Made by a program: the position numbers and the translations under genes
Notes under the pieces: generated by a model
What the model was told of the DNA's origin: nothing
Databases searched by the model: none
The model's input: the letters and a program-made list of their open reading frames with translations, nothing else
Assembly: GCA_048617235.1 (NCBI GenBank)
Contig: JBMCHT010000003.1
Location: 17,958-81,957 of the forward strand
Direction: 5' to 3'
DNA length: 64,000 nucleotides
DNA from: Patescibacteria group bacterium
GTDB lineage: Bacteria; Patescibacteriota; Minisyncoccia; Phycocordibacterales; XYD1-FULL-46-19
Shown: positions 1 to 64,000 of the stretch, one piece after another
Position numbering within the stretch: position 1 is the first letter of the stretch
Layout: the number at the start of each line of letters is the position of its first letter

Positions 1-65
1 CCAGGACTCGAACCTGGGACCACGGAGGTATAAGCTCCGCGCTCTACCAACTGAGCTACACGCGC
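1..65 (-). tRNA. tRNA-Ile (anticodon UAU), 3' end truncated by window edge
   Basis: Reverse complement folds as a cloverleaf: acceptor GCGCGTG, D-arm GCTC/GAGC, anticodon stem CGGAG/CTCCG with loop CTTATAC (anticodon TAT), T-arm CCAGG-TTCGAGT-CCTGG. The 3' acceptor strand runs off the window. Confidence 0.75.
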
Positions 66-130
66 TAAACTTAGCTAAATAGAGTGTACTATAAAAAAAC
101 AATTTTAAAAAGACTTGTCTAAAAATTAAA

Positions 131-895
131 TTAAGCTAATTTTAAAGCTTTATTAATTGAATAATCTCCGGCCTGTAGTCTAATTAATCGACTTAAAACA
201 ACCGGCGCTCCTGTTTTAATCTCCATAGACTGAGTTAAACCCCTAACATAAAATCCAGCCGAAGTATTTAAACGAACTTTAAGAAGCGGCCATAAACATT
301 GATTAAATTCTTTCTCTTTTTTTTGCCAAGACAATAATATTTCTGTTTGTCTAAATCCCGGTTTTACTAACTTAATAATCTGTTTTACTTGTTTAAATAA
401 TTCTAAACCACTAATTTGACTTTCTGTTAAAAAATCTAAACTATAAAGACTAACTTCTTTACCTTTTTTGTTACTGCCGGCTAAACGAGGGGAAGAATAT
501 TTTGGATATTCTTGGAAAAAAGAACCAATTAAAGATTTGAGTTTTTCTTTTTCATTTTCTAAAGCAACGGCAATAGTAGAAAAATTATTTAAACAACCCA
601 ATAAATCTCCGGTATCGGTTGAGCAACCAAAAATAAATTCTGCTTCATAAGTTTTATCCAAATTTAAAAACTGTTCCCGTTTTAGATTAGCTCGACCTAC
701 TAAAACCGGCATCACTCCTTCGGCTAAAGGATCCAAGCGACCGGCATAAGATAATTTTTCTTTTTCCAGTTCCGGTTTTAATCGGCGTAATCGTTCCAAA
801 GTCTCCAAAGGAGTTAAGCCTAAAGGTTTATAAACGGCAATTACTTCATCTTTATTACTCTGATAACTGAGAATCATCTGCTGGTGAGGTATCAT
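131..895 (-). CDS. truB: tRNA pseudouridine(55) synthase TruB
   Basis: Motif YAGRLDPLAEGVMPV matches the TruB catalytic-Asp motif. The ORF track gives 131..940, but the start was moved to an internal Met (MIPHQQ) to limit overlap with the ftsH 3' end, so the start is uncertain. Confidence 0.8.
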   Translation of the reverse strand: MIPHQQMILSYQSNKDEVIAVYKPLGLTPLETLERLRRLKPELEKEKLSYAGRLDPLAEGVMPVLVGRANLKREQFLNLDKTYEAEFIFGCSTDTGDLLGCLNNFSTIAVALENEKEKLKSLIGSFFQEYPKYSSPRLAGSNKKGKEVSLYSLDFLTESQISGLELFKQVKQIIKLVKPGFRQTEILLSWQKKEKEFNQCLWPLLKVRLNTSAGFYVRGLTQSMEIKTGAPVVLSRLIRLQAGDYSINKALKLA

Positions 896-2804
896 CTTTC
901 TCAATTTGGCTCTCGGGTCTTTTTTTAATGGGAATTTCATAATCGGTTAACAATTTTTCAAACTCTACTCTTTCTATGGTTTCTTTTTCTATTAAGAGAG
1001 AGGACAATTTAGCTAAAGCTTGTTTGTTTTCAATCAAAACTTTTTGAGCTCGTTTTAAGGCTTCTTGCATAATAACGGATACCTCTTCATCCACCAAAGC
1101 TCTGGTAGATTCAGCTGTTAATTTATCTGCCGACATCGCTCCAGTTACCGGATCAGAAACATGCCGAGCCAAATCTATCGGCCCCACTTTTTCACTCATA
1201 CCATAACGAGTTACCATACTACGAGCCAAATTAGTGGATACTTGGATATCATTAGAAGCGCCGGTGGTAATATCTCCGAATATCATTTGTTCGGTGGCAT
1301 AACCGGCCAAAGAAACAGCGATATCGTCCAAAAATTCTTTCTTGGAATTTAACTTTTTATCTTCAAACGGTAATTTTAAAGTATAACCGGCCGCATGACC
1401 GCGAGAAATAATAGATACTTTATGAACCGGATCGGCTGCTGGTAAAACCGAAGCCACCAAAGCATGCCCCATTTCATGGTAAGCGGTGATTTCCTTTTCT
1501 TTTTTGGATAAAATATGGCTTTTACGCTCCGGACCAAGCATTACCTTTTCCACACTGTGATAAAGATCATTTTGAGTAATTTCTTTCCGATTATTCCGAG
1601 CAGCCAAAATAGCAGCTTCATTCATTAAATTAGCCAAATCGGCTCCGGAAAAACCGGGAGTCCGTTCAGCCACTTGGCGTAAATCCACCCCAGCTGTCAA
1701 AGGTTTCTTCCCGGCATGAATCTTTAAAATTTCTTCTCGATCATTAATATCCGGTTGATCTAAAATTATTCGACGATCAAATCTACCCGGTCGCAACAGG
1801 GCCGGGTCTAAAACATCCGGTCGATTAGTGGCTGCCATCACAATCAACTTTTGATTAGGTTCAAACCCGTCCATTTCCACCAAAATCTGATTCAAAGTTT
1901 GTTCTCTTTCATCGTTACCACCACCCATGCCGGATCCTCGATGCCGACCAATGGCATCAATTTCATCTATAAAAATTATAGCCGGAGCCGCTTTTTTAGC
2001 CATTTTAAACAAATCTCTGGTTCGAGAGGCACCCACTCCAACAAACATTTCCACAAATTCCGAACCGGATAAATAAAAGAAAGGCACTCCGGCTTCTCCG
2101 GCTACCGCCCTGGCTAATAATGTTTTTCCGGTTCCCGGAGCCCCCATTAAAAGAACTCCTTTGGGAATTTTAGCTCCGATATCTAAAAACTTTTTCGGAT
2201 TACATAAAAAGTCCACCACTTCCTTCAATTCTTCTTTAGCTTCTTTGACTCCGGCCACATCTTTAAATAAAACTCTTTGATTTTTATCTTTAGGATCAAT
2301 AATTCGGGCTCGCGACTGGCCAAAAGTAAAAGCCTGCATACTGGATCCTTTAATTTGCCGAGTAATAAACCAAATCAAAAGAATTAAAAACAAAAGTGGC
2401 ACCAAAAAAGGTAAAATATTTAGAGCCCAAAAGGCAGCTCCGGTTTGGCCTTGAGGATTAATATTAACCGCCGATAAATCCTCCCCGCTTAAACCAAAGG
2501 CTGATAAACTCTGCAATAGTGATTGATCTGTTTCTTTACGACTAACCAGTTCTTCTTCCGCTGTTGTTGTTATCTCTAATTTATCTCCCCTGATAGTTAT
2601 AGCTTCTACTTGACCGGCAGAAACCAAACCGGCTAATTCGGATAAATTAATTTCTTCCGGCACCTCTCGCTCCATCCAAGAAATATAAATCATGGAGGCA
2701 GCCAACAAAAAAACAACAATCAATAAAATTTGACCACCAAACTGTTGCCATAATTGTTGACTATTGGTTGATTTAATAAATTTTGGTTTTTTCTTTTTTT
2801 TCAT
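855..2804 (-). CDS. ftsH: ATP-dependent zinc metalloprotease FtsH
   Basis: N-terminal TM helices, AAA+ Walker A ([23 protein letters not shown]), second region of homology, zinc motif HEMGHAL. 649 aa. Confidence 0.95.
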
Positions 2805-3066
2805 AATCTATAAAAGCTTGGTTTAATAAAAGATTTTGGCAAAATAGAAATCCGGCATTCGAGCCGGTTTTTGTTTAAATTAAACCGTAAACCGGTAAAA
2901 GTCAATTACTATTCTTCGATTTCTGTTTTTTCTTTATCTTGAGAACCAAAACGAAAAGAATGAACAACAAAAACCAAAGCGGTTATCAGTAAAACAAAAG
3001 AGATAATTATTAAAAGCCAAGTAATCAACATGAGGCTATTATAACAAAAAAAGAAACAAAAATTAA

Positions 3067-3104
3067 CCCCGTTGGTTGACTGAAAACAACCGACGGGGTT
3101 TTCC
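3067..3104 (-). terminator. Stem-loop (CCCCGTTGGTTG...CAACCGACGGGG) flanked by T-runs on both strands; likely terminator for the small GC-island ORF
   Basis: Inverted repeat with one G-U position, followed by TTTT on plus and a T-rich tract on minus. Confidence 0.45.
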
Positions 3105-3110
3105 GACTCC

Positions 3111-3377
3111 TTATTCTTCGAAAAGAATGGAGTCGGGAGAGTTTAACTGAAATACCTTAGCCCAAACGGAGCCAAGGACTTGAGTCTTGGCCGGTCCGAA
3201 AACCAACCGGCCGGAGACCTCTCTTTTCCACATCCCCCTACTAACCACAGCAAAGCCATGGTCAGTCAACCAGTTGACCACCTCCTCTTCTGAGGAGAAG
3301 AGGCCAACGATCAACCTTTTAACCGGTCTCTCACCAACCCCTCCGCCTACAAACCCCAGTAAAAAAACACCAAACAC
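3111..3377 (-). CDS. Hypothetical small protein with N-terminal TM helix, on GC-rich island
   Basis: ORF with GC-richer composition than the flanks. A perfect SD AAAGGAGGTGA sits 8 nt upstream of an internal GTG (the ORF track gives 3111..3386). No recognised domain. Confidence 0.35.
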   Translation of the reverse strand: MFGVFLLGFVGGGVGERPVKRLIVGLFSSEEEVVNWLTDHGFAVVSRGMWKREVSGRLVFGPAKTQVLGSVWAKVFQLNSPDSILFEE

Positions 3378-3544
3378 TATAATCACCTCCTTTCTGGATC
3401 AGTGTTAACTAATCAGATAATATAATAAAATAATGTTTTAGTCAAATTTGATGAAGACTACAGAACGATTTCAGAACGAGGAAGTGGGTGGAATGCTTTA
3501 AGTATCCAGCGTTTACGCTTAATCAAATTGAGGTATTTTTACTT

Positions 3545-3585
3545 AGAATATAAAAAGAGCCGCCATCTCAAGATGACGGCTCTGG
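3545..3585 (-). terminator. Intrinsic terminator after pyrE
   Basis: On the minus strand: AGAGCCGTCATC-TTGA-GATGGCGGCTCT hairpin followed by TTTTTATATT, immediately 3' of the pyrE stop. Confidence 0.6.
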
Positions 3586-3598
3586 GTAGAGTCGCTCT

Positions 3599-4228
3599 TT
3601 ACTTCCGCGCAAGGAACTCGCGCCCCTTGCCGACATCAATGTTGATCGGAACGTCTTGCTCGCAAAGCGGACAAGTTGCCTCGTCGTATGCGTCGAACTC
3701 CACGTTCACGAGAGCGGTGAGCTTCGAAACATCGGCCACGTCTTGTGGCCTAATTCCTCCACGGTTGCAGAGGACGCCGAGACCGATGACGTTGCCACCG
3801 ATTTCTCGCGTAGCTTCAATCACCTTTTTGGCGGAGCCACCGGTAGTGAGAACATCCTCTACAACCAGAACGTTCTTGCCGGCAACAATCTTGTCGTAGC
3901 CTCGTTTGATGATGAAGTCTCCTCTGCCCTCAGACTTCTCGGCGTAAACCCCAAGCACCTCGTGAGCCTTCATCTCTGAGAGATGATACGCCGTCCACTG
4001 GGAGAGAATCACGCCGCCGATTGCCGGAGCGATGACGACCTCCACATTGTCGTCCGTGAACCGTTCAGCAATTGAAAGGCAGAGGCGTGACGTTTCCGCG
4101 GTGTGCGGATAAACCGCATCCTTGTTGACATACGCCGTGCCATGTTTACCGGACGTGTAGACTATGTGGCTATCGGTGATGACTGCACCGACCTTGCCTA
4201 GGATTTGCAGGACATCTTGCTCGTTCAT
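3599..4228 (-). CDS. pyrE: Orotate phosphoribosyltransferase (type I PRTase)
   Basis: PRPP-binding motif VLVVEDVLTTGGS. Length 209 aa. Sits directly after pyrF. GGAGG SD 4-5 nt upstream. GC-rich codon usage. Confidence 0.75.
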   Translation of the reverse strand: MNEQDVLQILGKVGAVITDSHIVYTSGKHGTAYVNKDAVYPHTAETSRLCLSIAERFTDDNVEVVIAPAIGGVILSQWTAYHLSEMKAHEVLGVYAEKSEGRGDFIIKRGYDKIVAGKNVLVVEDVLTTGGSAKKVIEATREIGGNVIGLGVLCNRGGIRPQDVADVSKLTALVNVEFDAYDEATCPLCEQDVPINIDVGKGREFLARK

Positions 4229-4929
4229 ACCACCACCTCCATAGCGTTCGGAGAAATCTCCTCCTCGATCTGACAGAGCGCATCCACCGGATCAGTTGCC
4301 TGCGTGATTTGCCGTCCGACAACGAGATGAGTTGAGCCGGAAGCGATCGCGCCCGCCGGTGTATCCACTCGTTTTTGATCATCGGTTGCCTTGCCTGGAG
4401 AACGAACACCCGGCGTGATGAACTTCAGTCCCTGAAGTTCGGACCTCTTGGCGAGAATCCCGACCTCTTTGGGCGAACACACGATGCCGTGAACGCCCGC
4501 GAGTTTCGCGAGACGTGCGAGGTAAAGCACTTCTGCCTTGGACGGTTGTCCATGCAAAAGGTGCGCCTGTTCCTCGCCAAGCGAAGTGAGAACCGTGATT
4601 GCGTAGATCTCCGACGGTCCCGCTTCCACCGCAGCCATCATCATTTCGATCTCGCCAGAGGCGTGAACGGTGAGAATATCGGCTCCGGATTCGGCGATTG
4701 CCTTCGCACGGAGCTTAACGGTGTTCGGAATGTCGTGAAGCTTGGCGTCCACCCAGATGCGACGGGCGCCTGCGTCCCGAAGTCGTTGAACGACATCAGG
4801 TCCTTGCTGATCGAACACGTTGTGAATCTTGATGGCATAAACCCAATCACCAACCTTGGAGGCAAGCTCCAAGCACTGATCGAGGCTCAGCTCATCGACC
4901 GCCAGAACGATACGATTTGAGTCAGACAT
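4225..4929 (-). CDS. pyrF: Orotidine 5'-phosphate decarboxylase
   Basis: Catalytic motif VDAKLHDIPNTV (D-x-K-x-x-D-I-P-N-T). 234 aa. SD GAAAGGAG 9 nt upstream. GC-rich. Confidence 0.8.
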   Translation of the reverse strand: MSDSNRIVLAVDELSLDQCLELASKVGDWVYAIKIHNVFDQQGPDVVQRLRDAGARRIWVDAKLHDIPNTVKLRAKAIAESGADILTVHASGEIEMMMAAVEAGPSEIYAITVLTSLGEEQAHLLHGQPSKAEVLYLARLAKLAGVHGIVCSPKEVGILAKRSELQGLKFITPGVRSPGKATDDQKRVDTPAGAIASGSTHLVVGRQITQATDPVDALCQIEEEISPNAMEVVV

Positions 4930-5059
4930 AGTAGAGTCTCCTTTCTTGGTTGTGTCAATTTAAGCTCAACAATAAAGCTTAATCCAAGGTCACATTAACA
5001 CATCAGTTAAAAAAAACAATTCAATTCGATTCTTGTCATCTCTTGCAACCAAAACACAA

Positions 5060-5090
5060 AACAGCCCCAATGTTTACGGGCTGTTTTTTA
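5060..5090 (-). terminator. Hairpin CAGCCC-N10-GGGCTG with T-runs on both strands; terminator downstream of tmRNA
   Basis: Inverted repeat at 5062-5083 followed by TTTTTT (plus) and a T-rich tract (minus), immediately 3' of the ssrA 3' end. Confidence 0.5.
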
Positions 5091-5102
5091 GTAAATACGA
5101 TG

Positions 5103-5483
5103 TGGAGATGGCGGGAATCGAACCCGCGTCTGGTAAAGATTTAACAATTTCTCTACAGGTATAGTCTGTTTACAAGTTTTAAATCTAAACGGTTATTAAC
5201 AAACAAAATCCATTCAGATCGAGTTCCTTAATCTTAAACGTTAAGCAGAACCAATTAACGCTCCAGTTCGGTTTATATGACACCCATCAGATCCGGCCGA
5301 ACTCCTGATCAGATAGACGCCGGCTTAGGCTAAAGCGTAGGCCGGAGTAAAATACGGTGAAACCACCGATTTTACCTTTTGAGATAAGTTTGCACTTATA
5401 CAGTGTGTCGGAGTTTTTCGAGTTATCCGACATTCTCGACCTGCCAATTGCTAAAATCTACACCATCAAGGCCGATCATCCCC
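5103..5483 (-). ncRNA. ssrA: tmRNA (SsrA)
   Basis: Minus-strand transcript starts GGGGATGATCGGCC and ends GCGGGTTCGATTCCCGCCATCTCCA, the tRNA-like acceptor/T-arm halves. An internal reading frame ends ...P-A-Y-A-L-A-stop (GCC TAC GCT TTA GCC TAA), the classic tag ending. Located directly downstream of smpB. CCA not encoded. Confidence 0.8.
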
Positions 5484-5488
5484 ATTAA

Positions 5489-5935
5489 TTATTTATATCT
5501 ATTTTTCAAAGTTCGACTAATTTCTCTTTGGGCTTCGCGTTTTTTAATCACTTCTCGTTTATCATGTTCTTTTTTACCACGAGCCACCGCCAATTCCAAT
5601 TTCAACCACCTACCCGAATTATACAGCTTAAGTGGGATTGCTGTCAATCCCGGTCGAGATAAGTGTCCTATTAATTCTTTTATTTCCGCTTTTTGTAAAA
5701 GTAATTTCCGATCTCGAGCCGGATCATATTCTAAAGTATTATTATTCGGCTGGTAAGCCGGAACCTGAGCCCCGATTAAAAACGGTTGTCCGGCTTTAAT
5801 GGTAATATAAGAACCGGCTAGAGAACCATGTCCTTGGCGAATAGATTTAACCTCTTGACCGGTCAATTCCAAACCGGCCCGGTATTTCTCTAACGGTTCA
5901 TAATTAAACAAAGCCTTTTTATTAACAATTGCCAT
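5489..5935 (-). CDS. smpB: SsrA-binding protein SmpB
   Basis: Conserved SmpB core (LELTGQEVKSIRQG...SLAGSYI) and C-terminal basic tail. Start set at MAIVNKK. Sits next to tmRNA. Confidence 0.9.
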   Translation of the reverse strand: MAIVNKKALFNYEPLEKYRAGLELTGQEVKSIRQGHGSLAGSYITIKAGQPFLIGAQVPAYQPNNNTLEYDPARDRKLLLQKAEIKELIGHLSRPGLTAIPLKLYNSGRWLKLELAVARGKKEHDKREVIKKREAQREISRTLKNRYK

Positions 5936-6048
5936 AATGTTTAAGTGTAACAAAAGTCAGCTAAAACGGAAATCTAAATATTGGGGTTGACCTTTGAGTT
6001 GAAATCAGTTACCATTTAACCACTTGCCACTTTAGTGGCCGGTTTTAA

Positions 6049-6588
6049 TTGAACTTAATATATAACATATATTTGAAGCCTCAAATTCGTATAAACAATC
6101 AAATAAATTCACCGGAACTTAGGGTTATTGACGATAAAGCCGGCAATTTGGGAGTCTTATCTTTAACTCAAGCTTTGAAGTTAGCTGAGGATAAGGGTTT
6201 GGATTTAATCGAAATCTCTCCCACAGCCACTCCACCGGTAGCTAAAATAATGGATTTTGGCAAATGGCAATACGAAGAAAAAAGAAAACTCAAACAAAGT
6301 AAAGCCAAAAGCCAAACCACTGAAACCAAATCTTTACAAATAAAGATTGCTACCGGAGAAAACGATTTGAAGTTAAAAGCCAATAAAGCCGGTAAATTTT
6401 TACGAGCGGGGCATCGAGTAAAATTGGAATTGTTTTTACCCGGTCGCACCAAGTATATGGATAAAAACTTTCTACACGAACGTTTAAATAAGTTTTTGGA
6501 AATGGTTCCCGAAGAATATAAATTAGCCGAACCAATAAAAAAGAATCCCAAAGGACTTTACCTAATAATAGAAAAAGCTAAAAAATAA
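6049..6588 (+). CDS. infC: Translation initiation factor IF-3
   Basis: INNQINSPELRVIDDKAGNLGVL matches the IF-3 N-domain. Heads the infC-rpmI-rplT operon. The true start may be a non-AUG codon nearby. Confidence 0.85.
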   Translation: MNLIYNIYLKPQIRINNQINSPELRVIDDKAGNLGVLSLTQALKLAEDKGLDLIEISPTATPPVAKIMDFGKWQYEEKRKLKQSKAKSQTTETKSLQIKIATGENDLKLKANKAGKFLRAGHRVKLELFLPGRTKYMDKNFLHERLNKFLEMVPEEYKLAEPIKKNPKGLYLIIEKAKK

Positions 6589-6590
6589 TT

Positions 6591-6785
6591 ATGAAAACCA
6601 ATAAATCATATACCAAAAGATTGAAAGTAACCAAAAATGGTAAAGTTTTGGCTCGCCGACCGAACCAGAACCACTTTCGTGCCAAGAAAGATCGTCAAAC
6701 CAAGCTGGAATTAAAAAAACACCGAGTGCTTAGTTTGTCTCAGAAAATAATTAGACGCTTTTTACCCGGTCATAATGCTAAATAA
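6591..6785 (+). CDS. rpmI: 50S ribosomal protein L35
   Basis: 64-aa basic protein (MKTNKSYTKRLKVTKNGKV...) in infC-rpmI-rplT order. Confidence 0.9.
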   Translation: MKTNKSYTKRLKVTKNGKVLARRPNQNHFRAKKDRQTKLELKKHRVLSLSQKIIRRFLPGHNAK

Positions 6786-6796
6786 TAATAAATATC

Positions 6797-7144
6797 ATGC
6801 CTAGAGTAAAACGAGGAGTAATTTCCAACAAAAGAAGAAGAAACACCCTAGCCCAAGCCAAAGGTTACCGTTTTGGTCGCAGTAAAAAAGAACGCCCAGC
6901 CAAAGAAGCTATTTTACATGCCGGCTCACATGCTCTGGCTCATCGCCGAGACAAGAAAAACGACTTCCGTCGTCTATGGCAAATTCAAATCAATGCCGCT
7001 ATTCGACCTTTGGGCTTATCCTACAGTCGCTTTCTGGATCTTTTAACTAAAAAACAAATAGGCCTTAATCGAAAAATGTTGGCTAATTTAGCTCAAACAG
7101 ACAGCGATACTTTTGCTAAAGTGGTCAGTGAAGCTCAAAAATAG
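6797..7144 (+). CDS. rplT: 50S ribosomal protein L20
   Basis: MPRVKRGV... N-terminus typical of bL20. 115 aa. Confidence 0.92.
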   Translation: MPRVKRGVISNKRRRNTLAQAKGYRFGRSKKERPAKEAILHAGSHALAHRRDKKNDFRRLWQIQINAAIRPLGLSYSRFLDLLTKKQIGLNRKMLANLAQTDSDTFAKVVSEAQK

Positions 7145-7147
7145 TTT

Positions 7148-8518
7148 TTAATCTAAAATCACCTTTTGTCCCGGATCGGGAGCTATAGCCTTAATTCCGA
7201 GATAATCGTTAATTCTCTGAGCTAAAGCCCAAGAAGATTTTGGCTCCCCCATAACCGTAAAAACAGTTTGGAGACTTTCAGTGGCCTCAGCTACTAAATT
7301 TAATAAACCGGCCGAATCGGCATGGGCTGAATAACCTGAAATAGTTTCTATTCTAGCCGCTACCGGCACTTCAGTACCTAAAATTTTAACCACCTTGACT
7401 CCATCTTGTAAAACTCTCCCTAAACTGCCGGCCGCTTGGTAACCAACCAAAAGCAGGGTATTTTTTTTATCCGGTAAAAACATTTTTTCATGATGAATAA
7501 TCCGACCACCATTGGACATACCGGAGCCGGCAATAATAATTTTACGAGCCGGAGCCGAAGCAATCGCTTTAGATTCATCAGTAGTCTTAGTTAAATGTAA
7601 TTGCGGAAAATGAAAAATATTTCTTTCAGTGGCCAGATCCTCAACTGATTCTTTTAAATAATTTTTATAACGACGATAAACTTCAGTCACCGCTATGGCC
7701 AACGGTGAATCCAAAAAAACCGGCACCAAAGGAATCTCCGACCGAGCCATTAAGCCGGAGATTTCAAAAAGTAATTGTTGTGTTCTTTCAATTGAAAAAG
7801 CCGGAATCATTAAAGTCCCCCCTTGATTTAAAGTTTCTTTAATTATTCTTTGTAAATGCTCTCGTCTATGTTGACGATCTTCATGTTCCCTGTCTCCATA
7901 AACACTTTCCATTATTAGATAATCAGCACCAACAACTGAATCGACATCCCCCAATAAAGGCGCCGGTGAGCTACCTAAATCTCCGGTAAAAAATATTCGA
8001 CGCTCAAAGCCTTCTATGGCAAAAATACTAGAACCCAAGATATGCCCGGCATTTTTTTGCTCCACTTCCAAACTGCCAATGGTAAATTTTTCATAATAGT
8101 CTTTGGTTTGCCATAAAGACATAGTTTGTTCCACATCCGCCAAAGAATAAAAAGGATCTTGACCGGTTCGTTTGGCTTCTTTAGACATCACCCCAATACT
8201 GTCTGTCATTATTAATTCGGCAATATCCTTAGTTGGCGGAGTAGATATAATTTGTCCTCGAAAACCATCTTTAACCAATTTGGGAATTCGGCCAACATGA
8301 TCCAAATGACCATGAGTGATTAATAAAAAATCTATAGTGGACGGATCATAAGGAAAATCTGCTCGGTTATCTTCTTCACAAACCTTGCCCCCTTGAAACA
8401 AACCACAGTCCACCAAAACCCGTAGCCCCTCCGGGCTTTCCAATAAAAAATTAGCCCCGGTTACCGAACCGACTCCGCCGTGAAAAGTTAAGGAAAATTT
8501 TTGCTTAGTGTTTTTCAT
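7148..8518 (-). CDS. MBL-fold metallo-hydrolase, beta-CASP family ribonuclease (RNase J / CPSF-like)
   Basis: HxHxDH motif (ITHGHLDHVGRIP) and FTGDLG. Length and C-terminal region fit a beta-CASP RNA-processing nuclease. Start set at MKNTKQ. Confidence 0.7.
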   Translation of the reverse strand: MKNTKQKFSLTFHGGVGSVTGANFLLESPEGLRVLVDCGLFQGGKVCEEDNRADFPYDPSTIDFLLITHGHLDHVGRIPKLVKDGFRGQIISTPPTKDIAELIMTDSIGVMSKEAKRTGQDPFYSLADVEQTMSLWQTKDYYEKFTIGSLEVEQKNAGHILGSSIFAIEGFERRIFFTGDLGSSPAPLLGDVDSVVGADYLIMESVYGDREHEDRQHRREHLQRIIKETLNQGGTLMIPAFSIERTQQLLFEISGLMARSEIPLVPVFLDSPLAIAVTEVYRRYKNYLKESVEDLATERNIFHFPQLHLTKTTDESKAIASAPARKIIIAGSGMSNGGRIIHHEKMFLPDKKNTLLLVGYQAAGSLGRVLQDGVKVVKILGTEVPVAARIETISGYSAHADSAGLLNLVAEATESLQTVFTVMGEPKSSWALAQRINDYLGIKAIAPDPGQKVILD

Positions 8519-8957
8519 TTTTAGCCGGTTGTTTATAAATATTAAAAGGGGTATACCAAAAAGCCAAGCCAGCAACCAAACCACCAACCGTATCCATAAA
8601 AAGATCGGTCACGGTATCCAACCAGCCCACTTGCAAAGTTTCCAGGGTTTTAAAAACAGGATAACCGGGCCAGATCTTATAGGCTCCGAATTCAAATAAC
8701 TCCCACAAGCCACCGATAAAAAAAGAAAAACCAACGGCTATTAACATTACAATTAAAAATTTAGGATAAACTTTATGGATATCAAAATAAAAAGATAAAA
8801 CGGCTGTAGCTACAGTCGCTCCGGCTATTAAATGGACTATTAAATCAAACCACCACCAACGCCAATATAAATAATATTCAAAAGCAAAATAATTAAGACC
8901 GGCCACCAATACCAGACCTAATAACACTCCCCACCAAACCGGTCTTTTAAATGTCAT
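8505..8957 (-). CDS. Hypothetical integral membrane protein (4-5 TM helices, Trp-rich)
   Basis: Hydrophobic helices throughout. No recognisable motif. Confidence 0.5.
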   Translation of the reverse strand: MTFKRPVWWGVLLGLVLVAGLNYFAFEYYLYWRWWWFDLIVHLIAGATVATAVLSFYFDIHKVYPKFLIVMLIAVGFSFFIGGLWELFEFGAYKIWPGYPVFKTLETLQVGWLDTVTDLFMDTVGGLVAGLAFWYTPFNIYKQPAKNEKH

Positions 8958-9198
8958 TAAAAGTATTTTAGACTATTAAATTATCTATCGCAAACAAATA
9001 ATCACCCAAGATCCGGGTATTTCAAACCAAATCAAGGATGATCATTTAAAGACTGCTTGGGATACTACCCTAGGATAAATCCAAGTGGGTGTCCGCAACC
9101 TTAAACCACGGCTTAAAGTAATATAGGACTCCCTAAGGGTAAAAACGATCTAGATAATATCCAAGCAGTCCATCTCCATTATACACCAAAAAAAATAT

Positions 9199-9594
9199 CT
9201 ACTCAATTCTGATCTGATGCAAAATTTCCTTAATTTTAACCAAAGCTTGACCGGGCATAATCTCGGTTTTTAACCAGTAATCAATAGCTCCTTTTTTAAT
9301 ATACTTATCTTTAATTCCTTCTTCATATAAATTACTTAAAATAACCACCGGCACATCTTTGGTATCTTTGTCTTTTTTTAAAAACTTCAACACTTGACCG
9401 CCATCCATTTCGGCCATTACCAAATCCAAAAGGATAATATCCGGCTCTCCGGCTTTGGCAATAGCCAAACCGTCTTGACCATTGGTGGCTATCATTAAAT
9501 CCACCGAATCATCCAAATCAAAAAGAGTTTTATAAATATGAACTTGATCGGGATCATCTTCAATTAAAAGAACTCTATCTAATAGTTTTTGCAT
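9199..9594 (-). CDS. Single-domain response regulator (CheY-like receiver)
   Basis: LLIEDDPD...ILLDLVMAEMDG...VVILSNL receiver signature. 131 aa, no output domain. Confidence 0.85.
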   Translation of the reverse strand: MQKLLDRVLLIEDDPDQVHIYKTLFDLDDSVDLMIATNGQDGLAIAKAGEPDIILLDLVMAEMDGGQVLKFLKKDKDTKDVPVVILSNLYEEGIKDKYIKKGAIDYWLKTEIMPGQALVKIKEILHQIRIE

Positions 9595-9598
9595 AAAA

Positions 9599-11800
9599 TT
9601 ATTGTACCAAAGGAAAACTTAAAATGAAAATGGAGCCTTGACCGGCTTCGGATTCAAAACTAATTTGACCTCCCGGCTGGGCTTCGGTTATTTTTAAAAC
9701 TATAAACAAACCCAAACCCGAGCCATCGGTGTATAAATCAACCGCTTGGCGGCCACGAGCAAATTTTTTAAATATTTTATCTTGATCCTCAGCCGGAATC
9801 CCAATTCCGGTATCGCTAATTTTTATCATAACCCTACCCTTATCTTCTGTTAAATCAACCGTTACTTGACCGACCGGTGTGTAAATTAAGGCATTATCTA
9901 TAACATAAGCCAGGGCTTGTTTTAGATAATCGGCATGAGCTTTAATCTTTAACTCCTCAGACGGTTTATTAAATACCAATTCCAAATCCTTATCTTGAGC
10001 TTTAGTTGAGTTGGCTTTAACCACCTCGGCAACCAAATTAACTACATCAACTACTGCCAAGCGTTCCTCCCCCAAAGAAAAATGCCCGCTATCTATTTCT
10101 GAAGCTAATAAAATATCTCGAATTATCTGTTCCAATTTCCTGGATTTATAATAAATATTATCTATAAATTGTTTTTGTTTTTCCGGCGGTAGTTTGTCTA
10201 TACTACCTTCTTTAAACATAGAAATGGTTCCCAAGATAACCGAAACCGGGGTTCGTAATTGATGAGAAGCAATATTTAAAAATTCCGAACGCATTTTTAA
10301 CAATTTTTCCAGATGTTTTGTTTTAGCTCGTAATTCCGATGTTTGTTCATCCACCCTCTCCTGTAGGGTTTGATTAAACAATCTAATTTGCTCATATAAT
10401 AAGGAATTATCTATGGCAATACCGGCCGAAGCCGCCAAGGTTTGCAGCAACATAATATCTTCTTGAGAAAAAGGATTGCCGGAAGCTTTCTCACCCAAGA
10501 CCACCAAACCCACCAAGCGCGAACCGGAGATTAAAGGCATTAAACCGGCGGCGGGTATTTTCTCCAGATTATTTTTCCAAATTTCCGCAGATTGACTGCC
10601 GTCGGCTATATCTTGTTGGTAATTAATTAGCTCATCAGCTATCAATATTTGATTATGTTTTTCCAAAAATTCTCTTGCAACTTGAGTAAAAACCAATTGT
10701 TTAATATTTAAATCCTCAGCTTCAAAATTAAGTTGGAAAACTTGATGATCTTTATCCGCCTCTTTATTTAAAATTATTAAACCAGCTTTGGTTAAATCAA
10801 ATTCCCTATAAACAGTTTTAACGATTAAATCCGCTATTTGTTGTAAATCATTAAGATAATTTAATTCTCGAGCCAAACGATTAACGGATTCTTGAACCGA
10901 ATATAAAGAAACAAAAAAATATTTATTGGCCCAATCTTGAATCAGATTATAGAAATTATATAACAGGAAAACAAAAAACGGAGCCATTAACAAACCGGTT
11001 AAATAGGAAGCCGGAGTAAAAATTCCACCAAAAAAATAAATATAAAACCAAGCTATTAAATAAAAAAGGATATAAGTAAAAGCAGCCGCCAGAACATATA
11101 AATAAAGCCGTCTGAAGACGACTCTAATATCCATTAAACGGTAACGGAGGATGGCGTAGGCGACCGCCACAACATAAAAAGAAACCAAGATATTACCTAT
11201 AGGTAAAATTGGGATATCATACCAAAGAAAATAATTAGTCGAACCACCGGTAAAACCCACTATCATTCCCACTAATAAATATTTTATCTGACTTTTCACT
11301 ACTCCGGATAGCCGAGAATGATATTTGAATAAATAATAAGTGGCCAGCACGACATAGCCAAACCAAATAGGTAAAAAAATATTGAATAAGATCCCGGGCA
11401 CCGGCCAGAAATCAAACATTGCTCTGGAAGTAATTCCCGTAATAAAATGATTACTAAATAAATTTAAAACTAAAAACAGAAAAAATAAAAAATAACTACC
11501 CAATATAAAAAGTTTATAACTTTTGTTTATTTTTAATAAAACAAATACAAAATGTAAGTAAGCTACCGAGATAAAAATAGCCCAACTCATAAAAAATCTA
11601 GACCAAAACAAAGCAGTTTGAGCATCGGTTGACAATTGCCAGAAAAAATAACCCAGACTCCAACCGGCTATCAAAAAAGAAAACAAAGCAAAAGTTATAT
11701 ATAAAAGACGTTTAGGATTACGCAATAAAACAAAAAAACCCAAAACCAAACTGGTAATGAAATTTATTAAAGCTGATAAGGTGTAAAAAGTAAACAACAT
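9599..11800 (-). CDS. Sensor histidine kinase (multi-TM N-terminal sensor, GAF, HisKA, HATPase_c)
   Basis: About 9 TM helices, a GAF-like middle region, H-box ASHQLRTPVSVI, G-boxes DTGIGIP...GSGLGL. Confidence 0.88.
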   Translation of the reverse strand: MLFTFYTLSALINFITSLVLGFFVLLRNPKRLLYITFALFSFLIAGWSLGYFFWQLSTDAQTALFWSRFFMSWAIFISVAYLHFVFVLLKINKSYKLFILGSYFLFFLFLVLNLFSNHFITGITSRAMFDFWPVPGILFNIFLPIWFGYVVLATYYLFKYHSRLSGVVKSQIKYLLVGMIVGFTGGSTNYFLWYDIPILPIGNILVSFYVVAVAYAILRYRLMDIRVVFRRLYLYVLAAAFTYILFYLIAWFYIYFFGGIFTPASYLTGLLMAPFFVFLLYNFYNLIQDWANKYFFVSLYSVQESVNRLARELNYLNDLQQIADLIVKTVYREFDLTKAGLIILNKEADKDHQVFQLNFEAEDLNIKQLVFTQVAREFLEKHNQILIADELINYQQDIADGSQSAEIWKNNLEKIPAAGLMPLISGSRLVGLVVLGEKASGNPFSQEDIMLLQTLAASAGIAIDNSLLYEQIRLFNQTLQERVDEQTSELRAKTKHLEKLLKMRSEFLNIASHQLRTPVSVILGTISMFKEGSIDKLPPEKQKQFIDNIYYKSRKLEQIIRDILLASEIDSGHFSLGEERLAVVDVVNLVAEVVKANSTKAQDKDLELVFNKPSEELKIKAHADYLKQALAYVIDNALIYTPVGQVTVDLTEDKGRVMIKISDTGIGIPAEDQDKIFKKFARGRQAVDLYTDGSGLGLFIVLKITEAQPGGQISFESEAGQGSIFILSFPLVQ

Positions 11801-11850
11801 ACAAAACCGGTGGAATGTTATTATTATAACACGCCACCGGCTGATGAAAA

Positions 11851-12786
11851 CTATTCAACCTGCCCCACAGCTACGCCGTGAATTTTGTGCGGTTCGTAAA
11901 CCAGTCGAACCGACACAAAACCGGATCGAAGGAGGATTCTCGCCAAACGATCCGGCCAACGATAAATCATCGGCCAGTCAATCACTTGGTACAAGAACCA
12001 TCGCTCACTGTTGGGAGCAATGTTGCAGGTCAGGAAAACTCCCCCCGGCGGCAAGGCCGAGTGAATTTGACTCAGCAGTTTCTCCGCCTTGTCATCAGGC
12101 AGATAATCCAGCAACCCCATCATCTCTACGATGTGAGGAGCGAATTCCCGACTGATTTCCAAGACATTGGAAACCGTCTCCCGGCGAACCTCCACTTGAG
12201 AGGAAACACCGGAATCTTGAGCCAACCCTTGAGCAAAGTCCAGGGCTGTCTGGTCACGATCAACCAACAGCACTCGAACCGTTACCCCTTTGGCTTTGAA
12301 ATCTGCCACCGTCTTAATGACCGACTCCGCCGACCCGCAAGCTAGTGAGAGAATCCGAATTTCCGATTCCCGTCGAAATCGATTGACTGCCTCCGCCAGC
12401 TCGGCACAAGCAATTTTGTATCGATTGCGAACCGCCTGGGCGTTTCGCATACCGATCCAAAAATCGTCAACCAAATTTCCTGAGAAATCGTGGTTATAGA
12501 TCAAGTGAAGCGCCCTCCAAGAAGCCGCTCCTTGACGGATGGCTAAAGTCTTTCGACCCCAGCCATCAAACCACGAAGAATTATAGATCGGGGAACCCCA
12601 ACCCATAACCCTATAGACAGTCTTCTTGAAGAAAGTCACCAGCGCCAACACCATCATCACCGGAGCCACCAGATGAAACCAGAGACTCTGTTCAAACTCC
12701 AACCGATCGATTGGTCGAAGTTTTTCTCTTTTGACTTCCCTCACCGAACAATTCGGTAAGGAAGCCATTTCTAATTTATAAGACAT
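11851..12786 (-). CDS. Putative class I SAM-dependent methyltransferase with N-terminal TM helix, on GC-rich island
   Basis: Motif I-like ILSLACGSAE. GC-rich. SD GAGAGGAGG 6 nt before the internal ATG at 12786 (MSYKLEMASL); the ORF track begins at 12873. Confidence 0.5.
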   Translation of the reverse strand: MSYKLEMASLPNCSVREVKREKLRPIDRLEFEQSLWFHLVAPVMMVLALVTFFKKTVYRVMGWGSPIYNSSWFDGWGRKTLAIRQGAASWRALHLIYNHDFSGNLVDDFWIGMRNAQAVRNRYKIACAELAEAVNRFRRESEIRILSLACGSAESVIKTVADFKAKGVTVRVLLVDRDQTALDFAQGLAQDSGVSSQVEVRRETVSNVLEISREFAPHIVEMMGLLDYLPDDKAEKLLSQIHSALPPGGVFLTCNIAPNSERWFLYQVIDWPMIYRWPDRLARILLRSGFVSVRLVYEPHKIHGVAVGQVE

Positions 12787-12915
12787 AGGAGTCCTCCTCT
12801 CAAGGTTGGTTTTTTGTTGACAAACACCTAGACCACTTGAAGTATAACACATATTAAAAAATAAATCAAACAAAAGAAAAAGCGTCTATTGGTTACCCCA
12901 ACAAACGCTTTGAAA

Positions 12916-14067
12916 TCAAAAACTGAAAGACATGCCGACAGTCAAAATTTCCGAAGAAAATTTTACCCTCGGATGCCCGGCTCGAACCGAACCTTGGCCA
13001 TAAGCGACAAAAATTGACCGCTCAAGCTTTGATCCAATTTTTGTCAACTGAAAAGCCAAATTCCAACCGGACATATCGGGAATCAGGGTACTGACTCGAT
13101 TATCCGGCACCGCTTGAGTCATGTAATTCCAACCCAGACTCATTCGCCAGTTATCGTTCAGCTCTGCCTTCATTCCCAAGTGATATGTCCGATTGTCTTT
13201 CCAGCCCAAAGGTAAACCAATGGCCGGCAAACGATTAAAATCCAATCGCAATTCTCGATTACGACCGGAATAACCGTAATGAGCCCAATCAGCCAACAGG
13301 ATTATCCGAGGAGATATTCGGTATTCCAGTCCTACCTGGAGCCTATCAGGAAAAGTGTATTGGCTGTCAAACCGATCACTTATCCCTAAAGGTAGATTGG
13401 TCCGACCGGACAAGTTGGCAGTTTGAGTTGAAGTGTAAGAAAGCCCCAATCTCCATTGTGAAGACATTTGGTATTGCAATCCCACTTGCCAACCCAAACC
13501 AAAACCGATAGCCCCACTCTCGGCTTTTAACGGCCACCTAATGCCGGCTAACTCCAGCGGTGCTTCATAGACAAGCTCAGCTTGTCCGACATGAACAGTC
13601 AAACCCAAGGCCAAGCGTTGACTGGCTTGCCAACCAAAGCCGATTGAAGCATTTACCAGAGATAATTCAGACCTGGTATTCATGAACCACTGTTCGGGAT
13701 TTCTATCAAATTCCGCTCCCAAACCGTAAGGAACACAAATACCACCGGCCAAAACTAACCTATCCGTTAGTGGTAAAACCCCGGAAACAAAAGGTAGATC
13801 ATACGGTTCTCCCCCGGACCGACGATTACCCTTTTGACCTCGGTAATGAAAACGAGCATCAACTCGTTCCCATCCAACCATTAAAGCTTTTGATTGAGCT
13901 CCGGCCCAAGCAGCCGGATTGTAGTAGTGACCACCGAAAGGATCAGCAGTCGCCACATAAGCGCCACTGGTACCGATAGCCGGTCCCACTCCGCCTACTC
14001 GATTAAGCCCGCCGGCTTCAGCTATCATCGGGAAGATAGCCAAAACCAAAACTATCAAGAATCTCAC
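12916..14067 (-). CDS. Outer-membrane beta-barrel transporter, FadL/OmpP1/TodX family
   Basis: GTG start with SD AAGGAGAG. Signal peptide MRFLIVLVLAIFPMIAEA. N-terminal hatch with NPA motif (HYYNPAAWAG). Alternating amphipathic beta-strands. C-terminal ...GMSFSF aromatic terminus. GC-rich. Confidence 0.7.
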   Translation of the reverse strand: MRFLIVLVLAIFPMIAEAGGLNRVGGVGPAIGTSGAYVATADPFGGHYYNPAAWAGAQSKALMVGWERVDARFHYRGQKGNRRSGGEPYDLPFVSGVLPLTDRLVLAGGICVPYGLGAEFDRNPEQWFMNTRSELSLVNASIGFGWQASQRLALGLTVHVGQAELVYEAPLELAGIRWPLKAESGAIGFGLGWQVGLQYQMSSQWRLGLSYTSTQTANLSGRTNLPLGISDRFDSQYTFPDRLQVGLEYRISPRIILLADWAHYGYSGRNRELRLDFNRLPAIGLPLGWKDNRTYHLGMKAELNDNWRMSLGWNYMTQAVPDNRVSTLIPDMSGWNLAFQLTKIGSKLERSIFVAYGQGSVRAGHPRVKFSSEILTVGMSFSF

Positions 14068-14100
14068 CTGACTCTCCTTTTTTGTTAAGTACCTATACCT

Positions 14101-14137
14101 TTTTTGTTATACAAAAGATTTACACATTTCACAACCT
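14101..14137 (-). promoter_or_regulatory. Candidate sigma70-like promoter for the OMP gene (TTGTGA-17 nt-TATAAC, minus strand)
   Basis: Minus-strand sequence GGTTGTGAAATGTGTAAATCTTTTGTATAAC sits about 35 nt upstream of the SD/GTG of the OMP gene. Confidence 0.3.
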
Positions 14138-14144
14138 AAAAATC

Positions 14145-14741
14145 CTAGGCCTCATCCACCCCAAAACGTTTGTAGTTATAAATCGGGCTATCACCAAACC
14201 ATAATTTTATTTCATGTTCAGCTTCTTCCGGAGTTTCGGAAGCATGAACCAAATTCATAACCGCTCTTTTTTCTTTATTGGCCAACAAAGGTGAGTCAGC
14301 TGAAAAATCTCCGCGAATAGTTCCCATATCCGCCTGATAAGGCAAAGTCGGTCCAGCAATCTTTCGAACCATGTCTATGGCGTGAATACCTTGAATCACC
14401 ATTCTAACCATCGGAGCCGAGGTCATATAATCAACAATCCAAGTTCTAACCTCTTTACCTATTTCCGAAGGATCAGCGGTGCCAATTTCTTTTTCAGGAT
14501 CATAGCCGTATTTTTCGTAAGTACCCAAAGTTTTCTCTCCCAAACGAGCAATCCACTTTTCAGACTTAGGATAATGATTATCTATTTGTTCATAAGTCGG
14601 TTGAAACATTTCCAAAGCCACAATTTTTAAATCTCGCTGTTCTATTCTTTTTATTATCTCTCCCACCAAACCTTTACGAACACCATCGGGCTTAACCATT
14701 AAAAATGTTTTTTCTTCTTTAGGATTATATGACATAAGCAA
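14145..14741 (-). CDS. ndk: Nucleoside diphosphate kinase (long form, 198 aa)
   Basis: KTFLMVKPDGVRKGLVGEII N-terminal NDK motif. Extra inserts relative to the canonical ~140-aa enzyme. Confidence 0.8.
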   Translation of the reverse strand: MLMSYNPKEEKTFLMVKPDGVRKGLVGEIIKRIEQRDLKIVALEMFQPTYEQIDNHYPKSEKWIARLGEKTLGTYEKYGYDPEKEIGTADPSEIGKEVRTWIVDYMTSAPMVRMVIQGIHAIDMVRKIAGPTLPYQADMGTIRGDFSADSPLLANKEKRAVMNLVHASETPEEAEHEIKLWFGDSPIYNYKRFGVDEA

Positions 14742-14767
14742 TTAAAAACTTAAATAGTAATTTAAAA

Positions 14768-15538
14768 TTATTCTGGAGCAGTTAGAATTAAAGGACCGTC
14801 TTCGGTTATAGCGATTGTATGTTCAAAATGTGCGCTTATACTACCATCTGCCGTTAAAAAAGTAAAATCATCATCAGCTAATTTTATTTGATCGGTTCCT
14901 AAACTAATCATCGGCTCTAAAGCCAAAACCAAACCCGGTTTTAAAACAGGACCGGTGCCGGCTCGGCCGTAATTAGGGACTAAAGGTCCTTCATGAACTT
15001 CAAAACCGACTCCGTGACCGGCTAAATCTCTGATTAACCCATAACCCTTCGGTAAAACAAAATCGGCTATAGATTGTCCAATACTACCTATGGTAGCTCC
15101 GGCTACAGCTGAGTTTATGCCACGTTTAAGAGCCCCTTTGGTATCTTGCACCAATTGTTTAGTTTTGTTATCACAATCGGGCATACAAACGGTTATGGCA
15201 TGATCTGTATATAAATTTTCATAAACCAAACCCATATCCAAAGTGACCACATCATCAGAGGTAATCACTGTTTCGGTCGGTAAACCATGAACTATTTCTT
15301 CATTTAAAGAAATACAAACCGCTGCCGGATACGGTCGGGAAGCACCGGTTGGCTTATAACCCAAAAAAGCCGGCCGACCACCTTCAGCCTCCGCCCACTG
15401 TCTGGCCCAGATATCTAATTGTTTAGTCGGCAAACCCGGCTCCACTTTTTCAATCAATTTATTTAAAATGCGAGCCAGTTTTATCCCTCCTTGACGTAAT
15501 TTGACTATATCCGCTTCGGTTTTTAATCTAATAGACAT
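14768..15538 (-). CDS. map: Methionine aminopeptidase type I
   Basis: 256 aa with the characteristic metal-ligand pattern (D, D, H, E, E) of M24A. Located after adk-secY. Confidence 0.9.
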   Translation of the reverse strand: MSIRLKTEADIVKLRQGGIKLARILNKLIEKVEPGLPTKQLDIWARQWAEAEGGRPAFLGYKPTGASRPYPAAVCISLNEEIVHGLPTETVITSDDVVTLDMGLVYENLYTDHAITVCMPDCDNKTKQLVQDTKGALKRGINSAVAGATIGSIGQSIADFVLPKGYGLIRDLAGHGVGFEVHEGPLVPNYGRAGTGPVLKPGLVLALEPMISLGTDQIKLADDDFTFLTADGSISAHFEHTIAITEDGPLILTAPE

Positions 15539-15543
15539 TAAAA

Positions 15544-16179
15544 CTATCCCTGCTTATCTTCTCCCCTGATATAATCCCATAAAAGCTCATGAATGGCTTC
15601 CGGCGATAATTCTCCGTCAATTTCAATATAAGTATATAAATCTTCATCATAATATCTTTCAATTACCGGAGCCACATCAGAATCAAACCAATCCAAACGA
15701 CTATTAATTAATTCGGCTTGACGATCATCAGCTCGACCACGATCGGTTAAACGTTTAACCGATTCTTCCCGGGAAACTTGTAAATTTATTACCGCTACCC
15801 GAGTATGACCATAAAAAAGCAAAGCCGTTTCCAAGGCCAAAGCTTCCGGTAAAGATCGAGGCGTTCCATCAAATAATAACCAATCAGCTGAAGATTTAAC
15901 CTGATCTATTAAAAATTGAGCCCAAGTCCAAACAGCTAAAAAAGCCGGCAATCTTTTACCTTCGGCCATCAATTGCTTAGCCTGATTACCGGAAAAAGAA
16001 TCGTCTTCAATAAATTTTCTTAAACGTTGACCGGTTTCCACATACAAAATATCTTTATCAAAGGTTTTTTGGAGTCTTTGGCTCAACATTTTAGCCTGAG
16101 TTCCTTTACCGCAACCGGAACGGCCAATAAAAATATAAACAGTTGGTAAATTACTTGACTCGGATTCTGCTGACGACAT
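15544..16179 (-). CDS. adk: Adenylate kinase
   Basis: P-loop GRSGCGKGTQA. 211 aa. Canonical position after secY. Confidence 0.9.
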   Translation of the reverse strand: MSSAESESSNLPTVYIFIGRSGCGKGTQAKMLSQRLQKTFDKDILYVETGQRLRKFIEDDSFSGNQAKQLMAEGKRLPAFLAVWTWAQFLIDQVKSSADWLLFDGTPRSLPEALALETALLFYGHTRVAVINLQVSREESVKRLTDRGRADDRQAELINSRLDWFDSDVAPVIERYYDEDLYTYIEIDGELSPEAIHELLWDYIRGEDKQG

Positions 16180-16209
16180 AAATTTTTATTTTAAATTAAT
16201 TTTAAATTA

Positions 16210-16425
16210 CTACCAAAAGAAAACAGCAATCACAACAGCTAAACCAAAGGCCAAAAAAGAAAAGACAAACATCAATACATTAGCTTTATGTTCACCGTCT
16301 ATCAAACCACCGGATATTTTAACTAACCAACCGGCCAAACCGGTAGTAGATTTGGGTGGTCTAACTAATTTTTCTTCTTCTTCGGATTCAAAAATAACTT
16401 CATTGGACATAAAGTCATTATACAA
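16210..16425 (-). CDS. Small hypothetical membrane protein (C-terminal TM helix) between secY and adk
   Basis: 71-aa ORF: acidic N-terminus, single C-terminal hydrophobic helix. Confidence 0.35.
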   Translation of the reverse strand: MYNDFMSNEVIFESEEEEKLVRPPKSTTGLAGWLVKISGGLIDGEHKANVLMFVFSFLAFGLAVVIAVFFW

Positions 16426-16457
16426 ATTATCTAAACCAGCAACAAGTTAAATATATT

Positions 16458-17750
16458 TTAATACTCTCGCATGGTAATCTGAGCATCGATTTTTTTCACT
16501 AAATCCAAGGTTACAGACACCACAATCAATAATCCGGTTCCTCCTAAAGCCAAAGCGGTTTGACCGGTAACCGATTGCATAATAAATGGTAGAACGGCAA
16601 TAAAACCCAAAAAGACAGCCCCAATAAAAGTTAAACGAGCTACAATACCGGCTATATAGTTAGCAGTGGTTTGACCGGGACGGATTCCCGGTACATAAGC
16701 TCCGCTTTTTTGTAAATTGGTAGCCACTTTATTGGGCTCAAAAGTAATAGCCGAATAAAAGAAAGTAAAAGCAAAAACCAAAGCAAAATAGAAAGCCCCA
16801 TAAAGCCACATATTATTAACAAACATTTCCAGCCACATTACTACTGTTTGAGCCACAGAACTAGAGGCCTCCCCCAATAAATTAACCAACATTTGAGGAA
16901 ATAATAAAATAGATAAAGCGAAAATTATTGGCATTACTCCGGCATTATTAAGTCTAATCGGCAAATAAGTGGCAATACCGGCAGCTGATCTTTGCCCTCT
17001 GATACTTCTAGAATAAGTAATAGGGATAGGTCTTTCGGCTTCAGTTACAGCCACCACTCCGCCAACAATCGCCACCGCCGCTACCGTAAAGCCAAGATAT
17101 ATAGGTAATTGAGCCGGATCAAAAGTGATAATTACTTGATAAATAGTACTGGGTAAAGAAGCTACAATACCGGCAAAAATTAAAATAGAAACACCATTAC
17201 CTATACCGTATTGCGAAATTTGTTCTCCCAACCACATTAACAATATGGAGCCGGCGGCCACAATAATCACACTGGAGATTAATTGCCAACCGACTAAATC
17301 CGGTAAAAAACCTTCTCTCTGCAAAAGAACCAATAAACCGACCGCTTGCAATATAGCCAAGGGAACTGTTAATAACCTAGAATATTGATTAAATTTTTGG
17401 CGACCTGCTTCACCTTCTTCATGATACATCTCCTTCATTCGCGATGACACCACAGTCGATAGTTGCATAATAATGGCAGCGGTAATAAAAGGTCCCACCC
17501 CCAACATCATAATAGACAAATTGGATAAACCGCCACCGGAAAAAATATTCAACAAACCGAAGAATTGATTATCTAAAATATTAACCAAGACCGCCCTATC
17601 CACTCCCGGAATGGGAATAGTGGCTCCTACTCGAAATAAAGTTAAAATTCCAACAATAAACAATAAACGGTTACGCAAGCCGGAATCTCTTCCAATCATT
17701 TTTAATTTTAAAAACAAAGCTGACATAATTTTATAGTTTAATTTCTCCAC
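16458..17750 (-). CDS. secY: Preprotein translocase subunit SecY
   Basis: 10-TM SecY architecture. 430 aa. Follows rplO. Confidence 0.95.
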   Translation of the reverse strand: MEKLNYKIMSALFLKLKMIGRDSGLRNRLLFIVGILTLFRVGATIPIPGVDRAVLVNILDNQFFGLLNIFSGGGLSNLSIMMLGVGPFITAAIIMQLSTVVSSRMKEMYHEEGEAGRQKFNQYSRLLTVPLAILQAVGLLVLLQREGFLPDLVGWQLISSVIIVAAGSILLMWLGEQISQYGIGNGVSILIFAGIVASLPSTIYQVIITFDPAQLPIYLGFTVAAVAIVGGVVAVTEAERPIPITYSRSIRGQRSAAGIATYLPIRLNNAGVMPIIFALSILLFPQMLVNLLGEASSSVAQTVVMWLEMFVNNMWLYGAFYFALVFAFTFFYSAITFEPNKVATNLQKSGAYVPGIRPGQTTANYIAGIVARLTFIGAVFLGFIAVLPFIMQSVTGQTALALGGTGLLIVVSVTLDLVKKIDAQITMREY

Positions 17751-18165
17751 CGGCTTTTTCTATCACCTGACGAGCTGTATCCGATAATAAACAATTGGAA
17801 ACCACTACTGAATGACCCAGATGGCCTTTACCTAAGATTTTAACCACCGGTAAAACACCGGAACGCTTTCTAATTAAACCGGCTCGAAATAGGGTTTTAG
17901 GACTAACCTGTTCTCCAGCTTTAAAGGTTTTATTAATCTCCGATAAATTAATCGGAGTAGCAGTAAGTCGATGACTAGAAAATTTATAACCACGGTGTTT
18001 AGGTAATTTTTTAATCGTATCCCTCATTTCCGGTCTAATTTTTCGACCGGCTCTGGCTTTTTGTCCTTTCATTCCCTTACCGGATGTTTTACCACGAGTA
18101 CCACCTCGGCCTATTTGCCTGGAAACAGCTCTTTTAGTGTTACGTTTTATTTGATGAATTTGCAT
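17731..18165 (-). CDS. rplO: 50S ribosomal protein L15
   Basis: Gly/Arg-rich N-terminus (GRGGTRGKTSGKGMKGQKARAG). 144 aa. Confidence 0.92.
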   Translation of the reverse strand: MQIHQIKRNTKRAVSRQIGRGGTRGKTSGKGMKGQKARAGRKIRPEMRDTIKKLPKHRGYKFSSHRLTATPINLSEINKTFKAGEQVSPKTLFRAGLIRKRSGVLPVVKILGKGHLGHSVVVSNCLLSDTARQVIEKAGGEIKL

Positions 18166-18202
18166 AAGACTGAAATTTTATCTTTAAATAAGAATAATGA
18201 AT

Positions 18203-18730
18203 CTATTTCTCTACCACTTTATTATTTTCTTTAAATTCAGACAAGGCCAAAATTGCCACTTGAGCATTATTAAGTTTGTTTTTGGTTCGTGAAATAAACT
18301 TACCATTGACATCATTAATACCGGCCAAATGTAAAACCGTTCTCAAAGAACTACCGGCAATCAAACCCCGACCGGCTGCCGGCTGTAAATAAACTTTGGA
18401 AGATTTAAATTTAGCCGAGACTTCATGAGGAATAGAACGATCTTCTGTTAATTTAAGTTTGATCACATTTTTTTGAGCTTTGGTAATAGCTTTGGCAATA
18501 GCTGCCGCTGTATCTCCGGCTTTACCAACTCCCACTCCCACTCGGCCTCGTTTATCTCCCACTATAACGGTAGCTGAAAAACTAAAACGACGACCACCGG
18601 CCATCACTCTGGTGACTCGACGAATATCTACCACCTGATGATCAAATTCAGATTTTTCCATCTGGCGACGACCGGTCTGCCGACGTCCGGTTTTATTTAT
18701 TTTTGTTTTTTCAGCTGTTTGTGTAGACAT
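18203..18730 (-). CDS. rpsE: 30S ribosomal protein S5
   Basis: dsRBD plus S5 C-domain. 175 aa. No L30 gene lies between it and rplO. Confidence 0.93.
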   Translation of the reverse strand: MSTQTAEKTKINKTGRRQTGRRQMEKSEFDHQVVDIRRVTRVMAGGRRFSFSATVIVGDKRGRVGVGVGKAGDTAAAIAKAITKAQKNVIKLKLTEDRSIPHEVSAKFKSSKVYLQPAAGRGLIAGSSLRTVLHLAGINDVNGKFISRTKNKLNNAQVAILALSEFKENNKVVEK

Positions 18731-18745
18731 AAATATTTAAATTAT

Positions 18746-19111
18746 TTAAAATTTCAATCCGGCTTGACGAGCTCCATCGGCTACCGCTTTAACTTGACCG
18801 GCATAACGATAACCACTTCTATCAAAAACTACGGCAGTAATTTTTTTCTCTTTAGCTGCTTCAGCTAGAGATTGACCAACTATAAAAGCTTTCTCTACTC
18901 TGTTTTTTTTATTTTGATTATCTTCAAATATTTTCTTGCCGGAAATACCGACTAAAGTTTGACCGGTAACATCATCCACTAAAAAAGCATTGATATAACG
19001 ATTAGAACGAAAAACAGCCAAGCGGGGTTTAGTAATTACTCCTTTAACTTTAGCCCGCACTCGACGATGGCGTAGTTCTCTGATAGGAGTTTTGGAAATT
19101 GAAGTAGACAT
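18746..19111 (-). CDS. rplR: 50S ribosomal protein L18
   Basis: 121 aa. RHRRVR N-terminus. Conserved position. Confidence 0.92.
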   Translation of the reverse strand: MSTSISKTPIRELRHRRVRAKVKGVITKPRLAVFRSNRYINAFLVDDVTGQTLVGISGKKIFEDNQNKKNRVEKAFIVGQSLAEAAKEKKITAVVFDRSGYRYAGQVKAVADGARQAGLKF

Positions 19112-19125
19112 AGAAATAAAATTAA

Positions 19126-19662
19126 TTAAGCAACAGACTTCTTACCTTGTTTTCTTAAAACGACCTCATCAATATAACGAATTCCTTTTCCTTTATAAGG
19201 CTCGGTTTTCTTTTGGATTCTGATTAAAGAAGCAAAACCGCCAACCGATTCTTTATTATAACCGGAAACGGTAATGTTATTCTTTTCTACCGTTACTTCC
19301 AAATCTGCCGGAATTTTTAAACGCACCTGATGAGAAAAACCCACATCCAAAACCAAATGCCCGTCAGTAACATTTATTTTATAACCTATTCCTTCTATTA
19401 CTAATTTTTTAACGAAGCCTTCAGTTACACCAACAACCATATTTTTTAAATGTGAACCATAAGTACCCCACAAATTCTTCGCTAAAATAGAATCAGCAAC
19501 CGGCACTAAAGTGATTTGATTATCATTAATCTTAATATCTATCACATCTTTAAAAATACGACTGATTTTACCCCGAGGACCAGAAACAATAACTTCCCCT
19601 CCGTTTTTATCCACGGTTACTCCTTGAGGAATTTCTATAATTTGTTTACCAATTCTAGACAT
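19126..19662 (-). CDS. rplF: 50S ribosomal protein L6
   Basis: MSRIGKQIIEIPQGV... start. 178 aa. Confidence 0.93.
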   Translation of the reverse strand: MSRIGKQIIEIPQGVTVDKNGGEVIVSGPRGKISRIFKDVIDIKINDNQITLVPVADSILAKNLWGTYGSHLKNMVVGVTEGFVKKLVIEGIGYKINVTDGHLVLDVGFSHQVRLKIPADLEVTVEKNNITVSGYNKESVGGFASLIRIQKKTEPYKGKGIRYIDEVVLRKQGKKSVA

Positions 19663-19673
19663 AAAAATTTAAA

Positions 19674-20078
19674 TTACCAAATTTGAAATATTACTTCACC
19701 ACCCAATTTTTGTTTTCGAGCCTCTTCTTCAGCCATTAATCCTTTAGAAGTAGATACAACTACTAATCCATAACCCTGACGGGTCGGCCTTAGTTCAGAT
19801 ACTTTCTTGTAAATTCGACGGGAAGGTTTTGATATTTTCTTAATTTGACTTAATCTGGCTTGAGGTCGAGTTCCGGGTACAGCCGGTAAATAAGAAATAT
19901 AACAAGATAAATAAGGACGATTACGTCGCATTTTTTTAGTAATATTTTCCAAATAACCTTTAGAAGCCAAAACTTTGATTACCTCGTGTTTAAATTTAGA
20001 ATAAGGGAAAACCACTTCCTCCCGCCCGGTCAAAGCGGTATTCTTTATTTGAACTAACATGTCTGCTATTGGATCCAT
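19674..20078 (-). CDS. rpsH: 30S ribosomal protein S8
   Basis: MDPIADMLVQIKNT start typical of uS8. 134 aa. Confidence 0.93.
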   Translation of the reverse strand: MDPIADMLVQIKNTALTGREEVVFPYSKFKHEVIKVLASKGYLENITKKMRRNRPYLSCYISYLPAVPGTRPQARLSQIKKISKPSRRIYKKVSELRPTRQGYGLVVVSTSKGLMAEEEARKQKLGGEVIFQIW

Positions 20079-20088
20079 AATAATTTAA

Positions 20089-20274
20089 TTACCAAGAAGA
20101 TTTTCTAACACCGGGAATTTGGCCTTGGTTAGCAAATTCCCTAAAACAAATTCGACATAAACCAAAATCCCTCATATAACCATGTTTACGCCCACAATGA
20201 AAACAACGATTAATCGTCCGAGATTTAAATTTCGGATTTTTCTGAGCTCTGGCAATAACGGATTTTTTGGCCAT
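20089..20274 (-). CDS. rpsN: 30S ribosomal protein S14 type Z (zinc-binding)
   Basis: 61 aa with a CxxC...CxxC pattern ([20 protein letters not shown]). Confidence 0.93.
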
Positions 20275-20387
20275 ATTTTATATAAAAATAAAAATAATTA
20301 AAATAAAAGGCTTAGGTTAAGCCAGTGCTTATCCTATCAATTATACAGGATGATGTCAAACTATTGTCCTTACTTTAAAAACTTATT

Positions 20388-20945
20388 TTAAGCAACTTTT
20401 TTGGTTTCTTTAAATGGAAAATCCAAATGTTTAAACAAAACTTCTCCGGATTGCCTATCGGTGGCTGAAGTAATAACCGTCACCGCCAAACCAAAAACAT
20501 CTTTTAAATCTTCATCGGATGTCTCCGGAAAAACCACATGCTCTTTAACAGCTAAAGTTAAATTACCCATTTCGTCAATAGATTTTAAAGTATAACCCTT
20601 AAAATCCCGAGAACGAGGAATAGCCACATTTATTAACTTATCCAAAAAGGCATACATCCGATTTCCACGCAAAGTAACGGATTGACCAATGATATCTCCT
20701 TGTCTTAATTTAAAGGAAGCAATTGATTGTTTAGCCGGTCGAGGAGATGGCTTTTGGCCGGTTATTTTAGATAAACGATCAGCCACCAATTCATTCTTCT
20801 TTTTTTTATCAACCGCTTTGCCAGTACCGGAGCTGACTACCACTTTAACCAATCTCGGAACAGCCAAGCTGTTGGTTAAACCCAATTCTTTTTTTAAATC
20901 CGGTAAAACTCTTTGGTATTTATTTTTTAAATTTTCAATAGCCAT
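20388..20945 (-). CDS. rplE: 50S ribosomal protein L5
   Basis: 185 aa. Conserved uL5 core. Position between rpsN and rplX. Confidence 0.92.
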   Translation of the reverse strand: MAIENLKNKYQRVLPDLKKELGLTNSLAVPRLVKVVVSSGTGKAVDKKKKNELVADRLSKITGQKPSPRPAKQSIASFKLRQGDIIGQSVTLRGNRMYAFLDKLINVAIPRSRDFKGYTLKSIDEMGNLTLAVKEHVVFPETSDEDLKDVFGLAVTVITSATDRQSGEVLFKHLDFPFKETKKVA

Positions 20946-20953
20946 AATTTATT

Positions 20954-21271
20954 TTATTTAAAAACTTTTTCACATTTAACACAAGTTCTAATTTTATCTC
21001 CGTTTTTATCTTCAGTCTTTTTAATCCTAACTCCTCGATTACAATTTGAACAGAAAAGTAATACATTAGAATAGGCTACCGGTAAAGAAATGGATAAAAC
21101 TTGTCCGGCTTCTCCCTTTTGCCTGGATTTAACTCTTTTGGTTCTAACGTTAACACCCTCAATCACCAAGCGATTATTTTCTCTGTCCACTTTAGTCACT
21201 TGACCGGTTTTACCTTTATCTTTACCGGCAATAATATAAACTTTATCTTTGGTTTTAATATTCATTTTCAT
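20954..21271 (-). CDS. rplX: 50S ribosomal protein L24 with C-terminal zinc-ribbon extension
   Basis: KOW region (KVYIIAGKDKGKTGQV) followed by CSNCNRG...CVKCEK. Confidence 0.9.
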   Translation of the reverse strand: MKMNIKTKDKVYIIAGKDKGKTGQVTKVDRENNRLVIEGVNVRTKRVKSRQKGEAGQVLSISLPVAYSNVLLFCSNCNRGVRIKKTEDKNGDKIRTCVKCEKVFK

Positions 21272-21280
21272 AATATTTAT

Positions 21281-21652
21281 TTATAGGACTTCAGGAGCCA
21301 ATGAGATTATTTTTTGATAACCCGATTCCGCCAATTCTCTGGGAATAGGCCCGAAAATACGACCACCCCTCGGTTCTTTTTTACCTTTTTCCAAAATAAC
21401 TACCGCATTCTCATCAAAACTGATATAAGAACCGTCTTTTCGCCTATAAGGCTGTTTTTGCCTAACCACTATTGCCTGAACCACTTCTTTTTTCTTTAAA
21501 GCTTTACGCGGTTCAGCCACCTGAACGGCCAAAACCACCAAATCTCCGATGCGAGCATATCGACGCTTGGAACCGCCAAGTACCTTAAATACCCGACCGA
21601 TTTTAGCTCCGGTATTATCTGTTATTTTTACTATGGTTTGCGGTTGAATCAT
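21281..21652 (-). CDS. rplN: 50S ribosomal protein L14
   Basis: MIQPQTIVKITDNTGAK start. 123 aa. Confidence 0.95.
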   Translation of the reverse strand: MIQPQTIVKITDNTGAKIGRVFKVLGGSKRRYARIGDLVVLAVQVAEPRKALKKKEVVQAIVVRQKQPYRRKDGSYISFDENAVVILEKGKKEPRGGRIFGPIPRELAESGYQKIISLAPEVL

Positions 21653-21660
21653 AATCTTTA

Positions 21661-21942
21661 TTAAATAATCTGACCATTAACAGCTATAACTTTAAAACTC
21701 TTATCTTTGGAAAACGGTTTGGTTTCCATAATGGTTACTTTGTCCCCTAACTGACAAGCTCTATTTTCCAAATGAGCCTTGTAACGTTTATTTTTGTTAA
21801 TGAATTTACCATAACGAACATGTTTAATTCTTTTGGTTACTTCCACCACCACGGTTTTATCCATTTTATCTGAAACCACCACTCCGAATAATTTTCTCGG
21901 CTTAGCAATCTTTTGTTTAACTTGTGAATTATTTTCAGACAT
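21661..21942 (-). CDS. rpsQ: 30S ribosomal protein S17
   Basis: 93 aa, OB-fold. Position after rpmC. Confidence 0.92.
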   Translation of the reverse strand: MSENNSQVKQKIAKPRKLFGVVVSDKMDKTVVVEVTKRIKHVRYGKFINKNKRYKAHLENRACQLGDKVTIMETKPFSKDKSFKVIAVNGQII

Positions 21943-21964
21943 ATTAATTTTATATTTGATTTTT

Positions 21965-22162
21965 CTATTGATCTTTTGTTGTTAGATTTAATTTAGTCAA
22001 CAACCGAGCAATTTCTTTTTTTAAATCACGACCAGCCTTAGTGTTAGTTGTTTTTCCTCCGGCTAAAGCTCCTTTTAACTTAGCCAATTCTTTTCGTTTT
22101 TCTTCAATTGCTTTCTTTAAATCAATTGAAGTCATTTTTGAAATATCCTTTTTTTTAGCCAT
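21965..22162 (-). CDS. rpmC: 50S ribosomal protein L29
   Basis: 65-aa helical protein between rplP and rpsQ. Confidence 0.88.
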   Translation of the reverse strand: MAKKKDISKMTSIDLKKAIEEKRKELAKLKGALAGGKTTNTKAGRDLKKEIARLLTKLNLTTKDQ

Positions 22163-22205
22163 AGTCTTAATATCTTTATCACGAATTTAAAAATTTGTCC
22201 ATTAT

Positions 22206-22634
22206 TTAATTACCGGCTCGACTGACAATCTTGGTTTTAACCGGTAATTTAGCTCCGGCTTTACGCAAAGCTTCTCGAGACACTTCTTCACTTAAGCCGT
22301 CTAATTCAAATATAATTCGACCGGGCAAAACCTCAGCTTCATAACCCTGAAGATCGCCTTTGCCTTTACCCATACCCACCTCTGCCGGTTTAGTGGTAAA
22401 AGGTCGATCCGGGAATATCCTAATCCATAATTTTCCTTTCTTTTGCATTTGCCTGGCAATGGTTTTTCGCGCCGCTTCTATTTGATTAGAACGAATTCTG
22501 CCATGAGTCTGCGCTTTCAAACCAAAAGAACCGAAACCTAAACTAACCCCCCTAGATTCCACCCTTTTTTTATTGGGATTGGTTCTACCTGTTTGCCATT
22601 TACGATATTTTACTTTTTTGGGAAATAAAGCCAT
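22206..22634 (-). CDS. rplP: 50S ribosomal protein L16
   Basis: 142 aa. Conserved uL16 core. Confidence 0.93.
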   Translation of the reverse strand: MALFPKKVKYRKWQTGRTNPNKKRVESRGVSLGFGSFGLKAQTHGRIRSNQIEAARKTIARQMQKKGKLWIRIFPDRPFTTKPAEVGMGKGKGDLQGYEAEVLPGRIIFELDGLSEEVSREALRKAGAKLPVKTKIVSRAGN

Positions 22635-22640
22635 ATTATT

Positions 22641-23303
22641 TTATTTATCTTCTTTATCAAAAATTTCTCCTCGATAAATCCAAACTTTTACTCCAATTAC
22701 TCCATAAGTGGTAAAAGCTTTTTCACGAGCAAAATCTATATCTGCTCTTAGGGTTTGTAAAGGAATTCGTCCATCCTTAACCATTTCTTTCCGGCTCATA
22801 TCCGCCCCACCCAATCGACCGGAAACCGAAATTTTTACTCCTTCAACTCTGGATTGAGCCATAGATTTTTCCAAAACTTGTTTCATCACTCGTCTGAAAG
22901 GCATTCTTTTTTCCAAACCTTCAGCTACCATATAGGCTACAATAGCGGCATGGCTTTCCGGATCTTTAACTTCTTCTATATCTAATTTAACTGTTTTAGT
23001 AACATCATTATTTTTCTTTAATATTTTTTGAATATCACCTTTCAATTTAGTCACCCCGTCACCATTGCGTCCAATAACCATTCCCGGTCTGGAAGTTTTA
23101 ATTATCAACCTGATTTCATTTTCATCTCTTTCAATATCCACCGTAACTACATAAAACCCACGTAATTTTTTTCCTAAAAATTCTCTCAACGCAATATCAG
23201 CTTGTAAAAAATTTTGGTATTGACCTTTTTTACCAAACCAACGCGATTTCCAATCACGGATAATACCTAAACGATGCGAATAAGGATGAACTGTATGAGT
23301 CAT
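22641..23303 (-). CDS. rpsC: 30S ribosomal protein S3
   Basis: KH domain plus S3 C-domain. 220 aa. Confidence 0.95.
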   Translation of the reverse strand: MTHTVHPYSHRLGIIRDWKSRWFGKKGQYQNFLQADIALREFLGKKLRGFYVVTVDIERDENEIRLIIKTSRPGMVIGRNGDGVTKLKGDIQKILKKNNDVTKTVKLDIEEVKDPESHAAIVAYMVAEGLEKRMPFRRVMKQVLEKSMAQSRVEGVKISVSGRLGGADMSRKEMVKDGRIPLQTLRADIDFAREKAFTTYGVIGVKVWIYRGEIFDKEDK

Positions 23304-23320
23304 AATAATATTATTTAAAT

Positions 23321-23662
23321 TTACTTAGAATGATTAACCGTATCTAATTCAACCTGGATTCGACTGGCCCGTTTACGAATCAAAAAAGCTCGTCCTCTGG
23401 CTCTTGGTCTCATTCTTTTTAAAGTCAAACCTTTGTCTACCCTAATATTTTTCACTATCAAGTCATCTTTAGACAAACTGGCATCTTTATTTTTGGCATT
23501 AGCGGCCGCACTACTTATTAATTTACCTATAGAAAGACTGGCTCTTTTTGGTAAAAATTGCAATTCGGCCAAAGCTCGAGAAACAGTTTTACCCTTAACC
23601 AAATCCGTTACCAAACGAACTTTGCGAGGGGATTGTCTATATTGGTTAAGTTGAGCTTTCAT
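23321..23662 (-). CDS. rplV: 50S ribosomal protein L22
   Basis: 113 aa. Conserved position. Confidence 0.92.
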   Translation of the reverse strand: MKAQLNQYRQSPRKVRLVTDLVKGKTVSRALAELQFLPKRASLSIGKLISSAAANAKNKDASLSKDDLIVKNIRVDKGLTLKRMRPRARGRAFLIRKRASRIQVELDTVNHSK

Positions 23663-23667
23663 AATAG

Positions 23668-24003
23668 TTATTTTTTATCAGCAGTTTTAGCGGCTCGAGC
23701 AGCGGCAATTTCTGCTTCCTTTTTCTTCATCTCCAATTCTTTTTGCATTTTACCACCATGCCTGATAAATTTACGAGTCGGAGAAAATTCACCCAAACGA
23801 TGACCTACCATTTCTTCGGTAATTAGAACCTCTATATGGTGCCGACCATTATGGACACCAAAAGTAAAACCGACCATTTCCGGACTAATTTGACTGCTAC
23901 GAGCCCAAGTTTTAATCACTCCGGTATCATTTGGCTTCTTATCGGTTATTTTCTTCAATAATTTAGGATCTATATACGGTCCTTTTTTAAGTGAACGGGC
24001 CAT
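23668..24003 (-). CDS. rpsS: 30S ribosomal protein S19
   Basis: [12 protein letters not shown] start. 111 aa with a C-terminal Lys/Ala-rich tail. Confidence 0.93.
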
Positions 24004-24148
24004 GAAAATTTAATCAGATTAGTTATTGTACTAGTTATATAATTAAAAAGGCTCTAAATACAGCCAGAGCCAAGGCTAATGTTATCAGATAAAGACAAAA
24101 TGTCAACCAAAGTAACATTTTTTTAACTCTAAAAAACCAAGATTGACA

Positions 24149-24988
24149 TTATTTACGCTTCTTGGTCTTTCGTCTGGAGACAATTAACCGATTAGAATAT
24201 TTTTTAGCCGGACGAGTTTTGGAACCACCGGTAATTTTACCATGTTTGGTCTTAGGTCGTTTAGTTCCTCGACCTTGACGGCCTTCTCCGCCACCATAAG
24301 GATGATCTACCGGGTTCATGGCACTACCTCGAACTTTAGGTCTGATACCCAGCCATCGGGATCTTCCGGCTTTTCCTTTATTAACTTGTTTATATTCTTC
24401 ATTAGAGACCGCTCCAACAGTTACCCAAGCTTTTTCGTTTACTTTTCTAATCTCTCCCGAAGGCATCTTAATTAAAGAATAACCGGCGTCATTAGATAAA
24501 ACCTCAGCATAAGTACCGGCGGAGCGTACTAATTTAGCTCCTCCTTCCGGTTTTAATTCTATATTATAAATCATAGTACCAGCCACAGCTTTGTTTAAAG
24601 GGATACTATTACCGGGCTTTATTTTTGCTTTAGCCGAAACTATAATTTCATCTCCCATTTTAACAGTTTTAGGAGCTAAAATATAACGACGTTCTCCATC
24701 GGCATAACAAACTAAAGCAATAAAACCGGAACGATTAGGATCATACTCAATCGATTCCACTTTAGCCGGTATTTCTTTCTTATTATATGAAAAATCAACC
24801 AAACGATAACGACGTTTATGTCCCCCACCTCTATGATGAACAGTGATTCTTCCTCCACTGTTTCGTCCAACATGACGCTTACGTCCAAAAACCAAGGGTT
24901 TATGCGGTTTAGAAGTGGTTAAATTTTTTTTATATGAAACCGTAGACATTTGACGTCGAGACGGTGTTGTCGGCTTGTATTTTTTCAT
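24149..24988 (-). CDS. rplB: 50S ribosomal protein L2
   Basis: 279 aa. Conserved uL2 C-terminal region. A 145-bp gap separates it from rpsS. Confidence 0.95.
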   Translation of the reverse strand: MKKYKPTTPSRRQMSTVSYKKNLTTSKPHKPLVFGRKRHVGRNSGGRITVHHRGGGHKRRYRLVDFSYNKKEIPAKVESIEYDPNRSGFIALVCYADGERRYILAPKTVKMGDEIIVSAKAKIKPGNSIPLNKAVAGTMIYNIELKPEGGAKLVRSAGTYAEVLSNDAGYSLIKMPSGEIRKVNEKAWVTVGAVSNEEYKQVNKGKAGRSRWLGIRPKVRGSAMNPVDHPYGGGEGRQGRGTKRPKTKHGKITGGSKTRPAKKYSNRLIVSRRKTKKRK

Positions 24989-25005
24989 AAATCAATAATC
25001 TATTT

Positions 25006-25320
25006 TTAAATAAAATCTATTTTTTGACCAACCGGAACATAAATCATGGCCTTCTTATAACCCGAACGGCGTCCACGGCGTCCACGTATTTTTTCCCATC
25101 GAGGACTATTTTTTACAATATTAACCTTAGTTGGATTTATTTTATATTTTTTGAAAAAAGCCTCACTAATCTCAATTTTATTAACTTCCATAGGCACATC
25201 AAAAGTATAAATTGGAGCCGGGGCGGTAACCGACTCGGCTAAACCGACACTTTTCTCGGTAATTCGAGGTTTTATCAATCTCAATTCAGTTTTTATGGTT
25301 TGTTTACCTAATTTAGACAT
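25006..25320 (-). CDS. rplW: 50S ribosomal protein L23
   Basis: 104 aa. Position between rplD and rplB. Confidence 0.9.
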   Translation of the reverse strand: MSKLGKQTIKTELRLIKPRITEKSVGLAESVTAPAPIYTFDVPMEVNKIEISEAFFKKYKINPTKVNIVKNSPRWEKIRGRRGRRSGYKKAMIYVPVGQKIDFI

Positions 25321-25330
25321 AATATTAAAA

Positions 25331-26038
25331 CTATTTTACCTCTAATGGAAGAGGGGAATGACTATTACCTAGAATTTTTTGAAATCGCCCCCTAATTATT
25401 TCAAAAACAATTTCCGGATCAGTTATTATTAAATATTTGTAAGTAGCCACCAACAAAGGATCAATATTTCTGGCTTCTTCCACTTTAATTGTGGGTAAAC
25501 TTTTAACACTTTTTACTAAATTGTTATTTAAATCCGGAGTAATCACTAAAGCTCTTTTCCCTTTGTCATAAATTAACTCCGAAAAACCATCTACTACTGA
25601 CCAATTTTTAAAAGATTCTTTAACTGTTTTAATTGACGGAGATTCTAACTTCCAAGCTTCCACCAATAATAAATTATTAGTTTTAGCTTTAGTAGACATT
25701 AAAGCCAAAAGGGCTTTAAATTTCATCTTTCTATTTATTTTTTGACTATATTTTCTTTCCGGTCGAGGGCCATGAGTAACCCCTCCGCCAATCCAAATTG
25801 GAGACCGAATTGAACCATGACGAGCTCGACCGGTTCCTTTCTGCCTCCAAGGTTTACGGCCACCACCGGACACCTCACTTCTGTCTTTAACTGCAACTGT
25901 TTCTTGGCGTTGATTAGCTCTTTCAGCTGTTATTACTTGATGAACCAAATCTCCATTCCAATCAACATTAAATATTTCCCCCGGTAAATCCAACTGACCG
26001 ATTTCTTTACCTGAATGATTGTATAACGAAGATTGCAT
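25331..26038 (-). CDS. rplD: 50S ribosomal protein L4
   Basis: 235 aa. Conserved uL4 loop region. Confidence 0.92.
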   Translation of the reverse strand: MQSSLYNHSGKEIGQLDLPGEIFNVDWNGDLVHQVITAERANQRQETVAVKDRSEVSGGGRKPWRQKGTGRARHGSIRSPIWIGGGVTHGPRPERKYSQKINRKMKFKALLALMSTKAKTNNLLLVEAWKLESPSIKTVKESFKNWSVVDGFSELIYDKGKRALVITPDLNNNLVKSVKSLPTIKVEEARNIDPLLVATYKYLIITDPEIVFEIIRGRFQKILGNSHSPLPLEVK

Positions 26039-26120
26039 GTTTATTTTAATTTGGAAAAACCGCCTCGGCGGTCATCCTTAAATTATACTTTCAATTACTA
26101 ACATAAAAAAATCAGCCTGT

Positions 26121-26750
26121 CTAATTTGCTTTTATTTCCACTATTGAACCGCGACGACCGGGAACAGCTCCGGAGATATAGAGTAAATTATTACCCTCGT
26201 CTACCTGAACTACTCGCAAACCTTTAACGGTTTTGCGTTTTCCACCCATCCGACCGGCCATTTTAGTTCCTTTAAAAACTTTTTGAGGACCGGTAGCTCC
26301 AATAGATCCGGGCTCTCTTTCGGAATGTTTCTGACCATGAGTTCGTGGGCCACCGGCAAAATTATACCTCTTAACCACACCTTGAAAACCCTTACCTTTG
26401 GTTAAACCGGATATTTCCACTTCATCACCTGAATTAAAAACTGAAACACTAACTTCTTGACCCGGTTCCGCTTCCACCGCTTTAGCTTTGGTTCTAAATT
26501 CCTTTAAAACTTGAAATCCATTCTCAGCCGCCGGCCAATTCTTTTTAATTTGACCTTGGAGAGCCTTGGACATCTTAGCTAAAGGTTTTTGACCATAACC
26601 AACATAAACACCATCATAACCATCTTTAGCTACGTTTTTTACTTCCAAAACTCGAACCGGTCCGGCGGCTATTACCGTTACCGGTAAAACCCGACCATCT
26701 TGATCGAAAATTTGAGTCATCTCTTTTTTTTGTCCCAGAATATATTTCAT
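26121..26750 (-). CDS. rplC: 50S ribosomal protein L3
   Basis: 209 aa. Conserved uL3 core. Confidence 0.93.
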   Translation of the reverse strand: MKYILGQKKEMTQIFDQDGRVLPVTVIAAGPVRVLEVKNVAKDGYDGVYVGYGQKPLAKMSKALQGQIKKNWPAAENGFQVLKEFRTKAKAVEAEPGQEVSVSVFNSGDEVEISGLTKGKGFQGVVKRYNFAGGPRTHGQKHSEREPGSIGATGPQKVFKGTKMAGRMGGKRKTVKGLRVVQVDEGNNLLYISGAVPGRRGSIVEIKAN

Positions 26751-26771
26751 GTTTTTAAGTATTTGGTCTTC

Positions 26772-27107
26772 CTATACCATCTTAACATCTATATTAACCC
26801 CCGAAGGTAAGTTCAAATTAGTCAAACTGTCCACTATTTTAGGAGAAGGGGCTATAATATCTATTAAACGCTTATGAACTCTCATTTCAAACTGTTCGCG
26901 CGAATCTTTATCTACAAAAGAACTGCGATTGACTGTATATTTTTTTATTTCCGTTGGTAAAGGTACCGGACCATTCAATTGACCATCATAACGTAAAGCC
27001 GTATCCACTATTTGCTTAACGCTGGAATCCAAAACTTTATTTTCATAAGCCGATACCCTAATACGTAATTTGGGGATTTCTGTTTGTTCAACGGATTTTT
27101 TAGCCAT
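26772..27107 (-). CDS. rpsJ: 30S ribosomal protein S10
   Basis: 111 aa. Heads the S10 operon directly downstream of tuf. Confidence 0.93.
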
Positions 27108-27130
27108 AATATAATTGCTTCAAAGCCGAT

Positions 27131-28324
27131 TTAGGCCACTATTTTAGTTACCACTCCGGCTCCGACCGTTTTACCACCTTCACGAATAGCAAATCGCTGA
27201 CGATCTTCCAAAGCTACTGGAGCTACCAATTTAACTTTAAAAGTAACTGTATCTCCAGGCATAACCATCTTAACATCATCAGCTAAAGTTACTTCTCCGG
27301 TTACATCGGTCGTTCTAATATAAAACTGCGGTTTATAACCGGTAAAGAACGGAGTATGACGACCACCTTCTTCCTTAGTTAAAATATAAACCTCAGCTTC
27401 AAATTCAGTGTGCGGAGTAACCGAACCCGGTTTGGCTAAAACTTGACCACGAGTAATATCGTCTTTTTTCAAACCTCGAAGTAAAATTCCGGCATTGTCT
27501 CCAGCCATTCCTTCATCTAGAGACTTATTAAACATTTCAATTCCGGTAACGGTAGTTTTAGAAGTGTCTTTCATTCCGATGATATCCACTTCTTCTCCGA
27601 CCTTAACAGCTCCTCTTTCAATTCTACCGGTAACCACTGTTCCTCGACCCTCAATGGAGAAAACATCTTCCACCGGCATCAAGAAAGGCTTATCAGTATC
27701 TCTTTCCGGTTCAGGAATATATTCATCCATAGCCTCAGCTAATTCCAAAACTTTTTTAGCTTGCTCATCATCAGCCGAAGTTGCCTCTAAAGCTTTAAGG
27801 GCTGATCCACGAATAACCGGAGCATTTTTACCATCGTATTCATATTTATCTAACAGTTCTCTAACCTCTTCCTCTACCAAATCAATCAATTCCGGATCAT
27901 CCACCATATCCACTTTATTTAAGAAAACAATAATTTTAGGCACTCCTACTTGGCGAGCCAACAATATATGCTCTCTGGTTTGAGGCATTAAACCATCGGT
28001 AGCCGCTACCACAATTATGGCACCATCCATTTGAGCGGCTCCGGTAATCATATTTTTAATGTAATCGGCGTGTCCGGGAGCATCAACATGAGCATAATGC
28101 CTCTTTTCGGTCTCATACTCATTGTGAGACAAAGCAATAGTAATACCGCGATCTCGTTCTTCGGGAGCGTTGTCAATATCATTAACTGCCCTCATCTTCA
28201 CTTTATTACCGGCCAAATTCAAAACATGCAAAATAGCGGCGGTTAAAGTAGTTTTTCCATGATCCACATGTCCAATGGTTCCGACATTAACATGAGATTT
28301 GGAACGATCAAATTTATCTGCCAT
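27131..28324 (-). CDS. tuf: Elongation factor Tu
   Basis: [27 protein letters not shown]-domain motifs. 397 aa. Confidence 0.97.
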
Positions 28325-28515
28325 AATAATTTTTAAATTAGCTTTAATAATTTATAACCTTTTAATTAAATAAATATAAATAAAAATTTAAGGTTTACTA
28401 TTTACTAGAATTCAAACCCAATAGCCATCTCTAAAAAAGCAAGCCTTAAACCACTTCTATTATTTATAGTTAAAACATACCAATATTATACTTAAAAACA
28501 ATATTAGTCAAGATT

Positions 28516-29616
28516 TTAATTTAAAAATTGATCTCGGCAGACACTTTCTACCTGATTCAAACAAGTTTCTTGACGAGTACGACAATTTGAAAATTGCCCC
28601 TCATGATCATTCTCGGCCTGTTCCAAACAACGATCTAAACTCCTATCCAAACTATTTTGGCAATTATTCAATCTGATTCTTAAAATATAAGAACGGACAC
28701 CAGCCACCGTTTGACATAAAACAACTCTAGCTCGACAAGCTAAACGAGCTAAACCACGGCGATCTTCACACCTGGCAGCTATAGTCTGACAACGATTATA
28801 AATTGAATCAATCCGCTCGGCAAAAACTTGGCAACTTTCTTTATTTTGTTCAAAAACTTGCTGACACTGAGCTTTTCTATCCGGAATATTGTCAACACAA
28901 ATATTAAATTCTTGTAGACAATCTTCTTCTCTTTGAGTTAAACAATTTTCAAAACCTTCATCATCGGTCGATTCTTCTGCTTCTGTATCATCATCTGCCG
29001 GTTCTTCAATTTCTTCTTCGTCTTCGTCATCATCTGCCGGTTCTTCAATTTCTTCTTCGTCTTCGTCATCATTTACCGGTTCTTCAATTAATTCTTCATC
29101 TTCGTCATCATCTGCCGGTTCTTCAATTTCTTCTTCGTCGTCTTCACTACCACCTATAATTTCTTCAAGATCTTCAAGGTCTTCTTCAAAATCGGAACGA
29201 ATTCCTATCAACTTATCAATCCCCTCTTGTAATAATAAACCCACTAAACCCAAATCAGCCGCTTGTCCAATTAAAGCCTTCAAATATGAATCCAATAAAA
29301 GAGCATTTCTTTTAGAATGATTAGCAAAGACTACAGCCCAGCCATAATCTTCCGACTGATACTTTCTAACAGCCTCATTTAAACTATGACGAGAGACTTC
29401 AAATTTATCTGTAATTTCTCTGACAGACACTTCCATTAATTCTCCATTCTCATAAATATCACCAGAAGTTATTTCGTCCAACAAACCTTCTACTTCCACT
29501 AATTTACTTTCCGCCTCTCTAATAGCCTCCAGGGCTTCCTCTTTAGCTGAAACAGCCTCTGCCGTTCCAAATAAAAATAAAAAGACGAACAAAAAACCAA
29601 AAATGTTTTTAACCAT
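28516..29616 (-). CDS. Secreted hypothetical protein: signal peptide, helical N-domain, four 13-aa acidic repeats, C-terminal domain with 14 Cys
   Basis: Start set at MVKNIFGFLFVFLFLFGTAEAVSA (signal peptide). Repeats EEIEEPADDDEDE. Cys-rich tail CLTQREEDC...C. No family recognised. Sits between fusA and tuf. Confidence 0.6.
   Translation of the reverse strand: MVKNIFGFLFVFLFLFGTAEAVSAKEEALEAIREAESKLVEVEGLLDEITSGDIYENGELMEVSVREITDKFEVSRHSLNEAVRKYQSEDYGWAVVFANHSKRNALLLDSYLKALIGQAADLGLVGLLLQEGIDKLIGIRSDFEEDLEDLEEIIGGSEDDEEEIEEPADDDEDEELIEEPVNDDEDEEEIEEPADDDEDEEEIEEPADDDTEAEESTDDEGFENCLTQREEDCLQEFNICVDNIPDRKAQCQQVFEQNKESCQVFAERIDSIYNRCQTIAARCEDRRGLARLACRARVVLCQTVAGVRSYILRIRLNNCQNSLDRSLDRCLEQAENDHEGQFSNCRTRQETCLNQVESVCRDQFLN
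28988..29146. repeat. Four tandem copies of a 39-bp in-frame coding repeat (acidic 13-aa unit)
   Basis: TCATCATCTGCCGGTTCTTCAATTTCTTCTTCGTCTTCG repeated with minor variants. Confidence 0.85.
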
Positions 29617-29658
29617 CCCCTTATTATACATTATAATAATAAAATCAGGCAAATTATT

Positions 29659-31806
29659 TTACTGTCTAGATTCTATAATGGTCTGAGCCACATTTTGAGG
29701 AATAATAGCATATTCCAAAAACTCCATTGTGAAATTACCTCGACCTTCAGTTGTTGATCGCAAAGTAGTAACATAACCAAACATTTCGGACAAAGGCACT
29801 TTAGCAGTTATAACTTTCAAGTCACCTCTATCTTCCATTGCCTCTATTTGTCCTCTTTTAGAGCTTAAATAACCATTAACATCACCCATGAATTTTTCAG
29901 GCACTACCACCTCTACTTTCATAATCGGCTCCAACAATACCGGTTTGGCCAACTTAACTGCATCCTGAATGGCCAAAGAACCAGCCATTTTAAAGGCCAT
30001 CTCCGAGGAATCCACATCATGAAAAGAGCCGTCAAATAATTCACAAGAAATATCCTCTACTGTAAAACCGGCCAAAACTCCTCGTTCTAAACCTTCTCGA
30101 ATTCCTTTTTCTACTGCCGGAATATATTCTTGAGGAATAATTCCTCCTTTAATGGAATTAATAAATTCAAACCTATCTTCTCTTTTAACATTTTTAGCTT
30201 TAACTTCTTCCGGTTTAACGGTCTTGTCCAACGGAGCCACTCTGAGTTTAACATGGCCATACTGACCCCGACCGCCGGACTGTTTAATATATTTACTTTC
30301 AGCTTCTGCAGTAGAAGTAATAGTTTCTTTATAAGCCACTTGGGGATTACCGATATTAGCTTCCACATTAAATTCGCGCTTCATTCTATCAACCAAAATA
30401 TCCAAATGTAATTCTCCCATACCGGAAATAATAGTCTCCATGGTCTCCGGGTCCGACTGAACTTTAAAAGTTGGATCCTCGGCAGCTAATTTTCTTAAAG
30501 CCAAACCCATTTTTTCTTGATCAGCTTTGGTTTTCGGCTCTATCCTCAAAGAAACCACCGGTTCGGAAAATTCTATTTGATCCAAAACAATCGGATTATT
30601 TTCATCACATAAAGTATGCGAAGTAGCCACATTTTTTAATCCAACTACAGCGGCTATTTCTCCGGCATAGACCGTCTTAACCTCTTCTCGGTGATTGGCA
30701 TGCATCCGCACTATTCGGCCAACTCTTTCTTTAGAACCGGTAGTGGCGTTAAAGACATAACTACCAGCCTCCAACATCCCTGAATATACCCTGGTGTAAG
30801 CCAGCTGACCAACATAAGGATCGCTTTGCAGCTTAAAAACCAAAGCAGCCATTGGTTCATCATTACTATGACGACGCTCTATTACTTCTTCGGTTTTGGG
30901 ATTTTTACCCTTAACCGGCGCTAAATCCAAAGGTGAAGGCAAATAATCTACTACACCATCCAACAACAACTGCACTCCTTTGTTTTTTAAAGCTGAACCG
31001 CAAAAAACCGGAACCAATTCGTTATTAATAACCGCCTTTCTCAAAGCTATCTTTAACTCATCTATAGCCGGCTCATCTCCGGTTAAAAATCTATCCATTA
31101 AAGCTTCATCTGTTTCCACTATTCTTTCTATTAACTCCGCTCGGTATTTTTCAACCGTTTCTTTGTATTCAGCCGGGATTTCTTCTTCTATTATTTTATT
31201 TCCCATATCCCCTTCAAACTTATAAGCTTTATGATTCAATAAATCTATTACTCCTTCGTGTTTATCATCTTCACCTAAAGGAACTTGCATTCTAATAGCT
31301 TTTTTAGTCAAACGACTTAAAATAGTACCGAAAGAATGTTCAAAACTGGCTCCAATTCTATCCAATTTATTTATAAAACAAATGCGAGGCACCTGGTATT
31401 TATCCGCTTGTCGCCAAACGGTTTCCGATTGAGGCTCCACTCCGGCCACCCCGTCAAAAACCACCACTCCACCGTCTAAAACCTTCAAGGATCTTTCAAC
31501 TTCAGCGGTAAAATCTACATGACCTGGAGTATCAATAATATTTAATCGATACTTATTATCTTTATCGTCTTTATTATATTTAGTCGGCACCCAAAAAGCA
31601 GTAGTAGCCGCCGAAGTAATGGTAATTCCTCTCTCTTGTTCTTGTTCCATCCAATCCATAACCGCTTCTCCTTCATGAACCTCTCCAATTTTATGAGAAA
31701 TACCGGTATAATAAAGAACTCTTTCACTGGTAGTGGTTTTGCCGGCATCAATGTGGGCAATAATCCCAATATTACGCACTTTTTCCAGCGGATAATCTCT
31801 AGCCAT
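29659..31806 (-). CDS. fusA: Elongation factor G
   Basis: [18 protein letters not shown]-domain motifs. 715 aa. Confidence 0.97.
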
Positions 31807-31854
31807 AATATTTAATAAATATTAATTAATTATTAGTATTAATAAAAAACAAAA

Positions 31855-32343
31855 TTATTTTTTCTTTTTCTTACCGGTCCAAGCAAAATGGGCAAAAGCT
31901 CGGTTAGCCTCGGCCATCTTATGAACCATTTCTTTCTTTTTAACCGCTTCTCCTTCATTATTATAAGCGGACACTATTTCATCAGCCAACCTAATTTCCA
32001 TCTTAGTACCGGATTTGGCTCTGGCACTTTTTATTAGCCAACGTAAAGCCAATGATAGTTGCCTGGCCGGTCTAACCTCATGCGGTACTTGGTAATTAGC
32101 TCCACCAATTCGACGAGAACGGATTTCCATCTGGGGAGATATATTTTTAATGGTTTCTTTAAAAACCTCTAAAGGTTCTTGACCGGTTTTTTCCTTGACC
32201 AAACCAAAAGCGGAATAAACCACTCGTTGAGCCACGGTTTTTTTACCTCGCTCCATTACATAATTAATTAATTTGGAGACCTCTAAAGAGCCGTGTTGGG
32301 AATCGGCAGTTAAACGATTAGTCTTTTTTACCGGTCGACGCAT
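31855..32343 (-). CDS. rpsG: 30S ribosomal protein S7
   Basis: 162 aa. Conserved uS7 core. Position between rpsL and fusA. Confidence 0.93.
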   Translation of the reverse strand: MRRPVKKTNRLTADSQHGSLEVSKLINYVMERGKKTVAQRVVYSAFGLVKEKTGQEPLEVFKETIKNISPQMEIRSRRIGGANYQVPHEVRPARQLSLALRWLIKSARAKSGTKMEIRLADEIVSAYNNEGEAVKKKEMVHKMAEANRAFAHFAWTGKKKKK

Positions 32344-32367
32344 AAATATTACTGATATATATTAAAA

Positions 32368-32781
32368 TTAAGCCTTAGGCTTCTTAGCTCCATAAAGACT
32401 ACGACCTTGGCGACGCTTTTCCACTCCGGTAGTATCCAAAACTCCACGAACGACAGTATAACGAACTCCGGGTAAGTCTTTAACTCGACCTCCTCTCAAT
32501 AAAACCACTGAGTGTTCTTGTAAATTATGTCCCTCGCCCGGAATATAGGCAGTTACCTCCATACCATTAGTTAAACGCACTCTGGCAATTTTTCTCATAG
32601 CAGAGTTAGGTTTCTTGGGCGTAGTGGTTTTAACTTGAAGACAAACCCCTCGTTTAAACGGAGAAGGATAATGAGAAGGTTTATTCTTTTTATTATTAAA
32701 ACCCATAGCTAAAGCCACGGTCTTGGATTTTTTGACCACTTTTTTTCTTCCTTTTCGAACCAATTGATTAATTGTAGGCAT
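32368..32781 (-). CDS. rpsL: 30S ribosomal protein S12
   Basis: [12 protein letters not shown] start. 137 aa. Confidence 0.97.
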
Positions 32782-32846
32782 AAAATAACAACGGCCATAA
32801 AGGCCACTTGTTACTCTAATATATTAAGAACAAAAATGCAATACCT

Positions 32847-33476
32847 TTAACCGAAAAAAGCTTTAAAAGGTAAATCGGTTAGTAATTCAAATAAAAAACT
32901 TATAGCCGTAATAATAAAAACCCCACCGAAAAAGACTACGGCCAAGACTATAAGTATCCAGTAACGAGTCAGCCAAGTCTCTACCGAACGCCAACTGTAA
33001 GGCAATAAAGCAAATAAAATTTTAGAACCATCTAAAGGAGGAATTGGCAAGGAATTGAATATAGCCAAAACCAAATTAATTAAAACTATTTGAGACAAAA
33101 CCATTAGAGCCACCGGGGATAAATTTTCAACCGATAATCTAATAATAACCCCAAAAATAAAGGCTAAAAACAAATTAGAAACCGGTCCGGCAATAGCCAC
33201 CAAAGCCGGCCCCCAACGTCCAGCCTTTAAATTATATGGATTAAAAGGAACCGGCCTAGCCCAACCAAAGATAAAACCACCGGGTAAAATAGACAAAAAC
33301 AAAGGTACTATCACCGAACCGACCGGATCTAAATGAGCTATCGGATTTAAAGTTAAACGACCGGCCAATCGCGCTGTCGGATCTCCTAAAAAAGAAGCGA
33401 CATATCCATGAGATAATTCGTGAATAATGACGGACATCATTAAGATGGCAATAAAAAACAAAATTTCCATAAACAA
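32847..33476 (-). CDS. Site-2 protease family (M50) zinc metalloprotease, membrane
   Basis: HELSHG motif in a TM helix, followed by LDPVG. 209 aa. Confidence 0.75.
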   Translation of the reverse strand: MFMEILFFIAILMMSVIIHELSHGYVASFLGDPTARLAGRLTLNPIAHLDPVGSVIVPLFLSILPGGFIFGWARPVPFNPYNLKAGRWGPALVAIAGPVSNLFLAFIFGVIIRLSVENLSPVALMVLSQIVLINLVLAIFNSLPIPPLDGSKILFALLPYSWRSVETWLTRYWILIVLAVVFFGGVFIITAISFLFELLTDLPFKAFFG

Positions 33477-33556
33477 AAAATTTTTAACTAAAATTTAATA
33501 AATCTTGCAACTTTAATAATTTATGATAGCATAAACATGCTAAAGTAAAAAACGTT

Positions 33557-33772
33557 ATGAAAACTTGTCCTCTATGCAATAAAGGTCAACGCACGGTTGG
33601 AGGTTATTCAAACCGAGTGCGAGCCACTAAATACAACCCAACCGGCAAAAAAGTCAGTCGGCCTAATTTGCAATGGGCCAAATTACCGAAGGAAATAGGC
33701 GGTCGGATTAAAATATGTACTTCTTGTCTAAAAAAGAACAAACACCTGGATATCACAATAGAAGAAAAATAA
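33557..33772 (+). CDS. rpmB: 50S ribosomal protein L28
   Basis: 71-aa basic protein; CPLC...CTSC zinc-ribbon-like pairs; bL28-like N-terminus. Confidence 0.75.
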   Translation: MKTCPLCNKGQRTVGGYSNRVRATKYNPTGKKVSRPNLQWAKLPKEIGGRIKICTSCLKKNKHLDITIEEK

Positions 33773-33792
33773 AACCGACCGGAGTCGGTTTT

Positions 33793-34665
33793 TTAAATTA
33801 CTTTAATTTGATTACCATCACTTTTAAATAAAACGGTTCCGGCTTCATAAGTCTTTAGAATTTCCGCCCCCAAAGAACCATAAATTTCCAAAATTTCCGG
33901 GTGAGGGTGACCATAAGGGTTATCTAAGCCGGCGGAAATTACAATATAAGCCGGATTAACAAAACCGAGAAACAAAGGAGAATTAGAAGTCCGGGAACCA
34001 TGATGCCCGGCTTGAAAAACTTGGTTATCTAAACGAGGACCATCCAACCAAACTAAATATTCTTCTACCGGCCAAAAAGCATCTCCGGTAAAAATAAAAG
34101 AAGTTTGACCGTAAATTACCTGTAGAACCAAAGAAGCATTGTCAGGTTTTTCGTTTTGAACATTTTTATCCGGATACAAAACTCTAATTTCTGTTCCTTG
34201 TCCGGGGCCATCTAAATAAATTCTGGTACCCCGGCCAACCATTTTAGTTTCCAGATTATTATCAATTATTGTCGCCTTTACCGCCTCTGTTACTTCGGTA
34301 GTATAGTCGGAACCGGACTCCATATAAGCTCCCACTGAAAAACGATTCAGCACCGGTTCAAAACCGGCCAGATGATCAGCATGAGGATGAGTGGCCACCA
34401 ATAAATCTATTCTACGATCATAAAAAGGCAAGATCCGACCCAATTCCGAAATAACAGACATATCCGGCCCGGCATCAATCAAGACTTTATTGCCCGATGG
34501 CGAGACTACCAAAGTGGCATCACCTTGACCAACATCTAAATAATAAATTTTTAAAAAATTATCCGGAGTATAATAAAAAACAGCCGACCACACCAAGCCG
34601 GCTGTCATAATCAAGACCATTACCAACAACCACCTATAATTAAACCACCTTTTTATAAAAAACAT
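33793..34665 (-). CDS. Membrane-anchored MBL-fold protein: ComEC C-terminal beta-lactamase-like domain as a separate ORF
   Basis: N-terminal TM anchor. DVGQGDA and HPHADH motifs typical of the ComEC/Rec2 lactamase domain. Confidence 0.7.
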   Translation of the reverse strand: MFFIKRWFNYRWLLVMVLIMTAGLVWSAVFYYTPDNFLKIYYLDVGQGDATLVVSPSGNKVLIDAGPDMSVISELGRILPFYDRRIDLLVATHPHADHLAGFEPVLNRFSVGAYMESGSDYTTEVTEAVKATIIDNNLETKMVGRGTRIYLDGPGQGTEIRVLYPDKNVQNEKPDNASLVLQVIYGQTSFIFTGDAFWPVEEYLVWLDGPRLDNQVFQAGHHGSRTSNSPLFLGFVNPAYIVISAGLDNPYGHPHPEILEIYGSLGAEILKTYEAGTVLFKSDGNQIKVI

Positions 34666-34671
34666 TTTAAA

Positions 34672-34911
34672 TTATTCCTGAATATATTCTTCGGGCACCA
34701 AGCCGGCCTCCATCATTATTTGAGCCAACAACTCAGTTAACTGATTATTTTCCTTGAGGATATTGTTTTGTTGATTTAATTCTGTGGTCAAAAAAGCAAC
34801 ATCTGATCTAATTTGCCAGACGGTAAATGCTTGATAAACAAAAACCGCCAAGGCCAAACCGGCAATTAAACCAATAATAAATTCTTTAGTTAGATTAACT
34901 TTTTTCATCAT
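34672..34911 (-). CDS. Small hypothetical single-TM protein
   Basis: 79-aa ORF between the two ComEC-like genes. One TM helix. Confidence 0.35.
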   Translation of the reverse strand: MMKKVNLTKEFIIGLIAGLALAVFVYQAFTVWQIRSDVAFLTTELNQQNNILKENNQLTELLAQIMMEAGLVPEEYIQE

Positions 34912-34963
34912 AATTATATATTAAATAATAATTCTTAAATTAAATTTTAACATACCACTTTTT

Positions 34964-36442
34964 TTAATAAAACCACCAAGACCATTGAGGGTTATACTTA
35001 ACCGATAAATATCGACTAACAAACCATAAAAGCGGATAAAAAATAAAAACCGACCAGACCGGTAAACGCCAACTAACTTCCGGTGTTAAAATTCCCATCA
35101 TAGCCGATACTCGCAAAACCGCTTCCAACCATAACCAGGAAATGGTAGCCGGCAACAAAGCTAAACCGGTACCAATCATATTCAAAAAGGCCAACAAAGC
35201 CAGAGCCGGTAAAATAAATACCATCCAAGGAGATAATAAAATATTAGAAAATGGTGCCAACCAAGATAAATCTCCGGTCCAAATTAAAAGAAGAGGCATA
35301 ACTGCCACCTGAGCGGCTATAGAAACCGCCATTATTTCAAATATAATTTTAGTTTTTTGCCCTACCGAAAAAACAGCTAATAAACAATTAACAATTATTG
35401 GAGTTAAAACCAAAACTCCCCAAGTGGCCGCTACCGATAACTGAAAACCGATATCAAAAATAATTACCGGCTTAATCACCGTCATTAGAAAAACAGCATA
35501 AAATAAAGCTCGAAGACCGGCATAAGGCCGTCCCCACCAACCGGCCATCATAGCCAAAGATACCATTAAACCGGCTCGAATGGCCGAAGTGGCCGGACCG
35601 GTCATCAAAATAAAAAAACCGACAAGAATTAAAACAAAAAAAGGCCTCCAACCGGTTGTTATAAAATAAGAAGCTAAAACCGCCACCAAACCGGCCACCA
35701 AGCCCACATGGTAACCGGACACCACGGTTAAATGAATCAAGCCGGCTTGTTGTAAATGCTTTCTAATCTCTGAAGCAAAACCGGATCTATCTCCCATTAA
35801 AACCCCGGTCGCTAAAGAAGCATGGGGCTCAGGTAAACCGGCTTTCAAGCCACCGATTATTTTTTGTCGCCACCAAGCCAAAACACTAATTCTCTCCGTT
35901 TTTTTAATAATCTCTAAATTATAAGCATAAAGACGACCACTTAAATCTCTGGTTCTTAAATAAGAATAATCATTAAAATCATTATCGGCAAAAGGCCGAA
36001 CCGGTGGCTGATAATAACCAATTATCTTAACCTTATCTCCTAACCTAACCACCGGATATAAATCCGCTTTAACCCAAAAATTAAAATTACTTCTTTTTTC
36101 TTTAATAATAAAAGATTGACCGGTTAAACCACGATCCGGAAAACCAATCACCTCTCCCTCCCATTGTCCTTGACCGGCTACTTGATCAGAAACCGGTAAA
36201 TACCAACTTAAACCAAAGGGATAATAACCCCAACCGCAAAAACCAAAGAAAAGAATCACCGACATAGTCATCAACCGGTGACCGGTTTTAATAAATACAC
36301 TTAGTCCGGCCAATAAACCAACAAGAGCCAAAAAAAGAAAACCAACAACAGAAGACTCTTCTAAATAACCGGCTGTTACCAAACCTAAAAACCAACCGCT
36401 AACAATAATTCCCAAGACAAATCTGGCTTGGATTTTAGTCAT
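34964..36442 (-). CDS. comEC: ComEC/Rec2 competence protein, membrane channel part (DUF4131 plus competence domain)
   Basis: Polytopic membrane protein with the conserved LTVVSGYHVGLVAG region of the competence domain. 492 aa, no MBL domain. Confidence 0.7.
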   Translation of the reverse strand: MTKIQARFVLGIIVSGWFLGLVTAGYLEESSVVGFLFLALVGLLAGLSVFIKTGHRLMTMSVILFFGFCGWGYYPFGLSWYLPVSDQVAGQGQWEGEVIGFPDRGLTGQSFIIKEKRSNFNFWVKADLYPVVRLGDKVKIIGYYQPPVRPFADNDFNDYSYLRTRDLSGRLYAYNLEIIKKTERISVLAWWRQKIIGGLKAGLPEPHASLATGVLMGDRSGFASEIRKHLQQAGLIHLTVVSGYHVGLVAGLVAVLASYFITTGWRPFFVLILVGFFILMTGPATSAIRAGLMVSLAMMAGWWGRPYAGLRALFYAVFLMTVIKPVIIFDIGFQLSVAATWGVLVLTPIIVNCLLAVFSVGQKTKIIFEIMAVSIAAQVAVMPLLLIWTGDLSWLAPFSNILLSPWMVFILPALALLAFLNMIGTGLALLPATISWLWLEAVLRVSAMMGILTPEVSWRLPVWSVFIFYPLLWFVSRYLSVKYNPQWSWWFY

Positions 36443-36445
36443 AAA

Positions 36446-36874
36446 TTAAGAACCTTGATCCATAGCCTGATTAGCTAAAGCATCAGCTTGAGCATTTTCA
36501 GATCGTGGTATATGAACAATTTTCATTTGTTTAAAATCCGACACTCTTAAATTCCACACCGCCATAAACCACGGCCAAAATTCCGGATCTTTTACCTGGT
36601 AATCTCCATTTAATTGTTTAACTATTAACTCCGAATCTAAATGCACCTCTATTGGAGTAACCCGCGCCCGAGCTGTCCCTAAAACTTTCTTCAAAGCCTG
36701 CAAAGCCATAACCAATGCTTGATACTCCGCTTGGTTGTTAGTAGTCTTCCCTAAAAATTTAGACAAAGTTTTTACTACCTGACCATCGGAATCTAAAATC
36801 ACCGCCCCGGCTCCGGCCGGACCGGGATTACCACGAGCCCCACCATCTGCATAAACTATATATTTATCTGCCAT
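36446..36874 (-). CDS. rnhA: Ribonuclease HI
   Basis: YADGGARGNPGPAGAG N-terminus; DSELIVKQ; C-terminal H...D catalytic residues. 142 aa. Confidence 0.88.
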   Translation of the reverse strand: MADKYIVYADGGARGNPGPAGAGAVILDSDGQVVKTLSKFLGKTTNNQAEYQALVMALQALKKVLGTARARVTPIEVHLDSELIVKQLNGDYQVKDPEFWPWFMAVWNLRVSDFKQMKIVHIPRSENAQADALANQAMDQGS

Positions 36875-36900
36875 AATTATTAAATTAACTTACAAACATT

Positions 36901-38637
36901 TTAAACCGCTATTTGCCAATCGACAAGTCTTAATCTTAATTCCGGTCGCCCCCCACCAAAGACAGATTTTTCAATTGTTCCCAAACAATCTATCACCTCA
37001 CCAATAGCTGGTGCCACAGCAGTATAAAAAAAGGAAATAACCTTTATTTTTTTACCATTTTGTTCTAAAACCAATTCTAAGTGATTACCGGTTTGACCAA
37101 AACGCCTCTGACCTACTACAGTTACTTTTTTAAATTCAAAAACCGGTCTGGGATTTTCTTGACCGAAAGGCGCCAACTGATCCAATTTATCAAATAAAGA
37201 CCAGGTAATATCCGTTAAAAACAAGCAACCATCAATGGCTATTTTTTGACCATTATTAACATCAACTTTACATTTAGACATAGCTAAATTTAAATTCTCA
37301 GCTAACAAAGGAATTTCTTTCTCTGCTAAAGCGAAACCACCGGCTCCGGCATGACCACCAAAATCCAAAAAACTGTCAGAATCCATTCTAGACATCAAAT
37401 CCACCAAATTAACTCGTCCATCCGATCGACAAGAGCCCTTAACTTCTCCTTGGCCATTATAAGACCATAAAAATATCGGCCGGTCATACTCTTCCACCAA
37501 CTTGGAAGCAGCCAAACCCAAAACTCCCGGGTTCCAATCCGGCTTCCCGGCCACTAAAACTCCCGGTAAACTTTTATTTTTATTCTCTAGCAACCAAAGC
37601 TGACGCACTTGATCTAATATTTCTTCCACCTGTTTTTTTCTTTGTAAATTATTACTCTCTAAAGTACTAACCAAAACCAAAGCCAGGTCTTTATCTTGAG
37701 CCATTAATAAATCATAAGCCTGACGACCATGAGCCATTCGACTGGCTGAATTAATTCGCGGAGCTACCATAAAAGCAATATCCTCGGCTGTTAAATGACT
37801 AATCGGTAAAGACAAACGCTTTAATAATTGTTGTAAACCCGATCGTCTGGTTTTTTCCATAACCACCAAACCATATTTTACTAAAATTCTATTCTCATCC
37901 ACCAAAGGCATCATATCTCCAATCGTGGCTATAGCCACCAAATCTAATAACCACTTTTCCCAACCGGAAGGTAAACCATATCTATTCTCTTTTAATAAAG
38001 CAGTAATCAATTTAAAAGCCACTCCGGCTCCGGCTAAATGTTTAAAAGGGTAATTATCTCCCTCCCGATAGGGATCAACCACCGCCACCGCCGGCGGTAA
38101 TTTTTTAGGTGGCAAGTGGTGATCAGTAATAATTACATCCACTCCCAAATCACCGGCCAACTTCACTTCTTTAAAAGAAGTAATCCCGCAATCAACAGTC
38201 ACCACTAAAGAATGACCGGCCTCAGACATTTTTCGAACCCAAGCTTGGCTTAAACCATAAGCTTCCAAATAGCGATCGGGAATATAAACCGTGTAATTAT
38301 CAAAACCAATTTGTCGAAAAAAAGAAGCTAAAATAGCCGCTGCCGGTATTCCATCGGCATCATAATCGGCAAAAATAGCAATTGATTCATTATCAGTTAT
38401 GGCTTGCCGAAGCCGAGTCACCGCTTTCTCCATATCTTTTAATAAAAAAGGATCATGTAAACTATTATGATAGTCCGGTTCTAAAAATTGAGTCTGATCA
38501 GCCTCATTATCTATCCCCCGATTAACCAATATTTGCCTGACAAACTCTTCTCCGGAACCGTTAAAAACAGCCGGTTTTTCCGGCCACTGCCATTTATTAT
38601 TACCATTCATAAAAAAGATTATAACATAAACCGCCAA
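36901..38637 (-). CDS. recJ: Single-stranded-DNA-specific exonuclease RecJ
   Basis: DHH motifs (FADYDADGI, ITDHH) and DHHA1 region. 578 aa. Confidence 0.88.
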   Translation of the reverse strand: MAVYVIIFFMNGNNKWQWPEKPAVFNGSGEEFVRQILVNRGIDNEADQTQFLEPDYHNSLHDPFLLKDMEKAVTRLRQAITDNESIAIFADYDADGIPAAAILASFFRQIGFDNYTVYIPDRYLEAYGLSQAWVRKMSEAGHSLVVTVDCGITSFKEVKLAGDLGVDVIITDHHLPPKKLPPAVAVVDPYREGDNYPFKHLAGAGVAFKLITALLKENRYGLPSGWEKWLLDLVAIATIGDMMPLVDENRILVKYGLVVMEKTRRSGLQQLLKRLSLPISHLTAEDIAFMVAPRINSASRMAHGRQAYDLLMAQDKDLALVLVSTLESNNLQRKKQVEEILDQVRQLWLLENKNKSLPGVLVAGKPDWNPGVLGLAASKLVEEYDRPIFLWSYNGQGEVKGSCRSDGRVNLVDLMSRMDSDSFLDFGGHAGAGGFALAEKEIPLLAENLNLAMSKCKVDVNNGQKIAIDGCLFLTDITWSLFDKLDQLAPFGQENPRPVFEFKKVTVVGQRRFGQTGNHLELVLEQNGKKIKVISFFYTAVAPAIGEVIDCLGTIEKSVFGGGRPELRLRLVDWQIAV

Positions 38638-38680
38638 TTCTTTTGGATTGTCTGTAATTTAATGCTAAAATAGACCTATT

Positions 38681-39106
38681 ATGGATAAAAACCAAGAAGC
38701 AGACTGCTTATTTTGCAAAATAATCAGCCAAGAAGTCCCGGCTGAAATAGTTTGGTCTAATGATAACTGGCTGGCTTTTTTGGATATACACCCCATAAAC
38801 CCCGGCCATACTCTTTTAGTTCCCAAAAGTCATTTTAAAAACTTTTTCACTTTACCGGAAAACCTCTTGTCCGAAATAGGACCTTTGGCTTCCAATTTAG
38901 GTCAAACTATAACTAAAGCGGTTAAAGCCGACGGCTTTAACTTAGGCATTAACAATGACCCGGCCGCCGGTCAAATAATTTTTCACACCCATATTCATTT
39001 AATGCCCAGATTTGATAACGACAATCATAAACATTGGTCCGGCCAAGAACAAACTCCTGAAGAATTACAACAGACAGCCAAATTGATTAAACAACACTTG
39101 AGTTAA
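38681..39106 (+). CDS. HIT family (histidine triad) hydrolase
   Basis: HTHIHLMPR histidine triad. 141 aa. Confidence 0.88.
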   Translation: MDKNQEADCLFCKIISQEVPAEIVWSNDNWLAFLDIHPINPGHTLLVPKSHFKNFFTLPENLLSEIGPLASNLGQTITKAVKADGFNLGINNDPAAGQIIFHTHIHLMPRFDNDNHKHWSGQEQTPEELQQTAKLIKQHLS

Positions 39107-39109
39107 TTT

Positions 39110-40255
39110 TTAATCCATTAAAACCTCTAAACCCGGTAAATTACCCTGAGCCAAAAAGTCCAACATAGCTCCGCCACCGGTGGAAACAAAGCTAAATTTA
39201 TCCACCAAACCGTAATCCACCAAAGCCGCTACCGTATCTCCGCCACCAACTACCGTAAATATATCAGATTTAGCGGTTAATTTTTCAGCCAAAGTTAAAG
39301 TTCCCTTATTAAACCCGGATTCAAAATTACCCAAGGGTCCATTCCAAACCACCATCTCCGCCTGAGAAGCCAAAGTCGCCGCCTGAGCGGCCGCTTTCTG
39401 TCCAATATCTCCAATAACTTCATCGGCTAAGACTTCGGTAACCGCTTTAGTTATTCGCTGACCGGAGCCGGTTTCCACTTCCACCTCTTCCGGTAAAATA
39501 ATTTTGGTTTCATTTTTATAAGCATCTAATAAAGATAAATCTTCTTCTACTATTGAATGTCCCACCGGTAAACCTCTGGCTTTTAAAAAACTGTTAACCA
39601 AAGCACCCCCTATAAAAACGCCTTCCACTTTTGGTAAAAACTTATCCAAAACCGGCACTTTAGTGGCAAACTTTAAACCACCTAAAATTAAAAAGGTTTT
39701 AGCTTCAGTATTTAAAACTTTATTTAAATTTTCAATTTCAGCCAATAAGCGATAGCCCCCAAAAGCCGGTAAAGATTGAGGTATACCGACCATAGAAGCA
39801 TGTTCTCGATGACAGACCGAAAAAGCTTCATTAACATAATAATCCCCCCAACCGGCAAGCAACCGGCCAAATTCTTCAGTATTTCTTTTTTCACCTTCAT
39901 TAAAACGAAGATTTTCAATCACCATAACCGCTCCGGCCGGTTTTTGTTTTATTTCATCTCCGGCTGTATTTAAATCCGGAATCCAATCCGTCGCTAAAAA
40001 ATTCCGATTAAAATAAGAAGCTACCGGCTCTAAACTTTTATTATCTCCGGCATGGCTAATAATAACCACCTTGGCTCCGGCTTTGGCTAAAGCCGACACA
40101 GTCGGATAGGCCGTCTGTAAACGGTAATCATCAGTTACTTGTCCATTATGTACCGGGACATTGAAATCAACTCTCACTATCACCGTCTTGGTGGTTAAAT
40201 CTTCTTGTAATAAAAGATCTACCGATTTTATTTTTTTAAATTCCATATCCGTCAT
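39110..40255 (-). CDS. pgk: Phosphoglycerate kinase
   Basis: VRVDFNVP N-terminal motif. 381 aa. Confidence 0.95.
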   Translation of the reverse strand: MTDMEFKKIKSVDLLLQEDLTTKTVIVRVDFNVPVHNGQVTDDYRLQTAYPTVSALAKAGAKVVIISHAGDNKSLEPVASYFNRNFLATDWIPDLNTAGDEIKQKPAGAVMVIENLRFNEGEKRNTEEFGRLLAGWGDYYVNEAFSVCHREHASMVGIPQSLPAFGGYRLLAEIENLNKVLNTEAKTFLILGGLKFATKVPVLDKFLPKVEGVFIGGALVNSFLKARGLPVGHSIVEEDLSLLDAYKNETKIILPEEVEVETGSGQRITKAVTEVLADEVIGDIGQKAAAQAATLASQAEMVVWNGPLGNFESGFNKGTLTLAEKLTAKSDIFTVVGGGDTVAALVDYGLVDKFSFVSTGGGAMLDFLAQGNLPGLEVLMD

Positions 40256-40258
40256 AAA

Positions 40259-41020
40259 CTAAAAAGAATTCATTACTTGTCTAAACTGTGAAGACATCAA
40301 AGATACACGTCCAACCAATAAACCATCCGCTCGGCCGGCAGTTAAAAAACCACCGGCATTACCGGCATTAACCGATCCGCCATATAATACCGGTATAGTC
40401 ATTGCTTTTTCTTGACTAACAATACCAGCTAAAACTTTGCGAATAAATAAAGCATTTTGTAAAAATCCTTCAGGACTGTCTCCGCTTTTGGCTTTGGCTC
40501 CAATTGCCCAAACCGGCTCATAGGCCACCATAATTTTAGCCACATCGGCTTTTTTAACACCGGATAAGCCTTGTTTTAATTGATCTTCCAAAACCTTCAA
40601 ATATTGTCCGGCTTCATCTCTTTCGGTTTCTCCAATACATAAAACAGGTTGTAACCCAGCCTTCAAAACAGCTTTTAATTTTTTATTAACCGTTTGGTTA
40701 TCATCGGTAAAACTTCTCATTTCCGAATGACCCACTAAAACTTTACCGGCTCCAACTGAATAAGCCATAGTGGCAGCCACTCGACCGGTATAAGCTCCTC
40801 TTTCTTCCCAAAAAACATCCTGAATTCCGAAAGATAATTTACTTTTTTTAAATTCACTCGCCAATAAAGACAAAAAAACTGTCGGTGGGCAAACTACTAG
40901 CTCCACTTTTTTATTTTTCTTCAAATCTTCTTTATAGGCCTGAGCTAACCTTTTAGCCTCAACCAATGTTTGAGGATTCATTTTCCAATTGGCAATAATT
41001 ATTTTTTTATTCTGAGCCAT
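40259..41020 (-). CDS. tpiA: Triosephosphate isomerase
   Basis: IANWKMN and AYEPVWAIG motifs. 253 aa. Confidence 0.95.
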   Translation of the reverse strand: MAQNKKIIIANWKMNPQTLVEAKRLAQAYKEDLKKNKKVELVVCPPTVFLSLLASEFKKSKLSFGIQDVFWEERGAYTGRVAATMAYSVGAGKVLVGHSEMRSFTDDNQTVNKKLKAVLKAGLQPVLCIGETERDEAGQYLKVLEDQLKQGLSGVKKADVAKIMVAYEPVWAIGAKAKSGDSPEGFLQNALFIRKVLAGIVSQEKAMTIPVLYGGSVNAGNAGGFLTAGRADGLLVGRVSLMSSQFRQVMNSF

Positions 41021-41041
41021 ATTAAATGATTATATCATAAA

Positions 41042-42805
41042 CTATTCCACTTCTCGCCAACGGACAACCGCCGGCCCCCCGGAGGGTCCGCTGGTAAAAT
41101 TAATATTAGCCAAACCGGAATCATAAGTAACCGTAGTCGCTCCAGACATAGTAATCCGGTGGGCAGTAGCTTCATTGGCATGAGCGCTACCGGAAAAGTT
41201 TATGGTTCCTTTTTGAGCATTTAAAATAATAGCTCCGGAAGCACCGGTAATATTTACCGCCGAACCATTACCACAATCAAGCCCCAGCGGACACATACTG
41301 GTAGTTAGCAATAAAATATAACTATCACTATGACCGGAACCCTCAACCGGAGCCGAGCCTCCTAAGGTTACTCGCCCGTCGGCAATTACCACCCCGGAAT
41401 CCGACCCATACAAAGGATCTAATTTTAATTTAGCAGATCCGGTTAAGGAAATATCTCCGGTTACCCATAAAGTTCCGGTAACCGTTAAAACTCCGGAATT
41501 ATTAATAGACAAATTTCCTTCTATTTTAGCCGGTCCCAATTCCGTTTGATCCACTCCTCCGACACTAACATCACCGGCAATAACCTCCCCGGCCTCGGCT
41601 TGGCTTTTCCAAAAATCTATTTGACTTTGCTCTATAGGAAAAGGCTCCGGCTCCGGTAAAGTCTGAGAAGTATCGCAAGTTTTATTATTGCCACTACCTT
41701 CTTGGCAATACAAATTACCTTCCACTTCGGAATTATTAACGGTATAAGCGTGAGCATCCCCTTCACCGTCTGTACCGATTTTTGAATCACTAATCAAAGA
41801 ATTTTTACCTCCTAAATTTATACGGTAATAAGCCTCAACTTCGGAAATCACAATCCAGTCACCACCATATTGACCGGTCATCACTACGGAACCGGTACCA
41901 GCACCCCAATAATAAAAACGACTATGATGACTGCCACCATCTAAAACCAACCAATATGCCTCATCAGCAAATAGAGCCGGCTGATTATTAAATTCAACCG
42001 TAATCCAATCATAATCACTATTAACTTCACTTTGATTCAAATTAGCCTGAGCTATCACAGTAGTTCCCGGTTGATTATTCTCATCCAACACTATTTTAGC
42101 AGTTAAATCTGAAGGATTACCTTCTTGTTTTAAATAAACTTCTATTGAATTCAAAAAATCTGTTTCTGTTGTAGAAAATTTAATCGCCACATCTTCTGTT
42201 TCTTTAGCTTGTCCAAATTGTAAATCTGTTGTCAGTTCAGCCGACTCTTCATTGCCTGCTCCCAACCAAATTTCCGGACTACCGGCAGCTATAGCCGAAC
42301 CGGTAATAAAAGAAGCACCGGAACCTAAGATATCATTATTGGAATAAACATTACCAATTACTCCGGAGCTACCGGATAATTCAAAACCTCCCTGGCCGGC
42401 TTGAATACCGTAATTAAAAGCTACTCCTGTTCCAACTGTTAATTCTGCTTCCATGACTCTAATCCGATTATTTAAATCACCAATCGCTGTTACTCTGGTT
42501 AAACCACCGGCTAATTGCTCTGTAGTTATTTCAACTTCGGCCTCGGCTAAATCATAAGATTCTACTTGGTCTACTTCCCAACCGGAAGATAATCTATAGA
42601 CCACATCCCCCAATCCGGCCTCGGCTACATATAAACTTTGTTTAGAACGGTTTAAATCAGCTGTTCGTTGCAGTTGACTGGCAGCTACCGGTGCCACTGT
42701 AGCCAAAACAATGGCCGAAACCAACATTATTACCAAAGCGGCAATGATAATAGTTTGTCCTTGTTGTGAATTTTTAATCATATTATCTAAAAATACCGGC
42801 ACCAA
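41042..42805 (-). CDS. PilX-like minor pilin with large beta-rich C-terminal domain (putative pilus tip or adhesin component)
   Basis: N-terminus QQGQTIIIAALVIMLVSAIVLA resembles PilX/GspK-type minor pilins. About 530 aa of Gly/Ser/Thr-rich extracellular-type sequence. Alternative start MIKNSQQG at 42781. Confidence 0.55.
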   Translation of the reverse strand: MVPVFLDNMIKNSQQGQTIIIAALVIMLVSAIVLATVAPVAASQLQRTADLNRSKQSLYVAEAGLGDVVYRLSSGWEVDQVESYDLAEAEVEITTEQLAGGLTRVTAIGDLNNRIRVMEAELTVGTGVAFNYGIQAGQGGFELSGSSGVIGNVYSNNDILGSGASFITGSAIAAGSPEIWLGAGNEESAELTTDLQFGQAKETEDVAIKFSTTETDFLNSIEVYLKQEGNPSDLTAKIVLDENNQPGTTVIAQANLNQSEVNSDYDWITVEFNNQPALFADEAYWLVLDGGSHHSRFYYWGAGTGSVVMTGQYGGDWIVISEVEAYYRINLGGKNSLISDSKIGTDGEGDAHAYTVNNSEVEGNLYCQEGSGNNKTCDTSQTLPEPEPFPIEQSQIDFWKSQAEAGEVIAGDVSVGGVDQTELGPAKIEGNLSINNSGVLTVTGTLWVTGDISLTGSAKLKLDPLYGSDSGVVIADGRVTLGGSAPVEGSGHSDSYILLLTTSMCPLGLDCGNGSAVNITGASGAIILNAQKGTINFSGSAHANEATAHRITMSGATTVTYDSGLANINFTSGPSGGPAVVRWREVE

Positions 42806-43280
42806 CTATTTCCACCTCTTTTAAACCAGCTCGTTCATGCTCTAAAATAAGTCGCCAGCGTACCCCTTGATTATCCTCAACCGGCCAAAGATAAAATTCA
42901 TTCACTGTTATTTTGGACGATATGAGTGAATCGGAAACATCGGTGGAGGTTTGCCATAACAGGTCACCTTCGGCTGTAGCTTGAAATTCTTCTTGACCCT
43001 CTGAGGTTATTAAAGTTAAACGACCGAAATCGGTTTCCAAATCACTATTGGTTAAATCATAACTACCGGCTTGTTTAATTGTTCTGGTTAATTGCTCAGA
43101 AACGGCTATTACCGTATCATTTAACTCAGCTCGAGCTTTAAAATCTGCCGTTAAACGCCAAATTAAAAGAAAAACAGAAACAAAAACAACCATCAATAAT
43201 CCCAACAAAGCAACATAAACCATCATCTCTATTAAAGTAAAACCGTTGGTTCTTTTTTTATTAAATAAATATTTAAACAT
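42783..43280 (-). CDS. Type IV prepilin-like protein (minor pilin)
   Basis: Leader MFKYLFNKKRTNG, then FTLIEMM (F+1, E+5) and a hydrophobic helix. Start set at M32 of the ORF-track ORF. Confidence 0.7.
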   Translation of the reverse strand: MFKYLFNKKRTNGFTLIEMMVYVALLGLLMVVFVSVFLLIWRLTADFKARAELNDTVIAVSEQLTRTIKQAGSYDLTNSDLETDFGRLTLITSEGQEEFQATAEGDLLWQTSTDVSDSLISSKITVNEFYLWPVEDNQGVRWRLILEHERAGLKEVEIVGAGIFR

Positions 43281-43284
43281 AAAA

Positions 43285-43791
43285 CTAATCACTAGCTCCA
43301 AAATAATTATTAAAAAGATAAGCCTCCAATTCTTCAAATTGCTCTCCGGATCTATCTTGCCACCTGACTTCAATTACCACTTTTAAAGTATCCGGGTCAA
43401 TTGAACCGTCGGTTGTCAGACGACCATTGGCATCTCGTTCCACCTGACTAAAAATAATTTGCCGATCAAAACCAAAAACTGATTCAGTTTCGGCTTCGGC
43501 TAAAACCCAGGTATTATCTTCAGCCGACCAAAAAACATCATAAGCCAAACCGAAAGTTAAATCCTGAAAATTATCCGACCAATCATTAGCTAAATAAAAT
43601 AAAGCTTCAGCTGCTTCCTCAGTATAAAAAGAAGCCACCGACCGATTAAGAGCCAACTGTCCGGCTTGATTGGCTCGTGTTAGTCCACCAATTAAAACCA
43701 TAATTACTACCGAAGCCAAAGTCACCCCGATTAACACTTCCAACAAAGACCAACCGGATTTTCCAGAAACACTTTTATTTAAAAAATTCAT
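43285..43791 (-). CDS. Type IV prepilin-like protein (minor pilin)
   Basis: Leader ...SGKSG, then WSLLEVLIG (E+5) and a hydrophobic helix. 168 aa. Confidence 0.65.
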   Translation of the reverse strand: MNFLNKSVSGKSGWSLLEVLIGVTLASVVIMVLIGGLTRANQAGQLALNRSVASFYTEEAAEALFYLANDWSDNFQDLTFGLAYDVFWSAEDNTWVLAEAETESVFGFDRQIIFSQVERDANGRLTTDGSIDPDTLKVVIEVRWQDRSGEQFEELEAYLFNNYFGASD

Positions 43792-43816
43792 TATTAAAAA
43801 TATTTTACCATAATCT

Positions 43817-44281
43817 TTAAGAATCAGTCATCGTTCTAATCTGACCGGCGGCCGAGACTGAAATGATTCGCTTTTTATCCGGATTGGTTGCCGACCACAA
43901 AACAACCTCTCCCACCGCTAATGGCCGGCCGGTTAAACGCTTAAAAATTACTTGTGACTGACCATTAAAATCTGCATTTAAAACCAAACCGGCCGGTAAT
44001 AAATACTGTCGATTATTCTCTTTACCTTCCTCATATTCCAAGCCACTGAATAAAATTAAACGATTTTCTTCAAAATAAACCCCATAATTGGTTCGCTGAA
44101 CAGAAGATAAAGTTTTAGATTTAGCGGTTTCCAAAACCTCAACTACTAAAATTTCGGCTGTTTCCAATTGAGTTGTTTTTTGAAAACTCCCAATAGTCCA
44201 CAAAGCTATACCGGCTAAAATAGTTAAAATAACTATAACTATAATTAATTCCAATAAAGAAAAACCTGATTGTTTTATCAT
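43817..44281 (-). CDS. Type IV pilin (candidate major pilin)
   Basis: Leader MIKQSG, then FSLLELIIVIVILTILAGIAL (class III signal: G-1, F+1, E+5). 154 aa. Directly downstream of pilC. Confidence 0.75.
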   Translation of the reverse strand: MIKQSGFSLLELIIVIVILTILAGIALWTIGSFQKTTQLETAEILVVEVLETAKSKTLSSVQRTNYGVYFEENRLILFSGLEYEEGKENNRQYLLPAGLVLNADFNGQSQVIFKRLTGRPLAVGEVVLWSATNPDKKRIISVSAAGQIRTMTDS

Positions 44282-44285
44282 AAAA

Positions 44286-45494
44286 TTATATAGCTTCAGT
44301 TAAAGAATACATTGGACCAATCATTGATAATGCAAAAAATCCAACCGCCACTCCAATTACCACCATCAAAACCGGTTCAATCACAGTAGAAAGATTTTTA
44401 GTTACTTGATCCACTTCAGACTCAAACCAATCAGCTCCTCGAGTAAGCATGGCCGGCAGACGACCGGTTTCTTCTCCCACTTCTGTTAGCTCTGAAGCCA
44501 AGGGTAAAAATAAATGCTCGTAATCTCTAAAAACTCCGGATAGAGTTTCTCCGGTTTGAACTCTTTTTTTAGCTTCTTGTAAAGCCTCTTTATAATAATA
44601 ATTTTGAATTACTTGTTCGGTAATTTTTAAAGTTTCTATCATACTAACTCCGGAAGTAATCAGAGAGCCGGTAGTTCTTAAAACCACCGCCGAATTAACT
44701 TTACGAGTTAAACCGGAAATAAATGGTATATGCAACAATAACCAAGATAATATTTTTTTACCAACGGGTTGTCGTAAGCCAACAACCACTCCTAAAACCA
44801 AAATCAATAAAATTCCCAAAAGTGGTAACCAAAAAGCCGCCAACCAACTACTGATAGCCATTACTATTTGAGTGGAAATAGGCAATTCCGCTTCCAGTTC
44901 TTCAAACATCATAGTTAAATTGGGCACCAAGAAAATCATCATCAAAGCTCCTACAACTACAATGGCACAAATTATAATTGCCGGATAAATCATAGCCCCT
45001 TTAACTTGGCGTCTTAAATTATAATTTTTACTCAATTGATCAGCTATTGCTTGTAAAGATTCCGGTAAGCCACCAGATTCTTCACCCACAGCCACCATAG
45101 AAATAAATACCGGCGGAAAAGCCGAAGGGAAAGCTTTTAAAGCCTTAGATAGACTGTCTCCTGAATTAATTCTTTCAATTACTGCTTCCAAAATCCGAAC
45201 CAAAGTCTGGCTCTTAGATTGTCGCTTAATCACCTCCAATGACCGAGTTAAAGATAAGCCGGCACTTAACATGGCAGATAAGTTGCTGGCCAATAAAATT
45301 TGGTCTTTAATTCCTAAAGTAGGTTCCAACCATCTATCCCAAAATTTAACTCCGGCTCCCTTAGCTGGCCGAGCCGAAACTAAAATTTTACCTTCAGTTC
45401 TCAACTGTCGAGCCAATTCATATTTATCTTTAGCCTCAACTACGCCGGTATAATCCTGACCGGCTTCATCTTTGGCTTTGTAATCTAATTTCAT
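44286..45494 (-). CDS. pilC: Type IV pilus platform protein PilC (GspF family)
   Basis: Two T2SSF repeats with 3 TM helices. 402 aa. Adjacent to pilB. Confidence 0.85.
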   Translation of the reverse strand: MKLDYKAKDEAGQDYTGVVEAKDKYELARQLRTEGKILVSARPAKGAGVKFWDRWLEPTLGIKDQILLASNLSAMLSAGLSLTRSLEVIKRQSKSQTLVRILEAVIERINSGDSLSKALKAFPSAFPPVFISMVAVGEESGGLPESLQAIADQLSKNYNLRRQVKGAMIYPAIIICAIVVVGALMMIFLVPNLTMMFEELEAELPISTQIVMAISSWLAAFWLPLLGILLILVLGVVVGLRQPVGKKILSWLLLHIPFISGLTRKVNSAVVLRTTGSLITSGVSMIETLKITEQVIQNYYYKEALQEAKKRVQTGETLSGVFRDYEHLFLPLASELTEVGEETGRLPAMLTRGADWFESEVDQVTKNLSTVIEPVLMVVIGVAVGFFALSMIGPMYSLTEAI

Positions 45495-45499
45495 AAAAT

Positions 45500-47257
45500 T
45501 TATTCACTAATAACACGTAAAACTTCTTCAATGGCGGTTACTCCCATAGCCGATTTAACTAAACCATCTTCTAACATAGACAACATACCCTCTTTTCTGG
45601 CTTGTTCATCTATACTGGAAGTACTGGCTCCGGTTAAAATAAGCTCTCTAATAGCCGGTGAAAAAGTTAAGACTTCCTGAATTCCAATACGACCGGAATA
45701 GCCGTCAGATTCTTTACCGGTTGATTTTGGTTTATAAAATTCAAGCTGATGCCAATCAAAATTATCATTATTTTCAATCACTTCATTGTCTATCAATATT
45801 TGTTTTAATCTATCTTCTTTAATATGTCGAGACAAACTCTTAAATTCTTGTTCGGTTAAAGTTGTTTTTTGTCGGGATTGATCTAAACGCCTAACCAACC
45901 TCTGGCCAACCACCACTTTGACGGTAGAGGCCAATAAAAACGGCTCTACCCCCATATCCACCAATCGCGGTAAAGCCCCGGCAGCTGAGTTGGTATGTAG
46001 AGTAGATAATACCAAATGCCCGGTTAAAGCGGCATTTATAGCTAAAGAGGCCGTTTCCGAATCCCTAATCTCTCCTACCATAATAATATCCGGATCTTGA
46101 CGCACTAAAGATCTTAAACCGGCTGAGAAAGTTAAACCAATATCCGGTTTAACTTGAGTCTGATTAATCCGAGGCATTTGGTATTCTATGGGATCCTCAA
46201 TAGTAGAAATATTAACATCCGGTGTATTTAATAATTCCAATAAAGCATATAAGGTAGTAGATTTACCGGAACCGGTGGGACCGGTAACTAAAATTAAACC
46301 GGTCTTGTTTCTAATAGCCTCTTGCATTCTTTCCAAACTTAAATGATGAAAACCGACTTGTTCCAAAGATAAACCTTGACTGTTATCCGGCAACAATCTC
46401 ATAACTATTTTTTCACCATAATAAGTTGGTAAAATAGATACTCGAAAAGAAATATTTCCTCTGGCACTTTTAATTTTAAACCGGCCATCTTGTGGCAATC
46501 TTTTTTCATCCAAACGCAAATTAGACAAAACCTTTAAACGAGCGGTTAAACCAGGGCCCACCTCTTTAGGTAAAACCATGGCATCATGCAAAATTCCATC
46601 AATCCGGTAACGAATTATCACTTCTTGTTCAAAAGTTTCAATATGAATATCCGAAGCTTTTTGCATCACCGCATGAGACAATAAAGTATCAACAATTCGT
46701 ACCACCGGCAAATCTTCAGCTAACTCCTTCAATCCGCTTTCACTTATTTCCTCATCTGCTCCTATTTTTTTCAAGGATTTAACTTCCTCTTTAATTATAT
46801 CTCCAAATTCCGCCTTTAAACTTCTTTGGTATTGCAACAAAGCTTCTTTTATAGATTCTGTATCTGTTAATCGGGGTAAAATCCGTAAACCAACCGACTT
46901 TTTAATAAAATCAATCGCGGTTAAATCATCCGGATCCAACATAGCCACCTCTAGTTCTTTATCGTTTTTATTAAAAGCCACTATATTATGCTTGCGAGCC
47001 ACCGGTTCCGGAATTAAAGACAAAACCTCTTTATCTATTTTGGCTTTTTTTAAATTAACAAAAGGCACTCCCAAAACATAAGCTTTAACTTTTCTTAACT
47101 CATCTTTGGAAACATAACCATCAGATACCAAACGATCAAATAACTTTTTTTCATCTTCTCCAACTTCAGTTAATAAACGATCAAAGTCCCCGGCTTTAAT
47201 TAAACCGGTATCCAACAAAAACTTTTTAACTTCCAAGAGGCTGGTTTTCATTACCAT
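45500..47257 (-). CDS. pilB: Type IV pilus assembly ATPase PilB (GspE family)
   Basis: Walker A GPTGSGKSTT. GspE N-domain. Tetracysteine region absent or variant. 585 aa. Confidence 0.88.
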   Translation of the reverse strand: MVMKTSLLEVKKFLLDTGLIKAGDFDRLLTEVGEDEKKLFDRLVSDGYVSKDELRKVKAYVLGVPFVNLKKAKIDKEVLSLIPEPVARKHNIVAFNKNDKELEVAMLDPDDLTAIDFIKKSVGLRILPRLTDTESIKEALLQYQRSLKAEFGDIIKEEVKSLKKIGADEEISESGLKELAEDLPVVRIVDTLLSHAVMQKASDIHIETFEQEVIIRYRIDGILHDAMVLPKEVGPGLTARLKVLSNLRLDEKRLPQDGRFKIKSARGNISFRVSILPTYYGEKIVMRLLPDNSQGLSLEQVGFHHLSLERMQEAIRNKTGLILVTGPTGSGKSTTLYALLELLNTPDVNISTIEDPIEYQMPRINQTQVKPDIGLTFSAGLRSLVRQDPDIIMVGEIRDSETASLAINAALTGHLVLSTLHTNSAAGALPRLVDMGVEPFLLASTVKVVVGQRLVRRLDQSRQKTTLTEQEFKSLSRHIKEDRLKQILIDNEVIENNDNFDWHQLEFYKPKSTGKESDGYSGRIGIQEVLTFSPAIRELILTGASTSSIDEQARKEGMLSMLEDGLVKSAMGVTAIEEVLRVISE

Positions 47258-47292
47258 TATTATAACAATTTAAAACCAAGACAACAAAAAAT

Positions 47293-47595
47293 TTAATCGG
47301 AATAGTTTTTATCTTTTATATCTTGAGCCAAGCGATACATTTTTTCTTCCTCAGTAGTTACTCCCAAATTATGTTCTCTTTGGTTATCTACAGCTTGCAT
47401 AAAAACAATAGCCGCTTCCAAATATAAATCATAATCTTCCAAAGGGATATCTAAAGGTTCTCCCCGATAATCTTGATTGACTTTATTCAACCGATCCCAA
47501 GCCTTGTCTCTGCTCAACTCCGAACCGGTCTGCTCTTCCAATAAGTCTTGAGCTGTTTGTTTCATGAAGTTTTTATCTGAATTTTCATGAAACAT
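47293..47595 (-). CDS. Hypothetical acidic cytoplasmic protein (100 aa)
   Basis: ORF with no TM helix and no recognisable motif, between pilB and the large surface protein. Confidence 0.4.
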   Translation of the reverse strand: MFHENSDKNFMKQTAQDLLEEQTGSELSRDKAWDRLNKVNQDYRGEPLDIPLEDYDLYLEAAIVFMQAVDNQREHNLGVTTEEEKMYRLAQDIKDKNYSD

Positions 47596-47596
47596 A

Positions 47597-50095
47597 TTAC
47601 CAATTTATTAAAGGTTTCCATTGATAATAATTATTTTTATTAGCAGCACATATATATACCTGATCAGCGGTTTCTCGTTCACCACTAACTAAATTATCTA
47701 AATATTTTATTGCCCCCTTATTTGCGCCAGTACACCTTCCTAACTCGTTTATAAGACCGTTTGATAGTGAACTTCTTTCTATTATAGGTAAAACTAATCC
47801 GGAAGCATCAGCCATATTTACTTTACCACCAAAATAAGATGTACCTTTTACATTAAACATACTCGGCCTTTTATCATCATTACTCTGATATCCTATACTT
47901 ACTTTTTTTTCTTCTATCTTAAGAGCTTCTAAATGAGGCCCATTCCAACCTGTACCGACATCATTTTTGTCTTTCGAGATAAAAGAAAATGAACCATTAT
48001 AATCAATCCAGGTACCTGCACGACCGGAGTTTATTGCCATTGCTGATCGATTATTTCTTATTAAAACACCATCACTATCACCAGCGACCCCTGTGTTTAT
48101 ATCTAACTTTTTTCTAGGATCCGTAGTCCCCATTCCTACATTTCCTTCTTCAGTCAAACTCATAACGATATGATGTCCAGCCTCATCATGTCTTGTAAAA
48201 TCTAAATTATTCGTTTTTAACTCAAATTCCCCAGAATCAGTTCCGCCACTAGTTTTTTTACTAACAGACCAATAATTTCTTTCTTCCCCATCTGTGCCCA
48301 TATTTTCTGATAAAACTAAAGCAGCAGAATTACCTGCAAAAGTAGTGGGATTTTTTTGAATTAAAACAAGATTTGCTCCTGAATTAACACTATCGTCTTC
48401 CCTAATAGTAAATTTAGGGACTGAACCATTTTTAAAAACACCTCTATCTTCTGCGTCACCACCAACTACTACAGAGCTACTTGGTTCTCTTGTATATAAA
48501 ACATCTCCTTCGTCTGTTTCATCTAGATCCCAAAAACTTTCTATTTGAGCAGCATTAATAATACTTAAGAATGAAGCACAGCTTGCACTAACACCATCTA
48601 AAATATCTAAAGTACATAATTGACCATTAAAAGAAGTCATAGAATTTCTATCTGCAGAAAAACCATCTGAACTTCCAAACATTTCAGCTTCAAAAGACAT
48701 CTCATCTTTGGAATTAAAAGTAAAACTTTTAAAATTACTTCCAGATATAAAAGAGTTATTTCCTCCTGTCTTAATTACTTTTATATCGGCTTCTCCAGAT
48801 CTTATTTCTCCATCACCAACTGCTAAATCACCTGCCACATCAACATTATCAAATAATCTTACATGACGAACACCATCCTGACGGACAGCTCCTACTATAT
48901 CTAAAACTTTATTTGTTCCTGTTAAAGGACTAACTCTAATAACTGATTTATCGCTACTCTCAGTAGCCCTATCTTCGTGTTGTATAACATTAATATCTCC
49001 AGATCTTATTTCTCCATCACCAACTGCTAAATCACCTGCCACATCAACATTATCAAATAATCTTACATGACGAACACCATCCTGACGGACAGCTCCTACT
49101 ATATCTAAAACTTTATTTGTTCCTGTTAAAGGACTAACTCTAATAACTGATTTATCGCTACTCTCAGTAGCCCTATCTTCGTGTTGTATAACATTAATAT
49201 CTCCAGATCTTATTTCTCTATCTATATCTAAAGCAAATTCTGGATTATTAACACCTATCCCCACATTACCATTTTCACGATAAATGTTACCATCTTCTGT
49301 TTCTTCCCATAAAGAACCGCCTACACCTTCTATGTCTTTAGGGTCTGTCCAAAAACCAATACCATCAACATCTGAAGTTAAAATTTTATTCTCATCAGGA
49401 TCCCCCCCTCTTATTCTTATTTGACCATCTATATCTAACTCAGCTTGAGGATTATCTGTTCCTATTCCAATTCTAGAATTTTCATCTTCTCCAGAAATAG
49501 TCATTCTGGTAATTGGACTAAAGCCTGTAGAACTACTAGAATCAACTACCATTTCTTTAAAATTTAAACCATCTTTTATCGGTAATAATATTTCTCCTAT
49601 ATAAGCTAAATCTGTATTCAAACTATCAGCTTTCACACCGCCATCTACATGTAATTTACTCGCCGGATCATTTGTTCCAATTCCCACATTACCGTTTTCA
49701 CGGTAAATATTGTCACCATCTTTTTCCCACAAAGAACCACCTAAACCTGGTATATCTTGAGGATCAGTCCAAGTAGCTTTTCCTTCATCGTTTACAGAAG
49801 TTAAAATTTTACCAGAACCAGCATTGCCTTTTTCGGGAAAATAAAATAATTCCAAAAAGCGACCTTTTGTAATTAACAAACTATCTCCTATAAACAATGG
49901 AGCCGAAATATATTTATTTGATCGAATACGTCCTTCCTTTGTTTGACCTTGACTCCCCGTATGTATCGGCGGTTCCGGTTGATCATTCGGAGGTGATTCC
50001 GGCGCCGGAGTAAAACTATAAACAGTAATAGTCGAAGCACCTAAAACAGTTATTGTTACCAAAAGATATAATCCCCAGTTTTTATATTTATTCAT
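47597..50095 (-). CDS. Large secreted or surface protein with tail-fibre-like repeats (GNVGIGT..P..L.V motifs)
   Basis: N-terminal signal anchor. Repeated GGSLWE..G.NIYRENGNVGIGTNDP motifs. Internal exact 68-aa duplication. 832 aa. Confidence 0.6.
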   Translation of the reverse strand: MNKYKNWGLYLLVTITVLGASTITVYSFTPAPESPPNDQPEPPIHTGSQGQTKEGRIRSNKYISAPLFIGDSLLITKGRFLELFYFPEKGNAGSGKILTSVNDEGKATWTDPQDIPGLGGSLWEKDGDNIYRENGNVGIGTNDPASKLHVDGGVKADSLNTDLAYIGEILLPIKDGLNFKEMVVDSSSSTGFSPITRMTISGEDENSRIGIGTDNPQAELDIDGQIRIRGGDPDENKILTSDVDGIGFWTDPKDIEGVGGSLWEETEDGNIYRENGNVGIGVNNPEFALDIDREIRSGDINVIQHEDRATESSDKSVIRVSPLTGTNKVLDIVGAVRQDGVRHVRLFDNVDVAGDLAVGDGEIRSGDINVIQHEDRATESSDKSVIRVSPLTGTNKVLDIVGAVRQDGVRHVRLFDNVDVAGDLAVGDGEIRSGEADIKVIKTGGNNSFISGSNFKSFTFNSKDEMSFEAEMFGSSDGFSADRNSMTSFNGQLCTLDILDGVSASCASFLSIINAAQIESFWDLDETDEGDVLYTREPSSSVVVGGDAEDRGVFKNGSVPKFTIREDDSVNSGANLVLIQKNPTTFAGNSAALVLSENMGTDGEERNYWSVSKKTSGGTDSGEFELKTNNLDFTRHDEAGHHIVMSLTEEGNVGMGTTDPRKKLDINTGVAGDSDGVLIRNNRSAMAINSGRAGTWIDYNGSFSFISKDKNDVGTGWNGPHLEALKIEEKKVSIGYQSNDDKRPSMFNVKGTSYFGGKVNMADASGLVLPIIERSSLSNGLINELGRCTGANKGAIKYLDNLVSGERETADQVYICAANKNNYYQWKPLINW
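48792..49199. repeat. Perfect tandem duplication, 2 x 204 bp, in-frame within the 832-aa surface protein gene
   Basis: Identical 204-nt units encoding IRSGDINVIQHEDRATESSDKSVIRVSPLTGTNKVLDIVGAVRQDGVRHVRLFDNVDVAGDLAVGDGE twice. A third, diverged partial copy follows. Confidence 0.9.
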
Positions 50096-50135
50096 AATTT
50101 TTTTGCCGATACATATTAATTTTTAATAATTTTTA

Positions 50136-50552
50136 TTATTGAGCTGTTTGATGTAATACTTCTTCAATTTCTTCATCGGTCATCGTTTCTTCAGCTGAAG
50201 TAGTTTCAGCCATTTGGCGTAATATTTCTTCAATTTCTTCATCAGACATCATATCTTCAAGAGAAGTCGTTTCAGCCATTTGGCGTAAGGCTTCCTTAAT
50301 TTCTTCTTGTTCTTCTTCAGTCAATTCTTCATTTTCCTCGTACATTTGACTTAGAGCTTCATCGATTAAGGCCTCTTCAGTCATTTCATCAGTGGTATCT
50401 ACCGGAGCTTCAACTTGATCTCGGCTTACCCAGGCCAAAACAGCCAAAACAATAATGGCTAATAAAATTACTCCGACCACTAAAGATAAAACCTTGTTTG
50501 GTCCACCTTGGTTATCGGTGGAATTAACTGTTTGATTCATTTCATTATCCAT
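50136..50552 (-). CDS. Acidic single-pass membrane protein with two ~22-25 aa repeats (EEIEEILRQMAETTS)
   Basis: N-terminal TM helix VLSLVVGVILLAIIVLAVLAWV followed by an Asp/Glu-rich repeated tail. 138 aa. Confidence 0.45.
   Translation of the reverse strand: MDNEMNQTVNSTDNQGGPNKVLSLVVGVILLAIIVLAVLAWVSRDQVEAPVDTTDEMTEEALIDEALSQMYEENEELTEEEQEEIKEALRQMAETTSLEDMMSDEEIEEILRQMAETTSAEETMTDEEIEEVLHQTAQ
50160..50290. repeat. Two imperfect ~63-66 bp tandem coding repeats
   Basis: TTCTTCAATTTCTTCATC...GTTTCAGCCATTTGGCGTAA occurs twice. Confidence 0.6.
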
Positions 50553-50788
50553 AAAATTTAATTTAAATTAATTTTAATAATACTTTTAGTTGCCCGCTTA
50601 AACAGACATAATAATCTAGACTTTATTTTACCAAAAAAAAGACCAATAAACCAAACTTTTTAACCCTTTCTGTTGATAACTTCCCGGCTTGGCTTTTTTT
50701 TATCTTTATGTTATCGTTAAATTGTCTGTAAGATGTATCCGGAAGCTAAAGCTCTCCGGATTTTTATTTAAAAAATAACAATATTATT

Positions 50789-51949
50789 ATGATAGATCTT
50801 AAAATGTTAAAATCCGCTCTGGAGCAATTGGAAGAAGAAAAAAATATTCCCCGAGAGCGAATTGTAGGAGCGATTGAAGATTCTTTAGTGGCGGCCTATA
50901 AGAAAGATTACGGTAAAAAGGGACAAATCATTAAAGCTAAAATAGATTTAGATACCGGTCAAACTGAATTCTATAAAGTAAAACTGGTGGTTGATGAGTC
51001 TACGGTCAGATTTGATGAGGAAGAACCCCTCAATGAAGAAGATGACAGAATTAAATTCAATGAGGAATCCCATATTACTCTAGAAGATGCCAAAAGAATT
51101 AAAACCAACATCCAAGTAGGTGAAGAAATTGTTTTTCCTTTGGATACCGAAGAAGACTATGGCCGGATTGCCGCTCAAACAGCTAAGCAAGTTATAATTC
51201 AAAAAATCCGAGAAGCGGAAAAAGACTCCATTTGGGAAGAATATTCCGGTCGTGAGGGAGAAATTTTATCCGGTAAAGTTCAAAAATTGGAAAGAGGTAA
51301 TGTCTATGTGGATTTAGGCCGAACTCTGGCTATTTTACCTTATGAAGAGCAAATCCGTGGTGAATATTACCGTCAAGGTGAAAGAATTAGAGCTTATTTA
51401 TACGAAGTGGAAGAAAGTCCCAGAGGAGTGGTTTTACGTTTATCTCGTTCTCATCCTAAATTTGTGGAAAAACTATTTGAAATGGAAGCTCCGGAAATTG
51501 CCGCTGGCACAGTGGAAATTAAAGCTATTGCTCGGGAAGCCGGTGGTCGAACCAAGATGGCTGTTTGGTCAGAAGATCCCAATATTGATCCGATTGGTTC
51601 TTGTGTGGGACAAAAAGGATCCAGAGTCTCAACAGTTATTAATGAATTGGGAGGTGAAAAAATAGATATTATAGAATGGTCATCCGATCCGGATCAGTTT
51701 ATCACCAATGCCCTGTCTCCGGCTAAAATTTTATCTTTGAACTTGGATGAAAAAGACAAAACAGCTCAAATAGAAGTTACGCCCGATCAATTTTCTTTGG
51801 CTGTCGGTCGTGGTGGTCAAAATGCTCGTGTCGCCGCCAAATTAACCGGTTGGAAAATAAATATTTCCGTACCCCCGGAAATGGCCGAAACCGAAGAACA
51901 AACTGAAGCCGTTTCCGCTGATCCGGAAACTGAAACAAATAATAATTAA
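50789..51949 (+). CDS. nusA: Transcription termination/antitermination factor NusA
   Basis: NusA N-domain, S1 and two KH domains. Acidic C-terminal tail. 386 aa. Confidence 0.92.
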   Translation: MIDLKMLKSALEQLEEEKNIPRERIVGAIEDSLVAAYKKDYGKKGQIIKAKIDLDTGQTEFYKVKLVVDESTVRFDEEEPLNEEDDRIKFNEESHITLEDAKRIKTNIQVGEEIVFPLDTEEDYGRIAAQTAKQVIIQKIREAEKDSIWEEYSGREGEILSGKVQKLERGNVYVDLGRTLAILPYEEQIRGEYYRQGERIRAYLYEVEESPRGVVLRLSRSHPKFVEKLFEMEAPEIAAGTVEIKAIAREAGGRTKMAVWSEDPNIDPIGSCVGQKGSRVSTVINELGGEKIDIIEWSSDPDQFITNALSPAKILSLNLDEKDKTAQIEVTPDQFSLAVGRGGQNARVAAKLTGWKINISVPPEMAETEEQTEAVSADPETETNNN

Positions 51950-51968
51950 TAGTTTAATCATTTATATT

Positions 51969-52505
51969 ATGGAAAATACCAATAATTTATGGCATCAAAT
52001 TCCGGCCGGAACACCGGAAGAAATAAATGTTATTACCGAGTCTCCTAAATTATCTCGGGTTAAATATGAATTGGACAAAGAGACCGGTTTAATTATAGTT
52101 GACCGAGTTTTGTATTCTCCAATGCATTATCCAGCTAATTATGGTTTTGTTCCCCAAACTCTGTGGGATGATGGTGACCCTTTGGATGTTCTGGTTATTT
52201 CACATGAACCGTTTGTCCCGGCTTCTTTGGTTAAAGCCCGACCAATCGGAGTTTTGGAGATGATAGATGACGGTGATAGTGACGCCAAAATCTTGGCCAT
52301 ACCGGTTAAAGATCCTCGCTTTAAACAAACCAATAATTTAACAGATGTAGAACCTCATATTTTGGAAGAAATCCAGCATTTCTTCAAAGTCTACAAAGAT
52401 TTACAGAAAAAAGAAGTTCGAGTGGGAGAATGGTTAGACAAAGAAGAGGCTCTTAAAACAATAGAAAAATCCCTCACTCAATACCGAGAAAAATATTCGG
52501 CTTAA
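51969..52505 (+). CDS. ppa: Inorganic pyrophosphatase (family I)
   Basis: DGDPLDVLV metal-binding motif. 178 aa. Confidence 0.9.
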   Translation: MENTNNLWHQIPAGTPEEINVITESPKLSRVKYELDKETGLIIVDRVLYSPMHYPANYGFVPQTLWDDGDPLDVLVISHEPFVPASLVKARPIGVLEMIDDGDSDAKILAIPVKDPRFKQTNNLTDVEPHILEEIQHFFKVYKDLQKKEVRVGEWLDKEEALKTIEKSLTQYREKYSA

Positions 52506-52613
52506 ATTAAATTATATAATCTAATTTTAATCCCCCGATCTTATGATTGGGGGATTTTAAATTTTAAAAATGAGAGTATAATTGGAATTATTAACATTCT
52601 AATTATAAATATC

Positions 52614-53168
52614 ATGTTTAAAATCATTTCAAGTATCATATTTTTATTAATTTTAAGTACCGGTTCCGCTTATGCCAAAACAACAGATACGACGCCAAAT
52701 ATTAATTCTATCACTGAACAAAAAAGAGAGATGACCAGTGACAGAAGTCAGATGAGAGAAGAAATTAAAAATCGTTTAAATGAAACAACTTCAGCTAAAG
52801 ATAGACAAGAAATGGCTAATCGTTTTAGATTGGAAGCTTTAAATAAAAAACAAGAAGCTATATTTACCAATCTGGAGCAGATAATAAACCGTTTACAAGA
52901 AGTTAAAAACCGTTTGGCTATACTAGCTGAAAAAGCTGGCCAAGCGACTAAAGCTGAAGATAACTTAACCGCTGTCGATGATCTAATTCAAATGGCTGAA
53001 ACTAATAAAAATAAAAATCAAAAAGAAATTAAGATATATTTAGAAGAAGAAGACTGGGAAAACAGTTTAGAAGCTCTTAAATTGGGAATTAAAAATATTA
53101 GAATGGATTTAGTTGAAACTCGACGTCTCTTGTCTCAATCTATTGCCTCTATCCGTCAAAACCTTTAA
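52614..53168 (+). CDS. Secreted coiled-coil hypothetical protein
   Basis: Signal peptide MFKIISSIIFLLILSTGSAYA. Highly charged helical sequence. 184 aa. Confidence 0.45.
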   Translation: MFKIISSIIFLLILSTGSAYAKTTDTTPNINSITEQKREMTSDRSQMREEIKNRLNETTSAKDRQEMANRFRLEALNKKQEAIFTNLEQIINRLQEVKNRLAILAEKAGQATKAEDNLTAVDDLIQMAETNKNKNQKEIKIYLEEEDWENSLEALKLGIKNIRMDLVETRRLLSQSIASIRQNL

Positions 53169-53266
53169 AGATATAAATATTAACTATAATAAGTTGAAAT
53201 TATTGTTATTTAGTATTATCATTTAATCAGAAGAACTTCGTCCTTTGCCAACCAAAAAAAGACCTT

Positions 53267-53277
53267 GAAAGGAGGTC
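53267..53277 (+). promoter_or_regulatory. Strong Shine-Dalgarno (GAAAGGAGGTC) 5 nt upstream of the ATG of the GC-rich ORF
   Basis: Perfect AAAGGAGG core. Native neighbouring genes lack SDs. Confidence 0.6.
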
Positions 53278-53280
53278 AAA

Positions 53281-54342
53281 ATGCGACTGGTAACTGCAAC
53301 TTTCCTTTTTTGGGGGGTGATGATGGTGGCGCTGGGACAACCCGGGCAATACACCGAGTTTGCCCCGGAACTCCTCGAAGAGGGGCGCGATTTTGTCGTG
53401 CTCCGGACGGAAGACTCGTCAGTGAAAGTCTTTCGTGAAGTGGAGGATTACTTCGGACCCGACTCCCGACTGTCTAATGGTCTTTATGACCTGAAGACCA
53501 AGGGAGCCACGACCTCGCCCTGTTTCAACGGCGGGCCAGCTATGTACTACGAGCACATTTTCAACGGTGCAGCCGTTGATAACTGGCGCTCAGAGTACGC
53601 TCCTGAGTTGAATGATCAGATCTTCACCGATCTGACAAACAACTCGGTCAAGGTGGTCTGGCCGAGAGCAACCTCCTTGTGGAACCTCAGGTCCAGCATC
53701 ACCTATGAGTTAGGTGATGACGGGGTAGACTTCACCTTTGAAGTCAAAACTCCGGCCACAGAGGCAGAAGTGGCCGAGATTGCCCCGTTGGGATGGTTTG
53801 GGTGTATGTTCGCAAGCTACACCCGTTCCATTCATAGCTCCGACAGGAGCTTCCAATTCTATGGGGTGGAATCCCAGGTCATGGATTTCCGCTGGTTCCA
53901 AGTCTCCATTCCCAACTTCGGCTGGAAAAAGTTTGGAGACTCAAAGGAAAGAGGAACTATCGGGCCTTACAGGGTTGATCCCCTTCCGTACGAAGAAGAG
54001 GCTGGCGGCATAAACGCACATCAGAGGGAGGATCTACACAGTCTCTCCCCAATGTACTTCAGTGTCGTACAGCCCAACGAGGGCTCACCGCCGATGATAT
54101 TTGCCATGCTTTTCGACCAGACACAGTCTGTTCGATTTGCATTGTTCGGAGGAGATGAGTTAGGCGGTCCCACCGCCTACGACTGGCACTTCATCGTCCG
54201 GCAGCCCCAGCCAGATACGAAGTATCGACTGAGGGCGAAGCTCATCTATGAGCCTCTACCGGAAGAAGGGATGTCCGAGCGTAAATTACGTTCGTATATC
54301 CAACAAAAGTGGTTTTGGTGGTGGTGGTTTCTCCACCATTAA
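53281..54342 (+). CDS. Secreted hypothetical protein on GC-rich island (C-terminal aromatic tail KWFWWWWFLHH)
   Basis: Signal peptide MRLVTATFLFWGVMMVALG. 353 aa. GC-rich with strong SD and its own terminator. No family recognised. Confidence 0.55.
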   Translation: MRLVTATFLFWGVMMVALGQPGQYTEFAPELLEEGRDFVVLRTEDSSVKVFREVEDYFGPDSRLSNGLYDLKTKGATTSPCFNGGPAMYYEHIFNGAAVDNWRSEYAPELNDQIFTDLTNNSVKVVWPRATSLWNLRSSITYELGDDGVDFTFEVKTPATEAEVAEIAPLGWFGCMFASYTRSIHSSDRSFQFYGVESQVMDFRWFQVSIPNFGWKKFGDSKERGTIGPYRVDPLPYEEEAGGINAHQREDLHSLSPMYFSVVQPNEGSPPMIFAMLFDQTQSVRFALFGGDELGGPTAYDWHFIVRQPQPDTKYRLRAKLIYEPLPEEGMSERKLRSYIQQKWFWWWWFLHH

Positions 54343-54365
54343 ACCGTTTCTGTGTTTTTGTTCTC

Positions 54366-54395
54366 AACCCCGTACTTTCTAGGTACGGGGTTTTC
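54366..54395 (+). terminator. Intrinsic terminator (AACCCCGTAC-TTTCTA-GGTACGGGGTT + TTTT)
   Basis: Perfect 10-bp stem followed by a T-run, 24 nt after the stop of the GC-rich ORF. Confidence 0.7.
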
Positions 54396-54506
54396 TACTC
54401 TGTAAAAATTAAACGATGTAGATATTAACGGTCAAGCCTGGTCAAAAAAAACAAAATCAGGCATAATAGAAAAAGATTAAATTATTAGTTTAAGCTTTTA
54501 TAAATT

Positions 54507-54848
54507 ATGGAAGAAAAAGATTTCAATCAAAATGAAAATCCAACAAATACGGACATGGGGGTTCCCGAGCAATCGGCTTCCGTCGGTTCTCCGGAGGACA
54601 ACTCCAAAGGTCCGGTTGTTGGAATTGTTTTGATTATCATCATCCTCATTGTCGGAGGTATCTTCGTTTTCACCAACCGAGAAGAAATTTTGGAACCGGT
54701 GGAAGAAGATGTTGAAGATATAGCAAATGAGGAAGATATGGAGGAATTAGAAAATGATATTTCAGACTTGGAAGAAATCGATGAAAATATCGATACTCAA
54801 ACCCAAGAACTGGAAGATGAATTGGATATTATTTCCGAAGAGGAATAA
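54507..54848 (+). CDS. Acidic single-pass membrane protein
   Basis: TM helix VVGIVLIIIILIVGGIFVF followed by a Glu/Asp-rich tail. 113 aa. Confidence 0.45.
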   Translation: MEEKDFNQNENPTNTDMGVPEQSASVGSPEDNSKGPVVGIVLIIIILIVGGIFVFTNREEILEPVEEDVEDIANEEDMEELENDISDLEEIDENIDTQTQELEDELDIISEEE

Positions 54849-54950
54849 TTTTCCGATGTTTTCAACAAAAGCCGGCTTCAAAGCCGGTTTTTGTTTGTTT
54901 TATTTAAAAAAATTTGCCAAATTAAACAAATCCAGTTACCCTAATTCTAT

Positions 54951-55958
54951 ATGGATATACAAATAAAAAATATATCAGAAACGGAGATTGAAATTTCCGG
55001 TTCTGTACCTGAAGAAATTTGGGCTAAAAAAAGGCCGGCGGCTTTGAAAAAAATGGCCGGTGAAATTAAAGTTGATGGTTTTCGATCCGGCCAAATACCG
55101 GAAGCGGTTTTAATTAAAAAAGTAGGCGAAGAAGCTATTCTATGGGAACAAGCCGGTCAGACTTTATCAGATTTATACCCAACTATAGTTTTAGATAATA
55201 AATTGGATGTAATTGGCCGTCCGGAAATTACCATTACTAAAATTGTTGCCAATCAACCTTTAGAATTTAAAATAAAAACGGCAGTAGTACCGAAAATAGA
55301 ATTACCAAACTGGAAACAAGAAGTTAAACAAATAAATCAAGAGCCTTTACCGGAAATCGAAGTTACTGAAAAAGAAATAGAAGAAGCCGTTAAGACCGTC
55401 AAAAGTCAATCAGCCGGCTCACCGGAGGAAGCTAAAGAAGCCCCTACCGATACGTGGGCTCAAAAATTGGGACCGTGGAAAAACTTAACAGAAATGAAAG
55501 AAGCAGTAAAAGAAAAAATAAAAGAAGACAAAGCCGGAAAAGCCAAAGAAGCTCATAGGTTAAAATTATTGGAAGCAGTAGCCGATAAAATCACCCTTGA
55601 AATTCCATCCTTATTAATTGAATCGGAATTGGATAAAATGATTCAAGAATTAAAACACAATATTGAATCCGCCGGCTTGGTTTTTAATGAATACCTTAAT
55701 CATTTAAAAAAGACCGAGGAAGATTTAAGACAAGCTTGGCAAACAGATGCCGAGAAAAGAGTTCGCTTGGGCTTAGTCGCTCAAAAACTAATAGAAACCG
55801 AAAAAATACAACCAACGACTGAAGAAATTGAAAAAGAGATAGAACGCTTGACTAAAGCCTACGGTGACCAAAAACCGGAACCGACTAAATTAAAACAAGC
55901 GGTTATTAACTATCTAACTCATGAAAAATTATACCAACTGTTAGAAAACGAAAAATAA
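54951..55958 (+). CDS. tig: Trigger factor lacking the PPIase (FKBP) domain
   Basis: N-terminal ribosome-binding domain with GFRSGQIP (GFRxGxxP) motif joined directly to C-terminal chaperone-arm domain. 335 aa versus about 430 typical. Followed by clpP. Confidence 0.8.
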   Translation: MDIQIKNISETEIEISGSVPEEIWAKKRPAALKKMAGEIKVDGFRSGQIPEAVLIKKVGEEAILWEQAGQTLSDLYPTIVLDNKLDVIGRPEITITKIVANQPLEFKIKTAVVPKIELPNWKQEVKQINQEPLPEIEVTEKEIEEAVKTVKSQSAGSPEEAKEAPTDTWAQKLGPWKNLTEMKEAVKEKIKEDKAGKAKEAHRLKLLEAVADKITLEIPSLLIESELDKMIQELKHNIESAGLVFNEYLNHLKKTEEDLRQAWQTDAEKRVRLGLVAQKLIETEKIQPTTEEIEKEIERLTKAYGDQKPEPTKLKQAVINYLTHEKLYQLLENEK

Positions 55959-55988
55959 TATTAACAAAGTCTTTAATTTAAAATAATT

Positions 55989-56567
55989 ATGAATCTTATT
56001 CCCACTGTTATTGAAAAATCTCCTTTTGGTGAAAGGGCTTACGATATCTACTCTCGCCTCTTAAAAGAGCAAATTATTTTTTTAGGCGGTCCTATTACCG
56101 ACGATACGGCCAATATTGTTATTGCTCAATTACTCTTTTTAGAATCTGAAAACCAAACTAAAGATATAAAAATATACATCAACAGTCCCGGCGGATCGGT
56201 TACAGCCACCATGGCTATTCTAGATACCATGAATTATGTTAAACCGGATGTTTCCACTATTTGTGTCGGTTTGGCCGCTTCCGGTGGGGCTATAATTTTA
56301 TCGGCCGGAGCCAAAGGTAAAAGAATGGCTTTACCTAATTCAGAAATCATGATTCACCAACCATTGGGCGGAACCGAAGGTCAAGCCTCGGATATTGCCA
56401 TTACTGCCAAACATATTTTAAAAGTAAAAGAAAACTTGAATAAAATTTTATCTAAAAATACCGGCCAACCGATAAAACAAGTGGAAAAAGATTCGGATCG
56501 AGATTATTTTATGCTAGCCGAAGAGGCTAAAAAATACGGTTTAATTGACTCTATCATCAAAGCTTAA
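55989..56567 (+). CDS. clpP: ATP-dependent Clp protease proteolytic subunit ClpP
   Basis: Catalytic-triad context GGSVTA, MIHQP. 192 aa. Confidence 0.95.
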
Positions 56568-56855
56568 ATTTCTACAAAACATAGACATAGACAAAACCAC
56601 CAATGTTTGTTAAACTGAGATTCAAGTTCATTTTATTAGTTTACCTTCACGACAAATTTAAGCTTTTGCAGTCTAAGTTTCGGACAATAAGCTGTAGTGT
56701 TCAGTCAAAAATTGTTATTTTAAGCAGAATAATGACCATTTTTCAAAATTCCATATGAGAAAATATTTATCGCTTTAAAAATTCTTAAAAACAAAAGGCG
56801 GTTAATGTTGTCGCTCCAGTCTTAAAAAATCCGAAGGTTAGATTGCCATTTAACT

Positions 56856-58385
56856 ATGGAAACCTTAACCTTTCTAATTATCCTGGCTACCATTGGTCTA
56901 GCCGGAGCGGTTTTTGGCTATATTCTAAGGTGGTTGATAACCTTAGGTCAAAAAGGCTCAGTTGAGTTGACCATTAAACAAAAATTACTGGAAGCCAAGG
57001 ATCAAGCACAACAAATTATTGCTGAAGCCGAACATGAAGCGGCTGAGACTTTAAAAGAGTCTAAAACCAAGCAACAAGAAAAAGAATCCCAATTAAACAA
57101 ATTGGAAAATCGTTTATTGAAAAAAGACGAGCTTTTAGATCAAAGACAAGCAGAGATTTATAAAGAAACTGAAAATCTCAAAACCCAAAACCAAGAAATA
57201 GAAAAATTAAAAGAAGAAACCTTGGCTTTAAAAGAAAAAACGGAACAAGAATTATCCAGAATTGGAGAGTTAACTCCGGAAGAAGCCAAAGAAGAATTGT
57301 TTGCTGCTATAGAAAAACAATATGAAGAAGACTTATTGATTCGATCTCGAAAATTGGAAAATCAAGCCGGGGAAACCTTAGAAAGAAAGGCTAAAGACAT
57401 CCTATCTACTTCTATTCAAAGACTAGCCAGTTCCACTGCTCCGGAAATTATGTCCACCTCGGTTGATCTGCCATCTGAAGATGTTAAGGGAAAGATTATC
57501 GGGAAAGAAGGTAGAAATATAAGAGCCTTTGAACGAGCCACCGGAGTGGAAGTTATTATTGATGACACCCCTGGAGCCATTATTTTATCTTCATTTGACC
57601 CCATTAGACGCCAAGTAGCTAAGGTAGCCCTGAAAACCCTGCTTTTAGACGGTCGAGTTCAACCGGCCAAAATTGAAGAAGTAGTCAATAAAGCTAAAGA
57701 AGATATTTCCAAAATCATTAAAGAAAAAGGAGAACAAGCCGCTTTTGAAGTGGGAGTACTTAACTTAGACCCCCGAATTCTTTTAATTTTAGGAAGACTT
57801 CATTTCCGTACCAGTTATGGCCAAAATGTACTTCAACACTCAATTGAAATGGCTCACCTGGCCGGTATGCTGGCTGAGGAGTTGGAAGCGGATATCCAAG
57901 TAGCCAAAGCCGGGGCTTTGCTTCACGATATTGGTAAAGCGGTAGATCATGAAGTAACCGGCAGTCATGTAGAAATAGGCAGAAGAATATTGGAAAAATT
58001 TGGAGCCGGAGAAGCTATCATTAAAGCTATGCAATCACATCACGAAGAATATCCTTATGAAACCATTGAATCAATTATTGTCCAAACCGCCGATTCCATC
58101 TCCGGTGGCCGACCGGGAGCGCGTCGTGACAGTTTGGAAAATTATCTCAAACGCTTGAAAGACTTGGAAGATATTGCTAATTCTTTTTCGGGAATTGAAA
58201 AGAGCTTTGCTATTGCTGCCGGTCGCGAAATTAGAGTTTTTGTTCACCCGAAAGAAGTTTCCGATTTGGAAGCTAAAAAAATCGCTCGCCAAATCGCTGA
58301 TAAAATAGAAAAAGACTTGAAATACCCCGGAGAAATCAAAGTTAACATGATTAGAGAATCACGAGTGATAGAATATGCCCGTTAG
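56856..58385 (+). CDS. rny: Ribonuclease Y
   Basis: N-terminal TM helix, long coiled coil, KH domain (GKIIGKEGRNIRAFE), HD domain (LLHDIGK). 509 aa. Confidence 0.92.
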   Translation: METLTFLIILATIGLAGAVFGYILRWLITLGQKGSVELTIKQKLLEAKDQAQQIIAEAEHEAAETLKESKTKQQEKESQLNKLENRLLKKDELLDQRQAEIYKETENLKTQNQEIEKLKEETLALKEKTEQELSRIGELTPEEAKEELFAAIEKQYEEDLLIRSRKLENQAGETLERKAKDILSTSIQRLASSTAPEIMSTSVDLPSEDVKGKIIGKEGRNIRAFERATGVEVIIDDTPGAIILSSFDPIRRQVAKVALKTLLLDGRVQPAKIEEVVNKAKEDISKIIKEKGEQAAFEVGVLNLDPRILLILGRLHFRTSYGQNVLQHSIEMAHLAGMLAEELEADIQVAKAGALLHDIGKAVDHEVTGSHVEIGRRILEKFGAGEAIIKAMQSHHEEYPYETIESIIVQTADSISGGRPGARRDSLENYLKRLKDLEDIANSFSGIEKSFAIAAGREIRVFVHPKEVSDLEAKKIARQIADKIEKDLKYPGEIKVNMIRESRVIEYAR

Positions 58386-58496
58386 ACACCCCTGGTTTAA
58401 AACTATTGCTAGACTTGAATATTAAGGATATACTTTAAATAGAAACTAAAGGGTCGTTGATTATCAATATTATTATCATTTTAAGTTAAAAATAAT

Positions 58497-58769
58497 ATGA
58501 ATAAACAAGCTATTGTTGAAGCCGTTCACAACAATTTGGGCGGTAAGAAAGTAGATGCTGAAAAAGCCGTGGATACGGTTGTAGATTCCATTGTTTCCAC
58601 TTTAAAACAAGGTGGAGAAGTATCTATTGCCGGATTGGGTATTTTCTCTACTAAAGAAAGAGCAGCTCGAACTGCTCGTAATCCACGAACCGGCGAAACT
58701 GTTCAAGTGCCGGCTATGCGTGTTCCCAAATTCAGAGCTGCTAAAGCTCTGAAAGATGCTGTCAAATAA
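58497..58769 (+). CDS. hup: DNA-binding protein HU
   Basis: 90 aa. Conserved HU arm RNPRTGETVQVPA. Confidence 0.93.
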   Translation: MNKQAIVEAVHNNLGGKKVDAEKAVDTVVDSIVSTLKQGGEVSIAGLGIFSTKERAARTARNPRTGETVQVPAMRVPKFRAAKALKDAVK

Positions 58770-58791
58770 AAAAACAGTCACAACATTATAC

Positions 58792-58828
58792 AAAAACCGC
58801 CAAAGGAATAGGCGGTTTTTGTTTTTTA
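58792..58828. terminator. Bidirectional intrinsic terminator between hup (+) and the aminotransferase (-)
   Basis: AACCGCC-AAAGGAATA-GGCGGTT stem-loop with T-runs on both strands. Confidence 0.7.
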
Positions 58829-58836
58829 ATTTAAGT

Positions 58837-59664
58837 TTACAATTTTAAATAATTATCAAATTCAATCATTAAAGCTTGGGTTATGGAACCGGGGCAACCG
58901 TTGGCTATTGTTTGTTCATCTATTTTAACTATCGGCACTATTTTTTTATTGGTAGCGGTAATAAAAATCTCATCAGCTTGACTCAACTCCTTGGTTTTAA
59001 TTGGTTTTAAATCAACTTTCAAGCCCAAATTTTTAGCTAAAACCTTAATTACCACTTGTCGGGTAATACCATTTAAGATTCCCTCCGCTGGAGTTATTAA
59101 TTTTCCTTTTTTAACCAAAAAAATATTACTGGTAGAACACTCAAAAACTTGACCGTTAATTATATACAAAATTTCCACAGCTTTAGATTGTAAACGACGC
59201 TTCATTAAAGAAATAGCGGTTAAATAATTAGTATTTTTAGTCTCAGGTAAAAAACGGGAATATTCATAAGTAATTAATTTACCTCCCCGAATATATATTT
59301 GTTTAGGTAATTCATATAAATCTTCCACTAAAACAAAAAAGGAAGGTTGATCAGCTGTCATACCATCAACTGAAGCACCAGCTGTTAAAACCAGCCGAAA
59401 ACTGGCCTCCTTAAGTTTATTTTTCTTCAATAAAACAATAACCAATTCTTCCAATTCTTGAAAACTGATGGGAATTTTAAAACCCAAGGTTTTTACCGAT
59501 CGACAAAAACGATCATAATGATCTTTTAAATGAAAAGGGATTCCATTATAAGTCCGAAAAAAGTCAAACACTCCTACCCCTCTCAAAACCGCCAAATCAT
59601 TAACCGGAACTTGAGCTTCTTCCATTTTAACTATTTTCCCGTTGGCAAAACAATAATTTTTCAT
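58837..59664 (-). CDS. Class IV aminotransferase (branched-chain amino acid / D-amino acid aminotransferase family)
   Basis: Fold-type IV PLP enzyme length (275 aa) and conserved N-terminal region (ANGKIV...VLRGVGVFD). Confidence 0.7.
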   Translation of the reverse strand: MKNYCFANGKIVKMEEAQVPVNDLAVLRGVGVFDFFRTYNGIPFHLKDHYDRFCRSVKTLGFKIPISFQELEELVIVLLKKNKLKEASFRLVLTAGASVDGMTADQPSFFVLVEDLYELPKQIYIRGGKLITYEYSRFLPETKNTNYLTAISLMKRRLQSKAVEILYIINGQVFECSTSNIFLVKKGKLITPAEGILNGITRQVVIKVLAKNLGLKVDLKPIKTKELSQADEIFITATNKKIVPIVKIDEQTIANGCPGSITQALMIEFDNYLKL

Positions 59665-59668
59665 AAAG

Positions 59669-59739
59669 TGCGGGATGGGAGAATCGAACTCCCGTCTACT
59701 GCTTGGAAGGCAGTCATTCTACCACTAAACTAATCCCGC
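59669..59739 (-). tRNA. tRNA-Gly (anticodon UCC)
   Basis: Reverse complement GCGGGAT-TA-GTTTAGTGGTAGAAT-G-ACTGC-CTTCCAA-GCAGT-AGAC-GGGAG-TTCGATT-CTCCC-ATCCCGC-A forms a cloverleaf. Anticodon TCC. Confidence 0.85.
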
Positions 59740-59847
59740 CACACCTTTAAAAACACTTCATTCTAGCACAAAAAATCAATTAGCCAAGTTTTGGCTTAAA
59801 AGCTGAATTTTTAACTTTTTATTGTTTTTTATCATCGTTATCACTTT

Positions 59848-60246
59848 TCAAATCCAACCAACCACTAAACTCCCCGTTTTTTTATAAAGAGCTGCCCGAC
59901 CACCTGCCGGTAATTTAGCACCGGGCTCTAAAACCTTTCCTATAGCTTCCTCCTTCTCATTAACAGGTATAACCATATTATCTGTATCTCTTATCTGTTG
60001 ATTAACATAAATTGATGCACCGTCCAAAGGTCCGTCTTTTAACCCCACAATATCGGCTAAACCTAAAAAACTACCATCTTTTTGGTATTCGGCCGCCATT
60101 TTTTCAGATAACCCTATAAAAAAACTAATATCTTCAGTTAAAGGCTTTTCAATTACCATCCCATTTAAAGACCCCCCGTTTAATATTAAACCGGGTCTTT
60201 CTTTTGATTCTCCTTCTTCAAAAGGAGACCACTCATTTTCAAACAT
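59848..60246 (-). CDS. Hypothetical protein (132 aa)
   Basis: ORF between the tRNA genes. Gly-rich, no recognised motif. Confidence 0.35.
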   Translation of the reverse strand: MFENEWSPFEEGESKERPGLILNGGSLNGMVIEKPLTEDISFFIGLSEKMAAEYQKDGSFLGLADIVGLKDGPLDGASIYVNQQIRDTDNMVIPVNEKEEAIGKVLEPGAKLPAGGRAALYKKTGSLVVGWI

Positions 60247-60467
60247 AATTTAATTTCTTATTAAATATAATACTTTATTATAACAGTAAAAACTAAAAAT
60301 AAAAATTTAGTCTTTTTTATTCAAAAAAGTTATAGATAATTAAAAAATCTAGAAACAATCACAAGAAATTTAAAAAACTGAAACAATGTCCACATAAAGA
60401 CATTATTCAAGATCGTTTAGTAATAACTAAAAATGGTACCGAGATTGGGTTATATCTCAATATATTA

Positions 60468-60788
60468 TTATTTTTTGAATACAGCGACTGAAATTAATTC
60501 TTGCAATAAATCTAATAATTCCTTTGTTTCTTGGTTGATTTCTTTTTCAGGAGTATCACCTTCTTCTGCTATAGGAAATACTTTATTTACAATTTCCTTT
60601 CTAAATTCATCAAACTGCTTAATTTCATCATTGTTCATTTTTACAATTTCTCCACTATCTCTTAATTTAATTAAGGCAGAAGAAATAGCCGACCAGTTCT
60701 CTTGCTCAATTAAATCTCTGAATTGTTTTATATACTTATTATCTCCCTCCGACTCCTGGGATGAAAAAACATTGGATTCTCTTGTCAT
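60468..60788 (-). CDS. Hypothetical protein (106 aa, acidic, helical)
   Basis: AT-rich ORF only. No recognised motif. Confidence 0.3.
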   Translation of the reverse strand: MTRESNVFSSQESEGDNKYIKQFRDLIEQENWSAISSALIKLRDSGEIVKMNNDEIKQFDEFRKEIVNKVFPIAEEGDTPEKEINQETKELLDLLQELISVAVFKK

Positions 60789-60879
60789 AAATATTTTGTT
60801 AGTTAATTATTATTGATTCCTATTTAATTTATATCATCAATCAATAAATATTTCCAGTTTTGATAAAATCTTAATTCGG

Positions 60880-60952
60880 TCGGGCTGCCGGGATTCGAAC
60901 CCGGAATCACACGAACCCGAATCGTGTATGTTAGCCGTTACACTACAGCCCG
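60880..60952 (-). tRNA. tRNA-Pro (anticodon CGG)
   Basis: Cloverleaf with anticodon stem CACGA/TCGTG and loop TTCGGGT (G37). T-arm CCGGG-TTCGAAT-CCCGG. Confidence 0.8.
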
Positions 60953-60960
60953 AATAATTA

Positions 60961-61034
60961 ATGGTCGGGGTACCCGGAATCGAACCGAGGCCACACCCAC
61001 CCCATGGGCGCATACTACCACTGTACTATACCCC
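60961..61034 (-). tRNA. tRNA-Pro (anticodon GGG), CCA encoded
   Basis: Cloverleaf with anticodon stem CGCCC/GGGTG and loop ATGGGGT. T-loop TTCGATT. 3'-ACCA encoded. Confidence 0.7.
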
Positions 61035-61107
61035 GAATTCAACAATACCAAAATAGCACAAAAGATTTATTTGTGCATTCCAACAAAAACATATAAAATA
61101 AAAACTA

Positions 61108-61120
61108 GAAAGGAGGTGAT
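61108..61120 (+). promoter_or_regulatory. Strong Shine-Dalgarno GAAAGGAGGTGAT 4 nt before the ATG of a small ORF
   Basis: Perfect anti-SD complement, unlike the SD-less native genes. Confidence 0.55.
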
Positions 61121-61123
61121 CCT

Positions 61124-61387
61124 ATGCTTAAATATTTGCCGGTGCCGATCATTAAAAAAGTTGTTTTCGGCCCCCGTCATTGCAGAATTGAACATATGGG
61201 AAAATTGGGAAACAAAAAACGCATAAAAATCAGCCTGGATCCGGATATTTATAATGGCTTGGATCCTATATGGTTAATTTTGAGTATTGGTTCCCGAATT
61301 CGTTTAATTGACTCAATTGGTATTGATCAACAAACCATAAAAAAGGTTAAAAAAATCCTTACCAACTATAACCGCCAACAAACATAA
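61124..61387 (+). CDS. Small hypothetical protein (87 aa) with strong SD
   Basis: ORF MLKYLPVPIIKKVVFGPRHCRIEHMGKLGNKKRIKISLDPD... No family recognised. Confidence 0.4.
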   Translation: MLKYLPVPIIKKVVFGPRHCRIEHMGKLGNKKRIKISLDPDIYNGLDPIWLILSIGSRIRLIDSIGIDQQTIKKVKKILTNYNRQQT

Positions 61388-61445
61388 AAAACGACATCCT
61401 GTTCCACCTCCATAGCCACTTAATTTATCTTTAAATTGAGTGGCT

Positions 61446-62411
61446 TTAACCTCTGTATAAAATATAAAAAAGATAAACTAAATAAACAACTAAAAACAAA
61501 AATCCTTGCCAACGAGTCAAAATATAACGCCGCCCGACAAACATCGCTCCCAAAAGTAAAATAGCTGCCACAAAGGTTATTAAGATATCAAACTGTAAAT
61601 CAGTTGAAAAGGTAAGCGGGGTAAATAAAGCCGCTACTCCAAAAATGGCCAAGAAATCAAAAATAGCAGAACCAATAATATTTCCCACCGCAATACTCCC
61701 CTGTCGGCGATAAATAGCCGCTACCGATACTGTCAACTCCGGCAAAGAAGTTCCAATACCCACTATAGTTAAACCAACCAAGCCGGAACTCAAACCCAAG
61801 ACTCCGGCCAAAGCCAAACCACCGGTAACCACCCAATGACCACCGACAAAAACTCCGACAATTCCGGCAATTATCATTATTATAGATAAAGATAAAGTCA
61901 GAGTCCGATAACCGCTTTCTTCATCTTCATCCACCATATCTATTCCCCGTCGACGATAAAGCATATACCACAACCAAACTCCAAACATAATAAGTAATAA
62001 CACTCCCTCTTCCAAAGTAATACCCACAAAAGCCGGGTCTCCTAAAACCGGATAAAAAGCCAACCAAGTAGCTCCACCTAAAGTCAAAACATTAAAAACA
62101 AAATCTTGCTTAACCCAAACCTTTTTCATAACTACCGGACTAATTAAGGATACAATTCCTAAAATAACCAAAATATTAAAAGTATTTGAGCCAACTATTA
62201 CCCCTAAACCTAAATCAGCTTCCTGCCATAGAGAAGCCATAGTAATACTTAATTCCGGAATAGAGGTTCCTATACCCACTATCACCAAGCCAATAACCCA
62301 AGGTGAAACATTAAAAATTTTAGCCAAAGAAGCCGAGCCATTTATTAAAATATTGGCTCCTTTAATTAAAATATAAAAACCAATTATAAATAAAAAACTC
62401 TGAATTAGCAT
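61446..62411 (-). CDS. Ca2+/cation antiporter, CaCA (YrbG-like) family
   Basis: Two alpha-repeat signatures GTSIPELSIT and GTSLPELTVS. About 10 TM helices. 321 aa. Confidence 0.8.
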   Translation of the reverse strand: MLIQSFLFIIGFYILIKGANILINGSASLAKIFNVSPWVIGLVIVGIGTSIPELSITMASLWQEADLGLGVIVGSNTFNILVILGIVSLISPVVMKKVWVKQDFVFNVLTLGGATWLAFYPVLGDPAFVGITLEEGVLLLIMFGVWLWYMLYRRRGIDMVDEDEESGYRTLTLSLSIIMIIAGIVGVFVGGHWVVTGGLALAGVLGLSSGLVGLTIVGIGTSLPELTVSVAAIYRRQGSIAVGNIIGSAIFDFLAIFGVAALFTPLTFSTDLQFDILITFVAAILLLGAMFVGRRYILTRWQGFLFLVVYLVYLFYILYRG

Positions 62412-62420
62412 AATCTTAAA

Positions 62421-63992
62421 CTAATTGCTAAACATTTCATCTTCAACCGGCAAAGGCAAATTCTCATTATTGTCGGATAAATCACCAAACAACAATGAAC
62501 TGAGTTCTTTTATATTTACAGAATCAACCGGAACCCTAATTTCCTCCACTTGATTCCAGTCACTAAAATTCTGTTGATAATCAACATTAATTTCCGAATC
62601 TAAATCAGGTAAAATCAATTTTCCGGTCAAAGTCATTTGTTTAATTAACTTCTCTTCTTGATCTATCCAAACCGCATAACTAAAATCAGACAATGACTCC
62701 AAATTATCGGTAATTTCCAACTTTTTTCGTTTGAAGATCTCAACCTTCTCAGAAGTCAAATAACGTTCTGCCTCCTCTTCTAACCACGATAATAAATTAT
62801 CCTTATCTAAACCAACCTTAAAATGATACATTGGCTGACCGTCTATGTTAGCCACAGCGGTATTGGTTAAGTTTTCAATTATCAAAGATTCTGATGAAAT
62901 AAAAGACTCTTGACTGGATTGTAATTTATCAAGATTAATTTCAATTCCCAAAAAGGCTAATTCTTCAGAAATATTATCAATTAAATATTCTATCTGAGAA
63001 TTAATGTCCATTTCACGAACCCTGACAATATCTACCGGTATCTGATCTACTTCTATCCAAGAATTCAGTAAAACGTCAACCGTAGAGGTGGATAGACGAT
63101 CAGTTGCTAATGTTTCCACGGTCTCCGGCCATTCCAATAAGCGAAAATACATATCCTTGTCTGCCAACACTAATTCTATTTGCCAAGCAGTCATCAAACC
63201 GTTTAACCACTCCGCCGGTGATTGATTGTCTGAATCAAAACCGAGATCTACCAATTCTGCCTGAATCTTGGCTGCCAGTGATTCCGGTTCCGCTTCAGCT
63301 AATAATAAACTATCCACTAAATCATTATCTAAATTCCAATCGGGAGAAACAACTCCTTTCAACCTAACTCGGCCTTGATTAGTATCCGTATCCACCAGTA
63401 ATGTAAAACCTGAAAAATCATAAGCTGTTAATAAAGACCTTAGCCACTCCACATCATCATCTGTCAGATCAGATATCTCTAAATTACCTAAATTCATACT
63501 AAAACCGGCTCCTAACATATCTTGAACTTCTGTCAGCGATTCATCCAACATGGAATCAACATCTTGACTGTTCATTTTTATTTCCAAATAACTATTTGTT
63601 GACCAAGACTCCAGATTAGTTTGATTATCCCCGACCTCAGCCATCAAATCCCAAAAAGATAAAGAATCGTTCTGTTTCTGCCAATACCACCAACCGGCAG
63701 CCGAAACAACACCTATAAAAATCAATAAACCAAACCCAATAAACAACCATACCCACCACGGTTTAGAATGTTTATAATCCTCTTTCTCCATTTTAGCCCA
63801 AGTATCATTTCCAGGGTTGGAATAAGTTTTATTTTTCAAATCTGGTTCATCCAAACTCTCATCTTCATCACTTTGATTAACCACTCCCGTATCGGCTTTC
63901 ATTTTAGGTTCAGTAACAAAATTTTGAACACTATCAACATTATCTTCAGGTTTTTGTTCTTCACTTTTTATCTCCTGCCAAGCTGTCTCCAA
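62421..63992 (-). CDS. Large hypothetical acidic single-pass membrane protein
   Basis: Acidic N-terminus, TM helix WWVWLFIGFGLLIFIGVVSAAGWWYW, then a 400-aa Asp/Glu/Leu-rich domain. 523 aa. Confidence 0.45.
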   Translation of the reverse strand: METAWQEIKSEEQKPEDNVDSVQNFVTEPKMKADTGVVNQSDEDESLDEPDLKNKTYSNPGNDTWAKMEKEDYKHSKPWWVWLFIGFGLLIFIGVVSAAGWWYWQKQNDSLSFWDLMAEVGDNQTNLESWSTNSYLEIKMNSQDVDSMLDESLTEVQDMLGAGFSMNLGNLEISDLTDDDVEWLRSLLTAYDFSGFTLLVDTDTNQGRVRLKGVVSPDWNLDNDLVDSLLLAEAEPESLAAKIQAELVDLGFDSDNQSPAEWLNGLMTAWQIELVLADKDMYFRLLEWPETVETLATDRLSTSTVDVLLNSWIEVDQIPVDIVRVREMDINSQIEYLIDNISEELAFLGIEINLDKLQSSQESFISSESLIIENLTNTAVANIDGQPMYHFKVGLDKDNLLSWLEEEAERYLTSEKVEIFKRKKLEITDNLESLSDFSYAVWIDQEEKLIKQMTLTGKLILPDLDSEINVDYQQNFSDWNQVEEIRVPVDSVNIKELSSLLFGDLSDNNENLPLPVEDEMFSN

Positions 63993-64000
63993 CTCAGCTA

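Follow-up and report, generated by a model that had tools for sequence, protein, structure and literature searches.

Orotate phosphoribosyltransferase (OPRT) and orotidine-5'-phosphate (OMP) decarboxylase carry out the final two steps of UMP synthesis, in which orotate and PRPP yield OMP and then UMP, and pyr operons commonly pair pyrF with pyrE. The CPR bacteria, or Patescibacteria, are thought to rely on host organisms for their nucleotides. In Paceibacteria UMP synthesis is generally incomplete, yet conversion of UMP to CTP is possible (PMC9166423, PMC11608272). A terminal two-step module such as the one described here fits these partial pathways, but the two surveys do not describe pyrF-pyrE as a GC-rich exchanged cassette or as linked to tRNA or tmRNA genes (hereafter t(m)RNA genes). 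A literature search for pyrE, pyrF or orotate in CPR bacteria found nothing specific, and no description of a GC-rich, t(m)RNA-linked exchanged cassette.

Here we describe a pyrF-pyrE pair in a 64-kb stretch of patescibacterial DNA (64,000 nucleotides; the window). Its PyrF resembles the E. coli/Vibrio type and its PyrE the Thermus/Helicobacter type (TIGR01367), with the same folds and catalytic motifs. Unlike the pyrF and pyrE genes of the de novo pathway, the pair forms a stand-alone cassette with its own leader, and no other pyr gene was found among the 58 ORFs scanned in the 64 kb.

In its setting the pair is closest to the genomic islands found at ssrA and tRNA genes. It shares with them a foreign composition, an accessory metabolic cargo and a site directly behind the 3' end of ssrA, and in related genomes this cargo turns up beside a wide range of t(m)RNA genes. 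Unlike such islands, it measures only about 1.4 kb, has two genes and lacks an integrase, an att direct repeat and any mobility gene. As a small, compact transferable unit it also recalls integron cassettes and MITE-like cargo, and one relative (L022) is flanked by long inverted repeats. It differs from these in having its own leader with a putative promoter, and the window holds neither an attC-like site nor a flanking inverted repeat. An integron-cassette reading was rejected on account of the leader and the missing attC-like site.

We conclude, with a probability of about 0.78, that positions 3598-5016 are a self-contained pyrF-pyrE cassette that was gained horizontally from a GC-richer patescibacterium and placed 3' of the tmRNA gene.

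Gene content and layout of the locus

Both cassette genes are intact, lie on the minus strand and share 4 nt (ATGA; Table 1). In profile searches PyrF scores well above the cut-offs of PF00215 (159.3 bits, cut-off 27) and TIGR01740 (143.9 bits, cut-off 92.3) and marginally below that of NF001273 (191.6 bits, cut-off 193). It aligns with PDB 3ldv (E = 5e-34), conserving the motif DAKLHDIPNT. Both the catalytic Asp-x-Lys-x-x-Asp motif (VDAKLHDIPNT opposite LDLKFHDIPNT of 3ldv) and the phosphate-binding C-terminal Gly-Arg (VVGRQIT opposite VIGRPIT) are present. By these matches the product is a type 1 OMP decarboxylase, with predicted OMP-to-UMP activity.

PyrE has the type-I PRT fold by its match to PF00156 (43.7 bits, cut-off 26.3). 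Its best NCBIfam model is the Thermus-type OPRT TIGR01367, which it matches with 126.3 bits, under the equivalog cut-off of 150.25; the runner-up, TIGR00336, is far behind with only 48.5 bits. The best PDB match is the OPRT 4paw (E = 1.6e-14), to which the C-terminal CPLC motif aligns, as does the PRPP motif, VLVVEDVLTTGGS opposite ILVCEDIITTGKS. Because the TIGR01367 score lies below the equivalog cut-off, orotate is the putative substrate, proposed from family membership and from the coupling to pyrF through the 4-nt overlap. An earlier note on this DNA, made from the letters alone, had read the two ORFs as an OMP decarboxylase and an OPRT, and both ORFs, their family models and their catalytic motifs bear it out.

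Table 1. Features at and around the pyrF-pyrE cassette (positions in the window)
Feature	Position	Strand	Remarks
Host flank	855-3031	-	40-aa ORF 2909-3031 and ftsH 855-2804; ftsH GC3 0.315
Hairpin after small ORF	3065-3100	both	terminator-like on both strands; 14-nt arms, 93% complementary
Orphan small ORF	3111-3377	-	88 aa from GTG 3377, or 91 aa from 3386; GC3 0.54
AT-rich spacer	3387-3555	-	GC about 0.33
Intrinsic terminator of pyrF-pyrE	3556-3583	-	12-bp stem with 7 GC pairs, then TTTTTATATT
pyrE-type orotate phosphoribosyltransferase	3599-4228	-	209 aa; GC3 0.65; PF00156, TIGR01367
pyrF, orotidine-5'-phosphate decarboxylase	4225-4929	-	234 aa; GC3 0.61; PF00215, TIGR01740
Cassette leader	4930-5016	-	stem-loop 4958-4983 and AAAGGAG SD; transferred with the genes
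Hairpin and T-rich tract just 3' of ssrA	5061-5084	-	read from the sequence; likely ssrA terminator
ssrA (tmRNA)	5100-5483	-	ARAGORN; Rfam RF00023, 149.7 bits, full length 1-374
smpB	5489-5953		next to ssrA; PF01668 match

The cassette lies on the side of the ssrA 3' end, which marks the probable site of insertion. pyrF starts at 4929, 171 nt downstream of the ssrA end at 5100, and the homology with other cassettes begins at 5016, so that a unique AT-rich stretch of 83 nt parts ssrA from the cassette. That a tmRNA gene abuts the unit had gone unremarked in the earlier reading of the sequence. The hairpin at 5061-5084 was unreported by the terminator pattern scan because its loop is 10 nt long, and it lies outside the DNA common to other cassettes.

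Homology of the leader to two related loci, L002 and L014, extends to 5016 (blastn), and its hairpin (ATTAAGC...GCTTAAAT) is kept in every close cassette copy; in the window copy, a compensatory exchange has turned one C-G pair into U-A, and another change yields a wobble pair. The leader folds with -20 kcal/mol (z = -1.9). It matches no Rfam family, the sole match in 3380-5110 being a terminator (E = 0.2). A sigma-70 scan of the leader, 5' of pyrF, returned no promoter site, and we infer that the pyrF promoter lies within it.

At the other end, homology to L002 and L014 stops at 3598-3608, and the terminator at 3556-3583 is thus local, its sequence not being common to the other cassette copies. 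In the spacer beyond, a promoter-like site (TTGACT-17-TATTAT, 3445-3417) precedes the small ORF, and the GC-rich stretch ends at the hairpin at 3065-3100. Two terminators had been proposed to delimit the unit. Both hairpins exist, one with a 12-bp stem and T-run and the other with 14-nt arms, but the one at 3065-3100 lies outside the transferred cassette. Nor does a single GC-rich island that takes in the small ORF survive: the DNA common to other genomes is 3598-5016 only, and the spacer at 3387-3598 is AT-rich.

The small ORF encodes a protein with a hydrophobic N-terminus, which is modelled by AF2 from the single sequence with a pLDDT of 57. Apart from itself, a word-index search of 5.8 billion clusters and a full HMMER search of 1.84 billion representatives gave only one spurious match, to a repeat protein. 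The ORF matches nothing in Pfam or NCBIfam and is absent at all related loci examined. It is probably foreign too, and a separate acquisition from the cassette.

Composition and ribosome-binding sites

GC content is 0.55-0.60 over 3575-4850, compared to 0.27-0.38 in the flanks (150-nt windows). The GC3 check suggested earlier agrees: pyrF, pyrE and the small ORF (Table 1) stand against a median of 0.30 over the 73 ORFs of the window. The DNA is thus GC-richer than its surroundings, as the earlier note had claimed. It had also assigned a GGAGG-type Shine-Dalgarno (SD) site to each gene, and these are present: AAAGGAG 5' of pyrF, GGAGGTG for pyrE within the 3' end of pyrF, and AAAGGAGG 5' of the small ORF. 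Such sites are rare among host-like genes. AGGAG or GGAGG precedes 6 of the 7 ORFs with GC3 above 0.40, compared to 3 of the 66 host-like ORFs (Fisher p = 3e-6). The contrast of GC-rich, SD-bearing foreign genes with SD-poor host genes makes a simple marker of recent imports in such genomes.

Across genomes, the GC content of pyrF exceeds that of its flanks in 39 of 41 contexts, by the widest margin in AT-rich hosts and by a small one (+0.02 to +0.06) in most GC-rich ones.

Elsewhere in the 64-kb window we also observed two further GC-rich, SD-bearing islets, with unrelated functions.

Comparison with other Patescibacteria

The window cassette (3598-5016) is about 85% identical in DNA to those of L002 and L014, compared to 68% for ftsH with L014 (blastn). 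Protein identities show the same mismatch. For the pairwise comparisons of the window, L014 and L022, FtsH is 64, 55 and 55% identical, PyrF 89, 90 and 96% and PyrE 84, 84 and 93%; SmpB is 51% identical between lineages whose PyrF is 89-96% identical. PyrF is not unusually slow-evolving, because among L015, L017, L018 and L021 it is only 50-69% identical where FtsH is 90-92% identical.

Every named close homologue of PyrF or PyrE is patescibacterial. This, together with the incongruence with housekeeping genes, points to a GC-richer patescibacterium or a shared gene pool as the donor. The transfer is therefore one within Patescibacteria and not an import from another phylum. The earlier note had held that PyrE and PyrF phylogenies branching with the host lineage would speak against transfer. 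The outcome is divided: the proteins fall inside the host phylum, but they are incongruent with its housekeeping genes.

On the window branch, GC-to-AT substitutions outnumber AT-to-GC ones by 78 to 25, and a GC-to-AT excess is likewise seen in L002, L022 and L024. We rejected selection-maintained GC, since the substitutions go from GC to AT in every copy. The dN/dS of the window pyrF is 0.12-0.15 against other cassette copies; for the copies overall, dS is 0.4-0.7 and dN/dS 0.04-0.15. Based on these dS values the transfers are not very recent, and the dN/dS ratios and AT-biased substitutions indicate genes that look functional and drift towards host composition. Accordingly, the cassette is under purifying selection while its GC decays towards AT.

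Atypical composition and incongruence with housekeeping genes are thus found together. Horizontal acquisition, as the earlier note had proposed, is strongly supported by the composition and SD sites, the identity mismatch with FtsH, the AT-biased substitutions and the adjacency to tmRNA, but the acquired unit is smaller than was claimed.

Position next to t(m)RNA genes

The position of the window cassette directly 3' of a t(m)RNA gene recurs elsewhere. Of 52 distinct contexts, 12 have a t(m)RNA gene that is on the strand of pyrF and ends 69-210 nt upstream of it, compared to a background rate of 1.5-3.2% (P <= 7e-8), and nine different t(m)RNA genes are found among these 12.

We searched the loci for traces of mobility. 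An integrase domain is missing from all 58 window ORFs scanned, the island comprising pyrF, pyrE and the orphan ORF only, and no integrase lies just downstream of ten t(m)RNA-adjacent cassettes, where the genes are housekeeping ones. At 15 loci, the window and 14 relatives, direct repeats of the t(m)RNA 3' end were sought downstream of the cassette, and none stood out from shuffled sequences; the best match in the window scores 9, with a mean of 8.4 and a maximum of 13 in the shuffles. A repeat search of the window gave no direct-repeat family matching this end. A search for the t(m)RNA 3' end in inverted orientation gave a 15/18 match at 5025-5042 (uncorrected p of about 0.005), one of 17 nt in L023 and otherwise only terminator hairpins. 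No viral contig encodes a relative, and the cassette DNA has no match in plasmid or phage collections. Uptake machinery is encoded in the window: ComEC, RecJ, PilB, PilC and pilins.

Alternative explanations

The locus could be a decayed integrase-mediated genomic island at the ssrA 3' end, whose integrase and att repeats have since been lost. Foreign composition immediately 3' of the tmRNA gene and the recurrence of pyrF beside nine t(m)RNA identities are in line with this, as are the tRNA-Arg(CCT) of L002 and the tRNA-Arg(TCT) of L023, which have an identical 19-nt 3' end and trailer before the cassette, and a tyrosine recombinase gene that follows the cassette in L070-L072. Nonetheless, the L070 recombinase has an Xer-type domain pair and no tRNA gene is near that locus. 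Direct repeats are missing at all 15 loci, the window ORFs scanned hold no integrase, and housekeeping genes follow the ten t(m)RNA-adjacent cassettes. With only 70-210 nt between the t(m)RNA gene and the start of the cassette, there is no space for an integrase on that side, and we regard a decayed island as an unlikely origin. It appears improbable that the cassette is the cargo of a non-autonomous unit with inverted repeats at its borders, moved in trans, and that the window copy has lost its ends. Such a unit would account for L022, where inverted repeats of 47 nt (98% complementary) plus 23 nt, 1,630 nt apart, enclose the cassette, and for the fragments of the same repeated element that flank the cassette in L002, L014, L023 and L067. 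However, that element also occurs about 8 kb from the cassette in L014 and may therefore be an unrelated intergenic repeat. Neither the hairpin nor the flanking element has a copy anywhere in the 64-kb window, even at 3-5 mismatches, 14 other loci have no flanking inverted repeats save weak, partly low-complexity matches in L047 and L010, and no transposase was identified.

A native smpB-ssrA-pyrF locus, inherited vertically and owing its GC and SD sites to gene-specific selection or biased gene conversion, is largely refuted by the PyrF and FtsH identities and very improbable. The smpB/ssrA-pyrF neighbourhood does recur in Uhrbacteria-, Kaiserbacteria- and Taylorbacteria-like loci (PyrF 44-63% identity), and pyrF exceeds its flanks in GC in almost all contexts. 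But PyrF identities of 89-96% and DNA identity of about 85% across lineages with FtsH at 55-64% and SmpB at 51% speak against vertical descent, the GC-to-AT excess puts the composition off equilibrium and hence shows that it is not maintained, and the same window has its two other islets of unrelated function. Chimeric joining is known to occur at conserved t(m)RNA genes, and the source is a metagenome-assembled genome; a GC-rich fragment of another organism might thus have been joined at the tmRNA sequence during assembly or binning. Such an artefact is extremely improbable: both junctions lie within one contig with host-like DNA on either side, the stretch between ssrA and cassette is unique and AT-rich, and the window copy bears AT-biased substitutions of its own. 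L001, a separate Logan assembly that may share the sequencing run, has the order smpB-pyrF-pyrE-orf88-orf40-ftsH and reproduces the junctions.

We therefore favour horizontal gain of the cassette, and the window presents a clear, fairly ordinary horizontal transfer beside a tmRNA gene. A cassette from another, GC-richer patescibacterium would have entered the intergenic region directly 3' of the tmRNA gene, either by DNA uptake and recombination beside the conserved t(m)RNA gene or through an integrative element that has since decayed; a resident mobile element seems a less favoured entry route. The leader with its stem-loop and SD, pyrF and a translationally coupled pyrE would act as one expression cassette.

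Possible orotate salvage and circulation of the cassette

PyrE and PyrF may serve orotate salvage in an organism without the earlier pathway steps. The Pfam scan took in 58 ORFs of the 64-kb window, among them the larger members of the ribosomal-protein cluster, and left aside about 17 small ORFs that lie mostly there; it found no further pyr gene, in agreement with the earlier claim that the window has no other pyrimidine-biosynthesis gene. Conversion of scavenged orotate to UMP is plausible, and it fits the literature because Paceibacteria without full UMP synthesis keep the UMP-to-CTP conversion. A module that makes UMP from orotate and PRPP would cheaply cover part of the nucleotide dependence. 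Its exchange across lineages down to 55% FtsH identity suggests recurrent selection and substantial gene flow within the radiation.

A bolder and doubtful reading is that pyrF and its PRT gene form a promoter-to-terminator, integrase-less metabolic cassette that circulates in Patescibacteria, prefers sites downstream of t(m)RNA genes and is bracketed in some genomes by inverted repeats of about 70 nt. Such a cassette might spread through natural transformation, with conserved t(m)RNA sequence as the anchor for recombination, or with the help of a recombinase supplied in trans. If this is true, CPR bacteria would have a kind of mobile unit not described before, which carries cargo and is associated with t(m)RNA genes.

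Against a salvage-only reading stands that some Patescibacteria have prs-pyrE-pyrF-pyrD operons of native composition, as at L016.

Horizontal transfer of a pyrF-pyrE cassette

The pyrF-pyrE pair of the window is a small foreign metabolic islet, of an already-known type, at a tmRNA gene. It belongs to three minus-strand ORFs in the interval between ftsH and the smpB-ssrA pair, in a window of about 37% GC coded mostly on the minus strand.

Coordinates of the cassette, its surroundings and other features of the window
Feature	Position	Strand	Remarks
ftsH	855-2804		Flank of the cassette interval
Hairpin beyond the small ORF	3065-3100		Repeat search
Small ORF	3111-3386	-	91 aa; more likely 88 aa, GTG start at 3377
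Terminator after pyrE	3556-3583		12-bp stem and T-run
Cassette (pyrF-pyrE and leader)	3598-5016	-	
pyrE-type phosphoribosyltransferase	3599-4228	-	209 aa; ATGA overlap with pyrF
pyrF, predicted OMP decarboxylase	4225-4929	-	234 aa
Leader stem-loop	4958-4983		
Inverted copy of tmRNA 3' end	5025-5042		Imperfect, 15/18
ssrA (tmRNA)	5100-5483	-	Same orientation as pyrF; Rfam, full-length, 150 bits
smpB	5489-5953		Paired with ssrA
GC-rich islet	11851-14067	-	Methyltransferase and FadL/TodX-type protein
ndk	14145-14741		
Competence/type-IV-pilus block	34964-47257	-	
GC-rich ORF	53281-54342	+	353 aa

Horizontal acquisition, proposed in the earlier note, is correct. Window PyrF is 89% and 90% identical to PyrF of L014 and L022 (related loci from other genomes or metagenome contigs) and PyrE 84% in both comparisons, where FtsH is 64% and 55% identical; SmpB of the window and L014 shares 51%. 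L014 and L022 share 96% in PyrF, 93% in PyrE and 55% in FtsH. PyrF is not intrinsically slow-evolving, since in four Kaiserbacteria-like loci it is merely 50-69% identical where FtsH is 90-92% identical. All named close homologues of PyrF and PyrE are from Patescibacteria (including Zambryski-, Taylor-, Doudna-, Jorgensen-, Campbell-, Lipton-, Kaiser-, Yanofsky- and Uhrbacteria). Exchange has therefore taken place within the radiation, with other Patescibacteria as the donor pool. Close cassette copies show a synonymous divergence of 0.4-0.7 and dN/dS of 0.04-0.15, which indicates purifying selection on the genes and transfers that are not very recent.

The pair was also noted as GC-richer than its flanks, which holds: GC is 0.55-0.60 over 3575-4850 compared to 0.27-0.38 on either side. 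GC at third codon positions (GC3) is 0.61 in pyrF, 0.65 in pyrE and 0.54 in the small ORF, compared to a median of 0.30 over 73 non-overlapping window ORFs and 0.20-0.34 in the ribosomal-protein genes of the window. Window-specific substitutions are 78 GC-to-AT versus 25 AT-to-GC, and the copies in L002, L022 and L024 have an excess in the same direction; every copy is thus decaying from an ancestor richer in GC. The same excess argues against GC being held high by selection or biased gene conversion. In 39 of 41 distinct contexts pyrF has a higher GC than the DNA around it. The difference is only +0.02 to +0.06 in most hosts with 52-60% GC but reaches +0.19 in AT-rich ones, and the window is among the most extreme with +0.17. 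Such a distribution agrees with GC-rich Patescibacteria serving as a reservoir from which AT-rich lineages have repeatedly received the cassette.

The Shine-Dalgarno (SD) sites pointed out in the earlier note proved informative. Of the 7 ORFs with GC3 > 0.40, 6 are preceded by AGGAG or GGAGG, which is every real one (the seventh is a spurious ORF over tRNA genes). Among 66 host-like ORFs only 3 are (Fisher p = 3e-6), and their sites stand before doubtful internal starts. The host's own genes therefore mostly lack SD sites, whereas those of the GC-rich genes are canonical, and translation initiation in this organism appears to be largely SD-independent.

A second GC-rich, SD-bearing islet encodes a methyltransferase (GC3 0.52) and a FadL/TodX-type outer-membrane beta-barrel protein (PF03349, 94.9 bits; GC3 0.42). 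Such a transporter is odd here because Patescibacteria are presumed monoderm. A third GC-rich ORF (GC3 0.63, strong SD AAAGGAGG) has no match in Pfam and is probably another import.

Extent of the transferred unit

The terminator after pyrE and the hairpin beyond the small ORF are both present as described earlier. The transferred unit is smaller than the island drawn from them and takes in pyrF-pyrE with their leader. We compared related loci from species-representative genomes (20) and metagenome contigs (48 more). By blastn, L002 and L014 match the cassette at about 85% identity, and the limits of the match are exactly the pyrE stop codon and a point 87 nt ahead of the pyrF start. None of the loci compared shares the small ORF, the AT-rich spacer or the terminator downstream of pyrE. 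For the small ORF, neither a family nor a credible homologue was found among 5.8 billion clusters and 1.84 billion representatives, the sole return being a spurious repeat protein, and its structure model is poor. The leader stem-loop is found in every close cassette copy, with one compensatory and one wobble change in the window; no Rfam family matches it.

Position beside t(m)RNA genes and route of entry

The tmRNA gene adjoining the cassette, overlooked earlier, ends at 5100, 171 nt upstream of the pyrF start codon. After merging near-identical loci and keeping those with enough upstream sequence, 52 contexts could be evaluated. In 12 of them (the window and L002, L007, L008, L011, L012, L017, L023, L044, L047, L048 and L053) a same-strand tRNA or tmRNA gene, t(m)RNA for short, ends 69-210 nt upstream of pyrF. 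Four are tmRNA and the remainder tRNA-Arg(CCT), tRNA-Arg(TCT), Ala, Leu, Gln, Gly, Pro and Ser, making nine different genes across Patescibacteria. This adjacency is far above that of other genes (binomial P <= 7e-8): the background is 3.2% of all called genes in the same loci with pyrF included, and an estimated ~1.5% without it. Two further contexts have an opposite-strand tRNA gene near pyrF, and several further loci a tmRNA gene 1.5-2 kb away.

The inverted copy of the tmRNA 3' end stops 9 nt short of the cassette homology, and at the corresponding position L023 has a 17-nt inverted copy of its own tRNA-Arg 3' end and trailer; the significance of such copies is marginal after multiple testing. 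L002 (9826-9853) and L023 (877-905) carry directly before the cassette an identical 19-nt tRNA 3' end and trailer, CGAGGGCACCAAAATCTGA, which belongs to tRNA-Arg(CCT) in L002 and tRNA-Arg(TCT) in L023, in different genomes.

Location next to t(m)RNA genes is typical of integrative islands, and the cassette could alternatively derive from an integrative element that has since completely decayed. However, the features expected of such islands are missing: a search downstream of the cassette found no repeat of the t(m)RNA 3' end, none of the 58 window ORFs scanned is an integrase, and ten other t(m)RNA-adjacent cassettes are immediately followed by housekeeping genes. Searches of viral contigs and plasmid and phage collections found no cassette on a phage or plasmid. 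Our working view is that foreign DNA would have been taken up by the cell and then recombined into the permissive, sequence-conserved t(m)RNA neighbourhood. The window encodes a DNA-uptake apparatus (ComEC, RecJ, PilB-like T2SSE, PilC-like T2SSF and two pilins) in a block that also holds an RNase H gene and is consistent with natural DNA uptake.

Other flanks are found elsewhere. On either side of the L022 cassette (L022 4390-4454 and 6085-6154) lie inverted repeats made up of a 47-nt part (98% complementary) and a 23-nt part, and pieces of this repeated element are found next to the cassette in L002, L014, L023 and L067. The window has nothing of the kind, and 14 other loci show no flanking inverted repeats beyond weak, partly low-complexity matches in L047 and L010. 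A further copy lies at L014 14500-14690, and the loop of a GC hairpin in the element is inverted in L022 relative to L014. One Zambryskibacteria lineage has a Xer-like recombinase gene 3' of the cassette. The wider pattern might repay work: a GC-rich cassette of pyrF and a phosphoribosyltransferase (PRT) that lies beside t(m)RNA genes of many kinds with no integrase, and in occasional cases between inverted repeats.

Predicted function and pyrimidine context

In family profile searches PyrF matches PF00215 (159 bits) and TIGR01740 (144 bits, cut-off 92). It aligns with the solved enzyme 3ldv (E = 5e-34), the catalytic DxKxxD and the C-terminal GR phosphate-binding site are intact, and by homology it is an OMP decarboxylase. 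For PyrE the best model by far is TIGR01367 (Thermus/Helicobacter-type OPRT), at 126 bits below the equivalog cut-off of 150. Among solved structures it is closest to the OPRT 4paw (E = 1.6e-14); the PRPP loop and a C-terminal CPLC motif align, and the protein is a type-I PRT.

OPRT (EC 2.4.2.10) and OMP decarboxylase (EC 4.1.1.23) turn orotate and PRPP into UMP. The cassette would perform this conversion, as supported by the translational coupling of pyrF and pyrE (the ATGA overlap has an internal SD), the intact motifs, purifying selection and the dedicated terminator. As the earlier note had remarked, no other pyrimidine gene is found among the 58 window ORFs scanned, which include ndk, adk, larger ribosomal-cluster ORFs, glycolytic genes and the ComEC/RecJ/type-IV-pilus block. 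Surveys of Paceibacteria report complete UMP synthesis as missing and UMP-to-CTP conversion as kept (PMC9166423, PMC11608272). Salvage of exogenous orotate is a plausible candidate role, which depends on the rest of the genome.

On L016, a 1.2-Mb patescibacterial contig, a prs-pyrE-pyrF-pyrD-FMN reductase operon (8451-12526) looks native, with GC of 0.43-0.44 versus 0.42 for the host; the phylum therefore also has fuller versions that are native. At many loci the gene after pyrF, overlapping it by 4 nt, encodes not the window-type PyrE but a 244-aa protein (L005 10711-11445; L007 10696-11430). With its degenerate PRPP-loop-like motif, and unmatched in Pfam, this protein may be a divergent PRT partner.

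What the first reader, a model, noticed from the sequence alone, without database searches (positions are those of the whole stretch)
11840..14140. GC-rich island carrying a FadL/OmpP1-type outer-membrane beta-barrel and a SAM-methyltransferase inside a CPR-like, AT-rich genome
The 383-aa ORF at 12916-14067 has every hallmark of the FadL/TodX/OmpP1 outer-membrane transporter family. These are a cleavable signal peptide, an N-terminal hatch with the conserved NPA motif (HYYNPAAWAG), alternating amphipathic strands and a C-terminal ...SFSF. Both it and the adjacent methyltransferase are visibly GC-richer than everything around them and both carry canonical SD sequences (AAGGAGAG-GTG; GAGAGGAGG-ATG). 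Native genes in the window have none. The rest of the window (no L30, SD-less genes, pili plus ComEC, reduced trigger factor) looks like Patescibacteria, which are generally regarded as lacking an outer membrane. So the OMP is either a recent transfer from a diderm donor with a repurposed function, or evidence that the contig is chimeric. The island also sits exactly where infA-rpmJ-rpsM-rpsK-rpsD-rpoA-rplQ would normally follow map.
Basis: partly seen in the sequence, partly recalled or inferred. Interest (0 to 1): 0.75.

Follow-up and report, generated by a model that had tools for sequence, protein, structure and literature searches.

The report
FadL-type barrel in mobile Patescibacteria signalling module
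A real outer-membrane-type fatty-acid channel gene sits in a bacterium thought to have no outer membrane, and it is neither an assembly error nor a one-off recent import: it belongs to a conserved, mobile four-gene set (channel, methyltransferase, membrane sensor kinase, response regulator) shared by several Patescibacteria.

Summary
ORF 12916-14067(-) is a genuine FadL/TodX-family barrel: Pfam PF03349 94.9 bits, AF2 pLDDT 92.9, TM 0.84-0.87 to E. coli FadL. It has a signal peptide, an NPA hatch and a C-terminal Phe.

It and the adjacent methyltransferase (MT) are GC-richer (0.48-0.50 vs 0.38). They are among only 5-6 of ~72 window genes with a strong Shine-Dalgarno site.

- The MT belongs to a family spread across Patescibacteria. 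In 51 of 55 evaluable species genomes it is followed directly by a 7TM histidine kinase.
- In 6 of 47 species genomes, as in this window, a FadL-like gene lies directly upstream.
- The window's real unit is therefore FadL-like / MT / 7TM-GAF kinase / receiver (9199-14140).
- Two genomes share this block at 80-93% DNA identity inside unrelated flanks, so it moves as a unit.
- The barrel is under purifying selection (dN/dS 0.09). Its nearest relative is only 37% identical, so no donor is identifiable.

The MT is homologous to the MT of a phcBSRQ-like operon. My best reading is a module that makes, senses and conducts a hydrophobic methylated metabolite. Which membrane holds the barrel in a presumed monoderm is unresolved, and that is the interesting part.

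The parts
14068..14140 (-). Upstream region of the FadL-like gene. It holds a promoter-like TTGTGA-17-TATAAC with a TG extension, a 12-nt direct repeat CCTTTTTTGTTA x2 (plus-strand reading), and the SD AAGGAGAG 6 nt before the GTG start.
   Evidence: Sequence read; repeat D12; SD duplex -8.0 kcal/mol.
12916..14067 (-). FadL/OmpP1/TodX-family beta-barrel, 383 aa. It has a Sec signal peptide (cleavage after AEA18), an N-terminal hatch with NPA at residues 50-52, amphipathic strands and a C-terminal Phe.
   Evidence: PF03349 94.9 bits. AF2 pLDDT 92.9, pTM 0.89. Foldseek top hits are E. coli FadL at TM 0.84-0.87. Outward strand face has hydropathy +1.03, inward face -1.09.
12879..12911 (-). Intrinsic-terminator-like hairpin (14 pairs) followed by a T-rich tail, directly after the FadL-like stop codon.
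12787..12869 (-). Upstream region of the MT: promoter-like TTGATT-17-TATACT (12869-12841) and the SD GAGAGGAGG before the ATG at 12786.
11851..12786 (-). Membrane-anchored class I SAM-dependent small-molecule methyltransferase, 311 aa, with one TM helix at residues 35-53. It belongs to the PF12147-related (PhcB-like) family typical of Patescibacteria.
   Evidence: Homologues at 45-50% identity across CPR; 18 of 20 hit PF12147. hhalign 98.7% to the MT of a phcBSRQ-like operon. TM helix. AF2 pLDDT 85.9; nearest folds are small-molecule O-/C-MTs.
11823..11850 (-). Promoter-like site TTTTCA-16-TATAAT (10/12, TG-extended) ahead of the kinase. There is no SD before its ATG.
9599..11800 (-). Sensor histidine kinase, 733 aa: HisKA_7TM membrane domain (about 8 hydrophobic segments), GAF, HisKA and HATPase_c. 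Native AT-rich composition.
   Evidence: Pfam; TM segments; GC3 0.30. Directly follows the MT in 51 of 55 evaluable species genomes.
9199..9594 (-). Receiver-only response regulator, 131 aa.
   Evidence: PF00072 63.8 bits. Follows the kinase in at least 19 related loci.

Best explanation
WHAT IT IS. The flagged genes are the first half of a four-gene module: a FadL-like barrel, then a membrane-anchored PhcB-like SAM methyltransferase (MT), then a 7TM-GAF histidine kinase (HK), then a receiver-only response regulator (RR). It spans window 14140 to 9199 on the minus strand. The module is a conserved accessory unit of some Patescibacteria and has moved horizontally as a block.

SHOWN:
- The barrel is a bona fide FadL-fold protein with a signal peptide, an NPA hatch, a lipid-facing hydrophobic belt and a C-terminal aromatic residue.
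- It is under purifying selection.
- The MT-HK pairing is near-universal in CPR members of this MT family.
- The FadL-like gene joins the pair in about 13% of species.
- Two genomes share the whole block at 80-93% DNA identity in unrelated contexts.

INFERRED MECHANISM:
- The MT, anchored at the cytoplasmic membrane, methylates a hydrophobic, probably fatty-acid-derived metabolite. This is analogous to PhcB making methyl 3-hydroxy-fatty-acid esters.
- The 7TM kinase senses that lipid, or a related one, in the membrane and signals through the receiver protein.
- The FadL-like barrel is exported by Sec and provides the passage for the hydrophobic compound through a lipid barrier by lateral diffusion, as FadL-family channels do.

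UNRESOLVED. Which barrier this is remains open. It could be an unrecognised outer lipid layer of these cells, or the outer membrane of a diderm host at the attachment site.
For: Barrel identity.

CPR-resident subfamily: 29 cluster representatives at E<1e-30. Named members are Vogelbacteria, Buchananbacteria and 'Patescibacteria group'. Contexts hold FtsH, S1, aaRS, PilB, MreB and PBP.

Linkage: the HK is immediately downstream of the MT in 51/55 loci. FadL is immediately upstream in 6/47, plus the window. FadL-centred loci L073/L074 and the Hainich groundwater MAG (H43; loci L002/L071) also carry a SAM-MT and a HisKA_7TM kinase within 10 kb. Two of them also carry a 3-hydroxyacyl-CoA dehydrogenase.

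Block mobility: L011 and L013 are 80-93% identical from about 90 nt upstream of the FadL ATG to the RR stop, with unalignable flanks holding unrelated genes. A serine recombinase and an IS200 transposase lie beside the module in L008.

Selection: dN/dS is 0.09 for FadL, 0.035 for the MT, 0.03 for the HK and 0.05 for the RR.

Phc analogy: the CPR MT profile matches the MT of a Paraburkholderia MT-HK-RR-RR operon at 98.7% probability (E 2e-16), with family-specific motifs. JGI names one family member a '3-hydroxypalmitic acid methyl ester biosynthesis protein'. The phcBSRQ operon logic is described in PMC7694676.

Folds and precedent: the MT fold resembles small-molecule O-/C-MTs. A FadL-family protein exporting fatty-acid-derived autoinducers is known: ExFadLO, Martinez 2013, cited in PMC6377657.
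Against: - Patescibacteria are regarded as lacking an outer membrane (PMC12102498), so there is no known membrane or BAM machinery for the barrel.
- I could not scan the full genomes for BamA or other OM genes.
- The FadL-like gene accompanies only 6 of 47 MT-HK loci, so MT-HK works without it.
- In the window it has its own promoter and terminator, so the coupling is genomic, not operonic.
- The MTs beside FadL-like genes in L073/L074 belong to a different MT family.
- The kinase sensor domain (HisKA_7TM + GAF) differs from that of the Paraburkholderia kinase (MASE8-like), and only the catalytic core aligns.
- No PhcA-like regulator was seen.
- The chemistry of the MT substrate is entirely inferred.
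- Some module-bearing MAGs carry non-CPR NCBI labels ('Gammaproteobacteria' for L005/L008) that I could not verify.
Confidence: 0.5

Rival explanations
1. Lipid scavenging, not signalling. The barrel is an uptake channel for host-derived fatty acids or lipids, which CPR cannot synthesise. It may be planted in the outer membrane of a diderm host at the contact site. The neighbouring MT and kinase are only co-mobile or regulatory neighbours.
For: - The FadL fold and hatch are closest to the E. coli long-chain fatty-acid importer.
- The gene has its own promoter and terminator.
- A 3-hydroxyacyl-CoA dehydrogenase lies next to it in L073/L074.
- The C-terminal aromatic beta-signal is conserved in 26/29 members, implying use of a BAM machine that the CPR cell is not known to have.
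- CPR dependence on host lipids is established knowledge (own knowledge).
Against: - The linkage to an MT plus a 7TM kinase recurs in all 9 CPR-context loci examined, and the block moves as a unit. That is more than chance neighbourhood.
- No delivery mechanism for a folded or unfolded barrel into another cell's periplasm is known.
- At least one relative of these lineages (Minisyncoccus) has an archaeal host with no outer membrane (own knowledge).
Confidence: 0.2
2. The two GC-rich genes are a recent horizontal acquisition from a diderm donor that has not yet ameliorated. The OMP is a passenger with a repurposed or no function.
For: - GC, GC3 and tetranucleotide deviation.
- Strong SD sites only on island genes in an otherwise SD-less genome.
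- FadL is a diderm family.
- One subfamily member (P0143) sits in a context not typical of CPR.
Against: - The best homologue is 37% identical among 1.84 billion representatives.
- The MT's relatives are CPR proteins.
- The same GC3 and SD signature marks cassettes in other CPR genomes whose proteins are only 30-50% identical. This is incompatible with a single recent unameliorated event.
- dN/dS of 0.09 shows a maintained function.
- There are no tRNAs, integrases or flanking repeats at the window island.
Confidence: 0.08
3. The contig is a chimeric mis-assembly that joins CPR sequence to a diderm fragment.
For: Only the compositional shift.
Against: - The GC-rich stretch is an internal 2.3-kb segment with native-type genes on both sides.
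- The MT-HK junction reproduces a pairing seen in 51/55 independent genomes.
- The full four-gene order recurs in separate assemblies from JGI, ENA and NCBI.
- NCBI holds the protein on contigs up to 336 kb.
- Two further GC/SD islands in the same window would each need their own pair of chimeric joins.
Confidence: 0.02
4. These particular Patescibacteria lineages are not strict monoderms. They possess an outer lipid layer, and a means to insert barrels, that imaging of other CPR has missed. The FadL-like protein is one of its ordinary residents.
For: - The barrel keeps every feature of a membrane-embedded, BAM-dependent OMP: a hydrophobic belt, a C-terminal Phe/Trp and a signal peptide.
- It is under purifying selection.
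Against: - No other OMP or OM-biogenesis gene was seen in the 64-kb window or in about 20 flanking regions examined.
- The gene is patchy (about 13% of MT-HK species) and mobile, unlike a core envelope component.
- Cryo-ET of CPR cells has shown a single membrane plus a surface layer (own knowledge).
Confidence: 0.12

Closest known systems
E. coli FadL (PDB 1T16) and the TodX/TbuX/CymD hydrophobic-compound channels
   Same: - Pfam PF03349 membership.
- Predicted barrel plus N-terminal hatch superposes at TM 0.84-0.87 on FadL and 0.69-0.74 on TodX, TbuX and CymD.
- NPA hatch motif, signal peptide and C-terminal Phe.
   Different: - 15-18% sequence identity.
- About 40 residues shorter, so probably shorter loops.
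- Scores 29.7 bits against the 585-bit cutoff of the FadL equivalog model, so it is not an orthologue.
- Encoded in a lineage with no known outer membrane.
- Linked to a methyltransferase and a two-component system, not to fad genes.
Ralstonia Phc quorum sensing (phcB-phcS-phcR-phcQ) and the phcBSRQ-like operon of Paraburkholderia graminis pPHS1_P (L075)
   Same: - Gene order is SAM methyltransferase, then membrane sensor kinase, then response regulator(s).
- The MT family is shared with the Paraburkholderia operon MT (hhalign 98.7%, with motifs AQAVRNR, GLLDYL and N-x-E...W-x-x-IYR).
   Different: - The CPR MT is 311 aa with one TM anchor, against about 468 aa.
- The kinase sensor is HisKA_7TM + GAF, not MASE8-like.
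- The regulator is receiver-only.
- No PhcA was seen.
- A FadL-like barrel is attached, which the Phc operon lacks.
- Homology to authentic Ralstonia PhcB was not tested directly.
ExFadLO of Pseudomonas aeruginosa (FadL-family exporter of oxylipin autoinducers)
   Same: A FadL-family barrel serving a fatty-acid-derived cell-cell signal system. It is a precedent for export as opposed to uptake.
   Different: It is known only from a classical diderm. No sequence comparison was made here, and its signal chemistry (oxygenation) differs from methylation.
BamG (Bacteroidota BAM accessory barrel) and FilD (pilus-system FadL-like)
   Same: FadL-like fold; weak HMM hits (25.6 and 23.3 bits).
   Different: Far below the family cutoffs (250 and 970 bits). 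Structural match to BamG chains is TM 0.63-0.66, lower than to FadL. There is no BAM or Fil context.

Membership tests
FadL/OmpP1/TodX outer-membrane transporter family (Pfam PF03349) | Family HMM match above the curated threshold | tested here: met
   94.9 bits vs cutoff 29.7, E 4.8e-27, profile positions 20-355 of 421.
FadL/OmpP1/TodX outer-membrane transporter family (Pfam PF03349) | Monomeric beta-barrel (14 strands in FadL) plugged by an N-terminal hatch domain | tested here: met
   AF2 model pLDDT 92.9, pTM 0.89. Foldseek TM 0.84-0.87 to E. coli FadL over about 420 columns. This is a predicted structure, and strands were not counted on coordinates.
FadL/OmpP1/TodX outer-membrane transporter family (Pfam PF03349) | Conserved NPA motif in the hatch | tested here: met
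   N50-P51-A52 in HYYNPAAWAG. N50 is at least 90% conserved in the 60-sequence alignment A3. Some CPR clades have NVA or NIA.
FadL/OmpP1/TodX outer-membrane transporter family (Pfam PF03349) | Sec signal peptide and C-terminal aromatic beta-signal of BAM substrates | tested here: met
   MRFLIVLVLAIFPMIAEA|GG and ...GMSFSF. A C-terminal F or W occurs in 26 of 29 subfamily members. This rests on sequence inspection, not a dedicated predictor.
FadL/OmpP1/TodX outer-membrane transporter family (Pfam PF03349) | Residence in an outer membrane and transport of hydrophobic substrates by lateral diffusion | not testable with these tools
   The amphipathic strand pattern (outward +1.03, inward -1.09) fits a lipid-embedded barrel. 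The host lineage has no known outer membrane.
E. coli-type long-chain fatty acid transporter FadL (NCBIfam NF007988 equivalog) | Equivalog HMM score above cutoff | tested here: not met
   29.7 bits vs 585. It is a family member, not a FadL orthologue.
BamG (NCBIfam NF053685) | Equivalog HMM score above cutoff; BAM-complex context | tested here: not met
   25.6 bits vs 250. TM 0.63-0.66 to BamG chains, lower than to FadL.
Phc-type quorum-sensing operon (phcBSRQ) | Signal-synthase SAM methyltransferase homologous to PhcB | tested here: inconclusive
   The profile matches the MT of a phcBSRQ-like Paraburkholderia operon (98.7%, E 2e-16). One family member carries JGI's PhcB-type name.
Phc-type quorum-sensing operon (phcBSRQ) | MT gene immediately followed by a membrane sensor kinase and response regulator(s) | tested here: met
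   Window order is MT 11851-12786, HK 9599-11800, RR 9199-9594. The HK follows the MT in 51/55 loci.
Phc-type quorum-sensing operon (phcBSRQ) | PhcS-type sensor domain and PhcA (LysR) output | tested here: not met
   The sensor is HisKA_7TM + GAF, against MASE8-like in the Paraburkholderia kinase. Only the kinase core aligns. No LysR gene is present in the module.
Phc-type quorum-sensing operon (phcBSRQ) | Signal is a methyl 3-hydroxy fatty-acid ester | not testable with these tools
   Only indirect hints: the MT fold resembles small-molecule O-/C-MTs, and a 3-hydroxyacyl-CoA dehydrogenase lies next to FadL-like genes in L073/L074.
Horizontally acquired genomic island | Compositional deviation from the host genome | tested here: met
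   GC 0.48-0.50 vs 0.38; GC3 0.42/0.55 vs about 0.30; SD sites only on island genes.
Horizontally acquired genomic island | Same block in non-homologous contexts of different genomes | tested here: met
   L011 vs L013: the block is 80-93% identical and the flanks are unalignable. The mobile unit includes the kinase and the regulator, not just the GC-rich half.
Horizontally acquired genomic island | Integration hallmarks (tRNA, integrase, flanking direct repeats) and an identifiable close donor | tested here: not met
   There is no tRNA, integrase or flanking repeat at the window island or in L011/L013. Recombinase and IS200 occur only in L008. The best homologue is 37% identical.

The most novel reading that the evidence does not exclude
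A subset of Patescibacteria builds and uses a true BAM-type outer-membrane barrel. Either these ultra-small cells have an outer lipid layer that nobody has recognised, or they implant a FadL channel into the outer membrane of their host to pull out lipids or exchange a lipid signal. In both cases the barrel would be under the control of a Phc-like methyl-ester sensing circuit that travels with it as a mobile cassette.
Probability: 0.25. Interest if true: 0.9.

Novelty: new variant of a known kind. Interest (0 to 1): 0.66.

Why it matters
Patescibacteria make up a large share of bacterial diversity. They are thought to be single-membraned episymbionts that must obtain lipids from hosts. How they do so, and how they sense hosts or kin, is largely unknown.

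A conserved, selected, mobile module points to a concrete and testable lipid-handling or lipid-signalling system in this group. It couples an outer-membrane-type hydrophobic-compound channel with a PhcB-like methyltransferase and a 7TM kinase.

It also poses a sharp envelope question: where does a barrel with an intact beta-signal go in a cell without an outer membrane?

The MT-kinase core is present in the cultured Minisyncoccus archaeiphilus (L029), which offers an experimental entry point.

Separately, the window shows that in these SD-less genomes a minority of accessory genes keep perfect SD sites and high GC3 across deep divergence. That limits the use of GC and SD as indicators of recent transfer in CPR.

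Tried and rejected
- Exact-sequence contig look-up of the window protein found nothing.
- A genome scan with the FadL-like alignment was impossible because it has no conserved 7-10-residue stretch. I anchored on the MT instead.
- The profile search of the word-indexed database was saturated by the 8000-candidate limit and added nothing.
- The AFDB fold library was unavailable.
- The MT family was not found in viral contigs. The barrel has only weak (about 22% identity) hits in phage records. So there is no evidence that a phage carries the module.
- Literature searches for FadL with Patescibacteria, BamA with Patescibacteria, PF12147, and CPR quorum sensing returned nothing relevant.
- BamG and FilD assignments were rejected on score.
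- A general rule that the MT is always GC3-richer was rejected. The MT exceeds its kinase in 72% of loci (p 0.002), but it does not significantly exceed other neighbours (p 0.08). The FadL-like gene does exceed neighbours in 7/7 loci.
- The unannotated genes next to the barrel are not barrels. The L071 407-aa protein is Cys-rich and secreted; the window 150-aa ORF is a small multi-TM protein.
- The idea that the RR-GreA adjacency of L001 is shared by the window was rejected: the 150-aa ORF has no GreA hit.
- The 'Gammaproteobacteria' label of L008 could not be checked because its flanks hold only mobile-element and accessory genes.
Full report
THE OBSERVATION

The ORF at 12916-14067 on the minus strand (383 aa, GTG start) is real. 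It is identical over its full length to an NCBI protein named 'MAG: OmpP1/FadL family transporter [Patescibacteria group bacterium]', seen on contigs up to 336 kb. It matches Pfam Toluene_X (PF03349) at 94.9 bits against a cutoff of 29.7.

An AlphaFold2 model built on 60 relatives is very confident (pLDDT 92.9, pTM 0.89). Its best matches among solved structures are E. coli FadL (TM 0.84-0.87), then TodX, TbuX and CymD. BamG-type barrels score lower at 0.63-0.66.

The sequence shows a Sec signal peptide (MRFLIVLVLAIFPMIAEA|GG), the hatch motif with NPA at residues 50-52, and a C-terminal Phe. The strands have an outward face that is hydrophobic (mean +1.03) and an inward face that is polar (-1.09), as a lipid-embedded barrel should. 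It is not an orthologue of E. coli FadL (29.7 vs 585 bits), nor a BamG or FilD.

The neighbouring methyltransferase (MT) really starts at the ATG at 12786, giving 311 aa as in NCBI.

The composition shift is real:
- GC is 0.48 and 0.50 against a window mean of 0.38.
- GC3 is 0.42 and 0.55 against about 0.30.

The shift is not unique. A pyrE/pyrF pair at 3.6-4.9 kb (GC 0.56) and an orphan ORF at 53281-54342 (GC 0.53) deviate as much or more.

The SD remark is correct and striking. Of about 72 genes, only pyrE, pyrF, the FadL-like gene, the MT, ORF 53281 and one doubtful case have a strong SD. All housekeeping genes lack one.

THE REAL UNIT

The MT is not foreign to the phylum. Its relatives (45-50% identity, 214 hits) carry Patescibacteria names: Magasanikbacteria, Buchananbacteria, Uhrbacteria, Vogelbacteria. 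Of 20 aligned relatives, 18 hit PF12147.

I scanned one genome per GTDB species with the MT alignment and searched the flanks with HMMs. This gave 58 close loci, including the cultured Minisyncoccus archaeiphilus.
- In 51 of 55 evaluable loci, a HisKA_7TM histidine kinase (HK) lies immediately downstream of the MT.
- The four exceptions carry Smithella, Deltaproteobacteria or Dehalococcoidales labels.
- A receiver protein follows the kinase in at least 19 loci.
- In 6 of 47 evaluable loci, a FadL-like gene lies immediately upstream of the MT, either co-directional or divergent.

The window has exactly this order: FadL-like (12916-14067), MT (11851-12786), 7TM-GAF kinase (9599-11800) and a receiver-only regulator (RR; 9199-9594).

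THE VIEW FROM THE BARREL'S SIDE

An exhaustive phmmer search of 1.84 billion cluster representatives found a distinct subfamily of 29 representatives at E<1e-30. They are full-length, 385-404 aa, and at most 37% identical to the window protein.

Named members are Vogelbacteria, Buchananbacteria and 'Patescibacteria group'.

Three members were looked up on their contigs. All sit among FtsH, S1, aaRS, PilB and CDP-alcohol transferase genes. Each has a SAM-MT and a HisKA_7TM kinase within 10 kb, and two also have a 3-hydroxyacyl-CoA dehydrogenase. The MTs in L073 and L074 belong to a different family from the window's.

One member of a divergent-hatch subgroup (P0143) sits beside succinate-dehydrogenase genes, a context not typical of CPR. 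Ordinary Verrucomicrobiota and Lentisphaeria FadLs appear at E about 1e-19.

In a rough NJ tree the CPR-context sequences form two or three subclades of one deep group, and the window protein branches alone.

MOBILITY AND SELECTION

L011 and L013 share the whole block at 80-93% DNA identity. The shared region runs from about 90 nt upstream of the FadL ATG to the regulator's stop codon. Both flanks are unalignable and encode unrelated genes. No tRNA or integrase flanks the block in those loci.

In L008 a large serine recombinase and an IS200 transposase lie next to the barrel gene. In the Hainich groundwater MAG (H43; loci L002/L071) an IS30-type integrase lies between the barrel and the MT-kinase pair.

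In the L011/L013 pair all four genes are under purifying selection. dN/dS is 0.09, 0.035, 0.03 and 0.05 for FadL, MT, HK and RR.

The module therefore moves as a unit and is maintained by selection. A chimeric assembly is excluded for practical purposes, and a decaying passenger gene is too.

THE COMPOSITION PUZZLE

In every genome examined, the FadL-like gene has higher GC3 than its neighbours (7 of 7 loci, mean +0.14). In the five loci with gene calls it has a near-perfect SD (AAGGAGG, -10.6 to -10.9 kcal/mol). In the window the SD is AAGGAGAG (-8.0).

In most FadL-linked loci the MT shares this signature. The adjacent kinase, the regulator and the housekeeping genes do not.

These cassettes are only 30-50% identical at the protein level, so their synonymous sites are saturated. 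A single recent unameliorated transfer cannot explain this.

In the L011/L013 pair, dS is 0.33-0.58 for MT and FadL but 1.0-1.5 for RR and HK. This fits either selection on synonymous sites or a more recent exchange of the GC-rich half. I leave this unexplained.

Its practical consequence is that GC plus SD does not date the acquisition.

MECHANISM

The following parts are shown:
- The MT has one N-terminal TM helix.
- Its predicted fold is nearest to small-molecule O- and C-methyltransferases.
- Its family profile matches the MT of a Paraburkholderia graminis plasmid operon at 98.7% probability (E 2e-16). The match includes motifs outside the SAM core. That operon reads MT (468 aa), sensor kinase (445 aa), RR, RR, which is the phcB-S-R-Q layout.

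In Ralstonia, PhcB makes methyl 3-hydroxymyristate or methyl 3-hydroxypalmitate, and PhcS senses it (PMC7694676, PMC8578825).

The CPR kinase has a different sensor (7TM + GAF) and shares only the catalytic core.

FadL-family barrels conduct hydrophobic molecules, and one of them, ExFadLO, exports fatty-acid-derived autoinducers (reference cited in PMC6377657).

I infer that the module makes, senses and conducts a methylated hydrophobic metabolite. My confidence in this is about 0.5.

In the window the three transcription units look separate. The barrel gene has its own promoter-like site and a strong terminator, and the MT and the kinase each have their own -35/-10-like sites.

THE ENVELOPE PROBLEM

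Patescibacteria are regarded as lacking an outer membrane (PMC12102498; with caveats in PMC8871954). I found no paper that mentions FadL or BamA in them.

Yet the barrel keeps its lipid-facing belt. It also keeps the C-terminal aromatic residue typical of BAM substrates in 26 of 29 subfamily members.

No other outer-membrane gene was seen in the window or in about 20 flanks. I could not scan whole genomes.

Three readings remain open:
- an unrecognised outer lipid layer;
- insertion into a diderm host's outer membrane;
- an unknown assembly route.

VERDICT

The feature is a new variant of known kinds: a FadL-family channel recruited into a Phc-like methyltransferase and two-component module that circulates among Patescibacteria. 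The individual proteins are already auto-annotated in NCBI. As far as I could find, the module and its paradox are not described.

Noticed in passing
window 3599-4929 (-), next to tmRNA 5100-5483 and smpB 5489-5953: A pyrE-like phosphoribosyltransferase and pyrF (OMP decarboxylase) form the most deviant patch of the window (GC 0.56, z 4.5; tetranucleotide z 5.3). Both have strong SD sites. They lie directly beside the tmRNA gene, a classic integration site. This looks like an acquired pyrimidine-salvage/biosynthesis pair in a CPR genome.
   Followed up: partly
window 53281-54342 (+): An orphan 353-aa ORF forms a third GC-rich patch (GC 0.53) with a perfect SD (AAGGAGG). It has a signal peptide (MRLVTATFLFWGVMMVALGQ) and an odd C-terminus (WFWWWWFLHH). 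It has no Pfam or PDB relative.
   Followed up: partly
whole window; L001, L002, L071, L073, L074: There is a two-class gene population. Housekeeping genes have no SD and low GC3. A minority of accessory genes (barrel, MTs, 3HCDH, radical SAM, pyrE/F) have near-perfect SD sites and higher GC3. The pattern is consistent across distantly related Patescibacteria genomes.
   Followed up: partly
L011 vs L013, block about 5340-10500: Within one shared block, synonymous divergence is 2-5 times lower in the GC-rich genes (FadL dS 0.58, MT 0.33) than in the AT-rich genes (HK 1.53, RR 1.03), at similar protein identity. This could be selection on synonymous sites or a two-step exchange.
   Followed up: no
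L029 (Minisyncoccus archaeiphilus PMX.108 chromosome, 1300512-1315453): This cultured Patescibacterium carries the MT plus 7TM-kinase pair (MT 409 bits, HK 486 bits), with no FadL-like gene within the ±7-kb flank examined. It offers an experimental handle on the core of the module.
   Followed up: no
L008 3589-5509: A large serine recombinase and an IS200-type Y1 transposase lie directly beside the FadL-like gene, with a type I R-M methylase further out. A second receiver gene follows the first (10651-11043), then a radical SAM/SPASM gene and another MT.
   Followed up: partly
L002/L071 (Hainich groundwater H43 MAG): The FadL-like gene lies about 10 kb from the MT-kinase pair. Between them are several methyltransferases, radical SAM/SPASM enzymes with small adjacent ORFs (76-91 aa), a TPP enzyme, an MFS transporter and an IS30-type integrase. 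This looks like a RiPP or small-molecule biosynthetic island.
   Followed up: no
L073 4531-6574 and L074 4791-6661: A 3-hydroxyacyl-CoA dehydrogenase and a class I MT (not the PhcB-like family) lie divergent to the FadL-like gene, with a HisKA_7TM kinase a few kb away. This is a fatty-acyl chemistry hint.
   Followed up: partly
L005, L006, L008, L011, L019 and others (record titles): NCBI organism labels of several TPA_asm MAGs ('uncultured Gammaproteobacteria', 'uncultured Candidatus Saccharibacteria') sit oddly with the Paceibacteria-type module and its relatives, and may be unreliable. Close MT homologues in MAGs labelled Smithella, Deltaproteobacteria and Dehalococcoidales (L033, L041, L042, L051) lack the adjacent kinase.
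   Followed up: no
window 14076-14109: A perfect 12-nt direct repeat (CCTTTTTTGTTA, 22 nt apart) lies in the short intergenic region between ndk and the FadL-like gene, overlapping the promoter/SD region.
   Followed up: no

Follow-up and report, generated by a model that had tools for sequence, protein, structure and literature searches.

A probably exported, cysteine-rich protein with a predicted cystine-ladder hairpin, encoded between fusA and tuf in a small clade of Patescibacteria

Why does a gene for a secreted-looking, cysteine-rich protein lie between the genes for two translation elongation factors, and does this position tell us anything about what the protein does? The case considered here is an open reading frame (ORF X, its product hereafter protein X) located between fusA and tuf in the window, that is, the whole stretch of 64,000 nucleotides (64 kb) of Patescibacterial DNA that was analysed. 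The ORF announced in the original prediction is real, and the three genes are co-oriented (Table 1). A second assembly (GCA_964402165.1), with the only other copy of the repeat, contains the same 7.1 kb at 100 % identity, repeat included, and at locus L168, which is identical to the window locus, Pfam EF-G domains are on record for fusA. There is no exact sequence record for P0001; its TTG-extended twin P0008 is on record. The start methionines of the homologues line up (alignment A1) with the ATG of ORF X and not with an upstream TTG at 29652. The evidence given below supports ORF X as genuine, its product being an exported protein rich in Cys whose N-domain is helical.

Table 1. Features at the fusA-tuf junction of the window, from fusA to tuf; coordinates count from the first nucleotide of the window
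Feature	Coordinates	Strand	Basis or position
fusA (EF-G, 715 aa), upstream neighbour	29659..31806	minus	ORF list
Promoter-like TTGCCT-18-TATAAT in the 42-nt fusA-X gap	29623..29652	minus	promoter scan, 10/12 matches
ORF X, 366 aa from MVKNIF	28516..29616	minus	between fusA and tuf
Putative signal peptide, residues 1-21, MVKNIFGFLFVFLFLFGTAEA before cleavage, VS after	29554..29616	minus	inspection
Helical N-domain ("head"), residues 22 to ~154	29155..29553	minus	phmmer, alignment A1, AlphaFold2
Disordered super-acidic linker, residues 155-218	28963..29154	minus	low pLDDT, charge
39-bp tandem repeat, 4.1 copies, 90 % matches	28988..29146	minus	Tandem Repeats Finder
Cys-rich C-domain, residues 219-366, predicted antiparallel helical hairpin	28519..28962	minus	Cys spacing, AlphaFold2
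X-tuf spacer, 191 bp, AT-rich, GC 0.19	28325..28515	minus	composition
Promoter-like TTGACT-17-TAATAT before tuf	28483..28511	minus	promoter scan
tuf (EF-Tu, 397 aa), downstream neighbour, then rpsJ and the S10 operon	27131..28324	minus	ORF list

An exhaustive phmmer (HMMER) search of 1.84 billion cluster representatives retrieved six distant homologues (E = 3e-14 to 1.5e-4, 24–38 % identity). All six have the same layout, with a signal peptide, a helical head, a variable low-complexity linker and a Cys-rich tail. None of them was found at an unrelated locus with an intact fusA-tuf pair: fusA lies directly upstream in 7/7 homologous loci (6 distinct proteins), and tuf directly downstream wherever the contig reaches that far. 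The EF-G of the window shares 73–81 % identity with the EF-G encoded ahead of each X homologue, and its tuf is 87–89 % identical to the tuf that follows X in L083 and L085. On a neighbour-joining tree of EF-G the X-bearing loci are monophyletic, and in the sister locus (L088) fusA and tuf are contiguous, without X. The gene would have come into the junction a single time, when the ancestor of a small clade acquired it there, and would have been inherited at this place since. The Cys domain of the homologue is interrupted by an in-frame stop or a frameshift in two loci (L086 and L087); these lesions reflect either sequencing errors at low coverage or a dispensable gene.

The composition of ORF X is native as claimed, with a GC content of 0.371 compared to 0.381 for the window and a GC3 of 0.229, similar to that of ribosomal protein genes. 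Since, in addition, its position is kept across a clade in which EF-G is only 73–81 % identical, ORF X appears to be native, and a recent horizontal transfer can be discarded. The same applies to a frameshifted fragment of a known gene, given that no known homologue exists and that the ORF is intact in five lineages. Neither a PHROG family nor a tblastn match in 50,697 phage records points to a phage origin and, with its native GC and GC3, the gene does not look like the cargo of a phage or mobile element.

Beyond these relatives, X has neither an annotated homologue nor a partner gene that is conserved along with it. Protein X and all family members lack a match to any Pfam, NCBIfam or PHROG family, the libraries yielding only sub-threshold noise (such as GntR, MarR, CDC45 and sigma-factor acidic regions). 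The PDB sequence profile search gave nothing below E = 0.26 and Foldseek no significant specific match (best E = 0.35). A word-indexed protein search with the full protein returned only itself, the acidic repeat probably having dominated the candidates. When EF-G was used as the query for one genome scan and one metagenome scan, no new member of the X family came to light, but the two scans supplied the loci for the survey of the junction described next.

A contiguous rpsL-rpsG-fusA-tuf cluster, which ORF X seemed to disrupt, is the norm in most bacteria, though not in Patescibacteria. In 25 Patescibacteria-like loci fusA and tuf lie a median of 870 bp apart, compared to 113 bp in 67 loci of other bacteria (Mann-Whitney P = 3e-11), and in 20/25 of the former more than 400 bp of unrelated genes separate fusA from tuf. 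The occupants include pilin-like and other secreted proteins, toxin-antitoxin pairs, rplJ-rplL and pyr genes. Like X they use the same slot in the same orientation, and several have signal-peptide or pilin-like N-termini; however, they are unrelated proteins, and the X-family profile matches none of them. The slot is thus permissive rather than special in Patescibacteria, and the significance initially attached to the split of the str operon is weakened.

The transcription signals around ORF X were inspected in the same loci. Of the two AT-rich spacers of about 190 bp that had been described on either side of the ORF, only the one between X and tuf stands, the fusA-X gap being just 42 nt long. 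The -10 hexamer of the promoter-like site within this gap ends 6 nt before the ATG, for which reason the X mRNA may be leaderless; the sequence AAGGGG is found directly before the ATG. A TATAAT-type promoter-like site precedes X in every locus and, in L083 and L085, TATAAT likewise lies 6–7 nt before the ATG. No terminator was found in the fusA-X gap of the window, and none is predicted in any of the fusA-X gaps of 37–52 nt (window, L083, L085). In L081, L082, L086 and L087 fusA is immediately followed by a strong terminator hairpin with a T-run behind it; these loci also have their own -10 elements, and folding of the entire fusA-X gap gives -25 to -39 kcal/mol. Read-through from fusA into X is therefore possible in the window, where no terminator is predicted, but probably blocked in at least these four relatives by the terminator after fusA. 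On the other side of the gene, the X-tuf spacer contains neither a tRNA nor an Rfam family. In L082, L083 and L085 the corresponding spacer has a TTGAC-type promoter-like site accompanied by a small hairpin with a T-run; a clear terminator between X and the tuf promoter-like site was not detected. A permissive junction, a promoter-like site of its own and the terminators of its relatives suggest that the link of X to the str operon is positional and not functional, contrary to the operon linkage first envisaged.

The N-terminus of the protein, examined by inspection, agrees with the signal peptide that had been proposed. It consists of the n-region MVK, which contains a K, an h-region (NIFGFLFVFLFLFG) with a hydrophobic core of 14 residues, and TAEA, whose A-E-A forms the cleavage motif, followed by VS. 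It thus combines the positive n-region, the h-region of ~10–15 residues and the small residues at -3 and -1 expected of a Sec/SPase I substrate. Equivalent N-termini, in which a hydrophobic stretch is followed by small-x-small residues, are present in 6/6 homologues, and there is no twin arginine in the n-region of any family member. Protein X has no Cys before residue 225 and so no lipobox, and although P0004 and P0006 have Cys in their signal regions, the residue in front of it is F or L, which does not make a lipobox either. A lipoprotein and a sortase substrate were accordingly rejected, as neither motif is present. Since protein X has no lipobox, sortase signal or C-terminal transmembrane segment, its retention at the surface lacks an explanation. 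The protein would cross the membrane by the Sec pathway and be cut after Ala21, to give a mature protein of ~39 kDa made of three parts, a head, a spacer and a hairpin.

The head is the sole part that can be detected by sequence in all homologues, the phmmer matches covering residues ~3–155 of the query. Its invariant residues in alignment A1 are I32, V63, S64, E67, K71, L79, A82, A98, N104, L107, Y111 and L127. AlphaFold2, run with A1, places helices at residues 65–87 and 91–115 with a pLDDT of ~80–84 and has low confidence beyond residue 119. The conservation of this region and the predicted helices concur with the helical N-domain of the original prediction. With its ~120–130 residues, this helical head is probably the binding part of protein X.

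The linker that follows is of a different nature. In the AlphaFold2 model pLDDT is below 50 over residues 132–217, and the segment 144–218 has a net charge of about -50. It harbours the four 39-bp/13-aa acidic repeats noticed earlier, which Tandem Repeats Finder recovers and which encode EEIEEPADDDEDE-type units of 13 aa. No comparable repeat exists in any of the six homologous genes, whose linkers differ widely in length and composition and are rich in Thr/Asn/Ser/Gly or in Pro. The repeat is a recent expansion inside the linker and specific to this genome. The spacer would be disordered and free to evolve, its extreme acidity here being due in part to this recent fourfold duplication of 39 bp. 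With the acidic repeat confined to this genome and different linkers in its relatives, the suggestion that cation binding is the core role of the protein loses support.

The most unusual part of protein X is the C-domain (~17 kDa). All of its 14 Cys, the number originally reported, lie within residues 225–360. Cys accounts for 10.3 % of the domain, compared to 0.39 % in the other ORFs of the window, a 26-fold enrichment. The recurrent spacing had been written C-x7-C / C-x11-C; it does recur, but 7 and 11 are position differences, so that the motifs read C-x6-C (x4), C-x10-C (x4) and C-x7-C (x2), plus x13, x14 and x17, in standard notation. The position differences 8,7,11,11,14,7 / 11 / 7,18,11,15,7,8 are mirror-symmetric about the central 11 (P = 4.5e-5 for random positions, P = 0.0035 for permuted gaps). 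Four members (X, P0002, P0004 and P0007) share this spacing except for two variable gaps, the central one of 10–14 and one gap of 15 or 18 in arm B. P0005 has only 10 Cys, with differences of 8,7,11,11 / 25 / 11,18,7,8. When reinterpreted from the gap pattern, these would fit the same arrangement minus the two pairs nearest the turn; MAFFT instead aligned the fifth Cys of P0005 (C256) with C294 and a Ser with C301. The number of Cys in the C-domain is even in every family member.

The AlphaFold2 model, obtained from a shallow alignment of 7 sequences and with a pTM of 0.36, predicts helices at residues 219–242, 247–283 and 288–365 and a turn near residues 284–287, close to the centre of symmetry of the Cys. 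The pLDDT of the domain is 76–96 (means of 10-residue blocks) and 85–96 outside residues 291–320. The Cys map to one helical face (R = 0.83–0.98), with polar residues mostly on the opposite one. The domain may thus be pictured as a two-helix antiparallel hairpin of ~145 residues in which the Cys stripe forms the core seam. Because the Cys are placed mirror-symmetrically on the two arms, each of them would face a partner, giving rise to seven interhelical disulfides or a "cystine ladder". From the spacing and the model we infer the nested disulfides C225-C360, C233-C352, C240-C345, C251-C330, C262-C319, C276-C301 and C283-C294, which would lock the hairpin over a length of ~9–10 nm. Such a ladder would make a stiff rod, resistant to proteases and denaturation. 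No thiol-oxidising enzyme (DsbA-/VKOR-like, or an exported CxxC protein) is evident within the window. Many Patescibacteria live without oxygen, and the Cys of protein X could for this reason stay thiols.

How does this architecture compare with known Cys-rich helical proteins? Alpha-hairpinins are peptides of less than 10 kDa with a CX3C-Xn-CX3C signature, in which two helices are stapled by nested disulfides (PMC7191063). Like the C-domain as predicted, they consist of antiparallel helices, and the mirror-symmetric Cys of protein X imply the same outer-outer and inner-inner pairing. However, alpha-hairpinins are plant peptides with 4 Cys and 2 bonds, whereas the C-domain has 14 Cys and 7 proposed bonds, at spacings of 7, 8, 11, 14, 15 and 18; its size and the lack of any C-x3-C, the smallest spacing being C-x6-C, place it outside this family. 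Moreover, protein X has a linker and a conserved head attached, is bacterial and strongly acidic, and has no sequence homology to them. CHCH or twin-CX9C proteins are eukaryotic helix-turn-helix proteins of the mitochondrial intermembrane space with two interhelical disulfides and CX9C spacing, and subunit 6 of the bc1 complex, the "hinge" protein, has both an acidic stretch and a Cys hairpin. They resemble the helical hairpin predicted for protein X, with Cys on facing stripes and, in the hinge protein, the acidic stretch; the match of the latter to X is insignificant (E = 8–9.5 in the PDB sequence profile search), and C-x9-C is absent among the 13 Cys gaps.

Csp1 and Csp3 are four-helix bundles that form tetramers and bind 13–20 Cu(I), Csp1 having a Tat signal (PMC7558416). 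As proposed for protein X, many Cys line the core of a helical protein, and Csp1 is exported. Unlike them, protein X bears a signal of the Sec type and Cys that mirror each other one-to-one, its C-domain is predicted as a two-arm hairpin, and no match to a Pfam or NCBIfam family was obtained for any of the 7 members. The best structural matches include extended antiparallel two-helix rods, namely the receptor-binding domain of colicin E3/E9, the adaptor hairpins of HlyD/EmrA, and the chemoreceptor Tsr; these coiled-coil matches are generic and not significant (Foldseek E >= 0.35), with no homology. Such hairpins act as spacers or reach-across elements, and we know of none that has been described as Cys-stapled. 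The model also bears a generic fold resemblance to DUF4398 (PA2901, PDB 4fm3), a small helical bundle, for which there was neither a Pfam match (PF14346-type) at E <= 1 in any member nor a 4fm3 profile match. Small helical bundles match many things.

What might protein X do? On the strength of its sequence pattern and model, we lean slightly towards a lineage-specific exported structural or adhesive protein of the envelope with a cystine-ladder rod, vertically inherited in the fusA-tuf slot. It would most likely serve as a structural element, a spacer or an adhesin in the envelope or at the surface of an ultra-small Patescibacterium. The same Cys stripe, if reduced, could instead provide a thiolate-lined site for metal binding or storage that holds Cu(I), Zn or Cd inside a helical bundle in the manner of Csp1, with two hairpins possibly pairing into a four-helix bundle and the acidic linker attracting cations. 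The extreme enrichment of Cys, all on one helical face, the very acidic mature protein and the lack of a thiol oxidase in the window are in line with this, as is the precedent of the Csp proteins, which bind Cu(I) via the Cys-lined core of a four-helix bundle and include the exported Csp1 (PMC7558416). Nevertheless, it is not a likely explanation: there is no Csp or metal-binding match in Pfam or NCBIfam, the signal is of the Sec type without a twin arginine in any member while that of Csp1 is Tat, AlphaFold2 gives a two-arm hairpin and not a four-helix bundle, and the acidic linker is not conserved. In addition, one-to-one mirror pairing is what covalent pairs would give, as is a loss of Cys in steps of entire rungs only (from 14 to 10). 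A secreted antagonistic effector, i.e., a toxin, inhibitor or antimicrobial that works as a giant alpha-hairpinin or colicin-type hairpin against a host or competitors, appears very unlikely. The net charge of about -65 is unlike that of cationic antimicrobial peptides, the CX3C motif and any catalytic or pore-forming domain are absent, no PHROG or phage match exists, and the neighbours are fusA and tuf with no adjacent immunity-like gene. Furthermore, the N-domain is the conserved part, and the locus occupies a stable single-copy core position. In favour of an effector are the antiparallel helix-loop-helix with nested Cys1-Cys4/Cys2-Cys3 bonds and defence activities of alpha-hairpinins (PMC7191063), the coiled-coil hairpin of colicin E9 as the top Foldseek match (E = 0.35, not significant), and the probable secretion and fast divergence of X (24–38 % identity, compared to 73–81 % for the adjacent EF-G).

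Another view would place the function in the position itself, X being co-expressed with str/S10 to follow the growth rate, or buffering transcription or translation of tuf. The invariant place right after fusA in all recovered loci speaks for it, as do the fusA-X gaps without a predicted terminator in the window, L083 and L085 and the lack of a clear terminator before the tuf promoter-like site. Yet the synteny is explained by a permissive site plus vertical inheritance, because the Patescibacterial junction holds many unrelated genes; four relatives terminate strongly after fusA, a TATAAT-type site precedes X in all, tuf has a promoter-like site of its own, and nothing evident connects an exported protein with translation. 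A role of this kind is distinctly unlikely. Finally, the ORF could be non-functional or decaying, or stem from the misassembly of a low-complexity tract, as might be suspected from the premature stop or frameshift in L086 and L087, the tiny size of the family (7 clusters among 1.84 billion representatives) and the lack of an annotated domain. This is extremely unlikely in view of intact ORFs with the same architecture and Cys spacing in five lineages at ~25–35 % identity, of two assemblies that are identical including the repeat, of the high AlphaFold2 confidence for the C-domain and of the native codon composition.

The structural or adhesive reading can be taken further, more tentatively. 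It is possible, though doubtful, that the C-domain is an undescribed structure, a ~10-nm two-helix coiled coil with a core of seven cystine rungs, that serves as a rigid extracellular strut keeping the conserved binding head, on its flexible tether, at a distance from the cell, for example in host attachment, and that its place between fusA and tuf ties its supply to growth. To our knowledge, seven rungs are more than three times the staples of any known disulfide-stapled alpha-hairpin. If true, the ladder would be an unusually simple and hyper-stable rod scaffold, useful to protein designers, and would illustrate the way in which an organism with a reduced genome and little Cys in its proteins makes a rigid structure for export. 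Patescibacteria rely on contact with other cells, and few of their surface proteins are understood. As a conserved and probably well-expressed exported protein, protein X seems a reasonable candidate for the cell-contact interface in a small clade; its function is one that we infer, and no long-standing question is resolved by it. The fusA-tuf junction of Patescibacteria, for its part, is a recurrent insertion site, which matters whenever str/S10 synteny is used in binning or operon inference.

The ORF that starts at MVKNIF between fusA and tuf, here called X, encodes a real, native, lineage-specific exported protein, deposited at NCBI as 'hypothetical protein ACOCU8_02360 [Patescibacteria group bacterium]' (accession MFW5853448.1). 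Counted from its ATG it comprises 366 aa; one public annotation uses a TTG 36 nt upstream (378 aa), and in an alignment the start methionines of the homologues line up with the ATG. All 14 Cys fall within residues 225-360, where Cys content is 10.3 % versus 0.39 % in the other ORFs of the window. The original prediction described X largely correctly, including its native, not GC-shifted composition (GC 0.371 and GC3 0.229, both native-like), but its notation of the Cys spacing was wrong, as was the claim of two spacers of about 190 bp: the X-tuf spacer alone measures 191 nt (GC 0.19), while the fusA-X gap is 42 nt. The second assembly GCA_964402165.1 is 100 % identical across 7.1 kb, including the tandem repeat of X, a 39-bp unit in 4.1 copies with 90 % matches.

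Features of the window (window positions)
Feature	Position	Strand	Source or remark
rpsL	32368..32781	minus	ORF list
rpsG	31855..32343	minus	ORF list
fusA	29659..31806	minus	ORF list
X	28516..29616	minus	ORF list
39-bp tandem repeat in X	28988..29146		Tandem Repeats Finder
tuf	27131..28324	minus	ORF list; followed by rpsJ and the S10 operon
tmRNA gene	5102..5483	minus	tag peptide ANLSQKVKSVVSPYFTPAYALA
FadL-like and adjacent methyltransferase genes	11851..14067	minus	
FadL/TodX-like gene	12916..14067	minus	383 aa
ORF run with pilin-like N-termini	41042..47257	minus	ORF list only
Acidic ORF	50136..50552	minus	
Acidic ORF	54507..54848	plus	
Acidic ORF	62421..63992	minus	
tRNA-Gly and two tRNA-Pro genes	59.6-61.0 kb		

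By homology, X lies outside every described family. Searches of Pfam, NCBIfam and PHROGs with X and every relative returned only noise, a PDB sequence profile gave no match below E = 0.26, no phage match was found, and a word-indexed protein search recovered X alone. An exhaustive phmmer search of 1.84 billion cluster representatives, with a query that fused the N-domain directly to the C-domain and omitted the acidic linker, yielded six distant relatives, P0002-P0007, which share 30-38 % identity in the matched regions (E = 3e-14 to 1.5e-4); the family is very small, with 7 clusters among these representatives. In each of the six a signal peptide is followed by a conserved helical domain (about 130 residues), a low-complexity linker and a Cys-rich tail. 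The linker varies greatly in length and composition, being acidic and Pro-rich in P0005-P0007, rich in Thr, Asn, Ser, Gly and Asp in P0002 and P0003, and short and Thr-rich in P0004. Since no relative carries a long tandem repeat in its linker, the 39-bp repeat of X is a recent, local expansion. Two homologues are interrupted inside the Cys domain, one (L086:1003-1935) by an in-frame TAA where relatives have Lys, together with a Cys-to-Trp change, the other (L087:1032-1966) by a frameshift and a TAG. In both, the Cys spacing resumes downstream; the interruptions reflect either low-coverage sequencing errors or gene decay, and the two genes are possibly pseudogenes.

Sequence and prediction tools together support three parts: a head that is conserved, a disordered tether that diverges freely and a conserved hairpin bearing a Cys stripe. 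From the single sequence, AlphaFold2 predicts an all-helical protein with pLDDT values of 57-90 in the C-domain (10-residue block means, lowest near residues 291-320). With a shallow alignment of seven sequences the C-domain values are 76-96 (block means), its helices span residues 219-242, 247-283 and 288-365, and the chain turns at 284-287. The helices of the head score about 80-84, and residues 132-217, which stay below 50, count as disordered.

The Cys of X follow one another at distances of 8, 7, 11, 11, 14 and 7 residues, then a central 11, then 7, 18, 11, 15, 7 and 8. Because each of these differences lies within about 80 degrees of whole helical turns, and most within 20-40 degrees, the Cys of each helix occupy one face (R = 0.83-0.98). 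The series mirrors itself save for two +4 offsets at helix breaks; pairing from the outermost Cys inwards gives position sums of 585, 585, 585, 581, 581, 577 and 577, a symmetry with a chance probability of P = 4.5e-5 under random placement and P = 0.0035 with permuted gaps. Within one helix, a spacing of 7-11 residues rules out a bond between two Cys; the pattern suggests nested pairing between the helices, in seven pairs: C225-C360, C233-C352, C240-C345, C251-C330, C262-C319, C276-C301 and C283-C294. The same series recurs in P0002, P0004 and P0007, where only the central gap (10-14) and one gap in the second arm (15 or 18) vary. Cys counts in the C-domain are even in all cases, and the ten Cys of P0005 (8, 7, 11, 11, a central 25, then 11, 18, 7, 8) fit the proposed ladder minus the two rungs nearest the turn, so that Cys have been lost only as whole mirrored pairs. 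Two arms of 65-78 residues paired in this way would form a rod about 9-10 nm in length. The predicted architecture is unusual and internally well supported.

At every homologous locus fusA lies directly upstream of the X homologue (73-81 % identical to the fusA of the window), and in the two loci whose contigs reach further (L083 and L085) tuf follows directly, at 87-89 % identity. The wider order in L083 is like that of the window: ComEC, a metallo-beta-lactamase fold protein, an M50 peptidase, S12, S7, EF-G, X, EF-Tu and S10 onward. The original prediction stands on this point, as no homologous locus placed the gene elsewhere beside an intact fusA-tuf pair. The seven X-bearing loci form one clade in a neighbour-joining tree of the C-terminal 293 residues of EF-G (no bootstrap values), and in its sister L088 fusA and tuf are contiguous, with a 156-bp gap. 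One insertion followed by vertical inheritance is the simplest history, during which X fell to 24-38 % identity while its neighbours kept 73-89 %.

This position is conserved in the clade and unexceptional for the phylum. The fusA-tuf gap was measured where the nearest EF-G relatives are encoded, both in genomes (one per species) and in metagenomes. With tuf at least 73 % identical to that of the window as a crude proxy for Patescibacteria, the 25 loci of this group have a median gap of 870 bp (above 400 bp in 20, maximum 5 kb), compared with 113 bp in the 67 loci of all other bacteria (above 400 bp in 5; Mann-Whitney P = 3e-11). The premise that fusA and tuf are normally contiguous thus fails for this group. 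The occupants are mutually unrelated, and a search of them with the X-family profile found no kin of X; among them are secreted proteins (pilin-like and others), toxin-antitoxin pairs (HicAB- and MazF-like), a response regulator, rplJ-rplL and pyrimidine-synthesis genes. Given the gap survey and these unrelated occupants, the junction is a common insertion place in Patescibacteria, and X is one lineage's stable occupant. A recurrent occupant in many other Patescibacteria is a small conserved ORF (about 80-160 aa) directly upstream of tuf (L010, L011, L014, L017, L018, L048, L100, L103, L104, L117), with an N-terminus like 'KKTGDRIIVFD...YVVM..YE.L' and an acidic tail. Its fold is reminiscent of the Phd/YefM antitoxins (PF02604; E = 9e-6, a score under the Pfam cut-off), and no toxin partner is apparent inside its fusA-tuf junction.

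The transcription signals of the locus are consensus predictions. No terminator is predicted in the 42-nt fusA-X gap of the window. The gap contains a TTGCCT-18-TATAAT site, and 6 nt separate its -10 hexamer from the ATG of X; L083 and L085 are similarly arranged (gaps of 37-52 nt, hexamer 6-7 nt before the ATG). This short distance suggests a leaderless X transcript. Gaps of 88-132 nt occur in L081, L082, L086 and L087. As a whole they fold at -25 to -39 kcal/mol, and each holds a long, mostly G+C-rich hairpin, then a T-run and, after it, a -10 element of the TATAAT type; a TG stands before a -10-like hexamer in three of the four. Read-through from fusA into X is plausible in the window genome but is not conserved across the family. 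A promoter-like site of tuf's own follows X. In L082:2303-2400, L083:6990-7097 and L085:4845-4951, 3' of X, a conserved promoter-like site (TTGAC-N17-TATCAT or TAGTAT) precedes a conserved hairpin of small size (ACGC-N5-GCGT) with GTTTTTT after it, all before tuf. This could act as a leader or attenuator for tuf, or else terminate X; the X-tuf spacer of the window is organised differently. Almost no ribosomal protein, fusA or tuf gene in 16458..32781 has a Shine-Dalgarno sequence, their AT-rich upstream regions typically ending in ATT before the ATG; X alone has a G-rich AAGGGG abutting its ATG.

The invariant position of X might speak for functional coupling to the str operon. Against such coupling stand the terminators and the separate promoters predicted in relatives, as well as the variety of genes that occupy this junction. 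That X is a junk ORF is contradicted by its conserved architecture and Cys register. A thiolate metal store of the Csp type would account for the Cys stripe and for export, but there is no family match, the signal of X is of the Sec and not the Tat type, the predicted fold is a two-arm hairpin and Cys are lost in pairs. CHCH twin-CX9C proteins are disulfide-stapled antiparallel alpha-hairpins. X would share this design principle with them and with the alpha-hairpinins, which have two nested bonds and CX3C motifs (PMC7191063). Its hairpin, joined to a tether and a head, would extend the principle to seven rungs, spaced in the manner of heptads and hendecads. X fails the defining motifs of the alpha-hairpinin, CHCH twin-CX9C and Csp proteins alike. 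The logic of the fold would also suit a secreted antagonist resembling a giant alpha-hairpinin, but X is strongly negative, lacks CX3C and has no immunity partner.

Of the roles considered, a structural or adhesive one is the most likely. Export is supported by inspection of the sequence, and the putative disulfide-locked rod could give the envelope or cell surface a stiff element for structure, spacing or adhesion, with the head as a putative binding module. X contains no anchoring motif, and no thiol oxidase is visible within the 64-kb window. The net charge is about -50 in the linker segment and about -65 in mature X; cation binding, also proposed originally, is unlikely as a core function because relatives do not conserve this acidity. 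The organism may more generally favour acidic proteins that are exported or anchored: three other ORFs are strongly acidic (D+E fraction 0.20-0.33), two of them with a hydrophobic N-terminal segment, and Pfam gives weak DUF matches or none.

Elsewhere in the window, a signal-peptide-bearing protein matches the beta-barrels of the outer membrane that make up the FadL/TodX family (PF03349 in Pfam, E = 4.8e-27; PDB matches TbuX and CymD, E about 1e-8), which is unexpected on a Patescibacteria contig. With the adjacent methyltransferase gene it has a GC of 0.48-0.49 versus 0.38 for the window, a difference that hints at an island gained by horizontal transfer or at a chimeric join. A further run of ORFs has type IV pilin-like N-termini, e.g., GFSLLELIIVIVIL and GWSLLEVLIGVTL, and the large ORFs adjoining it may belong to pilus assembly.
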